Positions 1 through 64,000 of a stretch of 64,000 bases of DNA are shown piece after piece. Location of the stretch: the NCBI GenBank assembly GCA_041082215.1, contig JBDOIF010000093.1, positions 5,504 to 69,503 on the forward strand, given 5' to 3'. Numbering within the stretch: position 1 is the first letter of the stretch; each line of letters begins with the position of its first letter. The position numbers and the translations under genes were made by a program. Source of the stretch: Anaerolineae bacterium (lineage in GTDB: Bacteria; Chloroflexota; Anaerolineae; B4-G1; DUEL01). The notes beneath the pieces were generated by a model that worked only from the letters and a program-made list of their open reading frames with translations, was not told where the DNA came from and did no database searches.

Positions 1-485
1 GGGTAGACCTCCCCCAGCCCCAGGGCGTAGAACTCCACCGACGCCTCACGCATGCGGGGGCTTTCCGCCTTGTTGGCTGCGACAAAGACCGGCTTCTGGG
101 AGCGACGGAGGATATCCGCCACCTCCATATCGGCGGGGGTCAGCCCCGCTGTGGCATCGGTGAGGAAGATGACCGCATCCGCCTCGCCGATGGCCAGCTC
201 CGCCTGGGCGCGGATGAGGGGGATAAAGGCCGCGGAGTCCTCCGTCAGCGGCTGCTCCGGCCCCGGACGGATGCCCGCCGCCACTTTCTCCGGCAACACC
301 TCGATGCCGCCGGTGTCCACCACGGTAAAAAGGACTTCGTTCCATTCGCAGGGAGCCTGCAACCGGTCGCGGGTCGTCCCCGGCCGCTCGTCCACCACCG
401 CGATCCGCTGGCCCACCAGCCGGTTGAAGAGCGTGGACTTCCCCACATTGGGACGCCCCACCAGCGCGACGATCGGCCGTTTCAT
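1..485 (-). CDS. der: GTPase Der/EngA, N-terminal part (gene continues beyond window start)
   Basis: Minus-strand translation begins MKRPIVALVGRPNVGKSTLFNRLVGQRIAVVDERPGTTRDR (P-loop G1 of Der). The ATG at 485 overlaps the stop of the upstream gene. Confidence 0.85.
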   Translation of the reverse strand, partial: MKRPIVALVGRPNVGKSTLFNRLVGQRIAVVDERPGTTRDRLQAPCEWNEVLFTVVDTGGIEVLPEKVAAGIRPGPEQPLTEDSAAFIPLIRAQAELAIGEADAVIFLTDATAGLTPADMEVADILRRSQKPVFVAANKAESPRMREASVEFYALGLGEVY

Positions 486-1732
486 GGAGACCTCCTGGGA
501 GTTGGCGTCGGTTCCACCCGGACCTCTACCTGAATGGTGGAGGGGAGAACCGACTGGGCCGTCACCCCTGCCGGCACCGCCACCACCTTCGGCTCGACGG
601 AGTGGCTGCCGGGGTTCAGGCCAAACAGGTCAACGATCACCCGCACGTCCTCATCCTTGAGCTGGTCCAGCACCGGCAGCGGCCCGCTGAGGATGACCTG
701 TACGGTCATCGGCGCGACGGTGGCGGTTATGCCCGGCTGGGCGAGCCCCTGAACCTCCACTGGCCGTTCTACCGTCAGGCTCCCCACCAGCGGCTCGACG
801 AAAACCCGCACAGCGACGACCGGTTCCTCCATCAACAGGGAAACCCCTTCCGGGACCAGGATGGGTAGCCGCATCTCCACATCCCCCTGCGCCCCCTCCA
901 GATTCAGCGGCTTTGTCTCCAGATAGCCCGGAATCTGGGCGATGAGGTCCGGCGGACCGTATGCCGTCACCACCGGCGGGTTCACGGTGATCCCGGAAAT
1001 GCGGTAGCCGGGGGCCACCTGCCCTTCCAGGAGCGCGGTGACGGCCAGGTCGCGGAAGCCGCTGAGCTGCTCGACCGGCACATAGACCGTAGCCTGGCCG
1101 GGGATGAGGGAGACGTAGGGAACAGGCTGTCCCTCCTCATCGAAGGGTTGGAGGACGAACTCCTCCTGGATGTCGGCCCGTGCCCCGTCCACGGAGACAA
1201 CGGCCACCGCCTCGACCACCCGGGTGACCAGCGAGGCCGGCCCGCTGACAACGACGATGGAGGGGATGACTTCGGGCTGTCGGGCTATATACCCCAGCGC
1301 GACGTCCCCCTCCAGACGCACACGGACCGGCACGGAAATGACCTCCGCCAGTTCCAGGTGGATCAGAATCGTCTCCGGGTCCACCTCCCGCACCATCACC
1401 GGGCGTCGGTCCACTTCCACCTGGACGGGAACCTGATGGGAACCCGGTCCGAGATGGCTGATGTCAGCGACGGCGTGGATCTGCTCAGGCTGGAGGTCCT
1501 GCCAGACCGACTCGGGGGCGCGGAGGGTGACCTGAACCTGGGCGTTCGTCTGCCCGTAGGCGACCATCCCCTCCGGCGGAGCCGAAAGGCGGACGGGGAC
1601 AGGGGAGGAGTATCGCCGCTCGATGGTGGGGTTTCCCTGTTCCACAGCCGCCAGCCAGACCAGCAAGGCCAGGATCAGAGAGAGGAGGAGCAATCCCAGA
1701 TTGCCGATCAGCCACCGGAATGCGCGCCTCAT
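482..1732 (-). CDS. cdaR: YbbR-like domain protein (CdaR-type regulator of diadenylate cyclase)
   Basis: An N-terminal TM helix is followed by repeated beta-rich modules. It sits directly downstream of cdaA with a 4-nt start/stop overlap. Confidence 0.65.
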   Translation of the reverse strand: MRRAFRWLIGNLGLLLLSLILALLVWLAAVEQGNPTIERRYSSPVPVRLSAPPEGMVAYGQTNAQVQVTLRAPESVWQDLQPEQIHAVADISHLGPGSHQVPVQVEVDRRPVMVREVDPETILIHLELAEVISVPVRVRLEGDVALGYIARQPEVIPSIVVVSGPASLVTRVVEAVAVVSVDGARADIQEEFVLQPFDEEGQPVPYVSLIPGQATVYVPVEQLSGFRDLAVTALLEGQVAPGYRISGITVNPPVVTAYGPPDLIAQIPGYLETKPLNLEGAQGDVEMRLPILVPEGVSLLMEEPVVAVRVFVEPLVGSLTVERPVEVQGLAQPGITATVAPMTVQVILSGPLPVLDQLKDEDVRVIVDLFGLNPGSHSVEPKVVAVPAGVTAQSVLPSTIQVEVRVEPTPTPRRSP

Positions 1733-2565
1733 CTCATCCCTCCGAAGCGGGCCAGCCAGCGTTGCAACCAGGAGGGCCAGAAGGACTCCAGCACAGGCTG
1801 ATGAAAGGCCAGAAGCACCCGTTCCAGCCGTTCAGGGTTCAGGTCGCGGATGATGCGGCCGTTGTGGGTGACCGATATAGCCCCCCGCTCCTCAGAGACG
1901 ACGACGCCGATGGCATCGGTCTCCTCGGTGATGCCCAGCGCAGCCCGGTGACGCAGCCCCAGCCGTCGGTCATCGAGGAACGCGGTGGAAAGGGGGAGGA
2001 CGCAGGCAGCGGCCAGGATCCGCCCGTTACGCAGGATAACCGCCCCGTCGTGGAGGGCCGTATGGGGGTCGAAGATGGTAACGAGGAGTTCCTGGGAGGT
2101 CTCCGCATCCAGCCTCACCCCTGTCTCGGCGTATTCCTGGAGGCCGGTCTCCCGTTCCAGGACGATGAGCGCCCCGATGCGGCGCTGGGAGAGGAGCCGG
2201 CAGGCCTCCACAACGGTGGATAGGGTCTGCTCCAGGGAGGCACGCTGTCCGGTGGGCCGGCTGAGGAGGGAGCCAGCCCGACCCAGCCGCTCCAGCGCCC
2301 GGCGCAGCTCCGGCTGGAAGATGACCGGTATCGCCACCAGGAAAGCAGGGAGGGCGCGCTCCACCAGCCAGCCGAACGCCCGGAGCTGGAACGCGCTCTC
2401 CAGGATGGCCAGAAAGATAATCAGCAGGATGATCCCCCGCAGCAGAGGGACTGCCCGGGTTCCCCGCACCAGGTAGAGGATAGCGAAGAAGATCGAAGCG
2501 ACCAGCAGGATGTCCAGCAGGTCGGTCCAGGTGATGCGCTCGACGAGCCACAACAGGTCAACCAC
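1729..2565 (-). CDS. cdaA: diadenylate cyclase CdaA (DisA_N/DAC domain, 3 N-terminal TM helices)
   Basis: DAC motifs are visible (TRHRAALGITEETDAIGVVVSEERGAISV). The ORF-track N-terminus (to 2853) runs into a repeat element and is not coding. A GTG at 2565 is preceded by GGGAGG. Confidence 0.8.
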   Translation of the reverse strand: MVDLLWLVERITWTDLLDILLVASIFFAILYLVRGTRAVPLLRGIILLIIFLAILESAFQLRAFGWLVERALPAFLVAIPVIFQPELRRALERLGRAGSLLSRPTGQRASLEQTLSTVVEACRLLSQRRIGALIVLERETGLQEYAETGVRLDAETSQELLVTIFDPHTALHDGAVILRNGRILAAACVLPLSTAFLDDRRLGLRHRAALGITEETDAIGVVVSEERGAISVTHNGRIIRDLNPERLERVLLAFHQPVLESFWPSWLQRWLARFGGMR

Positions 2566-2618
2566 CTTCAGCCTCCCTGGAATAAGTATACCATAGAGTG
2601 GGACAACTCGCACAGGTT

Positions 2619-2810
2619 GGGCGTATTTCAATTTCGGGGCGAGTGGTCCTCTCGCTCGCCGGTGGATCGCGAATCCCACGAATGGCCCGAATACAGCGAA
2701 CAGGAGGGATACCTGCTCCATTCGCGGTATTCGTTTCCACTTGCGCCATTCGTGTTTCCCCAGGTCCGGCCCGGGCCAGGGACATCTTGCCCCCAAACTG
2801 AAATACACCT
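2619..2810. mobile_element. MITE-like element copy A (about 190 bp, imperfect 21-bp TIRs GGGCGTATTTCAATTTCGGGGC / GCCCCCAAACTGAAATACACC, flanked by CACAGGTT duplication)
   Basis: It is about 85% identical to 31433..31624 and shares TIRs with 22760..22929. Eight of nine bases of the flanks are duplicated (gCACAGGTT / tCACAGGTT). Confidence 0.6.
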
Positions 2811-2900
2811 CACAGGTTATCCTACTTGCCCTTTCTACCTTTTTGTAGTACACTTAATATATAGAAACCAGAACCCGCCAAGGAGGTCAACGCAGTATCC

Positions 2901-3932
2901 ATGGCAGCCCAGGAAGGACGTAAGAAGGCATTAGAGGCGGCGCTGGCGGCGCTGACGAAACGGTTTGGGGAAGGGGCGGTGATGCGGTTGGGAGAGGCCA
3001 CCCACCTTACGGTGGAGGCCATCCCCACCGGCTCCCTCTCCCTGGATATCGCTCTCGGCGTCGGTGGCATCCCCCGGGGCCGCGTCACGGAGATTTACGG
3101 CCCCGATGGGGCGGGCAAGACCACCCTTGCCCAGCATATCGTCGCTGAGGCCCAGAAGCGGGGGGGCGTTGCCGCCTATATAGATATGGAGCACGCCCTC
3201 GACCCGACCTATGCCGCCGCCTGCGGCGTAGATGTCGAAAACCTCTACATCGCCCAGCCCGACACCGGGGAACAGGCCCTTGAGATCGCCGAAACCCTCG
3301 TCCGCAGCGGAGCCGTTGACGTCGTCGTCATTGACTCTGTCGCTGCCCTCGTTCCCCGCGCGGAGATCGAGGGGGAGATGGGGGATTCCCACCCCGGCCT
3401 CCAGGCCCGCCTGATGAGCCAGGCGCTCCGTAAACTCTCCGGAGCCATCAAGCAATCCAACACGGCTATGATCTTCACCAACCAGCTCAGGGAAAAGATC
3501 GGGGTGATCTTCGGCAGCCCGGAGACCACCACCGGAGGCCGGGCGCTCAAATTCTACGCCTCCGTCCGCCTCGACGTCCGCCGGGTGACTACCATCAAGG
3601 AGAAGGGCGAGGTGATCGGCAGCCGCACCCGCGTGCGGGTGACGAAGAACAAAGTCGCCCCCCCCTTCCGGGTGGCGGAGTTCGACATCATCTACGGCCA
3701 GGGCATCAGCCGGGAAGGGGACGTCCTCGACCTGGCAGTGGAGTACGGCCTGATCGAAAAACGGGGATCTTATTTCAGCTACAGGGGAGAAAACATAGCC
3801 CAGGGACGGGAGAACGCTAAGGTTTACCTCCGCGACCACCCGGAGGTGATGGCCGACATCGAGGCCCTTATCCGCGAAAAGGCCTTCGAGGTCCCTCCCC
3901 CCCTCCCCACCGAAGATGTCGAACCGGCCTGA
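2901..3932 (+). CDS. recA: recombinase RecA
   Basis: Walker [14 protein letters not shown], the L1/L2 regions and a full-length match to the RecA architecture. An RBS GGAGG lies upstream. Confidence 0.97.
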
Positions 3933-4165
3933 TCCGTCTTTCCGGCCTTCGCGACGCGGGTTCAGGGACGGCCAATCAACTGCCACGACGTTCGTCACAC
4001 CGGTTCGCCACCTGCTGGTCAGTGTAGCGAACAGACGCCCTGAAACAGGGCGGGGCCTTTGAGCCGGCTTAGCCGGATGGTTTGTCCAGAAAGCCTGGCC
4101 GACCTGTGCCGGGAAGCAAAGGGGCCAGTGCCGTTCCCGACCGGGGGCGAGATGTGACTGTACGC

Positions 4166-4196
4166 CGTGGCGGTTCAGCCACGGCGTCTCTTTTTG
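4166..4196 (+). terminator. intrinsic terminator/attenuator between recA and recX
   Basis: GCCGTGGC-ggttca-GCCACGGC hairpin followed by gtctcTTTTTgt. Confidence 0.55.
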
Positions 4197-4214
4197 TACA
4201 ACGTGGAGTTGCAG

Positions 4215-4865
4215 ATGGGTGGGCGGATCACGGCCCTGAAGGTGCAAAAAAGGAACCGACAACGGGTCAACGTCTACCTGGACGGCCGCTTCGCCTTCGG
4301 ATTGGCAGCGATCGAGGCCGCACGACTCAAGGTCGGCCAGCTCCTCTCCGATGAGGAGATCGTCCGCCTGCAGGAGCGAGATGCAGTGGAACGGGCCGCC
4401 GAACGGGCGCTCGGCCTGCTCTCCTACCGTCCTCGTAGCCGTTCGGAAGTGCGTCGCCGGCTATCGGAAAAAGGGTACGAACAGAACACTACCCAGGAAG
4501 CGCTGATCCGGCTGGAACGGGTCGGCCTGCTGGATGACCGGGCGTTTGCCCGCTACTGGGTGGAAAACCGACTCCAGTTCAACCCCCGGGGCGCGGCCGT
4601 CCTGCGGCAGGAGCTTCGACAAAAAGGGGTGGATGACCAGGTCATCGAGGAGGTCCTGGCAGAATACGATGAGGAGGAAGCTGCAGCCCGCGCCGCCGAA
4701 ACGGCGGTCCGCCAGCTCCGCCGTCTCGACCCCCCCACCTTCCGCCGCAGGCTCAGCGACTACCTCCGTCGCCGGGGATTTCCCTACGGCGTGATCGAGT
4801 CCCTGGTCGAACAGGCGCTGACCACCCACGACCCCGGGGAGCCTTGGGAGGAAAATGGAAAATGA
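4215..4865 (+). CDS. recX: recombination regulator RecX
   Basis: MGGRITALKVQKRNRQRVNVYLDGRFAFGL... is a typical RecX N-terminus followed by three-helix repeats. The ORF-track start at 4167 lies inside the terminator hairpin, so the ATG at 4215 is preferred. Confidence 0.8.
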   Translation: MGGRITALKVQKRNRQRVNVYLDGRFAFGLAAIEAARLKVGQLLSDEEIVRLQERDAVERAAERALGLLSYRPRSRSEVRRRLSEKGYEQNTTQEALIRLERVGLLDDRAFARYWVENRLQFNPRGAAVLRQELRQKGVDDQVIEEVLAEYDEEEAAARAAETAVRQLRRLDPPTFRRRLSDYLRRRGFPYGVIESLVEQALTTHDPGEPWEENGK

Positions 4866-6394
4866 TGCCGATCTGGACAGTCATTTTAGGGGCAATTTTA
4901 GCCCTGGCCGCGGGTCTGGCCCTGGGATATTTCTTATTCCACTTCAGCGCACAGAGCCACATCCAGAAGGCCCAGGCGGAAGCCCAGCGTATTCTGGAGG
5001 AGGCGGAGAACGAGGCAAAGAACACCGTCCTGGCGGCAAAGGACGAGGCCCTGCAGCTCCGCAACGAGGCTCAGGCTGAGGTCACGCGCTGGAGGGAGAA
5101 CCTGCGGCGCGAAGAAGAGCAGCTCCAGCGACGGCGGGAGAGGCTCGACCAGCGACAGGAGACGCTGGACAAGCGGGAACAGGCTCTGAACAAGCGACAG
5201 AGCGCCCTCGACCGACAGCGGAACTGGGTGGAGCAACTTCAGGAGGAGCGGGTGAAGGCCCTGGAGCAGGTCGCCCAGATGACCCGCGAGGAGGCCCGAC
5301 AGGAGCTGCTGGCTGCGGTGGAGGACAGCGCCCGGCAGGATATGGCCCGGATCATCCGCGAGATCGAGCAGGAGGCAAAGGAAGAGGGGGAACGACGGGC
5401 ACGGGCGATCCTCACCACTGTGATCCAGCGCATCGCCAGCGAGCAGGTAGCAGAATTAACCGTCTCGTCGGTTGATCTGCCCTCCGATGAGATGAAGGGG
5501 CGCATCATCGGACGGGGCGGACGGAACATCCGCACCTTCGAACAGATAGCAGGAGTAGATGTGGTGGTGGACGATACCCCCGAGGCGATCACCATCTCCT
5601 GCTTCGATCCTGTGCGGCGCGAGGTCGCCCGACGGGCGATGGAACGGCTGATCACCGACGGCCGCATCCACCCCGGCCGCATCGAAAAGGTGGTGGCGGA
5701 TACCCGCAAAGAAGTGGAACAGATGATCCGGGAGGAGGGCGAACGGGCGATCTACGAGGCCGGCGTGCCCAGCCTTCATCCCGAACTGGTCAAACTGCTG
5801 GGCCGGCTCCGCTTCCGCACCAGCTACGGACAGAACCAGCATGCCCACGCTGTAGAGACGGCCAAGCTGGCCGCTCTGATCGCCGCCGAGCTGGGAGCTA
5901 ACGTCGAGGTGGCCCGGCTGGGCGGCCTCCTCCACGACATCGGCAAGGCGGTGGACTTCGAGGTGGAGGGCACCCATTCCCTTATAGGGGCCGACCTCTG
6001 CCGACGGTACGGCGTGCCGGAGGAGGTGGTCCATTGCGTGGAAGCTCACCACCACGAGCTGGAGCCGCAGACCATCGAGGCCATTATCGTGGAGGCAGCG
6101 GATGCCATCTCCGGCGCCCGGCCCGGCGCCCGGCGGGAAAGCCTGGAACACTATATCAAGCGGATCCGGGCACTGGAGGAGCTGGCCGCTTCCTTCCCAG
6201 GCGTCTCCGAATCCTATGCCATCCAGGCCGGACGAGAGATCCGCATCATTGTCAAGCCGGAAGAGATGGACGACCTGGGAGCGATCCAGCTATCCCGCGA
6301 CATCGCCCGCAAGATCGAGGAGGGGATGGAGTACCCGGGGCAGATCAAGGTGACGGTGATCCGCGAGACCCGCGCGGTGGATTACGCCAAATAA
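4862..6394 (+). CDS. rny: ribonuclease Y
   Basis: N-terminal TM helix, long coiled-coil, KH domain (GRIIGRGGRNIR) and HD domain (LLHDIGKAVD, HH motif). GGGAGG lies 10 nt upstream of the ATG at 4862, and ATGATG overlaps the recX stop. Confidence 0.92.
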   Translation: MMPIWTVILGAILALAAGLALGYFLFHFSAQSHIQKAQAEAQRILEEAENEAKNTVLAAKDEALQLRNEAQAEVTRWRENLRREEEQLQRRRERLDQRQETLDKREQALNKRQSALDRQRNWVEQLQEERVKALEQVAQMTREEARQELLAAVEDSARQDMARIIREIEQEAKEEGERRARAILTTVIQRIASEQVAELTVSSVDLPSDEMKGRIIGRGGRNIRTFEQIAGVDVVVDDTPEAITISCFDPVRREVARRAMERLITDGRIHPGRIEKVVADTRKEVEQMIREEGERAIYEAGVPSLHPELVKLLGRLRFRTSYGQNQHAHAVETAKLAALIAAELGANVEVARLGGLLHDIGKAVDFEVEGTHSLIGADLCRRYGVPEEVVHCVEAHHHELEPQTIEAIIVEAADAISGARPGARRESLEHYIKRIRALEELAASFPGVSESYAIQAGREIRIIVKPEEMDDLGAIQLSRDIARKIEEGMEYPGQIKVTVIRETRAVDYAK

Positions 6395-6665
6395 CGTAAC
6401 TGCCTACCCCGTGGGTTAATCGCTCCGCCTGGCCCTCACCCCACCCCCGCCCGCCTACAGCGGGCACCTCCGGGGAGGAGGTAGGGAGAGGAGTGAGGGC
6501 CCAAACTATCACCAGGTAGGTAGTTACCAAATAACGGCAATTACCCGCCCGCGTAACACAGGCCGCCAGGCCTGTGTCTCGCAGGCTGACTGGGGGGCCG
6601 ACGCAGGGGCCGACACAGGGGCCGACGCAGGGGCCGACACAGGGGCCGACGCAGTCGGCCCCTAC
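6395..6665. repeat. hairpin-rich GC-rich intergenic block between convergent genes
   Basis: An imperfect long inverted repeat GGCCCTCACCCC...GAGTGAGGGCC spans 6431-6500, and a 9-bp stem ACACAGGCC/GGCCTGTGT lies at 6556-6578. A tandem array follows. Confidence 0.6.
6594..6662. repeat. 12-bp tandem repeat (GGGGCCGACRCA x5) capped by an inverted copy forming a 9-bp hairpin
   Basis: ggggccgacgca ggggccgacaca ggggccgacgca ggggccgacaca ggggccgacgca gtcggcccc. Confidence 0.8.
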
Positions 6666-7012
6666 ACGTTTTTCCAATGTTCTACCAGCCGCCGGATGCG
6701 GATGCGCTGGGCACGGAGCCAGCGGCGGGGACCCAGGATCGCCCGCCCGAACTCCGGTGGGCGGTCCGGCAATCGCCTCAACTTTCCCTCCGCAACCAGC
6801 CGCTCCCAGAAAGTGAAAAACCGCGCCTCCAGCTCCTGATCGCTGAACTCCTCCCCGCGCTCGTACACCTCTCTGGCCAACTGCTCGATGTAAGCGGCCG
6901 TCTCTTCGATCAACGTCTCCACCGGCTCAAAAACCACCCCCCACCCGTAGACGGGGTCCAGAGGCATCGAGCCGAACTCCATTGGGGAAGGAGGGCGAAG
7001 CTTCTCTTCCAC
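6662..7012 (-). CDS. hypothetical protein (116 aa)
   Basis: Intact ORF in a coding-dense context with no recognisable family. The start may be the internal MEFGSM. Confidence 0.45.
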   Translation of the reverse strand: MEEKLRPPSPMEFGSMPLDPVYGWGVVFEPVETLIEETAAYIEQLAREVYERGEEFSDQELEARFFTFWERLVAEGKLRRLPDRPPEFGRAILGPRRWLRAQRIRIRRLVEHWKNV

Positions 7013-7035
7013 AGGGCCTCCTCTCTAAGCGCTGC

Positions 7036-7644
7036 TCACCTTTCCTGAACCCATCGCCGCAACAGGGGGAGAGCTGCCTGAACCGCCCGCGCGCGGTGGC
7101 TGATCCGATTCTTCATCTCGGCGGACAGCTCGGCCATCGTACAGCCCATCTCCGGCAGGTAGAAGACGGGGTCGTAGCCGAACCCTCCCTCCCCCGCCGG
7201 CGCGGTGGCGATAACCCCCTCGCAGACCCCCTCGGTGGTGTGGAACTCTCCCTCGGGGGTCACAATGGCCAGCACACACCGGAAGCGGGCGGTGCGCTGT
7301 TCCCAGGGGACCCCGTCGAGATGCTTCAGGAGGGTGGCGAACCGCTCGGCGTCGGTGCCGAAGGTGTAGCGAGCAGAGCGGATGCCGGGAGCCCCGTCCA
7401 GCGCATCCACCTCCAGGCCGGAATCGTCGGCCAGCACGACGGCCTGCACCCCCCGTTCCCGGAGCGCCTGAGCGTAAGCCAGGGCCTTGATGCGGGCATT
7501 CTCGGCGTAGCTCGCCCCGTCCTCGGCCACCTCCACCTGTAGCCCCAGGTCCGGTGGAAAGAGGGGTCGGGCCGGGAGGGATGCCAGCAGCGCCCGATAC
7601 TCCCGTATCTTACCCGCATTCCGTGTGGCTACGAAAAGCTCCAC
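7036..7644 (-). CDS. rdgB: dITP/XTP pyrophosphatase (Ham1/RdgB family)
   Basis: The sequence runs from MELFVATRNAGKIREY to FGYDPVFY, with the conserved Ham1 motifs. Confidence 0.9.
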   Translation of the reverse strand: MELFVATRNAGKIREYRALLASLPARPLFPPDLGLQVEVAEDGASYAENARIKALAYAQALRERGVQAVVLADDSGLEVDALDGAPGIRSARYTFGTDAERFATLLKHLDGVPWEQRTARFRCVLAIVTPEGEFHTTEGVCEGVIATAPAGEGGFGYDPVFYLPEMGCTMAELSAEMKNRISHRARAVQAALPLLRRWVQER

Positions 7645-7671
7645 CTCCCGCCGCCTCCTGTCCCTCGCTCC

Positions 7672-10020
7672 CTACCCCCCCGCCTCCATCTCCACCTCCG
7701 GCAGCTCCTCCACCGACACCTCCGCCCCGCAATTGGTGCAGCGGGCCGTCCCCTTCCGTCCTTCGGTGAGCAGGCCGCCGCAGACCGGGCAGGGCTGGGG
7801 CAGTGGCCGCTGCCACACCCAGAAGCCGCACTCCGGGTAGTTGGCGCAGCCGTAGCCGACCCTCCCCTTGCGGGTCCGCTTCTCCACCAGGTCGCCGCCG
7901 CACTGAGGGCATCTGGCCCCCACCTTCTCCAGCCACGGCTCGGTGTAGCGGCATTCGGGGAACCCCTTGCAGCCGATGAACTTGCCGTACCGCCCCCAAC
8001 GGACGATCAGGGGCCTGCCGCACTTGGGGCAGTTCCGGCCGACCTCCTCCGGCCCCAGGTCCGCTTTCTCGATCCCCTGGTCGGCTGCATCCAGCCGCTG
8101 CTTGAATGGGACCCAGAACTCCTGCACCACTGGAACCCATTTCCTCTCCCCCGAGGCGATCTCGTCCAGCCGCGCCTCCATCTCGGCGGTGAACCCGTAA
8201 TCCATCACCTCCGGGAAGTGCTCCACCAGGAGGTCGTTGACCAGGAAGCCGGTCTCCGTGGGCACCAGCCGTCTCCCGTCGCGGCGGACGTACCCCCGCT
8301 GCTGGATGGTGGAGAGGATAGGTGCATAGGTGGAGGGACGGCCGATGCCGTACTCCTCCAGCGCCCGTATCAGCGTCGCCTCCGTATAGCGGGGCGGCGG
8401 TTGGGTGAAGTGCTGTTCGGGAATCAACCGCACCAGGTCCAGCAGCTCATCCACTTTCAACGGCGGGATCTGCTGTGTCTTCTCCTCCTCGGCATCCTCG
8501 TCGGCGGCCTCCTCATAGACCATCAGGAAGCCAGGGAAGCGGAGCGTGGAGCCGGTGGCGCGGAACAGGTAGGGACGGTCTTCCGCCATCCCATCGGGTC
8601 CTGCCGCCACCTCCACAGTGACCGTATCGTAGACCGCCGGTTCCATCTGGCTGGCCAGGAACCGCTGCCAGATGAGCCGGTAGAGCCGGTACTGATCGCG
8701 GCTCAGGTGCTCCCTGATCGCCTCCGGCTCGCGGAAGACAGAGGTGGGGCGGATCGCCTCGTGGGCCTCCTGCGCGCCCTTCGCCCGGGTCCTGTACACG
8801 GGCGGCCTGGGGGGCATGAACTTCTCACCATACCGCTGTGCGATGTACGCCCGGGCCTCCGCCTGCGCCTGTTCGGCCACGTTGGTCGAGTCGGTGCGCA
8901 TATAGGTGATGAGGCCCACCGGCCCGCTCCCCTCCAGATCAACCCCCTCGTAGAGCTGCTGGGCGATGCGCATCGTGCGGCCAGGGGTAAAGCCCAGCCG
9001 ACGGGAGGCCTCCTGCTGCATGGTGCTGGTGATGAAGGGCGGGGAAGGGCTTCGCCGCCGTTGCCCCTTCTTGACCGAAGAGACCACGTAGGTGGACCGC
9101 TCCAGCTCCTCCACCACTGCCCGGGTGGCAGGCTCATCCTTCAGGTTCACCTCCTCACCCCGGATACGGTGAAGCCGGGCCAGAAAGGTGCGGCGCGGGC
9201 CTAGACTAGCGCTACGCTTGGCCAGCTCCGCCTCGATGGACCAGTACTCCTCCGGCACGAAGCCCAGGATCTCCCGCTCCCGCTCCACCACCAGGCGGAC
9301 CGCCACCGACTGGACCCGCCCGGCGCTGAGCCGGCTTCGCACCTTCCGCCAGAGGAGGGGACTCAGACTGTAACCCACCAGCCGGTCCAGAACGCGGCGG
9401 GCCTGCTGGGCGTTCACCAGGTCCATGTTGATCTTGCCCGGGTGGGAGAAGGCCTCCTCGATGGCGTCGCGGGTGATCTCGTGGAAGACCACGCGTCGGA
9501 CCTGAGAGGGTTTGATCCCGACCGCCTCGATCAGATGCCAGGCGATCGCCTCCCCCTCCCGGTCCGGGTCGGTGGCCAGGTAGACCTCGGCCGCCTTGCT
9601 GACCTCTTCCTGGAGCTCTTTCACCACCTCCCGCTTTTCGTTGGGTACCCGGTAGTGGGGCTTGAAGTTGTCCTCCACATCCACCGACATCGAAGAGCGG
9701 AGCAGGTCCCGCACATGACCCACTGAGGCGCGAACAATGTAGCCCTTACCCAGAAAGCGGCCCACGGTGCGGGCCTTGGCCGGGGATTCGACGATCACCA
9801 GACGTCCGTCCTTCCTGGGCGGGGGCGGGGGGTCCACCCCCTCGTGGGCTGGCGTGGCTCCCATCCGGAACAGAGTCGTCCCACAGACCGGGCAGGTTCC
9901 CCGGACAGCCGGCCGCCCCGCAGCAGTGAAGACCGGCTCGGGGTCTTTCAACGGCCGCTTCGCTTTACAGCGCACACAGTAGGCCTCCAGAACAGTATCG
10001 GTTTGGTTGGTCATTCGCAA
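7672..10020 (-). CDS. topA: DNA topoisomerase I with three C-terminal zinc ribbons and an extra N-terminal C4 zinc ribbon
   Basis: Toprim domain (LVIVESPAKARTVGRFLG) and the catalytic region are present. Three CxxC...CxxC modules lie at the C-terminus. An N-terminal CVRC...CPVC ribbon precedes the Toprim domain. Confidence 0.92.
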   Translation of the reverse strand: MRMTNQTDTVLEAYCVRCKAKRPLKDPEPVFTAAGRPAVRGTCPVCGTTLFRMGATPAHEGVDPPPPPRKDGRLVIVESPAKARTVGRFLGKGYIVRASVGHVRDLLRSSMSVDVEDNFKPHYRVPNEKREVVKELQEEVSKAAEVYLATDPDREGEAIAWHLIEAVGIKPSQVRRVVFHEITRDAIEEAFSHPGKINMDLVNAQQARRVLDRLVGYSLSPLLWRKVRSRLSAGRVQSVAVRLVVEREREILGFVPEEYWSIEAELAKRSASLGPRRTFLARLHRIRGEEVNLKDEPATRAVVEELERSTYVVSSVKKGQRRRSPSPPFITSTMQQEASRRLGFTPGRTMRIAQQLYEGVDLEGSGPVGLITYMRTDSTNVAEQAQAEARAYIAQRYGEKFMPPRPPVYRTRAKGAQEAHEAIRPTSVFREPEAIREHLSRDQYRLYRLIWQRFLASQMEPAVYDTVTVEVAAGPDGMAEDRPYLFRATGSTLRFPGFLMVYEEAADEDAEEEKTQQIPPLKVDELLDLVRLIPEQHFTQPPPRYTEATLIRALEEYGIGRPSTYAPILSTIQQRGYVRRDGRRLVPTETGFLVNDLLVEHFPEVMDYGFTAEMEARLDEIASGERKWVPVVQEFWVPFKQRLDAADQGIEKADLGPEEVGRNCPKCGRPLIVRWGRYGKFIGCKGFPECRYTEPWLEKVGARCPQCGGDLVEKRTRKGRVGYGCANYPECGFWVWQRPLPQPCPVCGGLLTEGRKGTARCTNCGAEVSVEELPEVEMEAGG

Positions 10021-10067
10021 AAAGCCTCCTGAGAAAAGGGCCGCAGGGCGCAGGGGGCAGGGAGCGT

Positions 10068-10490
10068 CTACACACCCGCTGCAGTTCTCAAGCGCTTCCA
10101 GAGAGTCGCTACATCGGGGCCCAACCAGGTCGCCCAGCGGTCAATATAGGGAAAGTCAAAAGTTGAAGTCCACTCCGGTTCCTCGTTCAGGCGTACAACA
10201 ACCAGAATGTCCCGAATATCCTGCTCGTGTTTGAACAAGCGGCCCTCGTTCCATGCCATCAATTTGCCGACCACAATATCCTCGGGGCGCGCAAACCATG
10301 CCCCAATCACCCTGTCTCCAACCTGTATTGTACGTCGAATGCGCCGCTTCAGCGCAAAACCGTATCCTGGCTCCATCGTAGTGGGGATCAAGTCCACCTT
10401 GCGCCCCGCAGTAGTATCAATAACGTTGAACATGATGCCCAGGCGGATAGATTCTCGCATCTGGTAAGGGTCGGCATAGAACCGGGGCAA
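10068..10490 (-). CDS. hypothetical protein (140 aa)
   Basis: Intact ORF in tandem with the small upstream ORF at 10539..10739. No family recognised. Confidence 0.4.
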   Translation of the reverse strand: MPRFYADPYQMRESIRLGIMFNVIDTTAGRKVDLIPTTMEPGYGFALKRRIRRTIQVGDRVIGAWFARPEDIVVGKLMAWNEGRLFKHEQDIRDILVVVRLNEEPEWTSTFDFPYIDRWATWLGPDVATLWKRLRTAAGV

Positions 10491-10538
10491 TGGATAAGCG
10501 GCCGCTGAAGGATGTCCAGATATAATTCAAAATGGGCC

Positions 10539-10739
10539 TCATCCGCCATGCTGCAATCTCTCAAACATGAGAATGGTGAGTTCAAAATCGGATAACTGCG
10601 GATAGGCACGGCGCAGGCGGACCCGGACGGTATCGAGCCAGAGCGCCTGCAATTCCATCAGGGTACGGAGCCGCCGAGCAGGTGGTAGACGCATCAGCAG
10701 GCGAATCTGCTCTTCATCGGCAGGTCCCAGTACTCTCAC
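10539..10739 (-). CDS. hypothetical small protein (66 aa)
   Basis: Intact ORF upstream of, and co-oriented with, 10068..10490. Confidence 0.3.
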   Translation of the reverse strand: MRVLGPADEEQIRLLMRLPPARRLRTLMELQALWLDTVRVRLRRAYPQLSDFELTILMFERLQHGG

Positions 10740-10751
10740 GGAATTCCTCCA

Positions 10752-11825
10752 CTACAGCACTCCGTTCCTTCCCATCTCCCGCAGCCGCTGTACGATCTCC
10801 CGGACGTCCTGTTCCCGTTCGATGGGACAGACCAGGAGGGCGTCGTCGGTGTCCACGATGACCATCCCCTCCAGGCCGATGGTAGCGATCAGCCGGCGAC
10901 CACCGAAGACGACCGTGTTACGGGTATCCAGCCCCAGGTGCTCACCGACCACCACGTTCCCCTCCTCATCGGCGGGCAGGATTTCCCGCATGCTCGACCA
11001 GTTCCCCACATCCGACCAGCCGATGTCCACCGGTATCACCACCACATCCTCCGCCCCTTCCATCACCCCATAGTCAATGGTCTGGGGCGTCACTTCGGGC
11101 CAGACCCGCCGGAGGGTGGTCTGGTAGGCGGATGTGCCCAGCGTGGCCTCGATCTGGGCAAGCTGGGCGTAGAAATCGGGCATCTGCCGGGCAAATTCCT
11201 CCATAATCCGGTCCACCCGCCAGATGAACATCCCGCTGTTCCACGAATATTCGCCCGATTGGACCATATGGAAGGCGGTTTCAGCGCTGGGTTTTTCCGT
11301 GAACCGCTCGGCGCGGAAGACGGGGAAGCCCTCCACCACATCCAGTTGCTCCCCCTGCTTGATGTAGCCGAAGCCGGTGGAGGGGAAAGCGGGGGTGATC
11401 CCCAGGGTCACCAGATGGCCTCGTTCGGCGACGATGGCAGCGGCGGGGAGCACCCGTCGGAACTGCTCCACATCCTGGATAAAGTGGTCGGCGGTGAGGA
11501 CAGCCATCACCGCCTCCGGGTCGCGCCGCTTGAGGTGGACCGCCCCCAGGCCAATGGCGGGGGCCGTCCCCCGCCCCACCGGTTCGACGATGAAGTTCTC
11601 CCTGGGTAGCTCCGGCGCCTGAAACATCAGCTCCTCCAGGTGGTCTGCCCCGGTGACGACGTAGACCTCATCTGGCTGAAAGACCGGGGCGATGCGGTCC
11701 ACAGCGTGCTCGAACATCGTCCGCTCGTCCACCAGCTTGAGAGCCTGTTTGGGCCTGGCCTGGCGACTGAGCGGCCACAGGCGGGTTCCCCCACCGCCAG
11801 CCATGATCAGAGCGTAAAAAGCCAT
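10752..11825 (-). CDS. mannose-1-phosphate guanylyltransferase (GDP-mannose pyrophosphorylase)
   Basis: MAFYALIMAGGGGTRLWPLS nucleotidyltransferase signature with the left-handed beta-helix C-terminal region of ManC-type enzymes. Confidence 0.8.
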   Translation of the reverse strand: MAFYALIMAGGGGTRLWPLSRQARPKQALKLVDERTMFEHAVDRIAPVFQPDEVYVVTGADHLEELMFQAPELPRENFIVEPVGRGTAPAIGLGAVHLKRRDPEAVMAVLTADHFIQDVEQFRRVLPAAAIVAERGHLVTLGITPAFPSTGFGYIKQGEQLDVVEGFPVFRAERFTEKPSAETAFHMVQSGEYSWNSGMFIWRVDRIMEEFARQMPDFYAQLAQIEATLGTSAYQTTLRRVWPEVTPQTIDYGVMEGAEDVVVIPVDIGWSDVGNWSSMREILPADEEGNVVVGEHLGLDTRNTVVFGGRRLIATIGLEGMVIVDTDDALLVCPIEREQDVREIVQRLREMGRNGVL

Positions 11826-11863
11826 CTTTCCTGCCCTCCACGGTTGATATTGTAGGACAAGCT

Positions 11864-12985
11864 TCAGCCTGCCCTGCAACTGTATTCCGCCCCCTGTTCC
11901 CGCGCCGCCACGTACTTCATCCCTCCCACCTGACGGACCAGCCCTTTCAGCTCCATCATCGCCAGGGTGCTGGTAACCTGGGCAATGGGAAGGCCGACAG
12001 CCAGCCCCAGCTCATCCACGTGGGTCGGCTCCGCCCCCAGATGGGCAAGGAGCGCGGCCTCCGTCTCGCTGACCGGCAGGGTCTCCCGCGCCCGGGCCTG
12101 CTCCGCCGCCATCGCCAGATTCAGCTCCTCCAGAATGTCGGCAGGCTCCAGGACCATCTTTGCCCCGTCCTGGATGAGGCGGTTGGTGCCAGCGGAACCA
12201 GCGGCCAGGATGGAACCGGGCACGGCGAAGACCTCCCTCCCCTGTTCGGCGGCGTAGTCAGCGGTGATCAACGCGCCGCTGTCCCGGCCCGCCTCGGTGA
12301 TCAGCACCCCCAGGCTGAGGCCGCTGATGATCCGGTTGCGGGGGGGGAAGTTGCCCGGCTCCGGGGGAGTGCCCAGCGGGTACTCGCTGATCAGCGCCCC
12401 GTGGGCGGCGATCTGGCGGGCCAGCGCCCGATGTTCCGGCGGATAGACCCGGTCCACCCCGCAGCCCAGCACGGCGAGGGTCCGTCCTCCAGCCTCCAGG
12501 GCCGCCCGATGGGCCACCCCGTCAACACCCCGTGCCAGCCCGCTGACGATGGTGATCCCGCTCTGGGCCAGGGACGTGACCAGCCGATGGGTCACCTCCC
12601 GCCCATAGACGCTGATCCGGCGGGTGCCCACCACCGCTATCGCCCATTCGTCATCCGGCCTCAGCTCCCCACGGATGTAGAGGACCGGCGGCGGGTCAGG
12701 AACCTCCTGCAGAAGCCGGGGGTAACGGGGGTCTTCCCATGTGAGCACCTGCACCCCGGCGGCGGCGACCCGCTCGACCTCCCGTTCCAGGTCCACCGTG
12801 GCCCGGGCCTCCAGCAAATTCCTCAAGGAACGCCGGTCGAGTCCGGCCTGAAGAAGGGCGTCGGCAGGGGCATGCCAGGCCTGTTCCACATCCCCAAAGG
12901 CATCCAGGAGGGCCCGCAGCCGTGCCGGGCCAATGCCCCGGACCAGGTTGAAGCCGATGTAATAGCGCAGTGCGTCCGTTGCCAT
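11864..12985 (-). CDS. dprA: DNA processing protein DprA (Smf)
   Basis: The Rossmann-like DprA core (GLARGVDGVAHRAALEAGG...TLAVLGCGVD) and a C-terminal winged helix are present. The ATG at 12985 (MATDALRYY) is preferred over the long GC-rich ORF extension. Confidence 0.85.
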   Translation of the reverse strand: MATDALRYYIGFNLVRGIGPARLRALLDAFGDVEQAWHAPADALLQAGLDRRSLRNLLEARATVDLEREVERVAAAGVQVLTWEDPRYPRLLQEVPDPPPVLYIRGELRPDDEWAIAVVGTRRISVYGREVTHRLVTSLAQSGITIVSGLARGVDGVAHRAALEAGGRTLAVLGCGVDRVYPPEHRALARQIAAHGALISEYPLGTPPEPGNFPPRNRIISGLSLGVLITEAGRDSGALITADYAAEQGREVFAVPGSILAAGSAGTNRLIQDGAKMVLEPADILEELNLAMAAEQARARETLPVSETEAALLAHLGAEPTHVDELGLAVGLPIAQVTSTLAMMELKGLVRQVGGMKYVAAREQGAEYSCRAG

Positions 12986-12996
12986 CTTCGACCCCC

Positions 12997-13566
12997 CTAC
13001 TCCCCCAACAGACCCGGCAGGATCACGACCACCATTCGGCGGGCCTCCAGGTCCAGCTCCCGGACCACCTCCTCGATAGCGGGGATCAGCACCTCTCCCC
13101 GTGGGCCATGGATGACGTAGACATCGTTGGCGCCGGTATCCAGGACCTCCACCACCCGTCCCAGCGCCTCCCCTTTGTCGGTGACGACTTCCACGCCCAC
13201 AACCTGGAAGTAATAGTACTCGTCTTCTTCGAGGGGGACCGCTTCTTCGATAGGTATCTGGACCCACTGACCGCGCAACTGTTCGGCCGCGCTTCGGTCG
13301 TCGCAGCCGGCCAGCTTGATCAGGACCGCCCCCTGATGAAAGCGGACCCCTTCCACTGCGTAGGGACGGGCTTCCGAGCCCAGGTAGAGCATCCGTCGGT
13401 CGGGGAGCCGTTCGGGGTAGTCGGTGAGGATTTCGACGCGGAGCTCGCCCCGGACCCCGTGGGGCCGGATCACACGCCCCACAACCACGAAACGGGGCTC
13501 AGCAGGCCGAGGCGGCGGCCCTGAGCCCCCTTGATCTGCGCCACGCGCTCTATCCGGGACCCTCAT
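12997..13566 (-). CDS. rimM: ribosome maturation factor RimM
   Basis: VGRVIRPHGVRGELRV and the PRC barrel match RimM, and the gene sits in the rpsP operon context. The true start may lie downstream of the annotated ATG. Confidence 0.8.
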   Translation of the reverse strand: MRVPDRARGADQGGSGPPPRPAEPRFVVVGRVIRPHGVRGELRVEILTDYPERLPDRRMLYLGSEARPYAVEGVRFHQGAVLIKLAGCDDRSAAEQLRGQWVQIPIEEAVPLEEDEYYYFQVVGVEVVTDKGEALGRVVEVLDTGANDVYVIHGPRGEVLIPAIEEVVRELDLEARRMVVVILPGLLGE

Positions 13567-13573
13567 GCAGCGC

Positions 13574-13810
13574 CTAGACGATCTCGAGGGTCACTCGCTT
13601 CCCCTGCTTGGCGGCGAGCACCCGAACGAGTGCGCGCATTGCGTTGGCGGTTCGCCCCTCCCGGCCGATGATCCGGCCCATATCCTCCGGAGCGACCCGC
13701 AGTTCCAGGATGAGGGAGCTTTCCCCCTCGATCTCGGAAACGTGCACCTGCGATGGGTGATCGGCCAGAGCCTTGGCGATGTACTCGACCAGGTCCTTCA
13801 TAGCGGACAT
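13574..13810 (-). CDS. KH-domain RNA-binding protein (YlqC/UPF0109 family)
   Basis: [20 protein letters not shown] motif, in the conserved position between rpsP and rimM. Confidence 0.85.
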
Positions 13811-13899
13811 CGTTGCCCTCCCTTAACGTGGTAGATGAACCAGTAGTGCGGACGGAGCTACGTAGTGGGAGGCAGGGTCTCGCCGCCGGTTTGGCGGGC

Positions 13900-14346
13900 C
13901 TACGCCTCGGTCTCCTCCTCCCCCTGGCTTTCGGCCAAGTCAGCCTCTATGGCTTGCTCCTCAGCCGCCCTCCCTTCCGCTTCCTTCTTCGCAGTGGCCC
14001 GCACTGGCCGCTTCGTTATGCCCGACGCCGGTTGGGCCTTCACGTCCGCCTCCGCTTCGGCCACCAGCGCTTCCAGTGGTTCTCCGGCCTTCAACCGCGC
14101 GAACCGCGCCAACGTTCCCTGTTTCTCCAGCAGCCGGGCGGCGGTTTCCGTTGGCTGCGCGCCGACGCTCAGCCAGTGAAGCGCCCGGCCCTCCTGAACC
14201 TGCACCGTCTCCGGATCGGTGCGGGGGTTATAAAAACCGATCGCCTCGATGAACCGGCCATCCCGTGGCTCGCGGGAGTCCGCCACCACGATACGATAGC
14301 TGGGTTGCTTCTTTGCCCCTACCCTGCGAAGTCTGATCTTGAGCAT
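13900..14346 (-). CDS. rpsP: 30S ribosomal protein S16 with an acidic C-terminal extension
   Basis: [25 protein letters not shown] is the canonical S16 N-terminus. Confidence 0.95.
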
Positions 14347-14393
14347 GTGCCTCCTGACATCATAGAAGCTGAGTCTTTACAAATTCATCTTTT

Positions 14394-14416
14394 GCAAGAT
14401 AAATCTTGCGCTACAC
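14394..14416. promoter_or_regulatory. palindromic motif GCAAGAT-AA-ATCTTGC followed by GCGCTACAC (candidate operator upstream of rpsP)
   Basis: Perfect 7-bp inverted arms. Near-identical copies occur at 24341, 37278 and 37307. Confidence 0.4.
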
Positions 14417-14439
14417 AGTTACAGGCGGGTGTGCACTGG

Positions 14440-15771
14440 CTACCCGAATATCCGCGCCAGCCCTGGCAGCCCCCTCTTCCCTTTCCCTAACTGCTTCATC
14501 ATCCGCTGCATCTGCCGAAACTGGTTGAGCAGGGCGTTGACCTCCTGGACGGTAGTGCCGCTCCCGCGGGCGATCCGCCGCTTCCGGCTCCCGTTCAGGA
14601 CACGGGGATTCTGCCGCTCCTCGGGGGTCATGGAAAGGATAATCGCCTCCACGCGCCTCAGTTGCCGCTCTGCCTCCTCCGGCGCCACCACTCCGGATCG
14701 CTTCCCCATCCCGGGCAGCATCTCCAGAATCTGGCCCACGGACCCCATCCGCCGGACCTGTCGGAGTTGTTCCAGGAAATCCTCCAGGTCGAACTCCGCA
14801 CGGCGGATCTTCTCCTCCAGCCGGCGGGCCTGCTCCTGGTCGAAGGCCGCCTCCGCCCGCTCGATGAGGGTCAGCACGTCCCCCATCCCCAGAATGCGGG
14901 AAGCCAGCCGGTCGGGATGGAAGGGCTCCAGAGCATCGGCCTTCTCACCGGTGCCCAGAAACTTGATCGGCACGCCGGTCACCGCCCGCATACTGATAGC
15001 GGCCCCGCCCCGGGCATCGCCGTCTATCTTGGTAAGGATCAGGCCGGTAAGGCCGAGCCGCTTGTGGAATCCCTCGGCGATGCGGACCGCCTCCTGGCCG
15101 GTCATCGCGTCGGCCACCAGGAGCACCTCGACGGGGCGGACCCTCCGGACGATGGCCTCCAGCTCCGCCATCATCTCCTCATCCACCTGGAGGCGACCAG
15201 CGGTGTCGAGCACCACCGTGTCGTATCCCCGGCGGCGGGCTTCCTGTACGCCCCGCTCACAGATAGCAGGCGGGTCCGCCCGCACCCCCTCGCTGTAGAC
15301 GGGAAGCTCCAGTTGCCGCCCCAGCACCTCCAGTTGTGTCACCGCCGCCGGACGGTAGGTGTCGGCTGCGACCATCAGCGGCAGATGACCCGTCTCTTTG
15401 AGGTGACGGGCCAGCTTCGCCACCGTCGTGGTCTTTCCGGAACCCTGAAGCCCTACGGCCATCAGGACGTATGGGGCTGGCCCCCTCAGCTCCAGCCGGC
15501 CCGGCTCCCCAAGCGTGGCGATCAGCTCCTCATGGACGATCTTGATCACCTGCTGGGCAGGGCTGAGAGCTTTAGAGACCTCAGCCCCTACCGCCCGTTC
15601 CCGCACGCGGGCGATGAAATCTTTGACGACTTTGTAATGTACGTCCGCCTCCAGCAGGGCCAGCCGGATCTCCCGCAGGACCTCGTCCACGTCGGCCTCG
15701 CGCAGGACCCCCCGCTTTTGCAGCCGCCGGAAAACTTCCTGCAGTCTCTCGGTCAGGTTCTCAAACATCAT
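14440..15771 (-). CDS. ffh: signal recognition particle protein Ffh
   Basis: N domain, G domain (GLQGSGKTTT) and M domain. Full-length SRP54 homolog. Confidence 0.97.
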   Translation of the reverse strand: MMFENLTERLQEVFRRLQKRGVLREADVDEVLREIRLALLEADVHYKVVKDFIARVRERAVGAEVSKALSPAQQVIKIVHEELIATLGEPGRLELRGPAPYVLMAVGLQGSGKTTTVAKLARHLKETGHLPLMVAADTYRPAAVTQLEVLGRQLELPVYSEGVRADPPAICERGVQEARRRGYDTVVLDTAGRLQVDEEMMAELEAIVRRVRPVEVLLVADAMTGQEAVRIAEGFHKRLGLTGLILTKIDGDARGGAAISMRAVTGVPIKFLGTGEKADALEPFHPDRLASRILGMGDVLTLIERAEAAFDQEQARRLEEKIRRAEFDLEDFLEQLRQVRRMGSVGQILEMLPGMGKRSGVVAPEEAERQLRRVEAIILSMTPEERQNPRVLNGSRKRRIARGSGTTVQEVNALLNQFRQMQRMMKQLGKGKRGLPGLARIFG

Positions 15772-15825
15772 CCCCCTGCTGGACCGGGCCTTGTGGCGGC
15801 ATTATAATGTACGAGCTTCGTTTCG

Positions 15826-16971
<1,146 letters not shown>

Positions 16972-17006
16972 TCACCAATGGCACAAATCGGGCGAATGGC
17001 GCAAAT

Positions 17007-17765
17007 TCAGTAGACTTTCAGCAGCAGCAACAGGCCGCTGCACCCGGCCAGAAGGGCAGCCAGCCAGAAGTCGGCGCGGTGGAGCGGCAGCGGCGCGGGC
17101 CGTCCGCCGTTGGGGTCGAAGGCCCGCACTGCCGCCGCGTTCACCACATCATCTCCGTACCGCAGCGTGTTGGCGATGGTCGTCACGAGGAAGTGCTTGA
17201 GGGCCGCTGGGGGGCGCCGGGCACCTCCCCGCAACCAGATCGTCTGCCAGGTCACCCCTGCCATCTCCTCCAGCGCCCCCAGGAGATTCATCGCCAGCGC
17301 GGTGGCGAAGCCCAGCCCGCGCAAACCGAGCCGGTCAAACAGCAGGACGAGATCGGAGAGGGAAAGGGAGCCGATCCCCAACCCGAACGCCAGCGTCAGG
17401 CCGAAGGCCCGTCCGGCCATTTCCCAGCCGGCTGTCAGCCCCTCCCGCGAAAGGGGGAACGGCCCCAGCCAGACATCCGGCTCGCCGATCAGCAGTGGTC
17501 CCACCACCACCGCGGTCAGCACAAAGGCCCAGAACCGGGGGCGAAGGAGCATCCGCAATCCCTGGCGGCTCCAGGCCAGGCCGAAGGCCAGCTCAAAGAG
17601 CGCCAGACCCGGCAGCCATTCCCCTTTGACCAGAATAGCTGTCAGGGCCGCCCAGCCGGTGAACAGGAGATAACCCCACGGGCTCAATGGCCGCCTTCGC
17701 CCACAGCCACCCTGCGCCGCCCCAGCCGCCGCGCCACCGCGCCTCCCAGCGCCCACGCCCCCCAT
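17007..17765 (-). CDS. ecfT: ECF transporter transmembrane (T) component, CbiQ/EcfT family
   Basis: Polytopic membrane protein with the EcfT-type coupling helices region. The start is uncertain; a TTG at about 17687 overlapping the upstream stop is also possible, and the GC-rich N-terminal ORF extension is non-coding. Confidence 0.65.
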   Translation of the reverse strand: MGGVGAGRRGGAAAGAAQGGCGRRRPLSPWGYLLFTGWAALTAILVKGEWLPGLALFELAFGLAWSRQGLRMLLRPRFWAFVLTAVVVGPLLIGEPDVWLGPFPLSREGLTAGWEMAGRAFGLTLAFGLGIGSLSLSDLVLLFDRLGLRGLGFATALAMNLLGALEEMAGVTWQTIWLRGGARRPPAALKHFLVTTIANTLRYGDDVVNAAAVRAFDPNGGRPAPLPLHRADFWLAALLAGCSGLLLLLKVY

Positions 17766-18322
17766 CCGGCAAGCCCTCCGACAGCCAGCCGGATTACCAG
17801 GAGGATTGCCATGATCAGCACCGCTGCTGAAGGGTCCAGCCCCAGCATCCGGCTGCCCTCTTCCACCATCTTGTAGAAGACCTCCACGACATCCGCGCCG
17901 TAGACCAGCCGCATCATGACAAACTTGTGGGGCAGGCTCCACCCCACGGCCAGTGCCCCACCGAGGGCAAAGGTCCACGGCCGCAGCGAGCGGGAGAGCA
18001 GGAGGGCTCCCTCCATCAGCCCGCCCTCCACCAGGATGGCCACGAACGGCCCCAGCCGGGCGCCGCCAGGGCTGAGCAGCTTGATCAGCGCCGTCACGAC
18101 GCCGATCAGCAGGACCGAACCCCGCCTGGGCACAAAGTGGCGGCCCGTCAGGGCCACCGCTGCGCCAATGCCGCCCATCACCACGCCGGTCAGAAAGGTG
18201 TTGGCCTCAGGGGGAAAGAGGAGATGCAGGTAGCTACCCAGCGTCATCTCCACCACCCCCCAGAGCGCGCCGAACAACCCCACCGTGACCCAGTCTCGCA
18301 CCGTATAGGACGACATCTCCAC
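17684..18322 (-). CDS. membrane protein, probable ECF transporter substrate-specific (S) component
   Basis: About 200 aa with 5-6 TM helices, lying between the ecfA fusion and ecfT. Confidence 0.5.
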   Translation of the reverse strand: MEMSSYTVRDWVTVGLFGALWGVVEMTLGSYLHLLFPPEANTFLTGVVMGGIGAAVALTGRHFVPRRGSVLLIGVVTALIKLLSPGGARLGPFVAILVEGGLMEGALLLSRSLRPWTFALGGALAVGWSLPHKFVMMRLVYGADVVEVFYKMVEEGSRMLGLDPSAAVLIMAILLVIRLAVGGLAGWGAWALGGAVARRLGRRRVAVGEGGH

Positions 18323-18326
18323 CTCC

Positions 18327-19763
18327 TTAACTTCCCTGGAATGGCCCTTCGATCTGCCCGTCCTGCAACCTCCAAACTCGACCAGTGTACCGTTCTACCA
18401 GCCCCTGATCGTGGGTGATCAGGAGCACGGTCTGCCCGGCCCGGTTCAGCTCCGCTACAAAGTCCATCAACCGGGCCAGGTGCTCCGGGTCCTGCCCGGT
18501 CGTCGGCTCATCCAGGATCAGAAGCGCAGGGTGGAGGCTCAGAGTGGCCGCCAGGGCCAACCGCTGCTGCTGTCCGACACTGAGGGCATGGGTCGGCCGA
18601 TGGCGTAGCTCCAGAAGGTCGGCCTCCGCCAGTAACCTCTCCGTCTCCGCCTCCCCCTTCATCCCCAAATTGCGCGGGCCAAAGCGGACCTCCTCTTCCA
18701 CCGTATCGCACACCAGTTGGTGGAGCGGGGACTGCTGGAGGAAGCCCACCCGCGGCTGCCTGGCGACATGCCAGACCACCCGGCCCCGTCGGGGGCGAAG
18801 GAGGCCGGCCAGGACGCGGGCCAGGGTGGTCTTGCCCGCCCCGTTCGGCCCGACCAGGGCGGCGAACTCCCCCTGATGCAGCGTGAAGGAGCAATCCCGA
18901 AGGACCACCCCCTGACCGTCGTAGCCCACCGTGACCCCTCGAAGGGCCACCAGGGGCAGGCCAGGCGAAGGAGAAGGGGCAGAAAGTCGGGAAGGCAAGG
19001 GGGGCCGAACCCATGCCAGCACCCTGGCAGGAGGGCCGTCCGCCACCACCTGCCCGTCCGCCAGCCAGACCAGCCGGTCGGCATGGGCGAGGAAGGGGGC
19101 CAGCCGATGTTCGAGGACGACGACCGTGATACCCAGCCGGCGATGGAGCTCAACCAGGGTCCAGACGATCCGGCTCACCCCCTCTGCATCCAGATTCGCC
19201 GTAGGCTCGTCCAGGATCAGGATGGAGGGGCGCATGGCCAGGACAGCGGCGATGACCACCCGCTGCTGCTCCCCCCCTGAGAGGTACCGCACCGGCCGAT
19301 GGCGCAGGTCGGCGCACCCGACGGCGTCCAGGCTGTACTCGATGCGCGCGGCGACCTCCTCCGGGGGGAGGCCCAGGTTCCGCGGGCCAAAGCCCACCTC
19401 CTCCTCCACGGTCCCGCAGAAAAGCTGGGCTGCCGGGTTCTGAAGGACCAGCCCCACACGGGTAGCCATCTGCGCCACGGGATGCTGACGGGGGTCAAGC
19501 CCCCCCACCGAGATATGCCCCCTGACCTCGGCCGGCACCATCTGGGGGATCAACCCGACCAGCGCCTGGGCCAGTGTGCTCTTGCCCCCGCCGGAGGGAC
19601 CGCCGATGAGGAGGAAAGAGCCGGCAGGGACGGAAAGGCTCACTCCTCGCAGGGCATGGGCCTGGGGGTAACGGACGTGCAGGTCGCTGACCCGGATGGC
19701 AGGCTCCGTGGCAAACGTTGAGAGAGCCATCACGTCCACATACTCCGATACGCTTCCAACCAC
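18327..19763 (-). CDS. ecfA: ECF transporter ATPase, fused EcfA-EcfA' (two ABC NBDs)
   Basis: Two Walker A motifs (GGPSGGGKST, GPNGAGKTT), two LSGG-type signatures (LSGGEQQ, LSVGQQQ) and two Walker B motifs (ILDEPT). Confidence 0.88.
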   Translation of the reverse strand: MVGSVSEYVDVMALSTFATEPAIRVSDLHVRYPQAHALRGVSLSVPAGSFLLIGGPSGGGKSTLAQALVGLIPQMVPAEVRGHISVGGLDPRQHPVAQMATRVGLVLQNPAAQLFCGTVEEEVGFGPRNLGLPPEEVAARIEYSLDAVGCADLRHRPVRYLSGGEQQRVVIAAVLAMRPSILILDEPTANLDAEGVSRIVWTLVELHRRLGITVVVLEHRLAPFLAHADRLVWLADGQVVADGPPARVLAWVRPPLPSRLSAPSPSPGLPLVALRGVTVGYDGQGVVLRDCSFTLHQGEFAALVGPNGAGKTTLARVLAGLLRPRRGRVVWHVARQPRVGFLQQSPLHQLVCDTVEEEVRFGPRNLGMKGEAETERLLAEADLLELRHRPTHALSVGQQQRLALAATLSLHPALLILDEPTTGQDPEHLARLMDFVAELNRAGQTVLLITHDQGLVERYTGRVWRLQDGQIEGPFQGS

Positions 19764-20257
19764 TCCAGAGCCGCTTCGATCTGGCGGCGGCGGAAGTCGA
19801 AGACAAGCCGATTGAAGTCGTGCGGATCCCGGCGGGCAATCTGTTGCTCCATTCGCTCCAGTCGCTCCCGACAGGCAGCGGCCTGAGCTGCTACCAGCTC
19901 CTCAACCCCCTCAAGCCCCAATGCCCGGAAGAAGTAAAGCTTGGCAGGGAACTCCACCCGCATCTCCCGCATGGATGGGACGGGCTGGCGCAGCCACTCC
20001 AGAAAGCTGTGCTCTCCGGCCGGCGTGATGTGATAGACCTTGCGGGGCGGGCGACCCTCCTGAGGGAGGGGGGTGGAATAGACCAGGCCGGACCGCTCCA
20101 GTTCTTTGAGCGCCCCGTAGACATGGCTCAGCCCCATATACCAGACCTCTCCCAGCTCCCCCCGGACACGCCGGTAGAGGTCGTAGCCGTGCATCTCCCC
20201 CTGCTTGAGAAATCCCAGCAACACCTGTTCGAGTGGCAACCGCCTCCTGCCTCCCAT
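19730..20257 (-). CDS. PadR family transcriptional regulator
   Basis: LGFLKQGEMHGYDLYRRV...SHVYGALKELERSGLV winged-HTH of the PadR family. It overlaps the ecfA start, so the two are in one operon. Confidence 0.85.
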   Translation of the reverse strand: MGGRRRLPLEQVLLGFLKQGEMHGYDLYRRVRGELGEVWYMGLSHVYGALKELERSGLVYSTPLPQEGRPPRKVYHITPAGEHSFLEWLRQPVPSMREMRVEFPAKLYFFRALGLEGVEELVAAQAAACRERLERMEQQIARRDPHDFNRLVFDFRRRQIEAALEWLEAYRSMWT

Positions 20258-20295
20258 TCCCTCACCCCAGCCGTCGCAGGTTATCCGGCGAACGG

Positions 20296-20314
20296 ATATT
20301 CACAAAGTGAATAT
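20296..20314. promoter_or_regulatory. perfect inverted repeat ATATTCAC-AAA-GTGAATAT (candidate PadR operator)
   Basis: 8-bp arms with a 3-nt spacer, 40 bp upstream of the padR start, overlapping an AT-rich -10-like region. Confidence 0.5.
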
Positions 20315-20562
20315 ATTATACGTTCTCCCCCCCAAAAGTCAAATAACCAGGAGAAAGAAGGAGCGAAGCAAATTTCAACCACTGAGACCCAGAGGACACG
20401 GAGTTCTTTAGAAGGTCCTGAGGTCTCCTGATGTTTCTCTGTGCCCTCTGTGTCTTTGCGGTTTTTCTCCTGAGCGGTAAAGCTCTGGGGTCGAAGGGAC
20501 ACCAGCCATCATCCGCTTTGAACACCCGGACAGGATGTGCCTGCGACGGGAAACGCAGGTGC

Positions 20563-20596
20563 GGCGCATTGAAACCGCGCCGCACCTTGTTTAAAA
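20563..20596 (+). terminator. hairpin GGTGCGGCGC-attgaaacc-GCGCCGCACC followed by TTGTTTAAAAT
   Basis: 10-bp perfect stem followed by a T-rich tract on the plus strand, abutting the tRNA 3' end. Confidence 0.4.
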
Positions 20597-20683
20597 TGGT
20601 GCCGAAGGTGGGAGTCGAACCCACACGGCCGTACGGCCACTGCGCCCTGAACGCAGCGCGTCTGCCAATTCCGCCACTTCGGC
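20597..20683 (-). tRNA. tRNA-Leu (anticodon CAG), type II with long variable arm
   Basis: Reverse complement reads GCCGAAGTGGCGGAATTGGCAGACGCGCTGCGTTCAGGGCGCAG...GGTTCGACTCCCACCTTCGGCACCA. The anticodon loop is CTGCG-TTCAGGG-CGCAG and the CCA end is encoded. Confidence 0.9.
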
Positions 20684-20733
20684 CCGCGCTCCCGTTGGGG
20701 GCAAAGACTATTCTACCCGAAACTGGCAGTTTG

Positions 20734-22407
20734 TCAAGGCCCCCTCAGCTCCGTCTGGCTGACGATCACCCGCCGGGTGGTCACATACCACCTGTCAACC
20801 GCATAGAACCGGTCCGAAGGGGCCATCAGGGGGCCGATCTGGACGCCCTGAACCTTCCGGTCCACGCCGTAGGTATAGATCGGATGGTAGAGCAGGATGG
20901 CAGGCACCTCTTCGGCGAACAGTTCCTGGAACTGACGGTACAGCGCTGCCCGCTGCGCTGGATCCACCGTGATCCGGGCCGTCTCGATGATCTCGCTGAT
21001 CCGCCGGTGATCCAGCCCTGCATAATTCTGCCCCACCGTGATCTGAGTCTGATGCCACAAAGGATAGGGGTCCGGGTCGCCTGGCAGGGCCAGTTCGACC
21101 AGCGCCGCCTCATAATCCCGCCGCTCCAGCGCCTCACGCAGCCCCAGCGGCGAGGTGGTCACCACTGTGACCTGGAGGTTCAGCTCACTCCACTGCCGTG
21201 CCACCTCCTCCGCCAGCGCCGTCTGGAGGGGGTCGGTGGAGACAAGAAGGGAGAAGGCCAGCGGCTGTCCCCCCTCGTTGCGGGCAAACGCCCCTGGAGG
21301 CAGCGTCCACCCGGCCCCATCCAGCAGGGCCCGCGCCTGGTCGGGGTCGTACTCATACCGGCGGATCGCCTCATCATAGGCCCAGGTGCCAGCGACGACA
21401 GGGCTGTGGGCCACAATCCCCTGACCCTGCAGCAACCCCTCCACAATCCCCTGCCGGTCCAACCCGTAGAGGAGCGCCTGTCGGACCTCTCTCTCCTGAA
21501 AGAAAGGCAACTCATCCTTTCGGGCCAGGTTGAGGAAGATCAGCACATAGCGGGCCATCTGGGCCGAATAGAGGTTCAACTCCTCCCCCTGCACCTGAGG
21601 CAACAGTTCCAGCGTCACCCGGCCGATCCCCTCCACTTCCCCGGCCTGGTAGGCACGGAAAACGCTCTGGTAGGACGGGTAGAACCGGAAGCGGAAGCGC
21701 TCCAGAAGAGGCCCCGGACGGTAATAGTAGGCATTCCGTCTCAGCAGGATAGAGGTGATTTCCCCTTCCGAAGTCTCCACCTCTTCCACCTGGAAAGGGC
21801 CTGTCCCCACCGGGCTGAGGTTGAACTCCAGCCCTGGCAGGTCGGCTGCACGGACGCCCTCCAGGATGTGGGCAGGAAGGATGCCGACGGTGGTATAGTC
21901 CAGGAACGGGGCAAAAGGCTCGGAGAGGACGAATCGGATGGTGGCCTCGTCTTCCTTCTTCACCTGCACAGTGCGCCAGAGAGCGCCGACGTCGGGCGGG
22001 CCGGGATAATCGGGGTCCTGTAAGAGGTGGATGGTGAAGAGCACATCGTCGGCCGTGAAGGGGGTCCCATCCTGCCACCGCACACCGGTGCGAAGATGGA
22101 AAATATAGGTGAGGCCATCCAGAGAGACCTCCCAGCTTCGGGCCAGGTCCGGCTCCACCTCTCCCCGGCTGTTGAGGCGGGTCAGCCCGCTGAAGACCAG
22201 GGCACAGAGGTCCTGATCCACTTCATTGTAGGCAGAGAGGAGGGGGTTAATGGCATGGGGGGCTCCCGCCACACCCTCGACGTAGGTGCCTCCCACGGTA
22301 GGGACGGTAGTGGTGGTATAGATGAAGGCCAGATAGGTAAGGAGGATCGCCACCAGCGCCATACCGGCGCCGATGAGCAGAACCTGCCAGCGGACGGTGC
22401 GGGCCAT
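20734..22407 (-). CDS. ABC transporter substrate-binding protein, family 5 (oligopeptide/nickel type)
   Basis: An N-terminal TM/signal anchor is followed by an SBP_bac_5-like fold over 557 aa. Confidence 0.8.
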   Translation of the reverse strand: MARTVRWQVLLIGAGMALVAILLTYLAFIYTTTTVPTVGGTYVEGVAGAPHAINPLLSAYNEVDQDLCALVFSGLTRLNSRGEVEPDLARSWEVSLDGLTYIFHLRTGVRWQDGTPFTADDVLFTIHLLQDPDYPGPPDVGALWRTVQVKKEDEATIRFVLSEPFAPFLDYTTVGILPAHILEGVRAADLPGLEFNLSPVGTGPFQVEEVETSEGEITSILLRRNAYYYRPGPLLERFRFRFYPSYQSVFRAYQAGEVEGIGRVTLELLPQVQGEELNLYSAQMARYVLIFLNLARKDELPFFQEREVRQALLYGLDRQGIVEGLLQGQGIVAHSPVVAGTWAYDEAIRRYEYDPDQARALLDGAGWTLPPGAFARNEGGQPLAFSLLVSTDPLQTALAEEVARQWSELNLQVTVVTTSPLGLREALERRDYEAALVELALPGDPDPYPLWHQTQITVGQNYAGLDHRRISEIIETARITVDPAQRAALYRQFQELFAEEVPAILLYHPIYTYGVDRKVQGVQIGPLMAPSDRFYAVDRWYVTTRRVIVSQTELRGP

Positions 22408-22427
22408 AGTTGGTGAGGGGCGGCGGG

Positions 22428-22661
22428 CTAGCCGGGTATCTCCGTCACCAGCGCATTGATGATGGCGATGATGAAGAAGAGGACGGAGAGGACAATGGTG
22501 ACGATAAAGAGCGTGCGCTCAACGCCACGCCGGGTGCGGTAGATCGAGGTCGCTGCCCCGCCGAAGACCGACCCCACGCCGCTGGACCGGGTCTGCAGCA
22601 GGATAATAACGATGAGAGCCGCACCCAGGATGATCTGCACGATGTTCAGATAGGTACCCAT
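22428..22661 (-). CDS. secG: preprotein translocase subunit SecG
   Basis: 77 aa with two TM helices; MGTYLNIVQIILGAALIVIILLQ is a typical SecG sequence. Confidence 0.85.
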   Translation of the reverse strand: MGTYLNIVQIILGAALIVIILLQTRSSGVGSVFGGAATSIYRTRRGVERTLFIVTIVLSVLFFIIAIINALVTEIPG

Positions 22662-22759
22662 ACGTCAATGTTCCTCCTGCCAGGTTGGAGGTGTTCCCTC
22701 CCGAAACCAGCGGCATTATAACACGCACCGCCACCGGTAGCAAGTGGACACCCCCTGTG

Positions 22760-22929
22760 GGTGCATTTCAGTTTGGTGGCGAGTTATACCTTGATTTTGC
22801 CCACCTGATGGTGGGTTGATCCCTCACCCCTCCCCCTACCCCCTCCCACCAGGGGGTGGGGTGAGGGCCAGGCAGAGCAATTAGCCTCCAGCGCAGGCAG
22901 TTACCACATCCTCCAAAAAACTGAAATGC
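22760..22929. mobile_element. MITE-like element copy C (about 170 bp) sharing GCATTTCAGTTT terminal inverted repeats with copies A and B, flanked by a CCCCCTGT duplication
   Basis: The 5' end is GGTGCATTTCAGTTTGGTGGCGAG and the 3' end is ...AAAAAACTGAAATGC. Flanks ccccctgtg / ccccctgtt are duplicated. The interior carries the CCCTCACCCCTCCCCCTACCCCCTCCC hairpin repeat. Confidence 0.5.
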
Positions 22930-22991
22930 CCCCCTGTTTTGCGCCCGTCTGAAAACCGGTATAATAAGGCATCCTCAGCGGAGGTGCGGCG

Positions 22992-24332
22992 ATGGAGTTC
23001 GACTGGCAGGAAGTCACGGAAGAAGCGGTCCGATACCTGCAGGCGTTACTGCGTATCAACACGACGAACCCTCCCGGCAACGAAAAGGCAGCCGCCGATT
23101 ATCTGGCGGAGATCCTTTCTACCGAGGGGTACGAGCCGATCGTGCTGGAATCGGCGCCGGGCCGGGGGAACGTCGTCGCCCGATACCGGGGCAGCGGGGA
23201 ATCCCCACCCCTGCTGCTCCTTTCCCACCTGGACGTGGTGCCGGTGGAGCCCGCATACTGGGAGCACGATCCCTTCGGCGGTGAGATCGTGGACGGGATG
23301 ATATGGGGCCGCGGGGCGCTGGATATGAAGTCCATCGTCGTGATGCAGTTGATGACGATGCTGCTCCTGGCCCGTGGGAAGGTCCCCCTGGCCCGGGATG
23401 TCATCTTCGCCGCGACCGCCGACGAGGAGATGGGAGGGAAGTACGGGGCCGGGTTCCTGGTCAACCACCACCTCGACCTGATCCGGGCCGAGCACGCCCT
23501 GAGCGAGTTCGGCGGCTTCCCCATCGAGCTGGGAAGACGACGGATCTACCTCTGCCAGGTGGCGGAGAAGGGGATCTGCTGGGTGCGGATGCGGGCGCAG
23601 GGGAAGCCAGGCCACGGCTCGACCCCCCATCGGGATAACGCTGTGGTGAAACTGGCCGAGGGTGTGGCCAGGCTGGGACGGGCCGACCTCCCCTTCCACC
23701 GCACGGAAGCCGTGGCGGAGATGTTCCAGGGGATGGCCCGCGGCCTGGGCGGGGTACGGGGAACCGCCCTCCGGTTGCTGCTCAACCCCTTCCTCAGCTC
23801 CATCGTCCTCGACCTCCTGATCCGCGACCCCCGGCTCAGCGGCTACTTCCGCGCCCTGCTTCACAACACCGTCTCCCCCACCGTCCTGCGGGCAGGCGGC
23901 AAGACCAACGTCATTCCCTCCCAGGCGGAGGCGGAGCTGGACGGACGGCTCCTGCCCGGACAGGACCTGGAGCAGTTCCTGGCCGAGGTGCGGGCAGTGG
24001 TGGGGCCTGGCTTCGAGTTCGAGCCGATCGAAGTAGCGCCGCCGGTGGAAACCACCAGCCGGACCCCCCTCTTCGAGGCGATGGCAAAGGGGCTGCGGCG
24101 ACATGACCCCGGGGCAGCCGTCGTGCCGATGATGATGGTCGGTGGAACCGACGCCAAGCACCTGGCCCGCGCCGGTATCCCTTGCTACGGCTTCTCCCCG
24201 ATGCGCCTGCCACCGGATATGGACTTCCTGCGCATGGCCCACGGACATAACGAGCGCATCCCCGTAGATGCCCTGGCCTTCGGTGTCCAGGTCCTGTACG
24301 AGGTTGTGACGGATTTCTGTTTCAGGAGGTGA
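22992..24332 (+). CDS. M20 family metallopeptidase (ArgE/DapE/ACY1/CPG2 family)
   Basis: HLDVVPV, GRGALDMKS, E-E general-base region and a dimerisation domain. A -10 TATAAT lies at 22970. Confidence 0.85.
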   Translation: MEFDWQEVTEEAVRYLQALLRINTTNPPGNEKAAADYLAEILSTEGYEPIVLESAPGRGNVVARYRGSGESPPLLLLSHLDVVPVEPAYWEHDPFGGEIVDGMIWGRGALDMKSIVVMQLMTMLLLARGKVPLARDVIFAATADEEMGGKYGAGFLVNHHLDLIRAEHALSEFGGFPIELGRRRIYLCQVAEKGICWVRMRAQGKPGHGSTPHRDNAVVKLAEGVARLGRADLPFHRTEAVAEMFQGMARGLGGVRGTALRLLLNPFLSSIVLDLLIRDPRLSGYFRALLHNTVSPTVLRAGGKTNVIPSQAEAELDGRLLPGQDLEQFLAEVRAVVGPGFEFEPIEVAPPVETTSRTPLFEAMAKGLRRHDPGAAVVPMMMVGGTDAKHLARAGIPCYGFSPMRLPPDMDFLRMAHGHNERIPVDALAFGVQVLYEVVTDFCFRR

Positions 24333-24340
24333 ACTGCCGC

Positions 24341-24363
24341 GCAAGATCAATCTTGCGCTACAC
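24341..24363. promoter_or_regulatory. palindromic motif GCAAGAT-CA-ATCTTGC followed by GCGCTACAC
   Basis: Second copy of the motif seen at 14394. It lies between the M20 peptidase stop and the riboswitch promoter. Confidence 0.4.
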
Positions 24364-24365
24364 GT

Positions 24366-24460
24366 GGGGTTCGGACAGGAGTTCGGACAGGGTGGGAGAG
24401 CGACCCTCACCCCTCCCCCTACCCCCTCCCGCCTGTGTCCGAACTAACGTCCGAACTTCA
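24366..24460. repeat. GC-rich repeat block: GTTCGGACAGGAGTTCGGACAG ... CCCTCACCCCTCCCCCTACCCCCTCCC ... TGTCCGAACTAACGTCCGAAC (inverted GTTCGGAC pairs flanking the dispersed 27-mer)
   Basis: The 27-mer is identical to 22819-22845. The inverted repeat arms can be read directly from the sequence. Confidence 0.55.
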
Positions 24461-24470
24461 GCTACGCAAT

Positions 24471-24499
24471 TTGACTTCTCCGTCACTGTGTGTTATACT
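24471..24499 (+). promoter_or_regulatory. sigma70-type promoter TTGACT-17-TATACT with TGn extension
   Basis: ttgacttctccgtcactgtgtgttatact. It sits immediately upstream of the cobalamin riboswitch. Confidence 0.7.
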
Positions 24500-24504
24500 C
24501 TCCC

Positions 24505-24700
24505 CGACAACTGAATACGGCCTCGACAGAGGTGCCCCAAAGCCCGGATGTGAGGGGCACAAAGGGGGAAGACCGGTTCAAGTCCGGCGCTGTCCCGCAA
24601 CTGTAGGGACACGATTTGTCCGTGTCCAAGCCAGGATACCCGCCTCTGTCGGCGCCCACGCAACCTTCGCGGAAAGGGGGTGGCGCATGAAGGGCAAACA
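24505..24700 (+). promoter_or_regulatory. cobalamin (B12) riboswitch aptamer
   Basis: GGTGCCCC...AAGGGGGAAGACCGGTTCAAGTCCGGCGCTGTCCCGCAACTGTAGGGAC matches the conserved B12-element core (AAGGGAA-GGTGnAAnTCC...GCTGcCCCCGCAACTGTAA). Confidence 0.85.
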
Positions 24701-24710
24701 GACCTGCCAG

Positions 24711-24746
24711 GCCCTTCCCCGAGTAACGTGAGGGGAAGGGCTTTTT
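24711..24746 (+). terminator. intrinsic terminator (riboswitch expression platform)
   Basis: GCCCTTCCCC-gagtaacgtga-GGGGAAGGGC followed by TTTTT. Confidence 0.8.
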
Positions 24747-24857
24747 CAATAACCACCACAGAGACGCAGAGGACACGGAGGGAACCCGGTTACAGGAAAC
24801 TCCGTGAGCCTCATCTCCTTCGCATCTCAACGGTGAAGCATCTATGAGGAGGAAACT

Positions 24858-25946
24858 ATGTCCCGCGTATTCGTGGCGAGTGGACTCGCCCTGATCTTGC
24901 TTGCAGGTTCTGTCTTCCCGGCCTTTGCCAGCGACCCGGTGGGAACAGCGCTGGCTTATCTGGCCGCCCAGCAGCAGCCCGACGGTGGCTTCACCAACGG
25001 CTTCAGCGCCGGTTCCGACCTGGGCACTACCTGCGATGTGATCCTGGCCATAGCTGCCGCCGGGCAGGATGTCAGCACCTACCGCTCCTCCAACGACCGC
25101 TCGCCGCTGGACTACCTGGCCGCCCAGATAGCAGCCGGAGCAACGGAAAAAGTGGGCATCAAGGCTAAAGTGGTGCTGGCCCTGCTCGCCGCCGGGCAGG
25201 ACCCCGCCAGCTTCGCCGGCCACGATCTGCTGGCCGAACTGGAGGCCGCTTACGACGCGGAGAGCGGCAGCTACGGCTCCAATATCTTTGACCAGGCGCT
25301 GGTGATGCTGGCCCTCTTCAACGCCGGCCGACCAGTGCCGGAGGGAGCGGCCCAGTACCTGCTGGATAACCAGTGCACCGACGGAGCCTGGGCCCTCTTC
25401 GGCGGCACAACCCCCGGCACGGGCGACACCAACACCACCGCCCTGGCCATCCAGGCCCTCCTGGTCACCGGCCACCGGGACGACATCGGCACGGCCTTCG
25501 CCTACCTGCAGCGAGTCCAGAACACCGACGGCGGCTTTCCCTACCAGAACCCCTCTCCCTACGGCACCGACACCGACGCTAACTCCACCGCCTACGTCCT
25601 CCAGGCGCTGCTGGCAGCCGGCGAACCGCTGGGGAACTGGACCCCGGCCGGCACCGATCCGGCGGGGACGCTGGTCAATCTGTACGACCCCACCAGCGGG
25701 GCCTTCTTCTGGCAGACGGCCTATCCCTTCCCCAACGTCTCGGCCACTGCCCAGGCGATCCCCGCACTGCAGGGGTACACCTTCGTGAACCTGCCCCGGG
25801 TGGGCGCGACCATCGCCCCCCAGGCAGTGTCCACCATCCCCCTGCTGCCGGAGACCGGCGGGGCGGCTGGCTTGCCGGTAGCCCTCGGGGTCGCTGGTGC
25901 AGCGATGATCGGGGTGGGCCTTGCCCTGCGCCGCCGTGGCCGGTAG
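24858..25946 (+). CDS. secreted prenyltransferase/squalene-cyclase-like (alpha/alpha toroid) repeat protein with C-terminal LPXTG sorting signal; candidate cobalamin-binding alpha-domain protein
   Basis: Signal peptide; repeated QxxDGGF/W-type motifs (QQQPDGGF, NQCTDGAWALF, VQNTDGGFPYQ, DPTSGAFFWQ); C-terminal LPETGG followed by a hydrophobic stretch and RRRGR. It is the first gene after the B12 riboswitch, with AGGAGGA 7 nt upstream. Confidence 0.8.
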   Translation: MSRVFVASGLALILLAGSVFPAFASDPVGTALAYLAAQQQPDGGFTNGFSAGSDLGTTCDVILAIAAAGQDVSTYRSSNDRSPLDYLAAQIAAGATEKVGIKAKVVLALLAAGQDPASFAGHDLLAELEAAYDAESGSYGSNIFDQALVMLALFNAGRPVPEGAAQYLLDNQCTDGAWALFGGTTPGTGDTNTTALAIQALLVTGHRDDIGTAFAYLQRVQNTDGGFPYQNPSPYGTDTDANSTAYVLQALLAAGEPLGNWTPAGTDPAGTLVNLYDPTSGAFFWQTAYPFPNVSATAQAIPALQGYTFVNLPRVGATIAPQAVSTIPLLPETGGAAGLPVALGVAGAAMIGVGLALRRRGR

Positions 25947-26772
25947 CAAACGGGCCTGCAGGGGGGCGCGATACGTCGCCCTCCTGGTCGCTGGGGCGCT
26001 GCTCGTCGCCAGCCCGACGGCGGCGCAGGAGCCGCCCCATCGGGCCGGCCTGGTGGTGGTCCACGGGGACGGGCGGGCGGTCACCCGCTGCGTCTCCTTC
26101 GCCGAAGAGGCCATCACCGGAGTTGACCTGCTTCGCCGCTCCGGCCTCTCTGTGACCCTGTCCGCCTTCGGTGGGCTGGGATACGGCGTCTGCGCGATAG
26201 ACGGGGAGGGGTGCCAGGCCGAAAACTGTTTCTGCCAGTGCCAGGGGAGCCCCTGCGCCTACTGGGTCTACTCCCATCGCCAGCCGGATGGCTCGTGGGC
26301 CATCTCCGGCGTGGGGGCCAGCTCCTGGCAACTGCGGGACGGCGATGTGGACGGCTGGGTGTGGGGGGACGGGTCTACCGCTCCCCCACCCCTCCCCTTT
26401 GAGGCCATTTGCCCGGAAGATGCCGCTCCGCCTCCGACAGAACAACAGCCATCCCCGACAGCCGCCGGGTCTCCCACCGCACCGTCCACCCCACCCCCAT
26501 CGCCGACACATGCCATCGCCACCGCCACCCCTGCACCGCCCTCCGTCACAGCTACCCCAACCACCCCGCCAGGCCCCAGCCCGACCGTCCCCCCAACCCC
26601 CAATCCAACCATCCTCCCTACCCCCACGGACCGGCCTCCCGTATCCTCCCCCACCCCAACCTCCCAACCGGCAGCCGCTTCCGGTGTCTCTCCTGCCGGC
26701 TATGCCTTCTTCGGCCTCTTCACCCTGGGGCTGGTGGGCTTGCTCCTCTACGTCCTTTTGCGGCAAAAATGA
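25921..26772 (+). CDS. secreted Cys-rich DUF4430-like domain protein with Pro/Thr-rich stalk and C-terminal TM anchor; candidate cobalamin-binding beta-domain protein
   Basis: A signal peptide is followed by a globular domain of about 100 aa (CVSFAEE...GEGCQAENCFCQCQGSPCAYWVYSHRQPDGSWAISGVG...WQLRDGDVDGWVWGDGS), a long PT-rich linker and a C-terminal TM helix. It may start at TTG 25921 or GTG 25936. Confidence 0.65.
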   Translation: MPCAAVAGSKRACRGARYVALLVAGALLVASPTAAQEPPHRAGLVVVHGDGRAVTRCVSFAEEAITGVDLLRRSGLSVTLSAFGGLGYGVCAIDGEGCQAENCFCQCQGSPCAYWVYSHRQPDGSWAISGVGASSWQLRDGDVDGWVWGDGSTAPPPLPFEAICPEDAAPPPTEQQPSPTAAGSPTAPSTPPPSPTHAIATATPAPPSVTATPTTPPGPSPTVPPTPNPTILPTPTDRPPVSSPTPTSQPAAASGVSPAGYAFFGLFTLGLVGLLLYVLLRQK

Positions 26773-27569
26773 AACTCCGAAGCGCGATCTCCGGTTCCAT
26801 CTACGGGCTGAGTGCCGTCCTCGGCATCCTGGCCTTTCTGTACCCCTTCTTCCTCCACAGCCAGACGGCGGCTGCCGTAGGGCTGGCCCACAGCCAGGAC
26901 GCGCCGCTGGTGACGACGATGCTGGTGGGGCTTTCGCTGCTGGCCCTGCTGGTGGAAATGGAAGGGGAAGCGCTCAGCGCCAAGACGGTTGCCCTGCTGG
27001 GTGTGCTGGTCGCTCTCACCAGCGCCCTGCGCTTCCTGGAGGTCGCTTTCCCGATGCCCGGCGGCTTTTCCCCCATCTTCGCCTTCATCATCCTCGCTGG
27101 CTATGTCTTCGGCGGGCGGTTCGGCTTCCTGATGGGCGTGTTTACCCTGCTCGCCTCCGCCCTGATCACCGGAGGGGTAGGCCCCTGGCTTCCCTACCAG
27201 ATGTTCACTGCCGGCTGGGTCGGCCTCACGGCCGGCTGGCTCCCACGCAAAACCCAGCACACGACGCGCTCCATCCTCCTTCTCTCTATCTTCGCCTTCG
27301 CCTGGGGCTTTCTTTACGGCGCGGTGATGAACCTCTACTTCTGGCCTTTCGCCGTGGGGCCGGCCGGGCAGAGCTGGCAACCAGGCATCGGGCTGAAGGA
27401 GACCCTGGCCCGTTACGCCGCCTTCTACATCGTCACTTCGCTGGGATGGGACCTGATGCGGGCATTGGGGAACTTCGCCCTGATCCTGCTCCTGGGAGCG
27501 CCGGTGGTCCGGGTGTTCACCCGCTTCCGGCACCGCTTTCACTTCGAACTGGAGGCCAGCAATGGTTGA
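26769..27569 (+). CDS. polytopic membrane protein, probable ECF-type substrate-capture (S) component
   Basis: 267 aa with about 7 TM helices. It lies directly upstream of, and overlaps, the EcfT-A-A' fusion, and sits in the B12 riboswitch operon. Confidence 0.55.
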
Positions 27570-30330
27570 TGTGCGGGCCTGGCTTCTCTGGGCGCTGACG
27601 GGGACGGTGATCGCCTCCTCCACCCGCAACCCCCTCTATCTCTTCCTTCTGGTGCTGACGATCGCGGTGGTGGGCGCGGCCCGGCCATCCGGCTCCAGGC
27701 GGAAGCAGGCCCTATCCTCCCTCCGCTTTACAGCGGCAGCCGTCCCTCTGGCCGCCCTGTTCAACGGCCTGACCGCCCACATCGGCGATACGGTCCTTTT
27801 CCACCTGCCTGCCCGACTCCTGCTGATCGGCGGGCCGGTGACGGCGGAAGCCCTCATCTATGGGGCGATCAGCGGCCTCACACTGACCACAATTCTGAGC
27901 GCTTTCGCCGTCTTCAACCAGGTGACGCCGGTTCACGAACTGGTGGGCCTCACCCCACGCGCCCTGCACGAGACCGGCATCATCCTCTCCATCGCCCTCA
28001 CCTTCATCCCCCAGACGGGCCGCAGCCTGACCCGTATCCGGGAGGCCCAGGCTGTGCGCGGCCACCGCCTGCGGGGACTTCGCGGCTGGCTCCCTATCCT
28101 CATTCCCCTCCTGGTGAGCGGGATGGAACAGTCTATGGGGCTGGCCGAGGCGATGGTCGCCCGCGGGTACGGCTCCGTTTCGGACCGGGACCATTCCACC
28201 CGCACACGGGGGCTGCTGGCCCTGGGACTGCTCGGCGTGCTCGGGGGGTGGCTGGGGATGCTTTTCCTCCCTGCCTGGAAGTATGCTGCGCTGGTCGGGT
28301 TGCTGGCCGGCGGCCTTCTCGTCATCAGCGCACTGTGGCTGGCAGGACGGGCCGCTCCACGGACCGCTTACCGCCCCAGGCGGTGGACCCCTCAGAGCAC
28401 GCTGGTCGTTCTGGGCTGTGGGGCGGCGCTGGCTGCGGTCCTGTTGCCCTGGCCCGGAGCCGAAACGGCAGCCTATACACCCTACCCCAGCCTCACCCTC
28501 CCCCCCTTCGACCCGGCTGTCGGGCTGGGCCTGCTGGGGCTGCTGATGCCAGCACTGGCTGCAGAACGGCGACCTGCACGAGAGGAGGCCCGGGGACCGG
28601 TCCGTTCCTGCGCTCCTGTGACCTCATCCCCTTCTCCTGCGAGGAAAGGGGGAGGGAACGGGGATAAGGTCTCCAGACCCCTATCAGATGCCCCCTTCAT
28701 CCAGTTCAGCCGGTTCACCTATACTTACCCCCAGGCCCTCCACCCTGCCCTCTCCGGGGTGAACCTCCGCATTGAGGAAGGGGAATTCGTGCTGGTGACC
28801 GGCGTCTCCGGTGCAGGCAAGTCCACCCTGCTGCGGGCCCTCAACGGCCTGGTTCCCCACTTCAGCGGGGGGAAGGTGCAGGGCCACGTCTCCGTCGCCG
28901 GGCACAGCCCCGCCGTAGAAGGGCCGCAGGTGCTCAGCCGGGTCGTCGGCTTCGTCTTTCAGGACCCCGAGGCCCAGTTCGTCGTGGATCGGGTGGAGGA
29001 CGAGATCGCCTTTGCGCTGGAGAACCTGGCCCTCCCCCCTGCCCAGATGCGCCTGCGGGTGGAGGAGGTGATGGACCTCCTGGGGCTTACCCCACTGCGG
29101 GATCGGCCGCTGGAGAGCCTCTCCGGAGGGGAGAAGCAACGGGTCGCCATCGGCGCAGCCCTGGCCCTCCGCCCCCGCGTCCTCGTCCTGGACGAACCCA
29201 CCTCCCAGCTCGACCCCTGGTCGGCCGACGAGGTGTTGCAGGCCCTGGTGCGCCTGAACCGGGAGCTGGGCCTCACCGTTATCCTGGCCGAACACCGGCT
29301 GGAGCGAGTCCTCCCCTACGCGGACCGGCTGGTCTACCTGCCGGCCCCCTCGGAGGGGAGGCGGCGGAACGGGCGGGTGCTGAGCGGCCCACCCCGCCAG
29401 GTCCTTCCCCGGATGGAGCTGACGCCGCCGCTGGTCACCCTGGGCAAGGCTCTGGGCTGGGACCCGCTCCCCATTACCCTGGAGGAAGCGCCAGCGACCA
29501 GCGGCGAGCTACGGACAACCAGTAACCAGCAACCAGCAACGAGCTACAGGCAACCGGCAACCCTTCTCCGCATACGGGGGCTTTCTTTCAGCTACGGGGC
29601 CACCCCAGCCCTGCGCGGTGTGGACCTGGAGGTGGGGATGGGAGAGCTGGTGGCATTGATGGGGCGCAACGGCTCCGGCAAGACCACGCTGCTGCGATGC
29701 GTCGTGGGGCTGCTGCACCCTTCAGGGGGAGAGATCGAACTGGAAGGTCGCTCTCTTGTGGGGCTGGACCCGACCCGCATTTGTCGGCAGGTGGGGTATC
29801 TGCCCCAGGAGCCGGACGATCTGCTCTTTGCCGAGACGGTGGCAGAGGAACTGGCCGTCACCCTGCGCAACCACGGCCTTCTCGACCGCCCGCCTATCTC
29901 CCCTGCTACCCTGCTGGAGCGCCTGGGGCTGGGGGGTGTGGCGACGGCCTACCCGCGCGACCTGAGCGTTGGCCAGCGGCAGCGGGTAGCGCTGGGGGCG
30001 GTCACCGTCACCCGGCCCCGGCTCCTGCTCCTGGACGAGCCAACGCGGGGGATGGACTACCTCGCCAAGCAGGGACTGGTCCGCCTGCTCCGGGAATGGC
30101 AGGCGGAGGGGGTCGGTGTCCTGCTGGTGACCCACGATGTGGAGCTGGCAGCTCAGGCAGCGGACCGCGTGGTGGTGCTGGACCAGGGGGAGGTGGTCGC
30201 AGCGGGCCCCCCATCGGAAGTGCTTTCCGGCCCCTCCCTTTTCGCCCCCCAGATCGCCCGGCTCTTTCCGGGCACGGGCTGGCTGACCGTCGAGGAGGCG
30301 CTGGCAGGGCTGGCTAGGGGGAGTGGATGA
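27562..30330 (+). CDS. triple fusion EcfT-EcfA-EcfA' (ECF transporter T component fused to two ABC ATPase domains), 922 aa
   Basis: An N-terminal CbiQ/EcfT membrane domain of about 230 aa is followed by a Pro-rich linker. NBD1 carries [17 protein letters not shown] and VLDEPTS. NBD2 carries [17 protein letters not shown] and LLDEPT. Confidence 0.85.
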
Positions 30331-31405
30331 GCTGACGGTAGAAGGCCACCGTCTCCGCCGCCACCCGGGCCTGGGTGTAGTGAGCCAGTACCCGCTCCCG
30401 CCCCTTCCGGGCCAGCTCTGCCCGCAGCTCCGGCTCGGCCATCAGCCGGGCCAGATGGCCCCGCAGCTCCTCCACGTCCCCCTCCGGAAAGAGCAGGCCG
30501 GCGTCGCCGATCACGTGGGGGATCTCACCGCAGTCCGATCCGACCACCGGCACGCCGCAGGCCATCGCCTCCACCAGCACCCGCCCAAACTGCTCGATCC
30601 AGTTGGGCCGGGAGCGGGAGGGGAGGACCAGGACATCCAGCCGGTGGTAAAAGCGGGTCATCTGGGTGGAGGGAAGCGTGCCCAGGAAAGCGACCCGGTC
30701 CCCAATGCCCAGCCCTTTGGCCAGCTTCTCCAGATCGGCCCGCAGGGGGCCGCTGCCCAGCACCTCCACCCGCACCTCCCTCAGCTCTGCCGCCGCCCGC
30801 AGCAGGAGGTCAGCCCCTTTCTCCTCCACCAGCCGCCCGGCAAAACCGACCACAAAATCCTCCCGCCGCTCCCTCCGGGATGGAGGCGCAAGAAGGTGGG
30901 GGTCCACCCCGAACTGGGGGATAACGACCAGAGGGCCGATGTACCCTTTCTCCCGCCACACCCGGGCCGAGGTGTGGCTGCCGGCGATGGCCCCGTCGGC
31001 ATGGTGGAGGCAATATTTTTCAAAAAAGGAGAAGGGAGGGGGATAGCGACGGAGGAGATTCTGCCAGCTAAACCAGAGGGTGCGGCAACCCACCTGGCGG
31101 GCCAGCACCATCCCGTGAAAGGTCGCCAGATTGTACGGCTCCTCGTCCAGGTGGACCAGGTCAGGCCGGAAGGAGCGGATATGGCGGGCCAGGCGGGGGT
31201 AGAAGTGGAGGTGGAAGTTGCCGTTAAGGGCCATCCACTCGACCGCCAGCTCATACCCCTGCGTATGGGCACGCTCCAGGGGGAGCGTTCCGCGCTCGTC
31301 CCGCCAGTAGGGAGGCACGACCACCCGCAGCTCCAGATCGTCGTGGGAGGCGATCTCCTCCAGCTTGCGCTGGTAGATACCAACGATGCAGGCCTTGGAG
31401 ACCAT
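30314..31405 (-). CDS. glycosyltransferase family 4
   Basis: GT-B fold with EX7E-type motif ([21 protein letters not shown]). The ATG at 31405 (MVSKACIVG) is preferred because the upstream ORF extension runs into MITE copy B. Confidence 0.8.
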
Positions 31406-31432
31406 CAGGATGCGCAAGGGGTGTTCTCCACT

Positions 31433-31624
31433 GGGCGTATTTCCATTTCGGGGCGAGTGGTCCTCTCGCCCGCTGATGGATCGCGAATCCCACGAATGGC
31501 CCAAATACAGCGAACAGGAGGGATCCCTGCCCCATTCGCGGTATTCATTTCCATTCGTGCCATTCGTGTTTCCCCAGGTCCGGCCCCGGTCAGGGACATC
31601 CCGCCCCCAGACTGAAATACACCT
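31433..31624. mobile_element. MITE-like element copy B (about 190 bp) flanked by a 9-bp TTCTCCACT target-site duplication
   Basis: The element runs from GGGCGTATTTCCATTTCGGGGCGAGTGG to GCCCCCAGACTGAAATACACC. The flanks ttctccact / ttctccact are identical. It is about 85% identical to copy A. Confidence 0.65.
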
Positions 31625-31749
31625 TCTCCACTTCAGTCAGGTTTTGCGGATTGCGGATCCCGCGAATAGCCTGAATTCCAGGATGGATGGCGCTTTCATC
31701 CCTTTCGCGTCATTCACCCTCATTCGCGCTATCCGCGTTTTCCGGTTTG

Positions 31750-31778
31750 TTGACATCCCTTTGCATTGTGCTATAATT
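31750..31778 (+). promoter_or_regulatory. consensus sigma70 promoter TTGACA-17-TATAAT
   Basis: ttgacatccctttgcattgtgctataat, about 180 bp upstream of the 31961 gene. Confidence 0.7.
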
Positions 31779-31960
31779 TCGACCCGTTGACAAGTCGGCG
31801 AGGTGGCATGGGGCGATCACGCCGCCAGCGCAGCCCCGACAGGAGAGGTCCTCTCACCGCCGCGCTGGCGGCGGCATCATGGCTGCCGTTGCCCTTGTCT
31901 CTCCTCTTTCAACACGCCGAGGTGGAGGCAAGGTAAGAACAGGAGGTCAGGAGGAAGGTT

Positions 31961-33514
31961 ATGGGAAAAAAGAGCGGGCTATGGACCGTTGCGGTTGCGG
32001 CGGTGCTTGTTCTGGGGACCCTGTCGGGATGGGCAAATGCAGCGCCGTCGCTCCAGGGGACGGGAGAGAACCTGCTGAAGAACCCGGGGTTTGAGGGGCT
32101 CACCTGCAACCCGGCCTCTCCGCCGGGGTGGTGCTACGATAACTGGACCCGCGATACCTACAACGGGATTCCCTATGGGGAGATCTTCACTCCACAGGGA
32201 TGGGTCACGTTCTGGAGCGAGGGGACGAACCCGGCAGATGGGCGGAAGTACGGTCGGCCGGAGTGTAAGGTCATCCCCAAGCAAGCCCCCTTCCTGGGCC
32301 CTCCGGCCCGCATCCGCAGCGGGAACTACGCGATCATGCAGTTCGGTTTCTTCCGCGCCATTGACTCCGGCGTGTACCAGGTCGTCACCGGGCTGACGCC
32401 CCACGCCATCGTCCAGGCCTCCGCCTATGCCCACGCCTGGGCCTGCGGCGACGACGAGCACGGGGCCTACTCCTGCGGCGAGCCGTATCAGATGCTCTTC
32501 CGCGTCGGCATAGACCCCAACGGCGGCACCAATCCCTGGAGCCCGACCGTCATCTGGGCCAGCGGCTACTCGTACGACGAGTACCGCCTCATCGGCCCGG
32601 TGCAGGCCGAGGTGGGCGATGCTGGCACGGTTACCGTTTTTCTGCGGGCAACGGCCAAGTGGCCCCTGAAGCACAACGATGTCTACTGGGACGATGCCTC
32701 CCTGATCTACGTCACCCCGCCGGCCACACCGACCAACACCCCGCTGCCCCCGCCCCCCACGGCAACGCCCGGCCCCTCTCCCACTCCGCTGCCCACCCCC
32801 ACCCCCCGGCCCGATGGCGCCATCGTCCACATCGTCCAGCCGGGCGACACGCTCTTCGGCATCGCTCTCCAGTACGGCGTGCCGATGGAGCAGATTCAGC
32901 AGTTGAATGCCGGCTCCATCGGCCCCAACAATCTGATCCAGGTGGGTCAGGAGCTGGTCATCGCCATACCCTCCGCCACCCCCACCCCGGTTCCGCCCCC
33001 CACTCAGGTGGCAGAGGTCACCGCCACTCCTGCGCCCGCCGAGGTAGGGGCGGTCTGTGTGCTGGCCTACCATGACCGAAACGGGGATACCTTCCGGCAG
33101 CCAGACACAGAAGAGCCATTGCCCAACGCCGTCTTCTCCCTGGGCGATGCGAGCGGCCTTCTGGGGCAATACACCACCGACGGCCTGAGCGAGCCCTACT
33201 GCTTCACCGGGCTGGCCCCGGGCACCTACCGGGTGGCCATGCAGCCGCCAGCGGGCTATGTGGCCAGCGGGCCTTCCGACATGGCGCTCGCAATGGGCAC
33301 AGGGGGAGCGCTGGAAATAGCTATGGGGGCCAGGCGAGGCGAAGCACCGGCCACACCCGAAGGGTCGGAAGTGGTCCAGCCGGAACCCACAGAGGAGGCC
33401 ACCTCGGGCCTGCCGCTGGTGCTCCGCCGGGCGGCCGGCGTCAGCGGCATCCTGCTTCTGGGGCTGGCACTGGCAGTGGCCGTCCTCTTCGTCCTCTCCC
33501 GCCTGCGACGGTAG
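31961..33514 (+). CDS. secreted multidomain protein: carbohydrate-binding-like N-terminal domain, Pro/Thr linkers, LysM domain, SdrD-B/Cna-B-like domain, C-terminal TM anchor
   Basis: Signal peptide; NLLKNPGFE... beta-sandwich region; LysM (IVHIVQPGDTLFGIALQYGVPMEQIQQLN); a VCVLAYHDRNGDTFRQPD...GTYRV region; hydrophobic C-terminus followed by RLRR. Confidence 0.75.
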   Translation: MGKKSGLWTVAVAAVLVLGTLSGWANAAPSLQGTGENLLKNPGFEGLTCNPASPPGWCYDNWTRDTYNGIPYGEIFTPQGWVTFWSEGTNPADGRKYGRPECKVIPKQAPFLGPPARIRSGNYAIMQFGFFRAIDSGVYQVVTGLTPHAIVQASAYAHAWACGDDEHGAYSCGEPYQMLFRVGIDPNGGTNPWSPTVIWASGYSYDEYRLIGPVQAEVGDAGTVTVFLRATAKWPLKHNDVYWDDASLIYVTPPATPTNTPLPPPPTATPGPSPTPLPTPTPRPDGAIVHIVQPGDTLFGIALQYGVPMEQIQQLNAGSIGPNNLIQVGQELVIAIPSATPTPVPPPTQVAEVTATPAPAEVGAVCVLAYHDRNGDTFRQPDTEEPLPNAVFSLGDASGLLGQYTTDGLSEPYCFTGLAPGTYRVAMQPPAGYVASGPSDMALAMGTGGALEIAMGARRGEAPATPEGSEVVQPEPTEEATSGLPLVLRRAAGVSGILLLGLALAVAVLFVLSRLRR

Positions 33515-33543
33515 CTCTCGGCAGGGAAGCTCCGACAAACAGA

Positions 33544-33574
33544 CATCGCCTGGGGGATCCCCAGGCGATGTTTT
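33544..33574. terminator. bidirectional intrinsic terminator between convergent genes
   Basis: CATCGCCTGGGG-gatc-CCCCAGGCGATG followed by TTTT. Confidence 0.7.
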
Positions 33575-33596
33575 CATCGTTAGGGTCAGAGAACAC

Positions 33597-33794
33597 CTAC
33601 TCCTCTTCTTCCCACTCCTCTTCCCAGTCTTCCTCCCATTCCTCCTCGTAGTCAACCCAGTCCAGCTCAACGGGGTCCAGTTCGATCACCTCCAGCTCGG
33701 CTTCGCAGTAGGGGCAGACCACCCTCTGGCCGATTCTGGGGCGCCCGGACAACTTGATGTCGTCCCCACAGGACGGGCAAATCGCCACAGGCAT
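33597..33794 (-). CDS. LysW-like zinc-ribbon small protein with extended W/E-rich acidic tail (paralog 1)
   Basis: MPVAICPSCGDDIKLSGRPRIGQRVVCPYCEAELEVIELDPVELDWVDYEEEWEEDWEEEWEEEE shares the CPxCG...VVCxxCxAELEV..LDP architecture of LysW/amino-group carrier proteins. Confidence 0.75.
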   Translation of the reverse strand: MPVAICPSCGDDIKLSGRPRIGQRVVCPYCEAELEVIELDPVELDWVDYEEEWEEDWEEEWEEEE

Positions 33795-33934
33795 ATCCTA
33801 CCTCCTAACGGCTAAGATGGCTCTCTGTTGCAGGCGCGGTAGATTATAGGCAAAAGCTGTGAAAAAGGACGTAGAAGGGGCGTTCTAAAGACATTTCAGG
33901 GGACGGGGGAACGTGAAATTCCTGCCACAGTCGT

Positions 33935-34615
33935 TCAGCTCTGCGTGCTCAGCGTGTACCCCACGCCGGGGACGGTCATGATATAGCGGGGAGCGCGCGG
34001 GTCGGGCTCGATCTTGGCCCGCAGCCGGCTGACCAGCCCACGGACCAGGTCCCGGTCCCCCTCCCCCGTATATCCCCACACATGCTCCACCAGCGTCTCT
34101 GTGGGGAGCACCTGGTCTCGATTGATCATCAGCGTGTACAGCAGTCGGAACTCCAGGTGCGTCAACCGCTGAGGCGGCTGGTCCCCGACCTGCACCGCCC
34201 GTGTGGCGGGGTCCAGAGTCAGTCCTGCCACGCTCAGGGTCGGCAGCGTGAAGAACGGGACCCCCACCGCCCGCCGCAACAAAGCCCGCACCTGGGCGAT
34301 CAGCACCCGGGCGCTGAAAGGGCGCAGGATGACCAGGTCTGCCCCTGCCTCAAGGAGCTCGACATGAACCCCCTCTTCGATCCGGCCGGCGATCACCATC
34401 AGCGGCACCTGGGTTTGCGCCCGGAGGCGCCGAATCTGAGTGGCCGGTGGGCTTTCCCTGGCCGCCAGAACGACAAAATCCGCTGGCTTCTCCGGCCCTG
34501 TCTGCATAATCCGCTCCAGCGTGGCAGCCCGGCTCACGGTGAGGCCAGCCCGCTGCAACACCAGCGTCAGCACCGCCGCCTCGTCGGGGTCATAAGCAAC
34601 CAGCAGGGCGTGCAT
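33935..34615 (-). CDS. response regulator, OmpR/PhoB family (receiver + winged-helix DNA-binding domain)
   Basis: Receiver domain with a phospho-acceptor Asp and a C-terminal trans_reg_C (VGYTL). Confidence 0.85.
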   Translation of the reverse strand: MHALLVAYDPDEAAVLTLVLQRAGLTVSRAATLERIMQTGPEKPADFVVLAARESPPATQIRRLRAQTQVPLMVIAGRIEEGVHVELLEAGADLVILRPFSARVLIAQVRALLRRAVGVPFFTLPTLSVAGLTLDPATRAVQVGDQPPQRLTHLEFRLLYTLMINRDQVLPTETLVEHVWGYTGEGDRDLVRGLVSRLRAKIEPDPRAPRYIMTVPGVGYTLSTQS

Positions 34616-34846
34616 CCGAAAGAGACCTCCGCAGAATGGGATGGATGATGTCCTAATGATACCTTAATAGCGGAAGAAGACAAGTCAAAAAACGCCGAGA
34701 GGCACAGAGGACGCGGAGAAACGTCAGGAGGCCTCAGATTCTCCGCAGAGACTCTATGCTCCATGGTGAGAACAAACGAAAAGCCTCCCCCCCGATATGT
34801 AAGGGAGAGGCTTCTTGAGCTATGCTCAGCTTATTCGGTTTTCGTC

Positions 34847-34939
34847 TTACTTTTTCTTCTTGCCACCCGGCTTCTTCTTGCCGCCGCCCTTATCGGTGGT
34901 GGTGGTGGTGGTAGTAGTCTTCTGAGTCTTTTTTGCCAT
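34847..34939 (-). CDS. candidate 30-aa Lys/Thr-rich peptide MAKKTQKTTTTTTTTDKGGGKKKPGGKKKK
   Basis: Not in the ORF track because it is under 60 aa. GGGAGGGG lies 7 nt upstream of the ATG, 52 nt downstream of LysW-like paralog 2 on the same strand. Confidence 0.4.
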   Translation of the reverse strand: MAKKTQKTTTTTTTTDKGGGKKKPGGKKKK

Positions 34940-34990
34940 TTTAACCCCTCCCGTTAAGATAGAATCCCCTCGGGAAAGCCTTCCCAGGAG

Positions 34991-35227
34991 CTAGGCTTCT
35001 TCCCAGTCTTCCTCGTCCCAGTCTTCTTCGTCTTCCCAGTCCTCCTCCTCCCACTCTTCTTCTTCTTCCCAATCCTCCTCGTAATCCACCCAGTCCAGCT
35101 CCAGCGGCTCCAGATCAATGACCTCAAGATCGGCATCACAGTGCGGACATCTCACGCGCTGTCCGAGTGTGGGACGGCCGGAGAGCTTGATATCCTCCCC
35201 ACACGAAGGGCAGATAGCTATAGCCAT
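34991..35227 (-). CDS. LysW-like zinc-ribbon small protein with extended W/E/D-rich acidic tail (paralog 2)
   Basis: MAIAICPSCGEDIKLSGRPTLGQRVRCPHCDADLEVIDLEPLELDWVDYEEDWEEEEEWEEEDWEDEEDWDEEDWEEA. The true gene is the C-terminal 78 aa of the 264-aa ORF-track entry. Confidence 0.75.
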   Translation of the reverse strand: MAIAICPSCGEDIKLSGRPTLGQRVRCPHCDADLEVIDLEPLELDWVDYEEDWEEEEEWEEEDWEDEEDWDEEDWEEA

Positions 35228-35397
35228 GTCCACCTCCCTGAAATTCTGAAAAACCCTGTATTGCTTGTTGGACTTCCCCTTTGCGACGGCAATTATAGGG
35301 ATGTGCTGTGCAAACTGACGTGGAGAAAATGTGTCAAGGATGTCCCAGAGGTAGCTTCTGTGTGCAATTCCTGCGACTCCAACCACCGGCATCCTGC

Positions 35398-36255
35398 CTA
35401 TCCGTTCCGCTTCAGCTTTCCGGTCCTTTTGGCGTACTGCTCCCCCAGGTGGAAAATCCACAACCCCAGGGGAATAGCAACCACCCCGGCCACCCCCAGC
35501 GGCCACAGGTAGGGCCACAGGGAGCGCGTGGGGGCTCCTTTCAGGATCGCGGCCCGCATTCCCTCCAGCACAAACGTCGCAGGAGAGACCCGCGCCAGCG
35601 GTTGCATCCACGCCGGCAGGACCTCGACCGGATAGTAGACCCCTGAGATGAGCAGGAAGACCGCCTGCACCACGTTGGTCATCTGTGCACCCCGCTCCGG
35701 GAAGAGGAGCGGTAGCACCGAGGCGACGACCCCCAGGCCGATGAAGGAAAGGCTCCCTGCCAGCAACAACAGCATCGCCCCCCACAGGTTCGCCTCACTC
35801 AGGTCGAGCTGGAAGAAAAAGGCCACCACCCCCAGGATGACAGCGGTGAAAAGCAGGCTGTAGAGGACTGCAAAGACGGTCTGCCCCATCATATGGGTAA
35901 AGCGGGTGATGGGGGCCATAAAAGTGTACTCGATCGTGTCCTCCCACCGCTCCCAGGCGATCATCTCGCTGATGTTTTCAAAGATGATCGCCAGGAATCG
36001 CCAGACCATCGTGCCGATCAGCAGGTAGAGGATCAGATAGTCGGCGTCCATCTTTACACCGGAGATGGCCTCCATACCGGCGCCGATGTAGGTGATGGAA
36101 AGCGTGGAGGTGATGGAGTAGGCCAGCCAGACCAGCTCCCATCCCCAGTACCGCCGCACCAGGTTGAAGTTTCGCTCCACAAAAGCGTATGAAGCCCGTA
36201 ACTCCCGCACGATCTGGGCCATATCTCTCCTTTCCTCCTCCGAAATCAATCGCAC
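35398..36255 (-). CDS. ABC-2 family transporter permease
   Basis: Six TM helices with an ABC2_membrane-type pattern, in the same operon as ABC ATPase 38289..39128. Confidence 0.75.
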   Translation of the reverse strand: MRLISEEERRDMAQIVRELRASYAFVERNFNLVRRYWGWELVWLAYSITSTLSITYIGAGMEAISGVKMDADYLILYLLIGTMVWRFLAIIFENISEMIAWERWEDTIEYTFMAPITRFTHMMGQTVFAVLYSLLFTAVILGVVAFFFQLDLSEANLWGAMLLLLAGSLSFIGLGVVASVLPLLFPERGAQMTNVVQAVFLLISGVYYPVEVLPAWMQPLARVSPATFVLEGMRAAILKGAPTRSLWPYLWPLGVAGVVAIPLGLWIFHLGEQYAKRTGKLKRNG

Positions 36256-37280
36256 ACCAGCGGCTTTCGATAGACGGCGCTCCGCTTCACCGGACGGAAG
36301 CCCACACTCTCATACAGCCGCAACGCACTGTTCGGGTTTTCGGTATCCACCCCCAGGCCAACCTCGGTCATACCCCGCTCGCGGAACAGGATCAGGCTGC
36401 GCACGAGCAGAGCCCGGGCCAGGCCGCGCCTCCGCCACGGGCGGCGCACGCTCAGGTCATCCACATAGCCCCGCCTGCGGCCGTACACCCTGTTCTCCTC
36501 CTCGTCTATAAGGTTGATCGCCACCCCGGCCACCTGCTCCCCATCCCATGCCACCTGCCACAGCTCAGGCGCAAAGCAGGGGTCCCCAAGCCACCGCTCG
36601 TAATCCCCCGCCTCCGGCTCCGAATACCCCCAGTGGTCGCGGAACGCCTCCAGGTTGGCGTCCCACACCGCCCGGTAATGCTCGGGCCGGACCGGGCGGA
36701 CCTCCAGGCCAGGAGGGAGCGGCGGCGGCTCGAGGCCGTCCAGCTTGTCGTGGACCATTTCGTAAAAGTAGCGCACCGGCCTGTATCCCCGACTCTGCAG
36801 CAGTTCGATCCATCGCTCCTGGCAGTCGTCGGCGTGGGTGGAGAGGAAGCGGGGGCCATCGGCTCTGTGGCCAGCGGCGATCTGCCGGAGGCGATGTTCG
36901 CAGTACTCCAGCATCGCCTCCCATATCCCCCCGCCCCGCCATTCGGCGACCACCGATACGTAATGGCGGTAAATCCAGGCCCCATCCGCCTCCTGATGCC
37001 ACCTCACGTTTCCATAGCCGACTGGTCTCCCTTCCACCTCGGCCAGGATCGTATCCCGGCAGGGGTCGAAGTCCGTCCGGTGGGCAAACCAGTTGGCCAC
37101 ATGCTCCATTCTGACAAAATAGTCCACCCCATCCGCCCTGTTGCTCCGGTTAAGCACATCGGCGATGGCCGCGTAGTCCTCCTCCCCCCCGACGGGGCGG
37201 AAGGTGAGGCCAGGGACCTCCAGCCGGGCAGCCAGCCCGTCCATCTTCAGCTCCTCGTCCATCTCAACCTCCCGGCGCAA
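36246..37280 (-). CDS. tandem GNAT N-acetyltransferase (MshD-like two-domain architecture)
   Basis: Two GNAT cores (…VVAEWRGGGIWEAML…, …DDLSVRRPWRRRGLARALL…). The start may be TTG 37280 or the internal ATG at about 37262. Confidence 0.75.
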   Translation of the reverse strand: MRREVEMDEELKMDGLAARLEVPGLTFRPVGGEEDYAAIADVLNRSNRADGVDYFVRMEHVANWFAHRTDFDPCRDTILAEVEGRPVGYGNVRWHQEADGAWIYRHYVSVVAEWRGGGIWEAMLEYCEHRLRQIAAGHRADGPRFLSTHADDCQERWIELLQSRGYRPVRYFYEMVHDKLDGLEPPPLPPGLEVRPVRPEHYRAVWDANLEAFRDHWGYSEPEAGDYERWLGDPCFAPELWQVAWDGEQVAGVAINLIDEEENRVYGRRRGYVDDLSVRRPWRRRGLARALLVRSLILFRERGMTEVGLGVDTENPNSALRLYESVGFRPVKRSAVYRKPLVCD

Positions 37281-37322
37281 GATAAACTTTGCATTATGGT
37301 ATGATTCAAGATAAATCTTGCA
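37278..37322. promoter_or_regulatory. two tandem degenerate copies of the GCAAGAT-AA-ATCTTGC palindrome (GCAAGATAAACTTTGCA and TCAAGATAAATCTTGCACTACTGCGCTC)
   Basis: Read directly from the sequence. They lie in the 70-bp intergenic gap between two GNAT genes of one operon. Confidence 0.4.
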
Positions 37323-37351
37323 CTACTGCGCTCTCTTCGCTCCACAGTTTT

Positions 37352-38287
37352 CTACCCATTTCGGCGCCACAGGGTCAGGCTGTTCTGGGCTTCGAAACCC
37401 CGCGCAGCGGCCAGCGCCTGCCCCTCCGGCTCCTCCAGCAGCAGGTCCACATAGGCAAATCCCAGCCTGCCGGCCAGGTGTTGCACCGTCTCCACAAGCA
37501 CCCCCAGATCTGCCTGAGGCGGGGCCCAGATGAAGCCATCCGCCTGAGACGGCTCCAGCGGCTGGGCGGACACGCCCAACCAGGCCCCCCCGCCGTCGGG
37601 GAGCAGGACCCGCCAGCGGCCCCATGGAAGCCGCTGGAGTTCCGGCAGCGCCAGGTGAGGGAGGAGATCGTCCCACGCCTGACGGCCGCACTGGTAACGG
37701 CCCGCCCGCAGCACCACGCCTGTCCCTTCAGGATAGGGGGCATGAAGAGCAGGGTCCACCATCAGAGGGACGTCTCCCTTCAGCGTCTCCGCCTGCCACT
37801 CCCGCAGCCAGAGCCACGGCTCGAACCCCACCCGCGCATAGAACGGCTCCGCCGTCCGCTCCGGCTGGGTGGTCAGCGATAACCGGCCCCGTTCCTTTGC
37901 CAGCCCTGCTCCCGCCTCCACCAGCGCCCGTCCTACCCCCTGACCCTGCCAGCGGGCGTGGACGAAGAGGAGGGAGAGGTGGAGGGCCGGGCCATAGGGA
38001 GGCGGTTCGGGGTTCTCCACGAACTCCGCCTCCCCCACCACCCTTCCTCCCACCTCAGCCACCAGCACCGGGTGGCCTGCCCGCAGCCACCGGTTCAGGT
38101 GCACCGCACAGGTCTCCACACTCATCCACGGGCCGCCGTGGAGCCACCGCTCGTACAGGGAGAGGGCTTCGTAGGAGACAGGCTCCCCCTTCCCTCCCCG
38201 CCGCCAGGTCTCGACGTGGCTGCAGTGGATAGCGGTGACCGCCGCTGCGTCGGCCAGCGTTGCCGGTCGGATTCTCAGCTCTTCCAC
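37352..38287 (-). CDS. GNAT family N-acetyltransferase (two-domain)
   Basis: HARWQGQGVGRALVEAG acetyl-CoA-binding motif. Stop/start nearly abuts the upstream ABC ATPase. Confidence 0.75.
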   Translation of the reverse strand: MEELRIRPATLADAAAVTAIHCSHVETWRRGGKGEPVSYEALSLYERWLHGGPWMSVETCAVHLNRWLRAGHPVLVAEVGGRVVGEAEFVENPEPPPYGPALHLSLLFVHARWQGQGVGRALVEAGAGLAKERGRLSLTTQPERTAEPFYARVGFEPWLWLREWQAETLKGDVPLMVDPALHAPYPEGTGVVLRAGRYQCGRQAWDDLLPHLALPELQRLPWGRWRVLLPDGGGAWLGVSAQPLEPSQADGFIWAPPQADLGVLVETVQHLAGRLGFAYVDLLLEEPEGQALAAARGFEAQNSLTLWRRNG

Positions 38288-38288
38288 C

Positions 38289-39128
38289 TTATGCCTCCTC
38301 CAGCGCCTCTTCCCGCAGGTGCTTTCCTGTCAGCTCCATGAACACGTCCTCCAGCGTCACCTCGTGGCCGTTGGCGCGGGCCACACGGGCCTTGAGGCCC
38401 TCCGGGGTGTCCAGCGCCACGATCCGTCCCTCATCCAGGATCGCCACCCGGTCGCAGAGGGTCTCCGCCTCCTGCATGTCGTGGGTCGTCAGCAGGATGG
38501 TCGCGTCGTGCGTATCCCGCAGCTCCCGGACGAAGGCCTGCACCTCCCGCTTCGAGCGGGGGTCCAGCCCCGTCGTCGGCTCATCCAGGAGGAGAAGGAT
38601 GGGCTGGGTGAGGAAAGCGCGGGCGACGGCGACCTTCTGCTGCATCCCCCGGCTCATCTCCTCCATCGGCCGGAAGGCGTCGTCCCGCTTGAGGCCCAGC
38701 CGCTGCAGGATCTCCAGGATTCGCCGCCGGGCCTCCCCCGCGTCCAGGCCATACAGCCGGGCCCCGTAGAGGAGGTTTTCCATCGGCGTCAGCTTCTTGA
38801 AGAACGAGGCCTCCACCGAAACACGGTTGATCAGCCGTTTGACTGCCATCTCCTCCCGTTGCACGTCGTGGCCGAAGACGGTGATCCGGCCTTCATCGGG
38901 CAGGAGGAGAGTAGCGATGCAGCGGACCAGGGTGGACTTGCCCGAGCCGTTGGGGCCGAGGATGCCGAAGACCTCCCCGCGCCGGACCTGGAAGCTGACA
39001 TGGTCTATCGCCACGACCGGCTTGCGGCCGTCGCTCTCCCCCTTCCAGGGCCAGTGGAGTCCGCCACCTTTCACGAACCGCTTGCTGATGTCTGCGACCT
39101 CCAGGGCAATGGTTGTGCTGTCGTACAT
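38289..39128 (-). CDS. ABC transporter ATP-binding protein (ABC-2/daunorubicin-resistance type)
   Basis: Walker A GPNGSGKST, LSRGMQQKVAVAR and LLLDEPTTGLD. Confidence 0.9.
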   Translation of the reverse strand: MYDSTTIALEVADISKRFVKGGGLHWPWKGESDGRKPVVAIDHVSFQVRRGEVFGILGPNGSGKSTLVRCIATLLLPDEGRITVFGHDVQREEMAVKRLINRVSVEASFFKKLTPMENLLYGARLYGLDAGEARRRILEILQRLGLKRDDAFRPMEEMSRGMQQKVAVARAFLTQPILLLLDEPTTGLDPRSKREVQAFVRELRDTHDATILLTTHDMQEAETLCDRVAILDEGRIVALDTPEGLKARVARANGHEVTLEDVFMELTGKHLREEALEEA

Positions 39129-39499
39129 TGTCTATCCTCCAGGAGCAGGACAGGCTGAAGCTTGTCCTACAAGGGACGAGGCCGTGGACCCAAGCCCACG
39201 GCCTCGAGAAGACGGAGGGATAAACTTAGAGAAACGAAAAGGCCGTGGGTTTTGCAGGCGCCCACGGCCTTGATGACTTTATGTCAACCGCCGCCAGGCG
39301 CACTGCGACAGGGCAAAACCCGAGGACCGCCCTCATTGCGGACCCGGATCGCGCCGCTCAGCTTGGACATCGCAGTGCGCATCTTCGACCTCCTCCAGGA
39401 TTCAACACTTATTGTACTCCAGAATCAGGAATTGTCAAGCAGGGAAGCGGAAGGTATAATCGGAGAGATGGCCACAGACTCTCAGGAAGGATAGGCGGT

Positions 39500-40201
39500 A
39501 TGGCAGAGGAACTGGTCAACGTTACCGATGGGGCGTTCGAACGGGCTGTGCTGCAGGCCGACCGACCTGTGGTGGCGGTCCTCTGGTCCAGAGAAGACCC
39601 TCGTGCAGGGCAGGTGCGGCAGGTGATGGAAGCCGCTGGCCGCCGGTACGCCGGCCTCGTGCGGATCGCAGGGCTGGAGGCGAAAGACGCGCCCCAGGTC
39701 CATAGCCGCTACGCAGAGGGGCCGCTCCCTCAGTTCCTGTTCTTCCGCGACGGCCGTCTCATCGCCCGCGTGCGCGGGCTGCCCCGGGAGGAGATGCTCC
39801 ACCCGTGGGTGGAATACCTGCTGGGGCGAGGGCCAGCGCCCGGGCCACGCCCCCCATCCCCAGAACGGCCTGCCAGCTCCGGCCGGCCTGTCGCCGTCAC
39901 CGACACCGACTTCGACCGGGTGGTGCTGGGAGCGACAAAGCCGGTGCTGGTGGACTTCTGGGCCGCATGGTGCGGCCCCTGCCGGGCACTTGCGCCCGTC
40001 ATCGAGCGGCTGGCTGCGGAGTTTGCCGGACGGGCCGTGGTGGCCAAGCTGGACGTGGACGCCAACCCCCGCACAGCTCAACGGTACGGCGTGATGAGCA
40101 TCCCCACCCTCATCTTCTTCAAGGACGGAGAGGAGATGAGCCGACTGGTCGGCGTGCAGCCAGAGGAGCTCCTGCGCTCCCGGCTGGCCGCCCTGTTATG
40201 A
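39500..40201 (+). CDS. two-domain thioredoxin (degenerate N-terminal Trx-like domain lacking CxxC + canonical C-terminal thioredoxin WCGPC)
   Basis: The C-terminal half carries FWAAWCGPCRALAP...YGVMSIPTLIFF. The N-terminal half has a Trx fold pattern without active-site cysteines. The ATG at 39500 (MAEELVNV) is preferred over the GC-rich upstream extension. Confidence 0.8.
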   Translation: MAEELVNVTDGAFERAVLQADRPVVAVLWSREDPRAGQVRQVMEAAGRRYAGLVRIAGLEAKDAPQVHSRYAEGPLPQFLFFRDGRLIARVRGLPREEMLHPWVEYLLGRGPAPGPRPPSPERPASSGRPVAVTDTDFDRVVLGATKPVLVDFWAAWCGPCRALAPVIERLAAEFAGRAVVAKLDVDANPRTAQRYGVMSIPTLIFFKDGEEMSRLVGVQPEELLRSRLAALL

Positions 40202-40214
40202 AAAAAGGAGACCC

Positions 40215-40535
40215 ATGAGCGATCAACCGCCAGGTGCAAGGGAGTTCAAAATCGAGTTTCCCCCCGACCTCCAGGCGCTGTACGCTAACTTCGCCATCAT
40301 CACCCACTCCCCCTCCGAGTTCATCATAGACTTCGCCCAGGTGCTCCCCAACACGCCGAAGGCGCGGGTGGGCATCCGCATCGTCACCACCCCCACCCAC
40401 GCCAAGCTCCTCCTCCAGGCCCTGCAACGGAACCTGGAACGGTACGAGTCCCGATTTGGGGAGATCCGTATGCCCTCCGCCGGGGACGAGCTGGTCAGGC
40501 AGTTCTTCGGCGGGGTGACGCCGCCAGAGGAGTGA
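40215..40535 (+). CDS. DUF3467-like small protein
   Basis: FKIEFPPDLQALYANFAIITHSPSEFIIDFAQVLP pattern typical of that family. Confidence 0.55.
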   Translation: MSDQPPGAREFKIEFPPDLQALYANFAIITHSPSEFIIDFAQVLPNTPKARVGIRIVTTPTHAKLLLQALQRNLERYESRFGEIRMPSAGDELVRQFFGGVTPPEE

Positions 40536-40542
40536 GGGGAAA

Positions 40543-41187
40543 ATGGACGAGCTGGAAGCGATCGCCGAACGGATCCGGGCGGACCTCACGGCCCGGGACG
40601 AAGCACGGGAGGCCGCCCTCCACCGCTCCCGCGAGCTGATCCGCCTCTGCGCCACCGCCATCCGATCGGCCCACCGGGAGGAGTGGGACTCCGCCCACAA
40701 CCTGCTGGCCCAGGCGGATCGGGTGGCCGCGGAGATGGCGACTCTGCTGGAACCTTATCCGGACCTCTTCTTTTCCGGCTACACGCAGGATGGGTTGAAA
40801 GAACTGGCAGAGGCCCATCTGACTGTGGCGCTGATGACTGAAAAGCCGCTACCGGACCCCGATTCCCTGCGGCTCCCTTCCGCCACCTATCTGGGCGGCC
40901 TGTGCGAGGCGGCGTCCGAGCTCCGCCGCCGCTGTCTGAACCTGTTGCGCAGCGGACGGACGGAGGAGGCGGAGCGGCTGCTGGCAGCGATGGACGAGAT
41001 CTACGATCTTCTGGTCACCTTCGACTTTCCCGACGCGGTCACCGGCGGCCTTCGCCACCGGGTGGATAGTCTGCGGGGTGTGCTGGAGCGGACACAGGGA
41101 GACATGACCCAGGCACTGCGGCAGGAGCGGCTGATGGCGGCGCTGCATCGGTTCGAGGAGCGGTTGGGTGATGCAGGAGAACACTGA
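40543..41187 (+). CDS. hypothetical protein, all-helical (translin-like?)
   Basis: 214-aa helical ORF. The family assignment is tentative. Confidence 0.45.
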   Translation: MDELEAIAERIRADLTARDEAREAALHRSRELIRLCATAIRSAHREEWDSAHNLLAQADRVAAEMATLLEPYPDLFFSGYTQDGLKELAEAHLTVALMTEKPLPDPDSLRLPSATYLGGLCEAASELRRRCLNLLRSGRTEEAERLLAAMDEIYDLLVTFDFPDAVTGGLRHRVDSLRGVLERTQGDMTQALRQERLMAALHRFEERLGDAGEH

Positions 41188-41434
41188 CCGGATCATCCGC
41201 GCCAGCGAGATCGGCCAGTACACCTTCTGCGCCCGCGCCTGGTGGCTGGGCACGGTCGAAGGGCGGCCTTCTACCCACCAGCAGGAGATGGCAGCGGGGG
41301 ATATGGCCCACCGTCAGCACGGCAGACGGGTGCGGGCTTCGGCGATGCTGGCCCGCCTGGCCTATCTGCTCCTGGCCCTGGCGGCCCTGGCGGCGGCCGT
41401 CGCGCTGCTGCGTGCGCTGGGGGCAGGCGGGTGA
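41168..41434 (+). CDS. N-terminal fragment/partner of a Cas4-like PD-(D/E)xK nuclease (N-terminal Cys motif + hydrophobic segment)
   Basis: IRASEIGQYTFCARAWWL resembles the DUF83/Cas4 N-terminal Cys motif. A hydrophobic helix follows, then a stop that overlaps the next ATG (TGATG). Confidence 0.45.
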   Translation: MMQENTDRIIRASEIGQYTFCARAWWLGTVEGRPSTHQQEMAAGDMAHRQHGRRVRASAMLARLAYLLLALAALAAAVALLRALGAGG

Positions 41435-41955
41435 TGAACTGGACCGGCCTCTTCATCACCCTGTTGATCCTGGGGCTGGTCCTTCTCTGGCTGGCCCGCC
41501 GGTCCCGCGCCCGCACCGGGCTGCCCCCGGGCCGGATCGTCGCCGCCGACGTGGGCTCCTGGCAGCGGCTGGACCACCCCCTCTTTTCCCGGCGCCACCG
41601 GCTTGCAGGCCGGCCCGATTACATCGTCGCCGACGGGCCGGACCTGATCCCGGTGGAGGTCAAATCGGCCCGCGCCCCCGTCCACCCCTACAATTCCCAC
41701 GTCCTCCAACTGGCGGCCTACTGCCTGCTCGTCGCCGAAACGTCGGGGCGGCGGCCCCCCTACGGCATCCTCCGCTACGCCGACCAGACCTTCCAGATCC
41801 CCTACACTCGCGAGCTGGAGGAGGAGCTGCTGGCAGTACTGGAGGAGATGCGGGCAGGCCTGGCGGAAGGGGAGGCGCGGAGGAACCACAACGATACCCG
41901 CAGGTGTGCGGCCTGCGGGTATCGAGAGGTATGTGAGGAAGCTCTATCTCCCTGA
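41434..41955 (+). CDS. Cas4-like/DUF83 PD-(D/E)xK nuclease core with C-terminal CxxCxxxxxC cluster, preceded by a TM helix
   Basis: RPDYIVADGPDLIPVEVKSARAP (D...ExK) and QLAAYCLL (QxxxY) are present, and the C-terminus ends in RRCAACGYREVCEE. Confidence 0.6.
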   Translation: MNWTGLFITLLILGLVLLWLARRSRARTGLPPGRIVAADVGSWQRLDHPLFSRRHRLAGRPDYIVADGPDLIPVEVKSARAPVHPYNSHVLQLAAYCLLVAETSGRRPPYGILRYADQTFQIPYTRELEEELLAVLEEMRAGLAEGEARRNHNDTRRCAACGYREVCEEALSP

Positions 41956-41967
41956 ACGGCCTGTCCG

Positions 41968-43197
41968 TCAACCGGGGAGAGGTTCGCCGAAAAGCTCGTC
42001 CGCCCGGGCCAGCAGCTCCGCCCTCCGGTCCGGCTCCGTTCCCTTTGTCTCCAGATACCGCTCCAGAAGCTGCCGTGGGGTCATCTCTTCCGGGGAAAGA
42101 TTCCCCAGCCGCACCCGCGCCTCCCGCTCCACCTCCCGGGTGATGGAGCCGACGAAAGCGGCATCCGTCAGCAACGAACGGATATCCTGATCCCGTACCA
42201 GCGGCTCCTGATCGGCCCGCAGATGGAGGATCACCCGCACAACCGCATCCCTCAGGTCGTGGGCCGCCACTGCCCTCCGGAGCGCCGCCAGCGGGTCTTC
42301 GGCCCTCCGCAGGTCCGCCCTCACGGTGACAAAGGGGCGGGCGTCCACCTCAACGAACTTCCACACGGCTTCCCCCCGGGCCAGCTCCACCCAGCAGAAC
42401 CCCTTAGGCTCTCCCTCCTCGCCGAAGTCAACCCGCTCCAGGCTGCCGGCGTAGACGACAGGGGGGTGCCCTCCGCCGTTGAGGCTCTGATGCTTGTGGA
42501 TGTGGCCCAGAGCGACGTAATCCCAGGCCGGGTCGGCAAGCACAGAGCCCAGGACCACCGCGTCCCGCCCGATCATCACGCTCCGCTCCGAGCCATAGGT
42601 CGCACCGGAGACAGTGAGGTGGGCTGCCAGCACAGCGGGGATCTCTGGCTCAAGCCCGGCTGCCAGCGCCTGGATGTTCCCCGTGACGATGCGCTGGAGC
42701 TCCTGATCCAGTTGTTCGATGGAGAGGCCCCGGAACTGGTCGTGGGCCAGGAGGCGCTGGCGAGCCGGATAAGGGACGGTGGCAACCTGAACCGGGCCGT
42801 GGTGGGTCTCGATCCGGTGCACCTCTTCTTCCCGCCCCACAATGACGTTCGGCACGCCCAGGGTGTGGAAAATGTCTATGCTGGAAGCTCTCTGGACCAC
42901 TGCGGGCAGGTCGTGGTTGCCCACCAGGAGGAGGACAGGGATCCCGGCATCGGCGAGCCGCTTGACGCGGCGGGCGAAGGCCCGCTGATAAGTGGGGTTG
43001 GGGTCACGGGTTTTGTAGGCGTCGCCGGCAAAAAGCACCAGGTCCGCCTCATGCTCCAGCGCATACTCGACCAGCTCGTCAAAGCGACGGAGGAAGTCGA
43101 GCACCCGCTGATTCACCCCCGTGGTCGGGTCCAGGCGGCCGTAGTTTTCCATGCCGATGTGGAGATCGGCGAAGTGGAGGATCCGAATCCGGTTCAT
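41968..43197 (-). CDS. sbcD: Mre11/SbcD-family DNA repair nuclease
   Basis: Calcineurin-like phosphoesterase motifs (HFADLHIG, GDAYK, GNHDLP, GHIHK) are present. Confidence 0.85.
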   Translation of the reverse strand: MNRIRILHFADLHIGMENYGRLDPTTGVNQRVLDFLRRFDELVEYALEHEADLVLFAGDAYKTRDPNPTYQRAFARRVKRLADAGIPVLLLVGNHDLPAVVQRASSIDIFHTLGVPNVIVGREEEVHRIETHHGPVQVATVPYPARQRLLAHDQFRGLSIEQLDQELQRIVTGNIQALAAGLEPEIPAVLAAHLTVSGATYGSERSVMIGRDAVVLGSVLADPAWDYVALGHIHKHQSLNGGGHPPVVYAGSLERVDFGEEGEPKGFCWVELARGEAVWKFVEVDARPFVTVRADLRRAEDPLAALRRAVAAHDLRDAVVRVILHLRADQEPLVRDQDIRSLLTDAAFVGSITREVEREARVRLGNLSPEEMTPRQLLERYLETKGTEPDRRAELLARADELFGEPLPG

Positions 43198-43293
43198 AGG
43201 GACAGCTCCCGCAGTAAACAGACGTGAGGTGTTCCCCTCAGCCTGTGTACCAACCCTTCGTCGGTTGTGATGAAGTCGGCGCCGCGCTCCGTT

Positions 43294-44982
43294 CTAGATG
43301 CCTTCCGACTCGTCCTCCCCCCTCAACACCGCCCGGCCCCGGGCCAGCACCGCCTCCGGTTCCTCCTCCCGCACCCCCATCTCGGCGTAGAACTCGGGGG
43401 TACCATAGGTGCGGGTGCGGACCACCACCGGCATCGGTACGGCGTGGCCCAATACCAGTGCCTGCTGGCGGGTATCCAGCCGGGCCAGCACCTCCCGCAG
43501 CGGCTGGCTTCCGGCGATGCCGGAGAAGACCGCCCGGATGTCCGCCTCGTCGTCCAGGAGGCAGGTGACGCGGGTGCCGATCTGGCTCATCACCTCCGGG
43601 TCAATGCCGCTGGGCCGCTGGTCCACGATGAGCAGGGTGACGTTGTACTTGCGCAGCTCCCGGGCGATGGTGCCGAAGATGGTGTGGCGGGCAACGGCGG
43701 GGTCGAGGAACTTGTGGGCCTCCTCGACGGTGATGATCAGCGGGCGCGGCTCCTCCCCACCCCTGCCCAGCGCCGCCTCCTTACGCTCCACATAATGGGC
43801 GTGGATACGGCGGGTGATGTAGTTGGCCGCCAGGATGTAGGCCTCGAGGCTGTTGCCGAACCGCCCGAACTCCAGCACCACACTGATCCCCCGGTCCAGG
43901 TACTTCAGAATCTGGCTCACGGGGTCCTCCTCCACTTTCGGCTGGAGAAACTCGAAGCGGCGGAACATCCCCAACTTGCGCTGGATCGCCCCCAGGGTCC
44001 CACCGTGGAGTGTGCCCCGCTCCAGCGCCTCGTCCAGGTCCTCCAGCCGGTCCTCCTCATTCAGCAGCCGGGCGATCCATCCCGGCCCCAGCCTGCGGCG
44101 GAGGAAGTAGAGGGCGCCCACCTGCACGTCGGTGAGATCCATCAGCCCGGAGAGGCTGTCCACGTCCTCCGGCTCGATCTGGTCGTACCCGATGCGGACG
44201 ACGCCGTCCACCTTGCTGCCGCGCCGACGGGAGGAGTCCGGGTCGAGGGTGAAGACGGAGACCTCGCCGGTGGGGAAGAGCTGGCGAAGCCCTTTGATCT
44301 CCCGCCGGGCCTCGTCCTGGCTCTTCCAGCCGTACTCGTTGTGCATGTCGAAGATCAGGTTGACCGCCACCCGCTGGTGGATGATGCCAGCCAGCAGGAG
44401 GCGGGTGAGGAAGGTCTTGCCGGTGCCGGTCTTGCCGAAGACCCCCGCCGACCGTTCGACGAAGCGGTTGAGGTCGAGCGCCACGTGGACCCCCTCCATT
44501 TCCAGCGGGTCGCCGATGTAGAAGTAGCCCGGCCGGCTCTCCTGGCCGAAGATGAGGGCCACGTCCTCCTCGCTGGCAGTGTAGACGGGGGCGAAGTGGG
44601 CGGGGATGGTTTTGACCGGCTTCGGCTCGTCGCTCCCTTCCTCCACCATCAGCATCGGCGCGACGTGGATGCGGCCGAAGGTGGAGGTGCCCTCGTGAAC
44701 CCGGGCGATGAAGGGGTCGGATACATCGGGCGGGGTCTTCTCGATGAAGGGGTTGGTGGCATCCAGGGCCACGTCGTTGATGATGGAAAAGAACCGGCGG
44801 CCGGAGCGGCCGTGGATAACCACATACCGTCCCACCGCCAGCCCCTCGATCTGGGTCTGGGGGTCGAGTTTCACTTCCAGCCCCCTGGAAAGGCTCCCCC
44901 CCACGACGATGCCCAGCCGCTGGGCAGGGGCAGGCTCAGGGGCGCGAGGGAACCATCGGTCCAGCTCTTCTGAATGGGCCAT
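43294..44982 (-). CDS. herA: HerA-like ATPase/helicase (DUF87, FtsK-HerA superfamily) with N-terminal HAS-barrel
   Basis: An N-terminal barrel region (LGIVVGGSLSRGLEVKL...VGRYVVIHG) is followed by a Walker A motif (GKTGTGKTFL), the helical insert and a Walker B motif (LLIVDQ). Confidence 0.8.
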   Translation of the reverse strand: MAHSEELDRWFPRAPEPAPAQRLGIVVGGSLSRGLEVKLDPQTQIEGLAVGRYVVIHGRSGRRFFSIINDVALDATNPFIEKTPPDVSDPFIARVHEGTSTFGRIHVAPMLMVEEGSDEPKPVKTIPAHFAPVYTASEEDVALIFGQESRPGYFYIGDPLEMEGVHVALDLNRFVERSAGVFGKTGTGKTFLTRLLLAGIIHQRVAVNLIFDMHNEYGWKSQDEARREIKGLRQLFPTGEVSVFTLDPDSSRRRGSKVDGVVRIGYDQIEPEDVDSLSGLMDLTDVQVGALYFLRRRLGPGWIARLLNEEDRLEDLDEALERGTLHGGTLGAIQRKLGMFRRFEFLQPKVEEDPVSQILKYLDRGISVVLEFGRFGNSLEAYILAANYITRRIHAHYVERKEAALGRGGEEPRPLIITVEEAHKFLDPAVARHTIFGTIARELRKYNVTLLIVDQRPSGIDPEVMSQIGTRVTCLLDDEADIRAVFSGIAGSQPLREVLARLDTRQQALVLGHAVPMPVVVRTRTYGTPEFYAEMGVREEEPEAVLARGRAVLRGEDESEGI

Positions 44983-44985
44983 CGG

Positions 44986-45426
44986 TCACTTCTCCTCCAA
45001 TACGCCCAGGCGCTTCAGGTAGGCAGCGATATACCTGGCGAACTCCCGGAAGTCGGCACTTCCGTGTTGGAGGTGCTCATAGACCTTTTCCGGGTCCACC
45101 CGGAGATATTCATGCACCAGGATGTTTCGGAAGCCAACGATAGGAGCCAACCGGTGGGCAAAGTCCTCAGGAAGCACGCCTGCCTTTCCCAGAGCCTCGA
45201 TCGCCTCCCGGTAGTCCTGAATACGGTATGAGAAATCAGCAGTGATGATGTGTACGGCGATGTCTGCTATAGCCTGCGCCCCAAGCTGAAGGCTGTGCTG
45301 GATCGCGCGGTACTTCACGAAATCAGAAAGGATATCCGCGAAGGAGAAGGCACGGTAATGGTCCAATTCGGCGGCATAAGCCTCCAGGGCCTCCAACCGC
45401 TCCAGCACGGTCTCTTTATCTACCAT
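44986..45426 (-). CDS. hepT: HepT-like (DUF86) nucleotidyltransferase-substrate-binding toxin
   Basis: RNILVHEY (Rx4HxY) motif. It overlaps the upstream MNT gene by 11 nt. Confidence 0.8.
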   Translation of the reverse strand: MVDKETVLERLEALEAYAAELDHYRAFSFADILSDFVKYRAIQHSLQLGAQAIADIAVHIITADFSYRIQDYREAIEALGKAGVLPEDFAHRLAPIVGFRNILVHEYLRVDPEKVYEHLQHGSADFREFARYIAAYLKRLGVLEEK

Positions 45427-45859
45427 CGGCTCCTCCGGCCAGCAGACGCTGAAGAAGATACTTCTCCTTTATCCGGCGCAATGGTTTCGTGTCTATGTAA
45501 TCCCTGATCGCTCTCACCTCAAACCGCTCACGGGTTACCGGGTCCCGGCAGTGTAACAATCGTCCGTCCCGGTACACCCGGTGGCGAAGGAGAGGGGAGG
45601 CGTCGGCCAGATCGGCCACATAGACGTCGTCCCTATTGAACAGGCCGACGAGTTCTCCGATGAGCGCCAGGAGCCGATCGAACCGCTCCCCCTCCGGCAC
45701 GTCCGGGCCGAAGAGCACGGCGATGTCCACATCGGAGAGGGGGCCGGCATCGCCGCGGGCCTGGGAGCCGTAGAGGTAGGCCAGCACGACCCCGTACCGC
45801 TCGAAGATGGACCGCAGCCGCTCCTCATAGGGGCCCAAATCGCCCAGCGGGCCGCTCAT
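45416..45859 (-). CDS. mntA: MNT-type nucleotidyltransferase antitoxin
   Basis: YLYGSQARGDAGPLSDVDIAVLF is the GSx9-13DxD NTase motif. Confidence 0.8.
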   Translation of the reverse strand: MSGPLGDLGPYEERLRSIFERYGVVLAYLYGSQARGDAGPLSDVDIAVLFGPDVPEGERFDRLLALIGELVGLFNRDDVYVADLADASPLLRHRVYRDGRLLHCRDPVTRERFEVRAIRDYIDTKPLRRIKEKYLLQRLLAGGADGR

Positions 45860-46467
45860 CCCAGCCCCTCCCTCAACCTGCGGAGCAGCCCATCCAGCCG
45901 CAAGAGGTCGCCTGCCAGCAGCCGGGCCAGCTCCCGCCCTGCCTCAACCAGGAAATCCGCCCGCTCCTGTGGAGGGCGGGCTGCCGCCGCCACCCGGAGG
46001 CTGGTCGCCAGAAGCTCATCGGCGGGGATGCCGGGGGCGTCCAGCACCAGCCGGAAGTAATCGAACCGCTGGGTGAAGGACACCACCTCGTCGGGGCTGC
46101 ACTGGTAGAGAACATCCATCATCACTGGCGGCTGAGGGGGGATGCGGTGGAAAATGCGGTCCCCCTCCCGATACCCCACCGCCAGCACGCCCACCTCGAT
46201 GGGCACCTGCCGGTTGAACCGCTGGTCGAGGACGGCCTCCTCCTCTGGCGATTCGAGCAGCGCCAGATGGCGCATCATCAGGTCGTCCTCCACCGCCACA
46301 TCGTAGATCAGGCCGTAGACAAAGGTCCCCTGGGCGTGGCCTCTGGCCCGCACGAACGAGCCGAAGGCGGGGATATCGGGCTGCATCACCCGGCAGCCGA
46401 CGACGAACCCCTGGTTGGAGACCCGCATCACACGTCCGACCGGAATGGTAGTGTTGCCCATTACCAT
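45856..46467 (-). CDS. hypothetical protein with HAS-barrel-like N-terminus
   Basis: IPVGRVMRVSNQGFVVGCRV...GSFVRARG...GLIYDV resembles the N-terminal barrel of HerA-family proteins. It is translationally coupled to nurA upstream and MNT downstream. Confidence 0.4.
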   Translation of the reverse strand: MVMGNTTIPVGRVMRVSNQGFVVGCRVMQPDIPAFGSFVRARGHAQGTFVYGLIYDVAVEDDLMMRHLALLESPEEEAVLDQRFNRQVPIEVGVLAVGYREGDRIFHRIPPQPPVMMDVLYQCSPDEVVSFTQRFDYFRLVLDAPGIPADELLATSLRVAAAARPPQERADFLVEAGRELARLLAGDLLRLDGLLRRLREGLG

Positions 46468-47639
46468 CTCCCTCCGGTGAACTCGATCCTCCGCCTCCCC
46501 CCCCGGGTCAGCCGCTTGTAGTGGGCCTTGGGGGAGAGCGCGGCGGGAAGGCCAGCGGAAAGCAGGGCTGCCTCGATCATCTCCTCCAGCCGCTCCCGCT
46601 CCGGCCCGCTGATGTAGGCCAGCTCGTCGGCGCGGGCCAGCACGTAGGGGAAGCCGCCGGCAATACGGCTCTGGGCCACCACCCCGCCGTGCACCAGCGC
46701 CAGCAGGTCGGGCGTCTCCGCCGCCCAGCGGGGCAGCTCCACCCGGGCGATCACCGGCTCCTCCCCCTCCGAAGCAACGTTCAGGTAGAAGAACAGGACC
46801 TCATGCCCGTGCTCCCGATAGGTCTGATTGACGGAGCCGGGGGCGGCGAAGAGGGCTGAACGGGCCCCCGGCGGGAGAAAGGAGAAGATCGCCCGGTCCG
46901 GCACCCGCTCCAGCGGGTTGGGCTCCGCGTCCGCCCGCTCCTTCCTGCCGTCACAGAGGGCAAGGTGGAGAAGCAGGCCGACCTCGGCGGAGCGAGGGCG
47001 ACTGGTAAAGGCGGCCAGCGCCGCTCCCCTGCGCCGGATACGGTCCATTTCATCCAGATAAGACCGGATATGCCTGGCCCTGGATTCGGAGGGAAGGTCC
47101 TCCAGCACCCAGAGCAGGAGCGTGCCGTCTATCAGAGCCAGCACAGGCCCTTCCCCTGCCGCCTCGACCCGGTCGGCCAGATGGGCGATCTCCGCCCGGT
47201 CCCGCCGCACGTCCAGGAGGTTGCCCTGGACCAGCAACCGCCCTTCGTAGAGGTCTTTTTCTTCATAAAAGAGGTGAGGGACAGAACGGGGTTCGGGGGT
47301 TTCGCCGCTTCCGTGCCGGTAGGCCAGGCTGCCGACGTTGATCACGTAGTAGAGGGCAACTCCGTGCCGGTCCGGCCCGATCTGGGAGCCATCGGCGCCG
47401 ATGGCGGTGAACCGCTCCGGCAGAGGGGGGAGGGAGAACACACCGTTGAGCGGCTCGTGGGCAGGGACGGCGGCTCCCACTTCGGCGGCAGCGGCCTGCA
47501 GCCCGGTCCCCCGGTCGGCAAACTGGTCCAGCCAGGCGCGGGCTTTTGCCACCAGCTGGCCGAAGTCTTCCTGCTGGCGGGCCAGCGCCTGGCCCATCTC
47601 CTGCACCCTCTGCACCAGTTGGCTCAGCCCCAGCGTCAC
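46461..47639 (-). CDS. nurA: NurA-like 5'-3' nuclease
   Basis: RNase H-like fold with the FTAIGADGSQIGP motif (NurA IDGS). It is co-oriented with herA and mre11. Confidence 0.65.
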   Translation of the reverse strand: MTLGLSQLVQRVQEMGQALARQQEDFGQLVAKARAWLDQFADRGTGLQAAAAEVGAAVPAHEPLNGVFSLPPLPERFTAIGADGSQIGPDRHGVALYYVINVGSLAYRHGSGETPEPRSVPHLFYEEKDLYEGRLLVQGNLLDVRRDRAEIAHLADRVEAAGEGPVLALIDGTLLLWVLEDLPSESRARHIRSYLDEMDRIRRRGAALAAFTSRPRSAEVGLLLHLALCDGRKERADAEPNPLERVPDRAIFSFLPPGARSALFAAPGSVNQTYREHGHEVLFFYLNVASEGEEPVIARVELPRWAAETPDLLALVHGGVVAQSRIAGGFPYVLARADELAYISGPERERLEEMIEAALLSAGLPAALSPKAHYKRLTRGGRRRIEFTGGRW

Positions 47640-47725
47640 CTCTTCCCCCTTCCAGGTCCATTATACTTTGAGACGGGGGGAGGGGCAAGGGAGAGGGTGA
47701 GTGGGTGACTGGATGACTGGACGGC

Positions 47726-47754
47726 TTGACAAATTGGAGAAGTGGGTGTATACT
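47726..47754 (+). promoter_or_regulatory. consensus sigma70 promoter TTGACA-17-TATACT
   Basis: ttgacaaattggagaagtgggtgtatact, 40 bp upstream of the fmdB start. Confidence 0.7.
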
Positions 47755-47793
47755 ATACCCCAGTAGAGTATATAAAGATCGAGGAGGGAGTGT

Positions 47794-47988
47794 ATGCCGA
47801 TTTACGAATACCGTTGCCGGAAGTGTGGGGAACGGTTCGAGAAGTTCGTCCGTTCCCTGGCGGCCCAGCAGAGCGTGGAGTGCCCCCGCTGCGGGAGCCA
47901 GGAGGTGGAGAAGGCGGTTTCCCTCTTCGGAGTCGGCGGCGGCTCCCGCCCTTCCAGTTCCGGTTCCTGCTCCACGGGGTCGCTCTGA
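47794..47988 (+). CDS. FmdB-family zinc-ribbon protein
   Basis: MPIYEYRCRKCGERFE...CPRCGS. Confidence 0.85.
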   Translation: MPIYEYRCRKCGERFEKFVRSLAAQQSVECPRCGSQEVEKAVSLFGVGGGSRPSSSGSCSTGSL

Positions 47989-48034
47989 GGGGTCTCATAG
48001 GAGGGCCGTGAGTCCTCCAGGGATGGAAAGGACA

Positions 48035-48301
48035 ATGGCGATTCGGGATCCAGAGGTCAAGGCCGATCTGCTCAGACGGCTGCGCCGTATTGAGGGGCAG
48101 ACCCGGGGCGTGGCCCGTATGATCGAGGACGGCCGGGACTGCCAGGAGGTCCTCCAGCAACTGGCAGCGATCCGCTCCGCAGTCTACCAGGCCAGCCTGC
48201 GCCTGATGCGCTCCTTCGCCGTCGAATGCATCGAGGCCTCTAACGAATCACCCCGGGAGGCGGTGGAGGCGCTCATCCAGGCGCTCTCCCGCATCTCCTA
48301 G
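48035..48301 (+). CDS. CsoR/RcnR-family (DUF156) metal-sensing transcriptional repressor
   Basis: [49 protein letters not shown]...VEC. The true gene is the C-terminal 88 aa of the ORF-track entry. Confidence 0.75.
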
Positions 48302-48399
48302 CCCAATGGCGCTTATGTTGTGAAAAAGGACGCGGGGAAACCCCGTGTCCTGCATGTCCCTGTGGTCAAGCGATCAAATTCAATAAGGAGGTTTTTCCG

Positions 48400-49053
48400 A
48401 TGGCTTTGTTAGACGAAAACATACGGCAGCAGGTGGTGGAGTTCCTGAAAGACCTCGCCGGCCCGGTCCGGCTGGTGGTGTTCACCCAGGAGTTTGAATG
48501 TGAGTACTGTGTCGAGACCCGTCAGTTGGCGGAGGAGCTGGGCGAGCTTTCCGACCGGATCTCGGTAGAGGTGTACGACTTCCAGAGCGACGCGGAGAAG
48601 GCGGGGGAGCTGGGGATTGATAAGATCCCGGCCATCGCTGTCATCGGCGCGGAGGACTACGGGGTCCGCTTTTACGGCATCCCCTCCGGCTACGAGTTCA
48701 CCTCCCTGCTCCACGCCATCCGCACGGTAGCGGCGGGGAAGCCGGAGCTGAGCGAAGAGGGCAAGCGGTTCCTCGCCACAGTTGACCGGCCGCTCCACAT
48801 CCAGGTCTTCGTCACCCCCACATGCCCTTACTGCCCGCAGGCGGTAACGCTGGCCCATCAGATGGCCATCGCCAGCCCCCACGTGCGGGCGGACATGGTG
48901 GAGGCGATGGAGTTCCCGCATCTGGCGATCAAGTACCAGGTGATGGGCGTGCCTCGCACAGTGATCAACGAGACGGTGCACATCGAAGGGGCTGCGCCGG
49001 AGCTGATGGTGCTGGATAAGGTGCGGGAAGCGCTGGAGGGCGGAGAGGCGTAA
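48400..49053 (+). CDS. protein disulfide oxidoreductase, two thioredoxin-fold units (glutaredoxin-like, Pyrococcus PDO type)
   Basis: Active sites CEYC and CPYC lie in two tandem Trx-fold halves. Confidence 0.85.
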
Positions 49054-49057
49054 GGCT

Positions 49058-50068
49058 ATGGAGATCAAACCTCTGATCCCGGGTCTGGAACTGGTGAAGG
49101 GGGCGCCGGAGAAGGGGGAGCGTCCGGACGTATATGACCTGCTCATCCTTGGCGCGGGGCCGGCCGGGCTGACAGCCGCCGTCTACGCCGGCCGTGCGCG
49201 CCTCAGCACGCTGGTGATCGCCGGACCCCTGCCGGGCGGAGAGCCGACGAACACCGACATGGTGGAGAACTACCCCGGCTTCCCCGAAGGGATCGCCGGG
49301 ACGGAGCTGGCAGACCGGTTCCAGGCCCAGGCCAGGCGGTTCGGAGCGCAGATCGTCCTCGAGGAAGCGACGGCGGTGGACTTTTCCCACCGTCCCTTCA
49401 CCGTTCAGACCTATGGAGCTACCTACAGGGGAAGGGCGGTTATCGTCGCCACCGGCGTGGAGCCGCGTCGCCTGGGAGTGCCCGGCGAGGACCGGTTCTT
49501 CGGCCGGGGGGTATCCGCCTGCGCCACCTGCGACGGCTTCTTCTACAAGGACAAGCGGGTGGTGGTGGTCGGCGGCGGCGACAGCGCCATCGTCGAAGGG
49601 CTCTACCTGACCCGGTTTGCCCGTGAGGTCGTCGTCGTCCACCGCCGGGACCAACTGCGGGCGGCCAAGGTCCACCAGGAGCGGGCCTTCGCCAACCCCA
49701 GGATGCGCTTCGTGTGGGACAGCGTGGTGGAGGAGATCCTGGGGGAACAGACGGTGGCCGGTGTGCGGGTGCGCAATGTGAAGACCGGCGAGAGTTCGGA
49801 GATCGAGGCCGACGGGGTGTTCGTCTACATCGGCGTGGTGCCGAAAACCGGCCTCTTCGTCGGCCAGCTGGAGATGGACAGGCAGGGGTACATCGTCACC
49901 GACCGGCATCAGCGGACCAGCGTGCCGGGGGTGTTCGCTGCCGGCGATGCGCAGGACCCCGAATACCGTCAGGTGGTGGTCGCTGCCAGCACCGGGGCGA
50001 TCGCTGCGATGGAAGCGGAACGGTTCCTGACCGAATACTGGCAGACGCCTTTTGCGGAAAGCTCCTGA
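49058..50068 (+). CDS. trxB: thioredoxin-disulfide reductase
   Basis: GAGPAG, the CATC redox-active disulfide and GGGDSA NADPH-binding motifs. Confidence 0.92.
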   Translation: MEIKPLIPGLELVKGAPEKGERPDVYDLLILGAGPAGLTAAVYAGRARLSTLVIAGPLPGGEPTNTDMVENYPGFPEGIAGTELADRFQAQARRFGAQIVLEEATAVDFSHRPFTVQTYGATYRGRAVIVATGVEPRRLGVPGEDRFFGRGVSACATCDGFFYKDKRVVVVGGGDSAIVEGLYLTRFAREVVVVHRRDQLRAAKVHQERAFANPRMRFVWDSVVEEILGEQTVAGVRVRNVKTGESSEIEADGVFVYIGVVPKTGLFVGQLEMDRQGYIVTDRHQRTSVPGVFAAGDAQDPEYRQVVVAASTGAIAAMEAERFLTEYWQTPFAESS

Positions 50069-50128
50069 AAACCCCGGTGACTGTTGTGACTTCTGCCAGA
50101 TGGGCAAAGAGAACCTGGAGAGACGCCA

Positions 50129-50335
50129 ATGCCTGAACACCCACCCCCACCGACGATCCCCCGGGTTGACGAGCGCCGCTGCCGGGCCTGTCGGCAGTGC
50201 GCGGCGCGGAAGGTCTGTCGGGTCAAGGCGCTGGTCGCCCTCGACCCCGGCGAGCCGCCGTTTGTGGATGGCAACCGCTGTTATGGATGTCTGATCTGCA
50301 TACCGGCCTGTCCATATGAGGCCATTACGGCTTAA
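50129..50335 (+). CDS. 2x[4Fe-4S] ferredoxin
   Basis: CRACRQCAARKVC and CYGCLICIPACP cluster motifs. Confidence 0.8.
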   Translation: MPEHPPPPTIPRVDERRCRACRQCAARKVCRVKALVALDPGEPPFVDGNRCYGCLICIPACPYEAITA

Positions 50336-50352
50336 CCGAGGAGGAGGCAACC

Positions 50353-50610
50353 GTGAAAGCCTGGCGTTACCGGATCACCCTTCATGCTGCGGCCGACATC
50401 CTGGAGGCGCTGCCCGAGCCTGTGGAGCAGGTGCCTCCTATGATCTTCTGCGACGAAGAGGGCGCCTGTTACTTCGATGCGGGACCGAACCCTCTTACCC
50501 AGGCCATCGAGCGCGTGCTGAACCGGATGGGAGAAGGGGGTTGGGAACTGGTGCAGGTCGCTTTCCGGCCGACGCAGATGATCTGCCTGTGGAAACAACC
50601 CCAATCCTGA
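50353..50610 (+). CDS. hypothetical small protein (DUF4177-like?)
   Basis: GGAGG RBS and a MKAWRYRI... N-terminus. The assignment is tentative. Confidence 0.45.
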   Translation: MKAWRYRITLHAAADILEALPEPVEQVPPMIFCDEEGACYFDAGPNPLTQAIERVLNRMGEGGWELVQVAFRPTQMICLWKQPQS

Positions 50611-50637
50611 CCGGGCAAGCAGGGAGCGTCCTCTGAT

Positions 50638-51780
50638 ATGGACTACGACGCGATCATCGTTGGCGCGGGGCCGGCGGGCGCGTCGGCTGCTTACTGGCTG
50701 GGGGAAGCCGGGAGACGGGTGCTGGTCCTGGAGAAGGAGCGGCTCCCCCGCTACAAGCCATGCGGCGGCGGGGTCCCCCGGTCAGTGTTCGGCCAGTTCC
50801 CGTTCGACTTCTCCCCTGTCATCGAGCGGGAGATCGGACGGGTGCGCTTCCGTTTCCGCGACGGGCGGGAGGTCGCCGCCGATCTGCCGGACCGGCCGGT
50901 GGCGATGGTGATGCGGGATCGGTTCGATTACCACCTCCTGAAGCACGCCCGTGCGGAGGTGCGGGAAGGCACTCCGGTGGTGGCGCTGTGTCAGGACAGG
51001 GACGGAGTGGAGGTGGAGGCGGCCTCCGGGGAGAGCTTCCGTGGCCGTTACCTTATCGGCGCCGACGGGGCCAACTCCCGTGTGGCGCGGCTGGCGAGCC
51101 TGCGGCGGAGCAGGCGGATGGGAGCAGCACTGGAAGCAGAGGTCCCCGCCGACGACGCACTGCTGGAGGAATACCGGGATACGGCTCTTTTCCTTTTCGG
51201 TGTGCCGCCGATGGGATATATGTGGGTCTTCCCCAAAGCGGAGCACCTTTCGGTGGGCATCGGCGCCTTTCTGGGAACGGCCTCCCCGATGCGTTCCCTC
51301 CTGCAGCAGGAAATGGCCCGGCTTGGCATCCATGTGGGTGGGCAGGATGGGCAGGGCCATCCTCTGCCGATCTACCTGCGACACGAGCCGCTCCACAGGG
51401 GCCGGGTGCTCCTGGCGGGGGATGCCGCCAGGCTGATGGACCCGCTGCTGGGGGAGGGGGTCCGTCATGCCATCCGAAGCGGACGGCTGGCGGCGGAGGC
51501 GGTGCTGGCCGGGGATCTGGAAGGGTACACCCGACGGGCACAGCGGGAGATCGGAAGCAACTTTCTCTGGGGGTTGCGCTGGGCGTGCCTGTTTTACAGG
51601 TATCCCCGCATCTGCTTCGAATTGGGCGTGCGGAACCCCCTGTTTCTGACGGAGTTCCTGCGCCTGTTCGCCGAGAACACCACCTATCGCCGTATGGCGG
51701 CCCGTGCCCCTTTCGACCTGCTGCTGGGGCTGTGGCAGCGACGGCGGGCGACGAGTGCGCAAGCAACAAGTAACAAGTAA
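50638..51780 (+). CDS. geranylgeranyl reductase family FAD-dependent oxidoreductase
   Basis: DAIIVGAGPAGASAA...LEKERLPRYKPCGGGV dinucleotide-binding motif and GDAA motif. Confidence 0.85.
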   Translation: MDYDAIIVGAGPAGASAAYWLGEAGRRVLVLEKERLPRYKPCGGGVPRSVFGQFPFDFSPVIEREIGRVRFRFRDGREVAADLPDRPVAMVMRDRFDYHLLKHARAEVREGTPVVALCQDRDGVEVEAASGESFRGRYLIGADGANSRVARLASLRRSRRMGAALEAEVPADDALLEEYRDTALFLFGVPPMGYMWVFPKAEHLSVGIGAFLGTASPMRSLLQQEMARLGIHVGGQDGQGHPLPIYLRHEPLHRGRVLLAGDAARLMDPLLGEGVRHAIRSGRLAAEAVLAGDLEGYTRRAQREIGSNFLWGLRWACLFYRYPRICFELGVRNPLFLTEFLRLFAENTTYRRMAARAPFDLLLGLWQRRRATSAQATSNK

Positions 51781-51793
51781 ACAGGAGGTAGCA

Positions 51794-52129
51794 ATGATCG
51801 GTCGAGATTATCGGGCAGTGCCACGGGAACCGGTTGACGAGGACAAATCCATCCGCTGGGTCATCGGCAAACCGGAGGGGGCGCCCAACTTTGCCATGCG
51901 GGTGATCGAGTTCCAGCCAGGGGCGGTCTTCGCGACCCACCAGCACCCCTATGAGCACGAGATCTTCGTGCTGGAGGGGGAGGGGGTGGCGGAGGGGCCG
52001 GACGGGGAGGTGCAGATGCGGCCCGGCGTGGCCCTCTACATCCCTCCCGACGAACCCCACGGCTACCGGAACACCGGGGAGAGAGTGCTGCGGTTCATCT
52101 GCGTCATCCCGCACACGAAAGGCGGATGA
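51794..52129 (+). CDS. cupin domain protein
   Basis: HQHPYEHEIFVLEGEG...PHGYRN two-His cupin motifs. An AGGAGG RBS lies upstream. Confidence 0.8.
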   Translation: MIGRDYRAVPREPVDEDKSIRWVIGKPEGAPNFAMRVIEFQPGAVFATHQHPYEHEIFVLEGEGVAEGPDGEVQMRPGVALYIPPDEPHGYRNTGERVLRFICVIPHTKGG

Positions 52130-52210
52130 CGAGCGACGGATGACGAGTGGCGTCAAACGTCAAACGTCAGGCGTCAGGCGGATGACGAATGACGAATAAC
52201 GAATGACGGA
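52118..52210. repeat. heptad repeat array: GATGACGA/TGACGAA copies flanking CGTCAAA-CGTCAAA-CGTCAGG-CGTCAGG (partly inverted symmetry)
   Basis: Read directly from the sequence. It is related to the array at 54777..54858. Confidence 0.7.
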
Positions 52211-52218
52211 GGTACCCA

Positions 52219-52644
52219 ATGGCATCTGAGGCAAAGGTAACCTGGGTCGGTCCGGGCCTCCGGCTGGTAGGTGAAGCGTCCAGCGGCCCGGCCATCGTTT
52301 TGGATCACGTTCTATCGGAGGGGGAGCGGGAGACCGGCCCCCGGCCGATGGAGCTGCTGCTTATCGGGCTGGCGGGCTGCACGGCGATGGACGTGGTCTC
52401 CATCCTGCAGAAGAAGCGGCAGCCGTTCACCGGCCTCGAGGTGCGGGTGACGGCGGAGCGGGCCGAGGAACACCCCCGCGTCTACACCCAGATCCACCTG
52501 GAGTATGTGGTGAGGGGAAAAGGGGTGGACCCGCAGGCGGTGGAGCGGTCCATCGAGCTTTCACAGACCAAGTATTGTTCCGCCTCGGCGATGCTGGCGA
52601 AGGCGGCACAGATTACGACGTCGTACCGGATCGTGGAGGAGTGA
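52219..52644 (+). CDS. OsmC/Ohr family peroxiredoxin-like protein
   Basis: ELLLIGLAGCTAMDV and the SQTKYCSAS two-Cys OsmC signature. Confidence 0.85.
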   Translation: MASEAKVTWVGPGLRLVGEASSGPAIVLDHVLSEGERETGPRPMELLLIGLAGCTAMDVVSILQKKRQPFTGLEVRVTAERAEEHPRVYTQIHLEYVVRGKGVDPQAVERSIELSQTKYCSASAMLAKAAQITTSYRIVEE

Positions 52645-52718
52645 CGGGGATAAGGGGACGCGGAGTGGGGATTCGCCGCGTCGCCGTGTCACCGCGTCAC
52701 CTTCGAGGAGCGGAGGGT

Positions 52719-52898
52719 ATGAACAGGAACGAGCAAATCCGGAAGCTGGAACAGCGGATCGCCGACCTGAAGGCCCGGCTGCCCCGGCACTCGGTCCCTC
52801 CGGCGATGGTGATGGAGCTGGAAGAGCTGGAGGAGGAGCTGGCGCGGGCACAGGAAGCCCGATGGGACAAACGGGGATCCGAGGGAGTGGAGCCATGA
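52719..52898 (+). CDS. small coiled-coil protein (YdcH/DUF465-like), 59 aa
   Basis: GGAGGG RBS. MNRNEQIRKLEQRIADLKARL. Its stop overlaps the nfo start (ATGATG). Confidence 0.45.
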   Translation: MNRNEQIRKLEQRIADLKARLPRHSVPPAMVMELEELEEELARAQEARWDKRGSEGVEP

Positions 52899-53752
52899 TG
52901 CGGCTCGGCGCACACGAATCCATATCCGGCGGCCTGCATCTGGCCTTCGACCGGGCTCAGTCGGTGGGCTGCGAGGCGGTGCAGATCTTCGTCAAATCGA
53001 ACCGGTCATGGGCAGTAACCCCGCTGACCGAGGAGGACATCGCCCTCTTCCAGGCAAAGGGCAGGGAGACCGGCATCCAGCCCGTGGTAGGCCACACCTC
53101 CTATCTGCTCAACCTGGGCACGCCGGATGAGGAACTCTGGCAGAAATCGCTGGAAACACTCATCATCGAGCTGGAACGGTGTGAGGCGCTGGAGGTGCCC
53201 TACCTGGTGCTCCACCCCGGCTCCCACGTGGGGGCAGGGGAGGAGGCGGGGCTGGCCCGGGTAGCGGAGGCACTGGGAAGGGTCCACGCTGCCACACCGG
53301 GCTTCCGCACCCAGATCCTCCTGGAGACCACCGCCGGGCAGGGGAGCAACCTGGGATACTGCTTCGAGCACCTGGCCTGGCTCCTGGAAAACACCCCCGG
53401 GGGAGACCGGCTGGGGGTCTGCCTGGACACCTGCCACGTCTTCGTCGCCGGGTACGAGATCCGCACCCCCGAAGGGTACGAGGCCACGATGGAGGCGCTC
53501 GACCAAATCGTGGGCCTTGAGCGGCTCAAGGCAATCCATCTCAACGACAGCAAGGGGGACCTGGGCAGCCAGAAGGACCGGCACGAGCACATCGGCAAGG
53601 GGTACATCGGTCTGGAGGGATTCCGGCTTGTGCTGAACGACCCCCGTCTGTCCGGGCTGCCAGGGCTTCTGGAGACGCCCAAAAGCGACGACCTGCATGA
53701 GGATGTGGAGAACCTGGCAGTGCTGAAGTCGCTACGTCAAACGCCGAGATGA
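52895..53752 (+). CDS. nfo: endonuclease IV (deoxyribonuclease IV)
   Basis: TIM-barrel AP endonuclease 2 motifs (HxSYLxNLG, LVLHPGSH, CLDTCH, IHLNDSK). Confidence 0.9.
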   Translation: MMRLGAHESISGGLHLAFDRAQSVGCEAVQIFVKSNRSWAVTPLTEEDIALFQAKGRETGIQPVVGHTSYLLNLGTPDEELWQKSLETLIIELERCEALEVPYLVLHPGSHVGAGEEAGLARVAEALGRVHAATPGFRTQILLETTAGQGSNLGYCFEHLAWLLENTPGGDRLGVCLDTCHVFVAGYEIRTPEGYEATMEALDQIVGLERLKAIHLNDSKGDLGSQKDRHEHIGKGYIGLEGFRLVLNDPRLSGLPGLLETPKSDDLHEDVENLAVLKSLRQTPR

Positions 53753-54381
53753 GCGTCTTCGACGGGCTGGTGACAGGGTACGACCGGGGGATGTTGCCGC
53801 TGGAGTGGGCGGTGCTCAGGCAGTTGCGGCGCCGGGCCTTTCCCCTGGTGACCGGGCAGGTGCTGGAGGTGGGGGTTGGTACGGGGGTCAACCTCCCCCT
53901 CTACAGCTCCGAAGCCCAGGTGGTGGCGCTGGACGCCAGCGGGCCGATGGTCGCCCAGGCCGCCCGCCGCCCGACCCGCGCCCTGGTCCGGCCGGTCCAG
54001 GCAGACGTGGAGCACCTTCCCTTTGCCAGCGGCTCCTTCGACACCGTGACCGGCTCGCTCCTTTTCTGTTCCGTGCGGGACCCGGTGCGGGGACTGAAGG
54101 AGATACACCGGGTGCTCAGGCCGGGCGGGCGGCTGGTGCTGGTGGAGCACACCCGCGGGAAGGGGATAGGGGCCTGGCTGACCGATCTCCTCCATCCCAT
54201 CTGGTTCGCCCTGAACGGGACCTGTCACCTGAATCGGGAGACGGGCCGGATGGTGAGAGAAGCCGGGTTCCGACAGGTGCGGGAAGAGACAGGAGGGCTG
54301 GGGATTTTCCGGGTAATTGAAGGGCGGAAGCAGGAGACAGAACACAGGAGGCAGGATGCTGACGCAGTTTTTGCGGGATAA
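53749..54381 (+). CDS. class I SAM-dependent methyltransferase
   Basis: VLEVGVGTGVNL is motif I and a Methyltransf_11-like core is present. Confidence 0.8.
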   Translation: MSVFDGLVTGYDRGMLPLEWAVLRQLRRRAFPLVTGQVLEVGVGTGVNLPLYSSEAQVVALDASGPMVAQAARRPTRALVRPVQADVEHLPFASGSFDTVTGSLLFCSVRDPVRGLKEIHRVLRPGGRLVLVEHTRGKGIGAWLTDLLHPIWFALNGTCHLNRETGRMVREAGFRQVREETGGLGIFRVIEGRKQETEHRRQDADAVFAG

Positions 54382-54772
54382 CTGGTTGTTGCTGGTGTTT
54401 GTGGGCGGGCTGGCGGCACTCTGGTTGCTCCTGCACACGCCAGGCACGGAGCTTGCTTCAACGGCAGAGTTCGACCGGCGGGTCTCCGTCGGCCGGCCGG
54501 TGGTGGTCGAGTTCTACTCCAACACCTGAAGCGGATGCCTTCTGGCAAAGCCTGTCGTGGACAGGCTGGAAAGGGAGCTGGAGGGGCGTGCAGAGGTGGT
54601 GCGGGTGGATGCGATGACGCAGGTGGGAGCCGAGCTGGCCCGACGATACGGCGTGCGCGGCGTGCCCACCCTGCTGGTCTTCGACGGGGCTGGACAGGTG
54701 GTCTACAGCGGGGTCGGTCTGCCAGACAGGCAAGCGATTACGACAGCGGTGGATCGGGTTTCCGGGCAGTAA
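54356..54772 (+). CDS. membrane-anchored thioredoxin-fold protein with in-frame TGA at the CxxC position (candidate selenoprotein, UxxC = T-U-S-G-C)
   Basis: AGGAGG RBS. An N-terminal TM helix is followed by VVVEFYSNT-TGA-SGCLLAKPVVD...YGVRGVPTLLVFDGAGQVV. The TGA lies at 54527-54529, and the two ORF-track pieces (54317..54529 and 54557..54772) are in the same frame with no other stop between them. Confidence 0.55.
54549..54567 (+). promoter_or_regulatory. candidate bacterial SECIS hairpin AGCCTGTC-gtg-GACAGGCT, 22 nt downstream of the in-frame UGA
   Basis: Perfect 8-bp stem seen directly in the sequence; the apical region contains GU. Confidence 0.4.
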
Positions 54773-54776
54773 GATC

Positions 54777-54858
54777 GGGCGTCAGGCGTCAAACGTCAGG
54801 CGTCAAACGTCAGGCGTCAAACGTCAGGCGTCAAACGTCAGGCGTCAGGCGTCAGACG
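54777..54858. repeat. heptad tandem array (CGTCAGG/CGTCAAA alternating, about 11 copies)
   Basis: ggcgtcaggcgtcaaacgtcaggcgtcaaacgtcaggcgtcaaacgtcaggcgtcaaacgtcaggcgtcaggcgtcagacg. Confidence 0.85.
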
Positions 54859-54862
54859 TTGC

Positions 54863-55519
54863 CTACCAGGCCTGCCCCCGACCGGTCAGGACCCGCACCA
54901 GCAACCCCACCGCCAGTCCGCTGACAAACCCGCCGATGTGGGCAAACCAGGCCACTCCGCCCGTCGCCACGCTCATTGTGCCCAGACTGAGGAAGCCGTT
55001 GAAGAGCTGAAGGACGAACCAGAAGCCCAGGACGATGAGGGACGGCACACGGGCGATGCGCATCATAAAGTAGCCCGGCACCAGCACCCGCACCGGCGCG
55101 GCCGGGAAGAGGACCATATAGACGGCCAGGACCCCGGCGATGGCCCCGCTGGCACCGACACCCGGCACGGTGGAAGAAGGAGCGATGATCACCTGGGCCA
55201 CCCCTGCCGCGATCCCCGCTGCCAGGTAGAACAGCGTGTATCCCACCCGCCCCAGCGCATCCTCCACGTTGTCGCCGAAGATCCAGAGGTAGAGCATATT
55301 GCCAATCAGGTGAGCCCAACCCCCGTGGAGGAACATCGAGGTGAAAAGCGTGACCGCGGCCAGGGGATGGTCCATCGGGTCGGTGATATAGGCCGGGACC
55401 GCCCCCCAGCGCATAAAAAACCGGTCCACCCGCGAGCCCAGCATCAGCTCATACAGAAAGACCAGGACGTTGACCCCGATCAACCCCCAGGTGACCACCG
55501 GCACCCGACGACTGGGCAT
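54863..55519 (-). CDS. rhomboid family intramembrane serine protease
   Basis: GASGAIAGV catalytic Ser motif and a downstream His in TM6. The ATG at 55519 (MPSRRVPVVTW) is preferred over the GC-rich upstream extension. Confidence 0.85.
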   Translation of the reverse strand: MPSRRVPVVTWGLIGVNVLVFLYELMLGSRVDRFFMRWGAVPAYITDPMDHPLAAVTLFTSMFLHGGWAHLIGNMLYLWIFGDNVEDALGRVGYTLFYLAAGIAAGVAQVIIAPSSTVPGVGASGAIAGVLAVYMVLFPAAPVRVLVPGYFMMRIARVPSLIVLGFWFVLQLFNGFLSLGTMSVATGGVAWFAHIGGFVSGLAVGLLVRVLTGRGQAW

Positions 55520-55554
55520 CTCGTCGGAAATAGGAATCACACCCCTGCTCCTTT

Positions 55555-56076
55555 CTAACGCCGACGGTCCGGCCTCCAGTAGCCACCCTGCACCGTGCGA
55601 GCCTCCGAAACGGCGACGATGGCCCGATCGTCTGCCTCCTCCGCCAGCCGGATCACCGCCGACACGCTCTTGCGGGGCACGATGGCCTCCACGATACCCA
55701 CCGGGCTGGCCTGCCCCCGCCCGTAGAGCTCCGTCGCCCCGAACCCCGCCCTGCGCAGAGAGGCCGCCACAGCGTCCCCCCGCTGAGTGGAGATGATGCG
55801 CACCTCCGCGTACCCCAGCGCGATCCGCTGCTCCAGCACCATCCCCACCCACGTACCGGCGGCATACCCCAGGACGTAGGCGCTGAGGTTCCAGATGTTG
55901 CTCAGGTTCGTCACCACCTTGCCGATGGCCACAACGTAGACCAGGGCGCCCAATGTGCCAGCCAGAATGGCGGGCAGCTTGCGGCCCTGAACGGTGAGAA
56001 TGGTCCCCAGGGTGCTGACCGATATGCCGACCACCCGCAGGGCAAAGATAAGCAGAGCCTGAAGAAAAGTCTCCAT
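55555..56076 (-). CDS. UPF0316/DUF2179 family membrane protein
   Basis: Three N-terminal TM helices and a C-terminal soluble DUF2179-like domain. Confidence 0.6.
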   Translation of the reverse strand: METFLQALLIFALRVVGISVSTLGTILTVQGRKLPAILAGTLGALVYVVAIGKVVTNLSNIWNLSAYVLGYAAGTWVGMVLEQRIALGYAEVRIISTQRGDAVAASLRRAGFGATELYGRGQASPVGIVEAIVPRKSVSAVIRLAEEADDRAIVAVSEARTVQGGYWRPDRRR

Positions 56077-56196
56077 AACTAACTCGCCTCCCGATCCGTC
56101 GGCTGCATTATACCAGCCTGCGGACGGGAGGCAAGCTCCTGTTCAACCCGGCCCCAATTCCTTACCGCTCAGGAGGAGAACTATGGAGACGCAGAG

Positions 56197-56559
56197 TCAG
56201 TCCTCCTTCACCAGCGCCGACAGGATGGTGGTGACGATGCTCACGATGAGAGCGCCCCAGAAAGCCGGCCAGAAACCTTCCACGTAGAAGCCGATGCCGA
56301 ACTGATTGGCAATCCAGGCCGAAAGCCACAGGACAAAGCCGTTGATCACCAGGACGAAAAGTCCCAGCGTGAGCAGGATGAGCGGGCAGGTGAGGAGCTT
56401 GAGCACCGGCCGGACCAGGGCGTTGACCAGCCCCAGGATGATCGCCATCACCGCATAGGCCACCCAGGCGGTCCCGGAGACCCGGATGCCCGGCACCACC
56501 CATGCGGCGACGAAGAGCGCCAGCGCGGAGATCACCCAACGGACCAGGATTTTGACCAT
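56197..56559 (-). CDS. phage-holin-superfamily-IV-like 4-TM membrane protein (DUF360/YvlD-like)
   Basis: 120 aa with four TM helices and a VNALVRPVLKLLT motif. Confidence 0.6.
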   Translation of the reverse strand: MVKILVRWVISALALFVAAWVVPGIRVSGTAWVAYAVMAIILGLVNALVRPVLKLLTCPLILLTLGLFVLVINGFVLWLSAWIANQFGIGFYVEGFWPAFWGALIVSIVTTILSALVKED

Positions 56560-56623
56560 TTTACGCCTCCCTCGAATATATACGCACAGGTAGCCTCATG
56601 GGTTGCACTTTTCAGCCTCCAAT

Positions 56624-57892
56624 CTAGCCACTCCGCTGCAGCCGCTTGAGTGCGGCGTAAGCCGCTGGCCCCACCATCCCCTTCACCGTCCGCGCCCGCA
56701 ACGCCCGATCCAGATCCGCCATCAGGTCCTCCGGGTCCTCCAGCCCCACGCTCACCCGCACGATCCCCTCCCCCATCCACTCCCGGATCCGGGCCTTCTG
56801 AGCATCGGTCAGGTAGGGAACGGCATCCACATAAATATCGGTGGGGTAGTAGAAAAGAAGGCTGCGGGCGTGACCCAGGGAGGTGGCATAGGTGAAGAGG
56901 CGGACCTTTTCGGCCAGGGTGATGGCCGCGCCCAGCCCCCGCTTCAACTGGAAGGTGAGCATGCCACCAAAGGCGGACATCTGCCGACAGGCCAGCTCGT
57001 GCTGGGGGTGGCTTTCCAGGCCAGGATAGACGACGCGGGAGACGGCGGGATGGCTTTCCAGGAACCGGGCAAGTTTCAGCGCGCTCTCCGAGTGGCGGGC
57101 CATCCGCAGGGGCAGGGTCGCCAGCCCGCGGGCGATGAGCCAGGCGTTGAAGGGGCTGATCGCCCCGCCCAGATGGACCAGTGCCTCCTTGCGGATACGG
57201 TGGATCCCCTCCCGCGGCCCCACGATCACCCCGCCCAGCGTGTCCCCGTGGCCGTTCAGATACTTGGTGGCGCTGTGGACCACGTAGTCCGCCCCCAGCA
57301 TCAGCGGCCGCTGGAGGCACGGCCCGGCCCACGTCGAATCCACTACCAGAAGCGCCCCGGCGTCGTGGGCGATCTCCGCCAGGGCGGCGATGTCCGAAAG
57401 GCGGAGGATGGGGTTGGCCGGCGTCTCCACGTAGATCATCTTCGTGCAGGGCCGCAACGCCGCCCGCACCTGGTCGAGGTCGCCTGTATCCACCAGACTG
57501 ACCTCGACCCCGTACCGGCCCAGGTACTGCCCGAAAAGCTCCACCGATCCGGCATAGCAGACCTCGCTGGCGATGACGTGGTCGCCAGCGCTGAGGAAGG
57601 TGAAAAGGACGGCGGAGACGGCAGCCATACCGGAGGCCAGCGCCAGCGCCGCCTCCCCTCCTTCCAGCGCGGCCATCTTCTCCTCCAGCACCCGTGCCGT
57701 AGGATGCCCCCAGCGGGCATAGGCGTAAGGGGCCTGAGGGGAGGCCATCGTCAGTGCCTCGAACAGCTCCGAACCGAAGCCGGGCAGCCGGAAGGCAGCG
57801 GACATGTGGATGGGCGGCGTCAACGCCCCGGTGGAGGGATCCGGCTCCTCCCCCGCATGGACCGCCAGGGTTTCCAGAGAAAGGTCGGACAT
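56624..57892 (-). CDS. PLP-dependent Cys/Met metabolism enzyme (cystathionine gamma-synthase / methionine gamma-lyase family)
   Basis: HSATKYLNGHGD is the lysine-PLP motif, over the full-length fold. Confidence 0.88.
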   Translation of the reverse strand: MSDLSLETLAVHAGEEPDPSTGALTPPIHMSAAFRLPGFGSELFEALTMASPQAPYAYARWGHPTARVLEEKMAALEGGEAALALASGMAAVSAVLFTFLSAGDHVIASEVCYAGSVELFGQYLGRYGVEVSLVDTGDLDQVRAALRPCTKMIYVETPANPILRLSDIAALAEIAHDAGALLVVDSTWAGPCLQRPLMLGADYVVHSATKYLNGHGDTLGGVIVGPREGIHRIRKEALVHLGGAISPFNAWLIARGLATLPLRMARHSESALKLARFLESHPAVSRVVYPGLESHPQHELACRQMSAFGGMLTFQLKRGLGAAITLAEKVRLFTYATSLGHARSLLFYYPTDIYVDAVPYLTDAQKARIREWMGEGIVRVSVGLEDPEDLMADLDRALRARTVKGMVGPAAYAALKRLQRSG

Positions 57893-57920
57893 ACGTACCT
57901 CCTATCCTCCCGATGAGGGT

Positions 57921-59057
57921 CTACCCCTGCAGAGGCAGCCGGTAGACCCGGTACCGCTTGTACAACTGCGCCCCCATTCGCTCGGCCAGGATGGGCGTAT
58001 TGGGATTGTCCTCCGACGTGAGGGAGAGATCGAGCCACCTGTATCCCTTTGCCTTGGCCCGCCGGCCCATCTCGGCGAAGAGGAGCACACTGACCCCCGT
58101 GCCCCAGTATTCCGGCAGGACCAGGACGGACTTGACCGCCAGGCATTCCGGCTGGCGACGCATATGCCACCAGAGCTTCACGTAGTCCCACGGATGGCGG
58201 AGGCCGTCGGCGTGGATGAAGGCTTCGTTCAGGTTGGGGATGCCGGGGAGCCAACCCACCGCCTGGCCGTCCACCTCGGCAAAGAGGACCAGTTCGGGGT
58301 CAACGATCTGGCGGAACGGCTCCAGCATTGCCGCCAGCGCGTCCCGTCGCCAGCCGATGAAGTCGGGCAGGTGGGCCAGAGCGGCGTTCAAGAGGTAGAG
58401 CACCCGGTCAATCTCCTCGTCCCAGTGGTCCAGGTCCGCCTCCCGCACCCTGATCTCCCCCCGCTCCCGGATGCGGTCCGCCAGGCGGAAGAGCCGACGC
58501 GCCGCTGGCGTGGTGTCGTCCAGCTCGATGGCGTAGGCCAGATTATCCCCCCGGGCGGGCTGGAAGCCGAACCGCTCGAAGAAATCCTGATAATAGGGCG
58601 GCGTATGGCCGCAGAACAGAGCGGGGGGGCGGTCCCGCCCCTCGACGAGCACGCCGTAGCTGTCCTCGTAGTCCAGGTCGAAGGGGCCGTAGAGGGTATC
58701 CAGGCCGCGCCGGGCAGCCCATCGGGCGGCGTGCTGAAACATCGCCTCAGCGACGGCGTAGTCGTTCACACACTCGAAGAAGCCGATCATGCAGTCCCGC
58801 CGCCCGCCGCGCTCGTTGGTCGCCCGGTCCTCGGCGGTGCAGATAGTGCCCACCGGCTCGCCGTCTCGCCAGGCGATAAAAAACTCCGCCTCCCCTCGCT
58901 GGAAAAACACACCCCGTCGGGGGTCAATCCGTCGGGCCCGCTCCGGCAGGAGCGGGGGAACCCAGAGCGGGTCATCCCGGTAGATACGCCAGGGGAAGGT
59001 GAGGAAGAGGCGGCGCTGGCGGCGGGTGTGGACCGGTTGGATCTCGATTGTGCTCAT
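57921..59057 (-). CDS. GNAT-like acyl-CoA N-acyltransferase, two-domain
   Basis: 378 aa with acyltransferase-fold signatures. It overlaps the start of the downstream MFS gene. Confidence 0.6.
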   Translation of the reverse strand: MSTIEIQPVHTRRQRRLFLTFPWRIYRDDPLWVPPLLPERARRIDPRRGVFFQRGEAEFFIAWRDGEPVGTICTAEDRATNERGGRRDCMIGFFECVNDYAVAEAMFQHAARWAARRGLDTLYGPFDLDYEDSYGVLVEGRDRPPALFCGHTPPYYQDFFERFGFQPARGDNLAYAIELDDTTPAARRLFRLADRIRERGEIRVREADLDHWDEEIDRVLYLLNAALAHLPDFIGWRRDALAAMLEPFRQIVDPELVLFAEVDGQAVGWLPGIPNLNEAFIHADGLRHPWDYVKLWWHMRRQPECLAVKSVLVLPEYWGTGVSVLLFAEMGRRAKAKGYRWLDLSLTSEDNPNTPILAERMGAQLYKRYRVYRLPLQG

Positions 59058-60418
59058 AAGACCTCCTTGCCAGCACGGAGCCGGCGGCTTTCCAGCTCCC
59101 GGACAAGCCGGGTGTATTCCTCCCGGCCCAGGGGGTACAGGATGGCGAAGAGGATGCCTGCACAGAGGAGGAGGGCCGGAATGGGGCCGATGACGATGCG
59201 GATACCCATCAATGCGCTGGGAGGCTGCTGGGCTGCGTTCGGCATATAGCCGGTAAACTGGAGGATCAGCCCCACAGCAGGGACAGCCAGCGAGACGGAC
59301 ACCTTGTGGATCAACATAACCAGGCTGTAGAACATCCCTTCGTGCCGTTCACCGGTCTGCATTTCTCCCCACTCTATGGCATCGGGGAGGATGGACCAGG
59401 GGAGCACATGGGCGGCGGCGACGCCGATGCCGGCCAGGACGCACATCAGGAGCAGCAGGCTGAGCGGTGTGGCCGGGCCGAGGGTGATCAGCACGATCTG
59501 AACGACCGCCCAGAAGGAGATGCCGGCAACGTAGGCCCACCGCTTGTTCCACCGCGCCGACGCCCAGTTCCAGATCGGCAGAGCCAGAATCGCGGTGACG
59601 AAAATAGTGGCCATAATCAGGTCATTCTGAGCTTCTCGTTGAACAACGTACTTGATAAAGAACAGGAGCGATGTCTGGAGGATATCCACTGTGATCCAGG
59701 TGAGGAGGTAGATGACCAGGCCGAAGACAAAGGGACGGTTCCGAAAAGCAGCCCGGAGGGACTCGCGGAGGCCGGGCCGTTCCTGCACCATGAACTCCCG
59801 TCGCTCCCGCGTGCCGAAAAAGACCAGGAACATCGGAAGCGCGCTGGCAATCCCGAAGATGACCGCCATCAGCAACACCCGCGGTCCGCTCTCGGGCGTG
59901 AAAGAGCCGACGATCAGGAGGGGGACAGTGAACGCCAGGAGGCTCCCAAATATAGAGAAGAACATCCGATAGGCCGTGAGGCTGGTCCGTTCGTCATAGT
60001 CCTCCGTCAGTTCGGGTGTGAGGGCGAAGTAGGGCATGTAGATGGCAGTTGCGGCGGTGTCGTAAAGGACGTAGGCCAGCGCGTAATAGGCGGCAAGAAG
60101 GAACGGGCTTTCGAAAGGGGGACGGAACCAGAGCATCGTGAAGGCCAGCGCATACGGCAACGCGCCAAAGAGCAGGTAAGGCCGCCTCCTCCCCCACCGG
60201 CTCCGGGTCCGGTCGGAAAGGTGGCCGAAGAGGGGATCGTTGATGTAATCCCAGCTCCTGCCGATAAAGATGGCAATAGCGGCGATACCCGGCGCCACTC
60301 CGACGACATCGGTCATAAAGATCAGGAAATAAGCCCCGATGATGGTCGAGGTGAGGCTGAAGCCGGTATCCCCGGCCCCGTACATCAGCTTCGTGCGGCG
60401 CGATAGCTTCTCCGACAT
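59054..60418 (-). CDS. MFS transporter (GPH sugar:cation symporter-like)
   Basis: Twelve TM helices and the MFS D-R/K-x-G-R-R motif (SDRTRSRWGRRRP). Confidence 0.8.
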   Translation of the reverse strand: MSEKLSRRTKLMYGAGDTGFSLTSTIIGAYFLIFMTDVVGVAPGIAAIAIFIGRSWDYINDPLFGHLSDRTRSRWGRRRPYLLFGALPYALAFTMLWFRPPFESPFLLAAYYALAYVLYDTAATAIYMPYFALTPELTEDYDERTSLTAYRMFFSIFGSLLAFTVPLLIVGSFTPESGPRVLLMAVIFGIASALPMFLVFFGTRERREFMVQERPGLRESLRAAFRNRPFVFGLVIYLLTWITVDILQTSLLFFIKYVVQREAQNDLIMATIFVTAILALPIWNWASARWNKRWAYVAGISFWAVVQIVLITLGPATPLSLLLLMCVLAGIGVAAAHVLPWSILPDAIEWGEMQTGERHEGMFYSLVMLIHKVSVSLAVPAVGLILQFTGYMPNAAQQPPSALMGIRIVIGPIPALLLCAGILFAILYPLGREEYTRLVRELESRRLRAGKEVL

Positions 60419-60491
60419 AGCCTTCTCCTTATCTTGCCTCTCCGTGTCCCCGCGTCCGCGCATCCCCGCGTCCCTGTATCCCCCATCCCCC

Positions 60492-61664
60492 TCACTCTCC
60501 CCGATCCAGCCCTTCCAGGAACCGGCTCAGCACCTCCACGGCCTCCTCCATCCTCCCCGGATCGAGACGATCGGGGCTGTCCATCGCCGAGTGGAGGCCC
60601 CGCCCGCCCAGCTCCAGATCGAAGCTCCCCAGTGTTGCAGCGGGGATGCCCTGGCGCAGGAAGGCAAACCCGTCGCTGTTGATGAGGGGGACGCGGAAGG
60701 GCCGCTCCCCCGTCACCGCCTCCACTGCCCGTTCCAGCGCTCCGTTCAGCGCCGGGTCGGCGGGCAGCCGGACCATCGCCGTGCCGTCCTGATCCCAGAG
60801 CAGGTAGCCCCCGTTCTGGCCCATCACCTCCAGATTGACCACACAGGCAGGCAGGGGCCATTCCTTCCGATCCCGCACGTAGGCCAGCGCCCCCTGCATC
60901 TGGGCCTCCTCTCCCACGGTGAAGAGGAGCGTGAGGTGGGTGTGTTCCAGCCGCAGTTCGCCCCGTGCGGAGCGACGGGCCAGCTCCAGCAGGACTGCCA
61001 CCGCCGCCCCGTCGTCCACCGCGCCAGTGCTGGGGTGGCGGCTGAACCGTCCGCCGACCAGATTGGCGGCCATCGCCAGCCCGTAGAGAGCTGTCGGCAG
61101 GGCTGCTGCGAAGGCCGCCCAGCGGAGAAGCTGAGCGGCAGGGGCCGGAACCAGGCTGGCGACAAAGGTAAGCCCGCCCGCCGTCAGCGCCAGCCCCATC
61201 GCCAGACGCCCCAGCCTCAACAGCCGCTCCCGCTGTACATGGTCCAGAAGCTCGGTCTTGGAATCCAGGTGGGCGCAGAGGATCGCCTCCCGCTTCGGGC
61301 GGGGAGCAGGAAAGGAAACGACCAGGTTCTCGGCGGGCCGGCGGATGAGGGCGGTAACCGTCGGGAAGAGGAAGCGGGTCTCCGCCAGGGGGACCCCCAG
61401 GGCCAGGAGCGCCACGATCAGCCCCCACCACCCCCACCGGCCCAGCGCGGCAGCGGGGAGCAGAAGGCCGGTGAAGGCCATCCAGACCCCCAACCATTCC
61501 ATAAAATAGGGGCGCAGGATGAACCGGTGGCCCTCAACCGGCGTCCCCTCCCTCTGGAGCCAGGCCCGCACCTCCCCGACCGTCTCCTCCAGCGCCCGGC
61601 TGCCATTGGGGCGGGGACGGGCGAGGGAAGGGAGGAAGGCAGGGAACGAGGACCGCTCGCCCAT
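60492..61664 (-). CDS. membrane-anchored M28 family zinc aminopeptidase
   Basis: A TM region is followed by CAHLDS, the GAVDDGAAVAVLLELAR and FTVGEE metal-site motifs. The ATG at 61664 is preferred. Confidence 0.75.
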   Translation of the reverse strand: MGERSSFPAFLPSLARPRPNGSRALEETVGEVRAWLQREGTPVEGHRFILRPYFMEWLGVWMAFTGLLLPAAALGRWGWWGLIVALLALGVPLAETRFLFPTVTALIRRPAENLVVSFPAPRPKREAILCAHLDSKTELLDHVQRERLLRLGRLAMGLALTAGGLTFVASLVPAPAAQLLRWAAFAAALPTALYGLAMAANLVGGRFSRHPSTGAVDDGAAVAVLLELARRSARGELRLEHTHLTLLFTVGEEAQMQGALAYVRDRKEWPLPACVVNLEVMGQNGGYLLWDQDGTAMVRLPADPALNGALERAVEAVTGERPFRVPLINSDGFAFLRQGIPAATLGSFDLELGGRGLHSAMDSPDRLDPGRMEEAVEVLSRFLEGLDRGE

Positions 61665-61672
61665 CGCCTCCC

Positions 61673-63157
61673 TCACAGCGCGCTGAAATCCTGCCGGGAT
61701 TCGTCCTCGTAGGCCAGGTAATCTTCGTAGCTGCGCTCCCGCGTCATCTGCAGGTAGGCCTCCAGCTCCCTCTCCACCGCCGGGTCCAGCTCCCGGGGCC
61801 GGTGGGCCGCCAGGATCTCCTCCATCCGCCCGCGGGCCCGGTCCAGCACCGTCTTCCGCCCCTCCTTCTCCCAGGTATCGTACCCTTCCCGGACCATCAG
61901 CCGGGGCACAAAGTGCTCCCGGCGGAAGTAACGGGCGGTGTGAGGCTGGTTGAGGTAGTGGCCGGAGAAGCCGACCTGGCGGATCACATCCAGGGCCAGG
62001 GTCTCCTCGCTGACCTCGATGCCGCGGGCCAGTCGCAGGGCCATGCCGCACAGTTCATCGTCGAGCACCAGGAGCAGGTGGCTTTCCAGCATCGTCGAAT
62101 CGAGCGTGCCGCCGCAGGTGATGAAATGGATGCCGGAAAGGACCGCCGGAAGGAGGGTGGCGGTCCGCTCCACGCCGGCCTGGAGGTCCTCCAGCTTCGA
62201 CTCGGTGGTTGCGCCGACGCCCCGGGAGGGGAGGCCGTAGTAGCGGGCCAGTTGGGCGGACGCGGCGGTGATCAGCCCGGTCTCCACTCCGCCCAGCGCC
62301 ACCGTCCCCAGCCGCATGTTGGTGATGGTGGAGACGGTGCCGTAGAGGACGGGCGTGCCAGGGCGGGCGATCTGGGCCAGGACAATGTGGGCCAGGATGT
62401 TGGCGTTCTGCTGGGCCAGGAGGCCCGCCAGCGTGGCCGGGGCAGTGCTGCCGGCAAGCGCTTCAGGGGACATCGCCAGGGGCTGGCCGTACTCGGCGCA
62501 GATCAGCAGCCCTTCCGCCTGCATCTGGATCATCTGGAGGGGGCTGGCGACGGAGCAGATGGCGAAGAAGCGGGGGCGGGCCCGCAGCTCCTCCTTACCG
62601 CCGACAGCGATGGCCATCATCCGCATCATATCCAGCGTGGGCAGGAAGCCGTAGCAGCCCATCCCGAAGGGCTTGCGGCTGAGCCGCGCCCAGGCCATGA
62701 TCGCCTCGGTGTGGATGGTGGTCATCGGGATGTCGGCGGGCCAGATGTCCATCTGACTGTTGTGGATGTGATCAAGGCCGTCAATGATCCGGAGATGGCG
62801 GTGGAGGTCGGCCAGCGTCACCTCCCGCCGCTGGCCCGTACAGGGGTCAAGGATGTGGGTGGGGGTGCCCAGAGCGGCAAAGACCGTGCCCTCCCCTCCG
62901 ATCTCCACCTGGAAGTTGGGGTCATTGCCGTAAAGGGAGAAGGTGGAGGGGGCCTGTTCGATGGCCCACCAGACCAGCCGTTCGGGGATACGGACCGCCT
63001 GGGTCTCTTCATCCACCTCCGCCCCGGCCTCCTGGAAAAGCCTCCGTGCCCGGCCGTGGTCCACCCTGATCCCGACCTCGGCCAGGACCTTCATTGAAGC
63101 TGCGTGGATGCGTTCGATCTCCTGCTGGCTGAGAACCTCGAACGATGCCTTTCCCAT
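61673..63157 (-). CDS. trimethylamine methyltransferase MttB superfamily protein, non-pyrrolysine member (quaternary-amine/glycine-betaine methyltransferase-like)
   Basis: Full-length MttB TIM-barrel homolog of about 495 aa with no internal amber codon. The start ATG is at about 63157 (MGKASFEVLSQQEIERI). Confidence 0.8.
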   Translation of the reverse strand: MGKASFEVLSQQEIERIHAASMKVLAEVGIRVDHGRARRLFQEAGAEVDEETQAVRIPERLVWWAIEQAPSTFSLYGNDPNFQVEIGGEGTVFAALGTPTHILDPCTGQRREVTLADLHRHLRIIDGLDHIHNSQMDIWPADIPMTTIHTEAIMAWARLSRKPFGMGCYGFLPTLDMMRMMAIAVGGKEELRARPRFFAICSVASPLQMIQMQAEGLLICAEYGQPLAMSPEALAGSTAPATLAGLLAQQNANILAHIVLAQIARPGTPVLYGTVSTITNMRLGTVALGGVETGLITAASAQLARYYGLPSRGVGATTESKLEDLQAGVERTATLLPAVLSGIHFITCGGTLDSTMLESHLLLVLDDELCGMALRLARGIEVSEETLALDVIRQVGFSGHYLNQPHTARYFRREHFVPRLMVREGYDTWEKEGRKTVLDRARGRMEEILAAHRPRELDPAVERELEAYLQMTRERSYEDYLAYEDESRQDFSAL

Positions 63158-63386
63158 CCTGCTTCTCCTTCCCTGGGGTAGAATCCGCTCATCCTGCGGG
63201 CTATTCAGCAATTATACGTATATGCCGTAAAAGGACAAAAAACAAACAAACACGACATCGAGCGCCGAAGCGTCCGAAAAGCTGAATCCGCAGCCAGCGG
63301 AGACAAAAAAACGGCGCTCCCGGCCACCATGGCCAGGACGCCGCCTTTCTCAGCCTGCCCGCCGCGCCTCCCGCGGCTCCTTCCAG

Positions 63387-63653
63387 TTACTCTTCCTCTT
63401 CCTCGAACAGGAACTCCCGCTCGCCGACGGCCCGCTTATGCCGGTACACGATCCGACCGCGGCTCAGGTCGTAGGGGGAAAGCTCCACCCGGACCCGATC
63501 TCCCAGCAGGATACGGATGTAGTACTTACGCATACGTCCGGAAAGGTAAGCCAGCACTGCGTGACCGGTGTCCAGTTGCACCCGGAACTGGGTCCCGGGC
63601 AGCGTCTCGACGACCGTACCCTCGACCTCGATCTTACCTTCCTTTTTGCCCAT
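63387..63653 (-). CDS. infA: translation initiation factor IF-1 with short acidic C-terminal tail
   Basis: [66 protein letters not shown]. Confidence 0.93.
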
Positions 63654-63720
63654 CCGCCTGCCCCTCTCCTCGTCGCTGTTTCGCTCCCGCGGGACCGCTC
63701 ATCCGGTGCCTGGCCCGATC

Positions 63721-64000
63721 CTACCCGGAGACCTCCCCCTCCTCGAGCAGTTCGGTTTCCGAAGGACCTTCGACCGGCTCTTCCGCACCTTCGGGTTCGA
63801 CCTTGCCTGCCTCTGCCTGCCGGGCAGCCTTCTTCGCCATCCACTGCTCCCATTCCTCTTCCCGCACACGCCGGGCGCTCAGGCCAATACGACGCCGTTC
63901 CCGCTCGACCCGGAGGACCTTCAGCAGCACCTCGTCTCCAGGTTTGAGCACGTCCTCAAGGGCAACGCCAGGCCCGCCGACCATCTCGCTTGTGTGCAGC
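63721..64000 (-). CDS. C-terminal end of an S1 RNA-binding-domain protein (gene continues beyond window end)
   Basis: VLKPGDEVLLKVLRVERERRRIGLSARRV is the end of an S1 domain, followed by an acidic tail. Confidence 0.6.
   Translation of the reverse strand, partial: LHTSEMVGGPGVALEDVLKPGDEVLLKVLRVERERRRIGLSARRVREEEWEQWMAKKAARQAEAGKVEPEGAEEPVEGPSETELLEEGEVSG

Follow-up and report, generated by a model that had tools for sequence, protein, structure and literature searches.

The insertion sequences (ISs) closest to the element described here are those of the ISKra4 family. Under the name "p-MULT 4", Guerillot et al. (2014) brought together the ISKra4, ISMich2, and ISAzba1 groups. These are Mutator-like DDE transposons whose inverted repeats, 18-39 bp long, have a C conserved at the terminus; their direct repeats measure 8 or 9 bp, a circular transposition intermediate is probable, and Chloroflexi are among their hosts (PMC3942029). 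For 13 ISs of the ISKra4 group, the insertion point keeps a constant distance from a sigmaA promoter downstream of it; in TnGBS and ISLre2 insertions the distance to the -35 box is 15-17 bp, most often 16, and for ISs with two nearly identical inverted repeats insertion is seen in either orientation (PMC3942029). ISMich2 elements use -1 frameshifting, and ISKra4 elements have single ORFs (PMC3942029). The ISKra4-group rows available from supplementary Table S1 of that paper give termini of GGGTGC... or GGGCGT... with 9-bp direct repeats, and the ISAcce1 terminus, listed as GGGTGCATTTAATTTCCGCG, starts GGGTGCATTTAATTTCC (PMC3942029). According to a 2022 survey, ISKra4 and ISLre2 insertions favour positions 50-250 bp from genes.

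In the 64-kb stretch of DNA analysed here (the window), a 192-bp element, copy A, lies in the divergent region between recA and cdaA (Table 1), where its sequence is as a preliminary description of this DNA had it. Copy A is a real miniature transposon (MITE), possessing every structural feature of one, and its termini, its TSD length, the transposase of its full-length relatives, and its target rule make it a non-coding derivative of the ISKra4 family. We consider the overall reading to be very probable, namely, that copy A belongs to a large Chloroflexota family of ISKra4-derived MITEs, was mobilised in trans, and was targeted to a promoter, in this case landing upstream of recA.

The likeness to the ISKra4 family extends to the GGGTGC/GGGCGT ends, the 8-9-bp direct repeats, the NF033572 transposase of the full-length relatives, and the Chloroflexi hosts, and the family described here inserts like the 13 ISKra4-group members, 15-16 bp upstream of a -35 box. 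However, ISKra4-family ISs are 1.2-3.7 kb long and encode a transposase, whereas copy A is without one and has an unrelated interior. The parent clade here also has two ORFs with a +1 offset, in contrast to the -1 shift of ISMich2 and the single ORF of ISKra4 (PMC3942029), and TSDs here are mostly 8 bp, as against 9 bp in the available ISKra4-group rows of Table S1. Going by the 2014 description only, the two ORFs and the mostly 8-bp TSDs would be more in keeping with the ISMich2 group than with the ISKra4 group, the one that targets promoters. TnGBS and ISLre2 share with the present family the position 15-17 bp upstream of the sigmaA -35 box and direct repeats of 8-9 bp, but they have a transposase of another family (against NF033529, the fused transposase of the L040 IS described below scores 109 bits, under the cut-off of 200) and occur in Firmicutes rather than Chloroflexota. 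One particular end of TnGBS faces the promoter, whereas both orientations occur here. Eukaryotic MULEs and Pack-MULEs are likewise non-autonomous Mutator-superfamily derivatives; their TSDs are 8-9 bp, their interiors are foreign, and they favour the 5' ends of genes (PMC3942029). One of the elements in the window (copy B) has another repeat family as its interior, as in Pack-MULEs; MULEs and Pack-MULEs are, of course, eukaryotic, much larger, and carry gene fragments, and the analogy is one of superfamily only.

Classical bacterial MITEs, such as Correia/NEMIS of Neisseria, RUP of Streptococcus pneumoniae, and Nezha of cyanobacteria, are small, non-coding, multi-copy, hairpin-forming elements that are bounded by TIRs, flanked by TSDs, and served by an IS transposase in trans. 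The elements here have the same structural features, and a transposase would likewise be supplied to them in trans, but classical MITEs belong to other IS families and have other TIRs and TSDs (TA for Correia). We know of no classical bacterial MITE that homes to a fixed distance from promoters.

Copy A and the other short elements of the window

Copy A has the sequence GGGCGTATTTCAATTTCGGGGCGAG...CTTGCCCCCAAACTGAAATACACCT; its left end, GGGCGTATTTCAATTTCGGGGCGAG, can be compared with the reverse complement of its right end, AGGTGTATTTCAGTTTGGGGGCAAG. The TIR arms (2620-2649 and 2780-2809) are imperfect, with 30 nt each and 80% complementarity, and are thus longer than the 21 bp first ascribed to them; the right inverted repeat (IRR) of the L040 IS, which the left TIR most resembles, reads GGGCGTATTTCAGTTTGGGGGCGAGTTGT in reverse complement. 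A near-perfect 9-bp duplication (gCACAGGTT / tCACAGGTT) had been proposed as flanking the element, but the TSD is a perfect 8-mer, and the right copy of the supposed 9-mer began on base 2810, a T that is the last base of copy A and is also T in copy C. The ends here are GGGCGT... and ...ACACCT; ...GCACCC is found in most family members. The only ORFs across copy A are short and are frame artefacts, and a tblastn search of the 64-kb window found no transposase similarity and no autonomous ISKra4-type transposase gene. The stretch between the TIRs bears no relation to the parent IS and recurs only in copy C.

Table 1. Features of the window and, in the last three rows, full-length ISs from other genomes, numbered within their own loci
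Feature	Position	Strand	Description
MITE copy A	2619-2810		192 bp; TIR-bounded, TSD-flanked, non-coding
Left TIR of copy A	2619..2649	+	GGGCGTATTTCAATTTCGGGGCGAGTGGTCC; closest likeness is the IRR of the ISKra4-family IS in L040
Right TIR of copy A	2780..2810	-	Reverse complement AGGTGTATTTCAGTTTGGGGGCAAGATGTCC
Left TSD copy of copy A	2611..2618		CACAGGTT; 8-mer identical to 2811-2818
Right TSD copy of copy A	2811..2818		CACAGGTT; 8/8 perfect
Interior of copy A	2650..2779		Non-coding imperfect palindrome of CGAAT/ATTCG motifs
cdaA	1729..2565	-	True start GTG at 2565; GGGAGG Shine-Dalgarno 6 nt upstream
Putative cdaA promoter (extended -10)	2585..2593	-	TGGTATACT; between copy A and the cdaA start
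recA promoter (predicted)	2826..2854	+	TTGCCC (2826-2831), N17, TACACT (2849-2854)
Promoter beside copy B (predicted)	22715..22743	-	TTGCTA-N17-TATAAT; begins 15 nt outward of the left junction
MITE copy B	22759..22933		Only the termini (~30 nt at each end) common with copy A
MITE copy C	31433..31624		92% identical to copy A (over 193 nt)
L040 IS	1505-2933		1429 bp; TSD GATGGCAAT
L015 IS	1-1448		1448 bp
L012 IS			Third full-length element; left end decayed

Allowing no more than one mismatch, six occurrences of the terminal motif GYRYATTTCARTTT were counted in the window, and they make up three pairs that face inward; shuffling gave an expectation of 0.02 occurrences, and none of 100 shuffles reached six. 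The MITE family with GYRYATTTCARTTT termini that the preliminary description had recognised is borne out by its TIRs, its TSDs, its several copies, its relatives elsewhere, and a cognate transposase family identified by matching IS termini. A palindromic, intergenic, repeated sequence could also have been a REP/BIME-type palindrome spread by a non-DDE route (a RAYT/Y1 transposase), or an inverted repeat due to chance. However, REPs are 20-40 bp long and are without TSDs, whereas the elements here have 8-bp TSDs and 30-nt TIRs that match a DDE-type IS, and the excess of the motif over expectation excludes chance; the probability of either origin is close to negligible.

Copy A folds as one long hairpin (-96.5 kcal/mol, z = -5.9) and is located between two regulated genes. 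The strength of the fold and the location would both suit a structured cis-regulatory RNA or a small RNA gene, in the cdaA leader or upstream of recA, in place of a mobile element. Yet an Rfam scan of the window gave no family at gathering score on copy A, the near-identical copy C and the termini-only copy B adjoin unrelated genes, and copy A is predicted to lie upstream of both likely promoters. Nor are 8-bp direct repeats, or termini in common with transposase-encoding ISs, features of RNA genes, and we judge an RNA element to be extremely unlikely. Elsewhere in the window, Rfam matched one cobalamin riboswitch and one tRNA, both away from copy A.

That copy A is a repeated element is also apparent from short-read assemblies. 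All short-read contigs of this strain, from at least four runs, enter copy A by 28-30 nt from either side and stop at positions 2646 and 2781. These breaks inside both ends, as expected for a multi-copy repeat, show that the samples contained the element and that the genome has further copies of its ends. A look-up of the ybbR-like neighbour protein likewise found only short contigs ending inside copy A. Short repeats of the ISKra4 family are also a cause of assembly breaks.

The preliminary description had proposed that copies be compared in order to define the TIRs and TSDs. Copies A and C are each flanked by a perfect 8-bp TSD; that of copy C is TCTCCACT, 8/8 at 31425-31432 and 31625-31632. 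The interior common to the two spans 141 nt at 91.5% identity and has no similarity to the full-length ISs. Since they share a non-IS interior, and each has a perfect TSD of its own, the short form was copied as a MITE after it had arisen; a segmental duplication is argued against by the unrelated flanks. Downstream of copy C, at a distance of 15 nt, a gene for an HpsO-like GT4 glycosyltransferase starts with a TTG (31417), position 1 of the profile aligning with residue 30 of its ORF; the Shine-Dalgarno sequence of this gene is within the TSD. The copy C flank contains no recognisable promoter, the TTG at offset 16 being the glycosyltransferase start codon, with no -10 box after it. This gene must now be either transcribed from within or through the element, or silenced. 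The element termini were also inspected by eye for a -35 or -10 hexamer able to combine with the flanks of copy A or copy C into a hybrid promoter, and none was convincing.

Copy B is different in that its left and right ends match the IRR and IRL (left inverted repeat), respectively, of an L015-type IS, with 30-nt matches at 96.7% identity to the L015, L021, L023, L059, and L060 loci. The sequence between these ends comes from a second MITE-like family, in decayed form. Four nucleotides have probably been lost from its right tip, in which case the TSD would be CCCCCTGT. A search of metagenome contigs with the interior 20-mer ATCGCGAATCCCACGAATGG gave four matches, none of them a further A/C-type copy: at least two are in gcvH-like coding sequence (...YRESHEW...), and one is in an unrelated ATTCGTG-repeat hairpin on a low-GC contig.

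Full-length relatives and the wider family in Chloroflexota

The family was scanned using a 23-nt TIR pattern, GYGYATTTCARTTTSGKGGCRAG, against one genome per GTDB species, for which about one chance match was estimated. At least 74 stretches carry the pattern; they belong to about 29 MAGs, none of the 74 is from the genome of the window, and all but one of the matches listed are labelled as Chloroflexota (Anaerolineae, Anaerolineales, Thermoflexales, Ardenticatenaceae, or Caldilineaceae). Up to 14 loci among the matches listed come from a single MAG, and at most family loci a partner TIR is found 100-350 bp away. Hundreds of unannotated short repeats in Chloroflexota MAGs can be linked to one IS family. 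Many of the matches are at contig ends. TSDs were sought in 41 candidate pairs; nine have a perfect 8-mer and five more match at 7/8, the sequence differing by site. Two further pairs are perfect at 9 bp with the ends as stated; the elements with a 9-bp TSD include L040, L067, and the second L055 element. The automatic pairing of TIRs also produced false pairs (L007, L011, L030, the second L037 pair, the 159-bp L040 pair, L050, L061, and L066), which swell the class having no TSD or no promoter and were left out of the evidence.

Three full-length ISs with the family termini, each about 1.43 kb, were found among the matches listed (Table 1). Each contains two overlapping ORFs that are offset by +1 at a conserved T/C run; the sequences of the shift region are GGGTTTTTTCCCCATGG and GGTCTTTTCCCCCCT. 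Taken separately, the ORFs match positions 18-97 and 100-421 of the NF033572 profile (ISKra4 family), with orfB alone scoring 204.9 and 206.4 bits, and the conceptual +1 fusion of the L040 ORFs scores 269 bits (cut-off 205) over positions 18-421 of 422. The transposase stop codon is inside the IRR (...AAC TCG CCC CCA AAC TGA aatacgccc). A TIR match had been suggested as the way to a cognate transposase, and across genomes the L040 and L015 ISs do have matching termini; within the 64-kb window, there is no such IS. The orfB clade is abundant in metagenomes (2647 proteins at E <= 1e-20), mostly on contigs of 1.4-2 kb that look like a multi-copy IS assembling alone.

Two MITEs of 205-207 bp (L023 and L059), from the same MAG as the L015 IS, retain transposase residues 293-336, i.e., the last 44 codons. 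Because they still encode part of the transposase, they are direct evidence that MITEs of this family arise by internal deletion. The retained codons, and the match of the copy B ends to the IRR and IRL of an L015-type IS, could also be taken to mean that each copy is the in situ remnant of a separate full-length IS whose interior was later lost, and that the short form never transposed. Against this are the 141-nt non-IS interior that copies A and C have in common, each copy with its own perfect TSD, and the sets of equal-length copies in other MAGs (227-228 bp and 267 bp); we regard independent decay in place as improbable. In our preferred reading, that of mobile miniature elements, a transposase of the Mutator-like DDE type, supplied in trans by an ISKra4-family IS, would mobilise the MITEs by recognising their ~30-nt termini, GGGYGYATTTCARTTTSGKGGC..., and excision may proceed through a circular intermediate, by analogy with IS256 and TnGBS.

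Distance between element ends and promoters

The flanks of 106 element ends, from the family loci and the window, were read outward from the junction; the ends are independent, and pairwise identity of the flanks over 60 nt nowhere exceeds 53%. Their composition is flat except at positions 16-21, T/T/G/(A or G)/C/(C or A), and 39-44, T/A/n/A/A/T. Where a promoter-like site was defined by at least 4/6 matches per hexamer, at least 9/12 in total, and a spacer of 16-18, 21 ends have the -35 box starting at offset 16 and a further 12 have it starting at offset 17 (33/106), and no other offset from 1 to 54 has such a site in more than three ends. Random positions in the same loci have a promoter-like site at a frequency of 0.09%, giving a binomial P of about 4e-73. 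The MITE family is therefore associated, at a fixed distance, with sigma-70-type promoters. Among paired elements, 26 have a promoter on one side only and none has one on both sides. From the TIR sequences, the two orientations of the element relative to the promoter were tallied at about 13 to 10, which rules out a fixed orientation to one end, as in TnGBS.

Intergenic insertions are generally better tolerated than others, and survival bias could then produce an association with promoters, random insertions having persisted at harmless upstream sites. Copy C and the L040 IS, which sits inside a response-regulator gene, are indeed away from promoters, and none of the three full-length ISs is beside a convincing one, although these are only three copies. 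Nevertheless, the peak at offsets 16-17 is sharp to within 1-2 nt, with almost nothing at neighbouring offsets, and the same spacing is documented for related transposases. Selection after insertion is insufficient by itself to yield so sharp a peak, which is the signature of targeting directed by the transposase, and survival bias alone is very unlikely to be the explanation. On the targeting reading, integration would involve a staggered cut of 8 bp (sometimes 9 bp) that places one end of the element 15-16 bp upstream of a sigma-70/sigmaA -35 box, and contact between the transposase and RNA polymerase or its sigma factor may be what directs it there.

Copy B is a second example in the window. 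The -35 box of the promoter beside it is at offset 16 and faces secG (22428-22661, minus strand), the ATG of which is 97 bp from the element. This distance and the 91 bp that separate copy A from the recA ATG both fit the range of 50-250 bp favoured by ISKra4 and ISLre2 insertions.

TnGBS, ISLre2, and ISKra4 are already known to target promoters in this way. A large swarm of miniature derivatives in Chloroflexota that follow the same 15-16-bp promoter rule seems to be new, and full-text literature searches that paired MITEs with ISKra4, ISLre2, or TnGBS, or with Chloroflexi, turned up no account of one. We suggest, as a tentative proposal for which we would give slightly less than even odds, that these elements are the first MITE swarm to be recognised for a Mutator-like transposon that homes to promoters, Chloroflexota-wide, belonging to a very abundant ISKra4 clade with two ORFs (+1 at a T/C run) and mostly 8-bp TSDs, and delivered 15-16 bp upstream of sigmaA -35 boxes. 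The fixed-distance targeting of TnGBS, ISLre2, and ISKra4 is seen here to hold for their miniature derivatives as well, and in a phylum where experimental genetics is almost lacking. If the proposal is correct, each copy naturally marks a functional promoter of uncultured Anaerolineae, and an insertion that falls between two divergent promoters, as at recA/cdaA and secG/M20 peptidase, could uncouple the pair or re-tune it. MITE junctions could provide a free map of sigma-70-type promoters in uncultured Anaerolineae from sequence data. The many independent insertion sites are also material for studying how a DDE transposase reads promoter architecture.

The cdaA-recA control region

Reading outward from the right junction of copy A, the flank is cacaggtt ATCCTAC TTGCCC-N17-TACACT, followed by AAGGAGG and the recA ATG at 2901. 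The junction is 15 nt before the -35 box, i.e., at offset 16, the family-wide mode, and the recA promoter would thus be the target relative to which copy A inserted. With a score of 4/6 + 4/6, this promoter is under the threshold of the scan, and a consensus promoter scan of positions 2400-3000 at the 9/12 threshold found nothing; it was recognised solely by the family-wide offset and by conservation in relatives, and the finding pinpoints the recA promoter. Three relatives whose RecA proteins are 90% identical retain TTGCC[C/T]-N16-17-TA[C/A]ACT. Their similarity to the window stops ~4 nt upstream of the -35 box, and their upstream gene is a different one, encoding a FAD-binding dehydrogenase subunit in place of cdaA. 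The closest RecA proteins are 90-91% identical, and the relatives keep the order recA-recX-rny.

On the other side of copy A, the long ORF annotated for cdaA (1729..2853, 374 aa) crosses the element. The CdaA model TIGR00159 matches it with 236 bits, but the match begins only at ORF residue 109, at profile position 11, indicating that the GTG at 2565 is the true cdaA start and that the first 96 codons are spurious. The preliminary description had correctly noted that part of the element was spuriously translated in this ORF, and the annotation of cdaA can now be relieved of a 96-codon N-terminal extension. An exact-protein look-up with corrected starts found no record for either CdaA or the glycosyltransferase beside copy C.

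The extended -10 sequence TGGTATACT at 2593-2585 was read from the sequence, the consensus scan having left it unflagged, and it is probably the only plausible cdaA promoter, with copy A upstream of it. In the most likely arrangement, copy A is upstream of each of the two divergent promoters, with a position of about -50 relative to the predicted recA start site and about -41 relative to the predicted cdaA start site. Being upstream of the only plausible cdaA promoter, the element is most likely not transcribed as a cdaA leader, and its earlier assignment to the cdaA 5' leader, when it lies upstream of a conserved recA promoter and a putative cdaA promoter, is probably wrong.

The perfect TSD of copy A shows that cdaA and recA adjoined each other by the time the element inserted. 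Removing the element and one TSD copy reconstructs an empty site, ...GGGACAACTCGCACAGGTTATCCTACTTGCCC..., with a single CACAGGTT, in which the divergent control region was originally ~135 bp; insertion lengthened it by 200 bp. The exact 22-mer AACTCGCACAGGTTATCCTACT across the reconstructed junction gave no matches in metagenome contigs, and no empty-site allele was found in the collections searched, where the relatives are without the cdaA-recA adjacency. The mobility of copy A at this locus is accordingly argued from its TSD and from the existence of multiple copies, which together point to insertion. Copy A would have landed upstream of the recA promoter within the ~135-bp region and pushed the two promoters ~200 bp apart, splitting the cdaA-recA control region by a mobile element while breaking neither core promoter. 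The RecA relatives used in these comparisons carry the labels Anaerolineae, Thermoflexales, or Thermoflexia.

Sequence around copies A and C

Upstream of recA, the window and three relatives with a RecA identity of 90% (L077, L078, and L080) show strong conservation of the promoter together with its spacer, TTGCCyTTTCCCCACTTTCGTAGTACACTTAAT. The gene lying upstream of recA in those relatives encodes an FAD-binding dehydrogenase subunit, whereas in the window it is cdaA. The conserved spacer may contain the site of a regulator, for example a putative LexA site.

Copy A of the ISKra4-derived MITE family (family 1) also marks the limits of short-read assemblies: several sequencing runs of the same strain were assembled, and all of the assemblies stop 28-30 nt inside each end of the element (Table). 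These breaks are a practical case of the fragmentation of Chloroflexota MAGs by family-1 MITEs.

Copy C of this family stands between an HpsO-like GT4 glycosyltransferase gene, which begins in the left flank of the copy (31415-31432), and the sequence that formerly preceded that gene. The GGAGAA Shine-Dalgarno sequence of the gene lies inside the duplicated target of copy C, and its TTG start codon is found at offset 16-18, counted outward from the junction; in family members, the TTG of a -35 box usually occupies that same position. Beside copy C is a separate hairpin, to which the CGAAT-rich interiors of copies A and C showed no similarity by blastn, and a near-consensus promoter follows it. 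An unrelated metagenome contig of low GC content (L083) contains a comparable ATTCGTG-repeat hairpin.

Location of features in the window and in the parent insertion sequences
Feature	Position	Strand	Details
Contig ends in copy A	2646 and 2781		Logan contigs L085-L087 and L001-L002
Conserved recA promoter and spacer	2826-2860		
Second MITE-like family, full copy	6396-6527		132 bp; TIRs and perfect 8-bp TSD
TSD copies of that element	6388-6395 and 6528-6535		
tRNA gene	20600-20683	-	Rfam, at gathering score
Cobalamin riboswitch	24513-24661	+	Rfam, 75.8 bits
Hairpin beside copy C	31647-31735		GCGGAT/GCGAAT ... ATTCGC/ATCCGC motifs; DNA fold z = -3.4
Near-consensus promoter	31750-31777		TTGACA-N16-TATAAT; faces gene at 31961
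orfA/orfB switch, L040	1900-1925		T4-6C4-6 run
orfA/orfB switch, L015	405-430		T4-6C4-6 run
orfA/orfB switch, L012	555-575		T4-6C4-6 run

A second MITE-like family

The full copy of a second MITE-like family is inserted at the very end of rny, is bounded by the TIRs GTAACTGCCTAC and, as reverse complement, GTAACTACCTAC, and has duplicated the target CAAATAAC. One short-read contig breaks within it, at 6442. The interior of family-1 copy B is itself a partly decayed copy of the second family (~22790-22904), 77% identical to the full one.

Frame switch in the parent elements

The three full-length ISKra4-family parents have diverged to 50-57% amino acid identity, and in each of them orfB is offset by +1 from the frame of orfA; at each switch point is a T4-6C4-6 run, reading GGGTTTTTTCCCCATGG or GGTCTTTTCCCCCCT. 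The two frames would be fused by a +1 slip on CCC_C, or by transcriptional slippage at the run. In the related ISMich2 group, by contrast, the frameshifting described is -1 (Guerillot et al. 2014, PMC3942029). Nearly all of the best 120 orfB homologues are of orfB-only length.

Other RNAs and repeats

At the gathering score, Rfam yielded nothing in the whole window beyond the cobalamin riboswitch and the tRNA gene. Tandem heptamer arrays of CGTCAGG and CGTCAAA, with up to ~15 units, are present at 52130-52195 and 54766-54873. The 33-nt sequence TTGTAGGACAAGCTTCAGCCTGCCCTGCAACTG occurs at 11850-11882 and, 27 kb away, in inverted orientation at 39140-39172 (91% identity); this pair may represent a further family of small repeats.

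Follow-up and report, generated by a model that had tools for sequence, protein, structure and literature searches.

A predicted cobalamin-repressed operon encoding a two-piece transcobalamin-like surface pair and an ECF importer in a Chloroflexota bacterium

Behind a vitamin B12-sensing RNA leader in an Anaerolineae/Thermoflexia-like Chloroflexota bacterium stand genes for two surface proteins and an energy-coupling factor (ECF) transporter, which raises the question of what this operon captures and imports. The locus lies in a window of 64,000 nucleotides, the whole stretch of DNA that was analysed. An earlier note had read it as a split transcobalamin-like capture pair feeding an ECF importer, and the sequence features it described were all found at, or close to, the coordinates it gave. 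We consider that the operon probably serves the ligand-repressed capture and import of a corrinoid, either vitamin B12 or a cobamide, and possibly cobinamide as well. The leader contains the following features.

24471..24499, + strand: promoter-like site of sigma-70 type, TTGACT-17-TATACT with an extended -10 TG (consensus match only)
24513..24661, + strand: cobalamin riboswitch aptamer, RF00174 (Rfam)
24709..24748, + strand: intrinsic terminator of the expression platform, 12-bp stem, 11-nt loop and U5 (folding)
24846..24852, + strand: ribosome-binding site GAGGAGG, 5 nt upstream of the ATG of the first gene, g1 (direct sequence reading)

The aptamer that had been noticed upstream of the operon is confirmed by a match to the full RF00174 model (positions 1-189), which scored 75.8 bits (E 7e-17) where the gathering score is 31.5. 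It is followed by a G+C-rich hairpin (stem 24709-24743) and UUUUU at 24744-24748, with a free energy of -29 kcal/mol and a z of -3.5 against shuffles, in agreement with the intrinsic terminator that had been proposed. A consensus terminator scanner did not pick up this hairpin because its loop limit is 8, and no antiterminator was identified in the leader. The promoter-like sequence is present as described, with TG ahead of the -10 hexamer and 10 of 12 positions matched, but two such sites were found in the 8-kb region where 0.6 were expected, so its status as a promoter is suggestive.

Aptamer and terminator are both kept in relatives. Of the 56 Chloroflexota relatives with sufficient upstream sequence, 53 have an aptamer ahead of the toroid gene. 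An Rfam match precedes the homologous operon in all 11 relatives of a first set; nine more loci, several of them lacking upstream sequence, gave three such matches. A hairpin and U-run follow the aptamer in 47/54 relatives, about 43 of them convincing, and the stem sequences vary. This backs, in silico, the earlier reading of the leader as an OFF switch. At high cellular cobalamin the aptamer would bind cobalamin, and the hairpin and U-tract would stop transcription ahead of g1; at low cobalamin the four translationally coupled genes would be expressed. These genes overlap successively by 11 (or 26), 4 and 8 nt, and the same gene calls are found on an identical public contig. Cobalamin riboswitches also control B12-independent isozymes (PMC3766115), which counts against reading the operon as a B12 importer.

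The first two genes encode the surface proteins.

24858..25946, + strand: g1, secreted alpha/alpha toroid of 362 aa, wall-anchored through a sortase-type LPETGG (Pfam, NCBIfam, AF2 model)
24858-24929: g1 signal peptide
about 24930-25787: g1 toroid
25845-25862: g1 LPETGG, then a hydrophobic segment and RRRGR
25936..26772, + strand: g2, secreted transcobalamin-beta-like (SLBB) domain, SCO2322 family, with Pro/Thr stalk and C-terminal TM; start codon GTG 25936, alternative TTG 25921
25936-26028: g2 signal peptide
26029-26415: g2 domain
26416-26700: g2 stalk
26701-26772: g2 TM

The description of g1 as an LPETGG protein built on a squalene-cyclase-type toroid agrees with its signal peptide, its tail and its Pfam matches, SQHop_cyclase_N and SQHop_cyclase_C both exceeding their thresholds. 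The Cobalamin_bind match was weak, at 21.5 bits under a cut-off of 25, and PF01122 is carried by 9 of the best 120 g1 homologues. NCBIfam returned SCO2321_fam at E 2.2e-35, under its cut-off. When the AF2 model of g1 alone (pLDDT 89.3) was compared with Foldseek, transcobalamin alpha domains were among the best matches (E 5e-7 to 3e-6), as the earlier note anticipated, and the single-domain terpene cyclases 8paj/8pak scored E 9e-9; by this model the toroid appears at least as similar to such cyclases as to transcobalamin.

For g2, the architecture proposed earlier was recovered, with a domain of about 130 aa containing 7 Cys, a stalk of 95 aa in which Pro/Thr/Ser make up 63%, and a TM helix, but its assignment to DUF4430 was not. 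A Pfam search of g2 for DUF4430 was negative, 0/46 members of its family match DUF4430 at the sequence level, and the domain showed no sequence-level link to any solved chain or to DUF4430. Its likeness to DUF4430 is confined to the fold level, and by sequence the domain belongs, as a distant member, to the SCO2322 family.

The relationship of g1 and g2 to the SCO2321 and SCO2322 families (NCBIfam NF053823 and NF040672; Pfam PF28005) is distant, with scores under the curated cut-offs (122 vs 300 bits for the first, and at most about E 1e-10 vs 85 bits for the second). The families are named after two Streptomyces coelicolor genes with successive numbers, and no published function for either was found in the literature. 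What sets the Chloroflexota small proteins apart from the SCO2322 family is an added Cys-rich loop, together with a long stalk and a TM anchor.

The small protein has relatives in 375 species genomes. Across Chloroflexota the riboswitch is found repeatedly with a toroid, a small protein and an ECF module; dozens of genomes of this phylum keep the four genes in synteny, and Actinomycetota show the same arrangement. In 62/67 loci a toroid gene precedes the small gene, an ECF ATPase is present in at least 55 of 68, and the order toroid-small-S-T-AA' is kept in 39 of the 48 complete loci. In Micromonospora and Kitasatospora the genes for the toroid and the PF28005 protein are adjacent and stand behind cobalamin riboswitches; in the Micromonospora cluster CbiQ and a double ATPase then follow, and methylmalonyl-CoA mutase and MeaB adjoin. 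The recurrence of the pair behind cobalamin riboswitches that the earlier note proposed to look for is thus found in both phyla. The two folds are always separate here: all 81 small-protein hits span 96-233 aa, and the best 120 toroid hits span 318-384 aa.

It is unlikely that g1 and g2 form no ligand clamp at all, the toroid being a wall-modifying or lipid-binding enzyme, the beta-grasp protein unrelated to it, and a B12 importer working without either. Such an arrangement would fit with the high-affinity substrate binding of ECF S-components, which need no soluble binding proteins, with terpene cyclases as the best structural matches of the toroid, with the name 'peptidase' given by NCBI to many actinobacterial homologues, and with loci in which the pair has no ECF module nearby (e.g. 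L083, L033). However, g1 has no DxDD motif and is extracytoplasmic, remote from isoprenoid diphosphates, and both points speak against cyclase chemistry. Moreover, the pair is kept together and riboswitch-linked in two phyla even without an ECF module, which suggests that the pair in its own right has a role connected with B12, and fused toroid-SLBB proteins occur in Firmicutes and animals (PMC1796856).

The remaining two genes encode the transporter.

26769..27569, + strand: g3, ECF transporter S-component, 266 aa (PF07155, PF12822, about 7 hydrophobic segments)
27562..30330, + strand: g4, EcfT-EcfA-EcfA' fusion, 922 aa (CbiQ and two ABC_tran in one ORF)
27562-28566: g4 T domain
28567-28695: g4 linker
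about 28696-29361: g4 first ATPase
about 29554-30330: g4 second ATPase

The seven-TM, S-component-like protein recognised earlier matches PF07155 (E 7.5e-12) and PF12822 (E 5.9e-11), which are general vitamin-type S-component families. A profile of g3 matched no solved chain in a PDB copy that included the ECF-CbrT entry 6fnp, and g3 showed no resemblance to known B12 S-components. The g4 protein scores 346 bits for ECF_ATPase_1 against a cut-off of 315 and carries VRG at residue 165, ARG at 200, Walker A motifs at 414 and 701 and Walker B motifs at 540 and 821. The triple fusion is genuine, but it does not characterise the system: close relatives carry a stop and a distinct Met at the junction, where g4 reads through without a stop codon, and EcfT is separate from a fused EcfA-EcfA' in 52 of 56 relatives. 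It is a rare local variant.

Since cobalamin riboswitches commonly control cobalt transporters (PMC3766115), the module might import cobalt (or nickel) for B12 synthesis like CbiMNQO, with the surface proteins as accessory metal proteins or unrelated wall proteins. The CbiQ and cbiO matches of g4, the Cys-rich g2 domain and the deposition of PDB 3u7z as a 'putative metal binding protein' are in its favour. Nevertheless, this seems highly improbable: neither CbiM nor CbiN is present in the operon, g3 falls in vitamin-type families, the CbiQ and cbiO models match every ECF module, and the fold match of g2 is specific to corrinoid binders. The Cys-rich loop is not a conserved metal site, as it is missing in actinobacterial homologues and some Chloroflexota members.

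The suggestion that this is an undescribed B12 uptake architecture was overstated. Transcobalamin-like SLBB/toroid surface proteins were predicted as B12 scavengers by Burroughs, Balaji, Iyer and Aravind in 2007 (PMC1796856), who described SLBB proteins that are secreted or Gram-positive-anchored, associated with alpha/alpha toroids, and whose genes accompany those for CbiO-like ATPases and CbiQ-like membrane proteins. Their emphasis was on fused toroid-SLBB proteins in Firmicutes, and the clade was termed a Gram-positive innovation; here toroid and SLBB are separate, the SLBB falls into a divergent family, SCO2322, and the system is found in Chloroflexota and Actinomycetota. RegPrecise lists cobalamin-riboswitch operons with two unnamed genes before cbrVUT, such as CLOLEP_00712-13-cbrVUT-btuR (PMC3766115). 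ECF-CbrT (cbrTUV) is a proven ECF importer of cobalamin and cobinamide; the L. delbrueckii system uses a shared, general ECF module and needs no surface binder (PMC5997447), and g3 has no detectable similarity to its solved entry, 6fnp.

A report on Lactobacillus sakei (10.1101/864751) describes an operon of the same components in a different gene order, lsa1836-1840. It encodes an S-component, a T component, an ATPase in which A and A' are fused, and two separate secreted proteins modelled as transcobalamin beta-like and alpha-like; the likeness to our locus is one of layout. That operon, the one experimentally studied example of this layout, was assigned to heme uptake, which its deletion affected in that study, and the text consulted mentions no riboswitch for it. 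ECF-type heme importers are known (PMC7299338). By analogy our operon might import heme or another non-corrin tetrapyrrole, the pair scavenging heme as proposed for Lsa1839/Lsa1840 with Lsa1836-1838. We regard this as very unlikely, because cobalamin riboswitches precede almost all Chloroflexota loci and Actinomycetota loci too, it is not obvious why B12 should repress the uptake of heme, and the mutase beside the Micromonospora cluster is B12-dependent.

Corrinoid capture and import is thus the reading that we prefer. The g1 toroid would be exported and joined to the wall by sortase as the counterpart of the transcobalamin alpha domain. The exported g2 would be held in the membrane by its C-terminal helix, its flexible stalk bearing a beta-grasp domain as the beta-domain counterpart. 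Together they may clamp one corrinoid in the manner of transcobalamin and hand it to g3, for ATP-powered import by g4. Animal transcobalamin, haptocorrin and intrinsic factor combine a Cobalamin_bind domain (PF01122) with a C-terminal domain of DUF4430 type; here the two folds would act from separate polypeptides, one wall- and one membrane-anchored, with marginal or absent sequence similarity to the animal proteins and predicted corrinoid binding, and would deliver to an ECF importer, whereas the animal proteins deliver to an endocytic receptor. A B12-repressed, two-piece transcobalamin-like surface binder feeding an ECF importer is well supported in silico by the riboswitch, the toroid fold match and synteny, and the design is one that was foreseen in earlier work and is widespread.

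Four genes lie behind a cobalamin riboswitch, all on the same strand and each open reading frame overlapping the next, and gene calls on an identical public contig yield the same four products.

Leader and operon features
24513-24661, +, cobalamin aptamer
24846-24852, +, ribosome-binding site GAGGAGG upstream of the g1 ATG at 24858
24858-25946, +, g1, open reading frame of the toroid protein
25936 (GTG; alternative TTG at 25921) to 26772, +, g2, open reading frame of the small beta-grasp protein
26769-27569, +, g3, open reading frame of the S-component
27562-30330, +, g4, open reading frame of the EcfT-EcfA-EcfA' fusion

A gene for a GT4 glycosyltransferase (30314-31504, minus strand) runs convergently to g4 and shares the final 17 nt with it, so the operon comprises four genes; there is no space for a terminator between the two converging genes. 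Elsewhere in the window, genes for a calcineurin-like phosphoesterase (41968-43197), a HerA-like helicase (DUF87, 43294-44982) and a NurA nuclease (46461-47639) sit together on the minus strand (41968-47639).

The B12 aptamer proposed in the earlier note was recovered by Rfam model RF00174 at 75.8 bits against a gathering threshold of 31.5 (E 7e-17, model positions 1-189). The intrinsic terminator proposed for its expression platform was also found, as a 12-bp G+C-rich stem (24709-24743) with an 11-nt loop followed by UUUUU at 24744-24748, folding at -29 kcal/mol with a z-score of -3.5. Our consensus scanner missed this hairpin because its loop limit is 8, and it was found by reading and folding the sequence. 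The hairpin and U-tract lie between the aptamer and the g1 start codon, the arrangement of a terminating (OFF) platform, and folding of 24636-24750 gave no convincing antiterminator. The promoter claimed for this leader is present as a site, TTGACT-17-TATACT at 24471-24499, which has an extended -10 TG and ends fourteen bases upstream of the aptamer. With 10 of 12 consensus matches it is only suggestive as a promoter, since two such sites occur in the 8-kb region against 0.6 expected. In our own hairpin search of relatives' loci, 47 of 54 carried a hairpin and U-run 3' of the aptamer, about 43 of them convincing and a few doubtful. The stem sequences vary between lineages, and recurrence of the hairpin and U-run with differing stems fits a conserved terminating platform.

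The g1 product (362 aa) was predicted to be a sortase-anchored toroid, and it does have a signal peptide, squalene-hopene-cyclase-type repeats above the Pfam thresholds and an LPETGG motif. Its C terminus, LPETGG-AAGLPVALGVAGAAMIGVGLAL-RRRGR, combines the LPXTG motif, a hydrophobic segment and a basic tail as in sortase substrates, and the L, P and G of the sorting motif are invariant across 37 homologues; no sortase TLxTC motif occurs within the 64-kb window. The AlphaFold model (pLDDT 89.3) is an alpha/alpha toroid whose best Foldseek matches are the single-domain cyclases 8paj and 8pak (E 9e-9), followed by a series of transcobalamin alpha domains (E 5e-7 to 3e-6). The SQHop_cyclase repeats are present and a D-x-D-D is missing, and we rejected class II terpene cyclase activity of the squalene-hopene type because this motif is lacking and the signal peptide and LPETGG place the protein outside the cell. 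Against the Pfam family Cobalamin_bind (PF01122), g1 scores 21.5 bits, just under the 25-bit cut-off, with an alignment confined to residues 290-316. Against the NCBIfam SCO2321_fam equivalog model (NF053823), one of two families named after Streptomyces coelicolor genes, it scores 122 bits (E 2.2e-35) where the curated cut-off is 300. On these scores g1 is related to the SCO2321 family but is not its equivalog.

In the g2 product a signal peptide is followed by a seven-cysteine domain of about 130 aa, which a stalk of 95 aa (63% Pro/Thr/Ser) connects to a C-terminal transmembrane helix. This stalk-plus-anchor style is shared by a secreted protein of 517 aa (31961-33514, plus strand), in which LysM and SdrD_B-like domains are combined with linkers rich in Pro/Thr and a transmembrane anchor at the C terminus. 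The earlier likening of g2 to DUF4430 held for the fold and failed at the level of sequence. Pfam PF14478 gave no match to g2 at E <= 0.1 and matched none of 46 family members at E <= 1, and Pfam and PDB searches with both the single sequence and a 46-sequence profile returned no match and no solved chain. The confident AlphaFold model of g2 (pLDDT 92.7) gave a Foldseek list whose top 17 entries are all transcobalamin, haptocorrin, intrinsic factor or the DUF4430 structure 3u7z. As modelled, g2 is a transcobalamin-type SLBB beta-grasp fold, and this fold assignment is specific; since the Pfam and PDB sequence searches with g2 were empty, the DUF4430 assignment comes from the fold and not from sequence. 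BtuH belongs to DUF4465 and not to DUF4430. The SCO2322 family offers a distant relationship, with g2 scoring 17.8 bits against NCBIfam NF040672 (cut-off 85) and 44 of the 46 relatives matching weakly, all below the cut-off. In precomputed annotation, the corresponding Pfam family PF28005 ('SCO2322') is absent from the closest g2 homologues and present in more distant ones.

The g3 product (266 aa), with about seven hydrophobic segments, bears out its description as an S-component by matching PF07155 (46 bits) and PF12822 (43 bits), both above cut-off. Searches of the PDB with the single sequence or a 35-sequence profile retrieved no ECF S-component chain at E <= 10, and no sequence similarity to CbrT was found, though the searched copy includes the ECF-CbrT entry 6fnp. 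As had been read from the sequence, g4 encodes a 922-aa triple fusion; in it, CbiQ/EcfT is joined through a linker of 43 aa to two ABC ATPase domains, both complete. Its T domain scores 47.5 bits against PF02361 (cut-off 25) and carries the two coupling motifs, VRG (residue 165) and ARG (residue 200); the ATPase part contains two ABC_tran domains with Walker A, Walker B and signature motifs, and reaches 346 bits against ECF_ATPase_1 (cut-off 315). An importer of this CbiQ type could be supposed to take up cobalt itself, which is unlikely because neither CbiM nor CbiN is present and the fold matches are to corrinoid binders.

A second ECF-like cluster, with no riboswitch match, occupies 17007-20257 on the minus strand, and a tRNA gene with a long variable arm (51.9 bits; 20600-20683, minus strand) lies between it and a gene for a family-5 solute-binding protein.

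Second ECF-like cluster
19730-20257, -, PadR-type regulator
18327-19763, -, 478-aa protein with two ABC ATPase domains
17684-18322, -, Trep_Strep-family membrane protein
17007-17978, -, weak CbiQ-like protein

When one genome per species was scanned with the g2 domain, relatives were found in 375 species, and the best 80 of these are all Chloroflexota (Anaerolineae, Thermoflexia, Caldilineae, Chloroflexia and Dehalococcoidia). Of the 67 loci with enough sequence, 62 have a toroid gene upstream of the small-protein gene; an ECF ATPase is found in at least 55 of 68 loci, and the order toroid, small protein, S-component, EcfT and fused EcfA-EcfA' is kept in 39 of 48 complete loci. The split of toroid and small protein onto separate polypeptides is the rule: the 81 small-protein matches listed are all 96-233 aa, the 120 toroid matches listed are all 318-384 aa, and no fused homologue occurs among them. 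The triple fusion of g4 was rejected as a defining feature of the system, as EcfT is separate from the fused ATPases in 52 of 56 relatives' loci and the three other fusions are distant, with no S gene nearby. In the closest relatives of the window, a stop codon follows the T domain and the ATPase has its own Met. The other fusions, the only ones found, are independent ones with 43-45% identity in the T domain; no S-component gene was detected in their loci.

Other EcfT-EcfA-EcfA' fusions, each directly 3' of the small-protein gene
1838-4534, locus L005
1703-4573, locus L007
7297-10284, locus L029

Rfam detected a cobalamin riboswitch ahead of the operon in all 11 loci tested first and in 3 of 9 tested further, several of the nine being without upstream sequence. 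An nhmmer model built from the aptamers of the Rfam-tested relatives located an aptamer ahead of the toroid gene, at a median distance of 265 nt, in 53 of the 56 eligible loci. This consistent cobalamin-riboswitch control makes heme uptake, the main rival function and one with a precedent in L. sakei, unlikely. Some Chloroflexota relatives have a second cobalamin riboswitch, inside or ahead of the cluster, and additional toroid paralogues, among them a protein of 740 aa in L003 and a multi-toroid one of 966 aa in L025.

Loci with a second riboswitch or extra toroids
7915-8105 and 8326-10548, locus L003
7913-8111, locus L010
3932-4087 and 4754-4912, locus L072
3097-5997, locus L025

Related genes occur in Actinomycetota. 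Micromonospora (L082, 506-13044) has two cobalamin riboswitches: behind one come toroid and SCO2322 genes, and behind the other a further toroid-like gene with genes for a protein of 314 aa, CbiQ and a double ATPase. Divergently transcribed genes for the B12-dependent methylmalonyl-CoA mutase and MeaB adjoin the cluster. Kitasatospora has riboswitch, toroid and SCO2322 genes (L083, 5784-7837), and Embleya riboswitch and toroid (L081, 6238-7573); a plasmid search with g1 returned a single, unannotated Embleya record. NCBI often labels the actinomycete toroid homologues 'peptidase'. Profile comparison by hhalign confirms homology between the Chloroflexota and actinobacterial families, for the small protein against the Micromonospora PF28005 protein (98.2%, E 2.7e-14) and for the toroid against an actinobacterial riboswitch-linked toroid (99.4%, E 1.5e-21). 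The actinobacterial small proteins are without the CFCQC cysteines, so the cysteine-rich loop is an elaboration of Chloroflexota and not a conserved ligand site. We had considered the loop as a defining metal or cobalt-ligand site and rejected this, as it is missing in the actinobacterial and some Chloroflexota homologues; the loop is probably disulfide-stabilised.

The locus carries an aptamer with its terminator, four translationally coupled genes, signals for export and anchoring and a complete ECF importer; the folds of g1 and g2 together make up transcobalamin, and the whole gene set is conserved together with the riboswitch. At high cobalamin, transcription would be terminated before g1. 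With cobalamin low, the toroid on the wall and the beta domain on its stalk would clamp a corrinoid between them and deliver it to the S-component, to be imported at the expense of ATP. A broader reading, which we put forward tentatively and consider rather improbable, is that SCO2321-like toroids and SCO2322-like beta-grasp proteins form a widespread two-component bacterial transcobalamin in Chloroflexota and Actinomycetota, working as a two-tier relay. Cobamides would be captured at the cell surface by the toroid on the wall. The beta domain, tethered to the membrane, would swing on its long stalk, shut the clamp and ferry the ligand across the wall to a dedicated ECF S-component. The cysteine loop specific to Chloroflexota might contribute chemistry on the ligand, for example thiol ligation or decyanation as in BtuM.

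The capture of B12 by bacteria without an outer membrane is poorly understood, and ECF transporters are generally held to function without extracellular binding proteins. The earlier note took the architecture to be undescribed, a claim that does not stand, as a 2007 prediction and the L. sakei lsa1836-1840 operon precede it. Burroughs et al. 2007 (PMC1796856) defined a transcobalamin-like SLBB clade with signal peptides, Gram-positive anchors, toroid fusions and CbiO/CbiQ operons, and predicted B12 scavenging for it. The L. sakei operon encodes two separate secreted proteins modelled as transcobalamin beta and alpha beside an ECF transporter (10.1101/864751). RegPrecise (PMC3766115) records Clostridium cobalamin-riboswitch operons of two unnamed genes plus cbrVUT, with a related Chloroflexus entry, and ECF-CbrT is a proven B12 ECF importer (PMC5997447). 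In transcobalamin, intrinsic factor and haptocorrin the alpha and beta domains share one polypeptide, whereas g1 and g2 are separate genes. Our literature searches found nothing relevant on SCO2321-2324, DUF4430, CbrS, or a cobalamin riboswitch combined with prenyltransferase and ECF. We found no published description of the SCO2321/SCO2322-type split pair as a B12 system, of its spread in Chloroflexota and Actinomycetota, or of the wall-anchor and membrane-stalk arrangement, and no publication in which bacterial proteins of this kind were assayed biochemically for B12 binding.

Together with its relatives, the locus offers a concrete case for testing, a conserved riboswitch-linked surface pair with transcobalamin folds beside a dedicated ECF importer, with homologues in hundreds of species of Chloroflexota and the same arrangement in at least two actinomycete genera (Micromonospora and Kitasatospora). 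If the relay reading is true, the pair would count as the first accessory for substrate capture to be shown for an ECF transporter with B12, and would represent a prokaryotic, free-standing stage of the B12 carriers of animals. Confirmation would give a function to two named, uncharacterised families (SCO2321 and SCO2322/PF28005), carry the 2007 prediction beyond Firmicutes, have a bearing on where the animal carriers came from and clarify whether the L. sakei-type system imports heme or corrinoid. It would also be relevant to B12 cross-feeding in environmental communities rich in Chloroflexota.

Follow-up and report, generated by a model that had tools for sequence, protein, structure and literature searches.

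A proposed split transcobalamin-like corrinoid trap: an α/α-toroid surface protein encoded with an ECF transporter downstream of a cobalamin riboswitch in an Anaerolineae bacterium

Described relatives and the present locus

The vertebrate transcobalamin (TC), intrinsic factor (IF) and haptocorrin (HC) are extracellular proteins that combine an α/α toroid with a small β-grasp domain, and a large part of the B12 pocket of TC is contributed by the toroid (PMC1796856). Burroughs, Balaji, Iyer and Aravind predicted in 2007 that bacterial TC-like SLBB proteins, which join an α/α toroid to a β-grasp, are secreted and in some cases bear a Gram-positive anchor, bind extracellular B12; these fused proteins came mainly from low-GC Gram-positives, and the clade was regarded as a Gram-positive innovation (PMC1796856). 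In the lsa1836-1840 operon of Lactobacillus sakei, ECF S, A-A' and T components are encoded together with two separate secreted proteins, of which Lsa1839 resembles the β domain of TC and Lsa1840 its α domain; the system was assigned by its authors to heme uptake, and no B12 riboswitch was reported (bioRxiv 10.1101/864751). The concept is therefore already known, having been predicted in 2007 (PMC1796856) and described as a split pair with an ECF transporter in L. sakei (bioRxiv 10.1101/864751). Our literature search found no binding measurement for any bacterial member of this TC-like type. Among other bacterial cobalamin systems, BtuG is a β-propeller lipoprotein serving a TonB-dependent transporter. 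The Bacteroides surface B12-binding lipoproteins BtuG/BtuH present a high-affinity binder that feeds a transporter, the same logic as is proposed here (PMC6143338). ECF-CbrT imports B12 and cobinamide, and the available part of its account mentions no extracytoplasmic partner (PMC5997447).

Here we analyze a four-gene locus of the Chloroflexota in a 64,000-nt stretch of DNA, hereafter the window, and consider it likely that its first gene product, ORF1, is the α-domain-like half of a split TC-like corrinoid trap on the cell surface that feeds an ECF importer. We read the locus as a split capture pair with an ECF importer because of the β-domain fold of the adjoining ORF2, the fusion of this domain to the toroid in relatives, and the riboswitch-ECF context. 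The combination of an extracellular toroid with a small β-grasp is that of TC, IF and HC; however, TC carries both domains on one polypeptide, whereas here they are encoded by separate genes, each product being predicted to be tethered to the cell, with a fused form in the relative P0375. TC delivers its ligand to an endocytic receptor, whereas ORF1 and ORF2 are proposed to deliver theirs to an ECF importer, and the sequence similarity of both proteins to the TC family lies below thresholds. Relative to the SLBB proteins of 2007 (PMC1796856), the present case is a split pair, belongs to the Chloroflexota and has a documented riboswitch and ECF context. Lsa1839 and Lsa1840 share the split α/β plan and the ECF transporter, their homology to ORF1 and ORF2 being suggested by fold assignments only. 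ORF1 and, weakly, ORF2 also match the Streptomyces SCO2321 and SCO2322 families (NF053823, NF040672; PF28005), at scores far below the equivalog cutoffs. Judging from their consecutive numbering, SCO2321 and SCO2322 should be neighbours in S. coelicolor; neither family has an assigned function, and a literature search found nothing functional on them.

The riboswitch operon, the ECF genes and ORF2

Table 1. Features of the locus, in the numbering of the 64,000-nt window of Anaerolineae bacterium contig JBDOIF010000093.1 (GCA_041082215.1)
Feature	Positions	Strand	Basis
Promoter-like site, TTGACT-17 nt-TATACT with TG extension	24471..24499	+	consensus match only
Cobalamin (AdoCbl-type) riboswitch aptamer	24513..24661	+	Rfam RF00174
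Terminator-like expression platform: stem GCCCUUCCCC / GGGGAAGGGC, 11-nt loop, UUUUU	24711..24746	+	folding
ORF1, proposed corrinoid-binding α-domain-like subunit, wall- or membrane-anchored	24858..25946	+	ORF, HMM, AF2, Foldseek
LPETG of ORF1 (aa 330-334)	25845..25859
ORF2, TC β-domain-like partner	25936..26772	+	AF2 + Foldseek
~130-aa domain of ORF2, with 8 conserved Cys	26032..26424
C-terminal TM helix of ORF2	26692..26766
ORF3, ECF transporter S (substrate-capture) component	26769..27569	+	PF07155 46 bits, PF12822 43 bits
ORF4, fused ECF T (CbiQ domain aa 3-205) and two ABC ATPase domains (EcfA-A')	27562..30330	+	HMM

The riboswitch aptamer (Table 1) scores 75.8 bits against a gathering threshold of 31.5 (E 7e-17), spans the full model (1-189) and ends 196 nt upstream of the ORF1 start codon on the same strand. 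The promoter-like site matches the consensus at 10/12 positions, and the consensus scan returned 2 such sites against 0.1 expected in shuffles. Downstream of the aptamer, the region 24662..24760 has a minimum free energy fold of -40.9 kcal/mol (z = -2.5) and includes a GC-rich hairpin of 10-12 bp followed by the U run, which from its fold presumably acts as a terminator-like expression platform; a consensus terminator scan found no terminator, its loop limit being 8 nt against the 11-nt loop of this hairpin. The riboswitch is followed by four genes with overlapping ends, and ORF1 is therefore the first gene of the operon, as the original prediction held.

ORF3 overlaps ORF2 by 4 nt. A search against solved S components, CbrT included, gave no sequence match at E up to 10, and the substrate specificity of ORF3 is therefore not readable from its sequence. 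ORF4 matches PF02361 (47.5 bits), PF00005 twice (196.6 bits) and, above its cutoff, TIGR04520 ECF_ATPase_1 (346 bits). On these assignments a dedicated (group I) ECF transporter, with S, T, A and A' components, is encoded in full within the ORF1 operon.

ORF2, which did not figure in the original prediction, encodes 278 aa from a GTG at 25936, or 283 aa from a TTG at 25921, and comprises a signal peptide, the cysteine-rich domain listed in Table 1, a ~90-aa Pro/Thr-rich stalk and a C-terminal TM helix. The AF2 model of the domain has pLDDT values of 85-97. Its ten best Foldseek matches in the PDB are all TC, HC, IF or 3u7z (E 2e-4 to 1.5e-2), with TM (target) of 0.60 to the isolated TC β domain 5no0 and 0.72 to 3u7z, a small bacterial protein; the ubiquitin-like and superantigen β-grasps come below these ten, at E >= 0.04. 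As modelled, the domain is thus a β-grasp of the TC/IF/HC β-domain fold. In sequence searches, ORF2 had no match in Pfam, where 29 homologs returned low-complexity noise only at E up to 10, its profile search against the PDB gave nothing relevant, and its match to NCBIfam SCO2322_fam (NF040672) is weak (18 bits against a cutoff of 85, E 0.0026).

The toroid protein and its homologs

The ORF1 product has 362 aa and begins at an ATG preceded by GAGGAGG. Its N-terminus, MSRVFVASGLALILLAGSVFPAFA followed by SD, has the look of a Sec signal peptide (aa 1-24) that lacks a lipobox Cys. The AF2 model (mean pLDDT 90.5) shows a single α/α toroid of ~280 aa (aa 27-304), joined by a disordered linker to a C-terminal helix, and the protein ends in LPETG-GAAGLPVALGVAGAAMIGVGLAL-RRRGR, with a 23-residue hydrophobic stretch between LPETG and RRRGR. 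The original prediction of a signal peptide, an LPXTG sorting signal and an α/α toroid, the last also seen by SQHop_cyclase_N and SQHop_cyclase_C above their gathering thresholds, is thereby borne out. Of the 120 ORF1 homologs, 114 retain an LPx[TSA]G motif, most often LPESG, together with a hydrophobic segment and basic tail, whereas the linker around it is otherwise variable, which argues that the signal is in use. A motif scan for a sortase (TLxTC-type ORF) found none within the 64-kb window or 80 related loci (906 kb); one paper of 2006 reports a single sortase-like protein in Chloroflexus.

At the level of sequence families, ORF1 scores 32.5 bits against SQHop_cyclase_N (cutoff 26.2) and 30.6 bits against SQHop_cyclase_C (cutoff 26.1), and Prenyltrans (PF00432, 20.4 bits) stays below its cutoff of 26.5. 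In our reading, the SQHop_cyclase matches reflect homology of the toroid at the level of its repeats and do not mark ORF1 as an enzyme. With 122.3 bits (E 2.2e-35) against an equivalog cutoff of 300, ORF1 is by profile score homologous to NCBIfam SCO2321_fam (NF053823) yet outside the curated equivalog. The original prediction had likened ORF1 to the TC α domain, and this likeness holds for the fold but not for the sequence. Foldseek places rat, human and bovine TC at E 2e-7 to 1.4e-5, interleaved with cyclases; TM (query) is 0.47-0.54 for the matches 8ixu, 7qbe, 4zrp, 2bb6 and 2bb5, and the top matches are the single-domain cyclase-like proteins 8pak and 8paj. The fold search with the modelled toroid is thus non-discriminating, cyclases and prenyltransferases matching it as well as TC does. 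In sequence, the toroid is nearer to the repeats of squalene-hopene cyclase (SHC) and drimenyl-diphosphate synthase than to TC: the match to Cobalamin_bind (PF01122) reaches 21.5 bits against a cutoff of 25 (E 1.3e-4) and covers aa 290-316 only, a precomputed PF01122 match exists for 9/120 homologs, the full ORF1 profile finds IF in the PDB at E 0.7 only, and a sub-profile limited to aa 180-318 brings up only cyclases and GGTase-β, neither TC nor IF being among its matches. Membership of ORF1 in the PF01122 family was dropped on the strength of the sub-threshold Pfam score, the E of 0.7 for IF and the sub-profile result.

The original prediction had also noted that ORF1 has neither a DxDD nor a DDxxD motif and had favored a binding over a catalytic role, and the homologs agree with both points. 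In the profile alignment, D374-V-D376-D377-T-A of SHC corresponds to the invariant D190-T-N192-T193-T-A of ORF1, with N192 and T193 sitting opposite D376 and D377; DxDD[TS]A occurs in 0/120 homologs, and D-x-N-[ST]-T-A in 120/120. The 38 aligned homologs share ~45 invariant residues, several of them Asp, Asn or Gln, which cluster in the motifs that open the inner helices and in a QNxDGGFPYQ loop, not in the linker. There is no invariant Cys or His among them, and ORF1 therefore has no prenyltransferase Zn site; His173 of TC likewise has no conserved counterpart in the invariant list. The β-γ two-barrel architecture and the cytoplasmic or monotopic location of class II cyclases are likewise not seen in ORF1, with its one toroid, signal peptide and sorting signal. 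A thioester (TED-like) reading of ORF1 was rejected, CxEQ being found in 0/120 homologs. The loss of the cyclase acid motif, the riboswitch linkage and the β-domain-like neighbour together support ORF1 being a binder rather than an enzyme of the families that it resembles; the main support for this comes from ORF2, as the adjoining gene product is a look-alike of the TC β domain and some relatives carry it fused to the toroid.

ORF1 homologs are linked to B12 riboswitches, as the original prediction required, and the linkage extends across the phylum. Rfam Cobalamin matches lie upstream in 10/10 loci; our own covariance model finds a riboswitch in 75/80 Chloroflexota loci, 0-500 nt upstream of the toroid gene in 73/80, and the linked homologs include those of Anaerolineae, Chloroflexus and Herpetosiphon. 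In 64/80 loci the toroid gene has an ORF2 homolog downstream of it. Some loci (e.g., L028 and L002) have a toroid gene without an ORF2 homolog, and going by gene content the toroid may act there alone or with an unrecognised partner. In Chloroflexus sp. MS-G (L068) the order is toroid, ORF2-like, His_Phos_1, CobS and CbiQ, in agreement with Sun et al. Using our own HMM of the ORF2 domain, we found this domain fused to the toroid in 22/148 representative relatives, one of which (P0375; toroid 12-307, β 323-449) has the domain order of TC, the only such case among the 22. A Pfam scan of 37 representative relatives returned no known β-domain fusion, and it took our HMM to detect the fusions; fused relatives carry PF28005 'SCO2322'. 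All four fused genes examined have a Cobalamin riboswitch upstream (4/4) and ECF genes downstream (4/4). The family is large, with 9,304 clusters (50% identity, E up to 1e-3) in the ORF1 profile search, many members being labelled 'terpene cyclase/mutase family protein'.

Proposed function, alternatives and implications

The likely role of the pair may be pictured as follows. 1) At low intracellular adenosylcobalamin, the riboswitch would allow read-through of the terminator-like hairpin. 2) Read-through would lead to expression of all four genes, which would be translationally coupled. 3) ORF1 would be exported by Sec and tethered through LPETG, with a sortase linking it to peptidoglycan or, failing that, its C-terminal helix keeping it at the membrane. 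4) ORF2 would also be exported and would stay in the membrane through its own C-terminal helix, presenting the Cys-rich β-grasp on its stalk of ~90 residues. 5) A face of the toroid and the β-grasp would grip a single corrinoid between them, be it cobalamin, a different cobamide or cobinamide, in the way of the two domains of TC. 6) The complex would pass the corrinoid to the dedicated ECF importer, with ORF3 as S and ORF4 as the fused T-A-A'.

Other readings of the locus have to be weighed against this one. Capture of heme or another tetrapyrrole, as proposed for the L. sakei Lsa1839/Lsa1840-ECF system, where heme uptake is down in a deletion and heme was docked between the α-like and β-like proteins (bioRxiv 10.1101/864751), would accord with the lack of detectable similarity of ORF3 to the B12-specific CbrT. 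We nevertheless regard it as very unlikely here: a cobalamin riboswitch, which marks genes for the supply of B12, its precursors or cobalt and not of iron or heme, precedes 73/80 split and 4/4 fused loci, the Chloroflexus pair has cobS and a gene for a CobC-like phosphatase as neighbours, and the ten folds closest to ORF2 are those of cobalamin carriers or 3u7z. It is highly improbable that ORF1 is a surface enzyme, be it a relative of terpene cyclases and prenyltransferases, a glycan-active (α/α)6 enzyme or an extracellular remodeller of corrinoids. Such a role could draw on the SQHop_cyclase matches, the cyclase-like top folds, the invariant Asp, Asn and Gln residues and the (α/α)6 hydrolases far down the Foldseek list (rank 47); however, DTNT replaces the catalytic DxDD throughout the homologs, the Zn ligands are absent, there is one toroid against the two-domain architecture of cyclases, ORF1 is presumably extracytoplasmic, where isoprenoid diphosphates would not be expected, and fusion to a β-grasp and coupling to an importer suit capture rather than catalysis.

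We consider it unlikely, too, that ORF1 is a scaffold or shield that does not itself bind the transported ligand, for example a docking site in the wall for ORF2 or for the S component, or that the operon serves cobalt uptake. Cobalt transporters are also found under B12 riboswitches, ORF4 combines a CbiQ-family T domain with CbiO-like ATPases, and some loci have the toroid without ORF2. Yet CbiQ is the Pfam name for all ECF T components, and ORF3 belongs to PF07155/PF12822 rather than to the CbiM/CbiN type; against a mere scaffold, the TC toroid provides much of the B12 pocket (PMC1796856), and the invariant residues of ORF1 are in the inner-helix starts and the QNxDGGFPYQ loop instead of the linker.

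Given the 2007 prediction and the split pair of L. sakei, the present result is incremental rather than surprising. To our knowledge, ECF transporters are generally described as operating without extracytoplasmic binding proteins, and the means by which bacteria that lack an outer membrane obtain B12 when it is very dilute are poorly understood. More broadly, we tentatively suggest, with confidence a little short of even, that a large family in monoderm bacteria of several phyla departs from this description by using a two-piece, ligand-closed clamp, its α part fixed to the wall through a sortase-type signal and its β part carried on a long, flexible membrane stalk, to take corrinoids from the environment and hand them to the S component, and that animal TC and IF are its fused descendant, the pair being older and wider than the 'low-GC Gram-positive innovation' of 2007. 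If the pair binds corrinoids, a surface capture stage would be added to ECF importers, thousands of 'terpene cyclase/mutase' or 'prenyltransferase' annotations would need revising, and the Chloroflexi B12 regulon genes so far known by locus tags only (Cagg_2179/78, Haur_3809) would gain a function. It would also offer a simple, expressible two-protein system with which to probe the bacterial origin of TC and IF.

Operon organization and riboswitch linkage

ORF1, encoding the α/α-toroid protein with an LPETG motif, was originally predicted to be the first gene of an operon under B12 control, and a full-length cobalamin riboswitch indeed precedes it on the same strand. It is followed by ORF2, which encodes a look-alike of the transcobalamin β-domain, and by the ECF genes ORF3 and ORF4. 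As the gene beyond ORF4, coding for a glycosyltransferase, is convergent, the unit comprises the riboswitch and four genes.

Features of the B12 operon and other genes of the window
Feature	Position	Strand	Details
CdaA (DAC domain), then YbbR-domain protein	482-2853	-	
M20/M28-family peptidase	22992-24332	+	
Promoter-like TTGACT-17-TATACT	24471..24499	+	consensus match
Cobalamin riboswitch RF00174, full-length	24513..24661	+ (ORF1 strand)	Rfam, 75.8 bits, E 7e-17
GC-rich hairpin	24711..24746	+	10-12 bp, then UUUUU
ORF1	24858..25946	+	362 aa, ATG start, GAGGAGG ahead
LPETG motif of ORF1	25845..25859		
ORF2	25936..26772	+	overlapping gene ends
ORF3, ECF S component	26769..27569	+	overlapping gene ends
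ORF4, ECF T domain fused to two ABC ATPase domains (T-A-A')	27562..30330	+	overlapping gene ends
LysM protein	31961-33514	+	517 aa

The peptidase gene adjoins the B12 operon here and again in Herpetosiphon aurantiacus (L081:11910-13097, -), which could be coincidence or conserved synteny. The LysM protein, encoded 1.6 kb downstream of the operon, is another secreted, wall-associated surface protein, with LysM and SdrD_B-like domains, Pro-rich linkers, a C-terminal hydrophobic segment and an RLRR end, but no LPXTG. CdaA and the YbbR-domain protein form the usual c-di-AMP synthase/regulator pair, near other housekeeping genes (RNase Y, topoisomerase I, DprA, SRP54).

ORF1 has 1,117 matches in the 90%-clustered database, and its profile retrieves 9,304 clusters at E <= 1e-3 (761 at E <= 1e-30) from the 50%-clustered library. 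The names used in the sources include "cell wall anchor protein", "LPXTG-motif cell wall-anchored protein", "terpene cyclase/mutase family protein" and "prenyltransferase beta subunit". When one genome was scanned for each species, 273 relatives emerged, the best 80 of which all come from Chloroflexota (Anaerolineae, Thermoflexales, Ardenticatenia and Chloroflexia), including Herpetosiphon aurantiacus DSM 785 and Chloroflexus. Rfam placed a cobalamin-clan riboswitch immediately upstream in all of 10 diverse loci, and a covariance model made from these riboswitches detected a same-strand element in 75 of the best 80 loci, confirming that the homologs are tied to B12 riboswitches. It lies 0-500 nt ahead of the estimated start in 73/80 (median gap 143 nt); four of the five negative loci have at most 250 nt of upstream sequence. 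One Chloroflexota MAG carries a cobalamin riboswitch within the cluster (L008:2134-2284), between the homologs of ORF2 (1360-2088) and of the S component (2476-3219); this locus, with merely 198 nt of sequence 5' of the toroid gene, may have two riboswitches.

Downstream gene content varies. The closest relative in the genome collection (L002:6947-12023, 76% identity) has riboswitch and toroid with no ORF2 or ECF genes downstream, the toroid gene being followed by an unrelated VIT/VWA gene and a DUF3048 protein; this may be a second copy that stands alone. At another locus (L028) the toroid accompanies T-A-A' with neither ORF2 nor an S gene nearby, and Herpetosiphon has the toroid, ORF2-like and T component only. 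In Chloroflexus sp. MS-G (L068:6929-11406) the order is riboswitch, toroid, ORF2-like, histidine phosphatase (CobC-like), CobS and CbiQ-type T component, in agreement with the gene order in Sun et al. 2013, and three further loci (L069, L076, L079) share this arrangement. Among the scanned ORFs of 150 aa or more, the Chloroflexus loci showed neither S nor ATPase genes. The cobS and CobC-like neighbours hint at salvage of incomplete corrinoids.

A secreted toroid with a degenerate cyclase motif

The N-terminus of ORF1 (MSRVFVASGLALILLAGSVFPAFA|SD) is laid out like a Sec signal peptide, with n, h and c regions and no lipobox cysteine, and at the C-terminus LPETG is followed by 23 hydrophobic residues and RRRGR, in line with the signal peptide and sortase motif originally noted. 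This is the sole sorting signal of its type within the 64-kb window. LPx[TSA]G with a hydrophobic and basic tail is kept in 114/120 homologs, mostly as LPxSG or LPxAG rather than canonical LPxTG (LPESG being commonest, 59/120), a preference that may reflect a sortase class of unusual specificity in Chloroflexota. No sortase-like ORF was found within the 64-kb window or in the 80 related loci.

An AlphaFold2 model (38 homologs, mean pLDDT 90.5) shows a single α/α toroid (aa 27-304), a disordered linker bearing LPETG and a terminal helix. In Pfam, SQHop_cyclase_N and SQHop_cyclase_C score slightly over gathering, and Prenyltrans and Cobalamin_bind are sub-threshold. The expected structural match to transcobalamins was obtained with Foldseek against the PDB (8ixu, 7qbe, 4zrp, 2bb6 and 2bb5, E 2e-7 to 1.4e-5), but these are interleaved with single-domain cyclase-like proteins (8pak and 8paj, E ~1e-8 to 1e-7), drimenyl-diphosphate synthase and prenyltransferase beta subunits, so that the fold by itself cannot choose between enzyme and binder.

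When the profile is aligned to squalene-hopene cyclase (SHC), an invariant D190-T-N192-T193-T-A stands opposite SHC D374-V-D376-D377-T-A, in a weak stretch (5.5 bits) with exact six-residue register; the family has a second copy of this degenerate motif, D240-A-N-S-T-A. As predicted, no intact terpene-cyclase motif is present: D.DD[TS]A occurs in 0/120 homologs and D.N[ST]TA in 120/120. No Cys or His is invariant in the family, which excludes a prenyltransferase-type zinc site. Because the cyclase motif is lost, a zinc site is absent and the protein is secreted, an isoprenoid enzyme is very unlikely. A CxEQ thioester motif was also sought and occurs in 0/120 homologs.

The β-domain-like partner and toroid fusions

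ORF2 consists of a signal peptide, a domain of ~130 aa with eight conserved cysteines (exactly eight in 86/120 homologs), a Pro/Thr-rich stalk of ~90 aa and a C-terminal TM helix. It had no sequence match in the local copy of Pfam or in the PDB and, by this measure, is outside every family of the former. The AF2 model of the domain (pLDDT 85-97) finds its ten best PDB fold matches in one group, comprising transcobalamin, 5no0, haptocorrin, intrinsic factor and 3u7z, followed by generic β-grasps at E >= 0.04; TM is 0.60 (to target) for 5no0, the isolated human transcobalamin β domain, and 0.72 for 3u7z, a small bacterial protein. In 64 of the best 80 loci the ORF1 homolog has an ORF2 homolog downstream. 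In NCBIfam, ORF1 is linked to the "SCO2321 family" at E 2e-35, and ORF2 has a weak link to the "SCO2322 family" at E 0.0026, families with no assigned function whose namesakes are, judged from the numbering, neighbouring Streptomyces genes.

An HMM of the ORF2 domain detected it at full length, fused to at least one toroid, in 22 of 148 representative ORF1 relatives. P0375 (492 aa) has the transcobalamin order, toroid 12-307 and then β 323-449; the β domain precedes the toroid in P0283, P0284, P0286 and others. In all four fused-gene loci examined, a Cobalamin riboswitch (40-75 bits) immediately precedes the fused gene and ECF genes follow it, and the β-like domain there bears the precomputed Pfam name PF28005 "SCO2322". 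Fusion, adjacency and shared regulation together speak for toroid and β-grasp acting as one unit.

Many of the relatives P0241-P0388 are large extracellular proteins with 2-4 tandem toroids, e.g. P0243 (1786 aa) and P0339 (2052 aa), some adding PKD, CWB2 (cell-wall binding) or lamin-tail domains. One riboswitch-controlled operon (L085:1065-5778) stacks capture modules: a single-toroid protein, P0283 (an N-terminal β-like domain plus toroids), a 435-aa SCO2322-family protein and CbiQ, followed by a DNA methyltransferase and a CfrBI-type restriction enzyme.

A predicted surface stage in corrinoid uptake

The original reading of ORF1 as a binder rather than an enzyme is supported, and is extended by the ORF2 partner, the fusions and the shared riboswitch/ECF context. 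We propose that low AdoCbl would allow expression of the operon, with ORF1 displayed on wall or membrane, perhaps after sortase processing, and the ORF2 β domain held on its long stalk. The two would form a complex clamping a corrinoid like the two domains of transcobalamin (described in PMC1796856), and the ligand, for which cobalamin, other cobamides and cobinamide are candidates, would be handed to the S component and imported through the T-A-A' module.

This kind of system has already been predicted computationally, and no new principle is involved. Burroughs et al. 2007 defined a transcobalamin-like clade of SLBB β-grasp domains, which in bacteria shows signal peptides, Gram-positive anchors and α/α toroid fusions, and predicted that B12 would be captured outside the cell (PMC1796856). 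In L. sakei, Verplaetse et al. reported an operon that combines ECF S, A-A' and T with two separate secreted proteins, TC-beta-like and TC-alpha-like, and assigned it to heme uptake (bioRxiv 10.1101/864751). The window locus is a system of this type from a different phylum, and its riboswitch argues for corrinoids; in the literature we found no paper with cobalamin binding by any bacterial member. The description "works like transcobalamin" is supported; as far as sequence comparison goes, ORF1 is not a PF01122 member and "transcobalamin family member" is not supported. What makes the locus valuable is that it offers a testable stage of surface capture for ECF B12 import and a correction to a widespread annotation.
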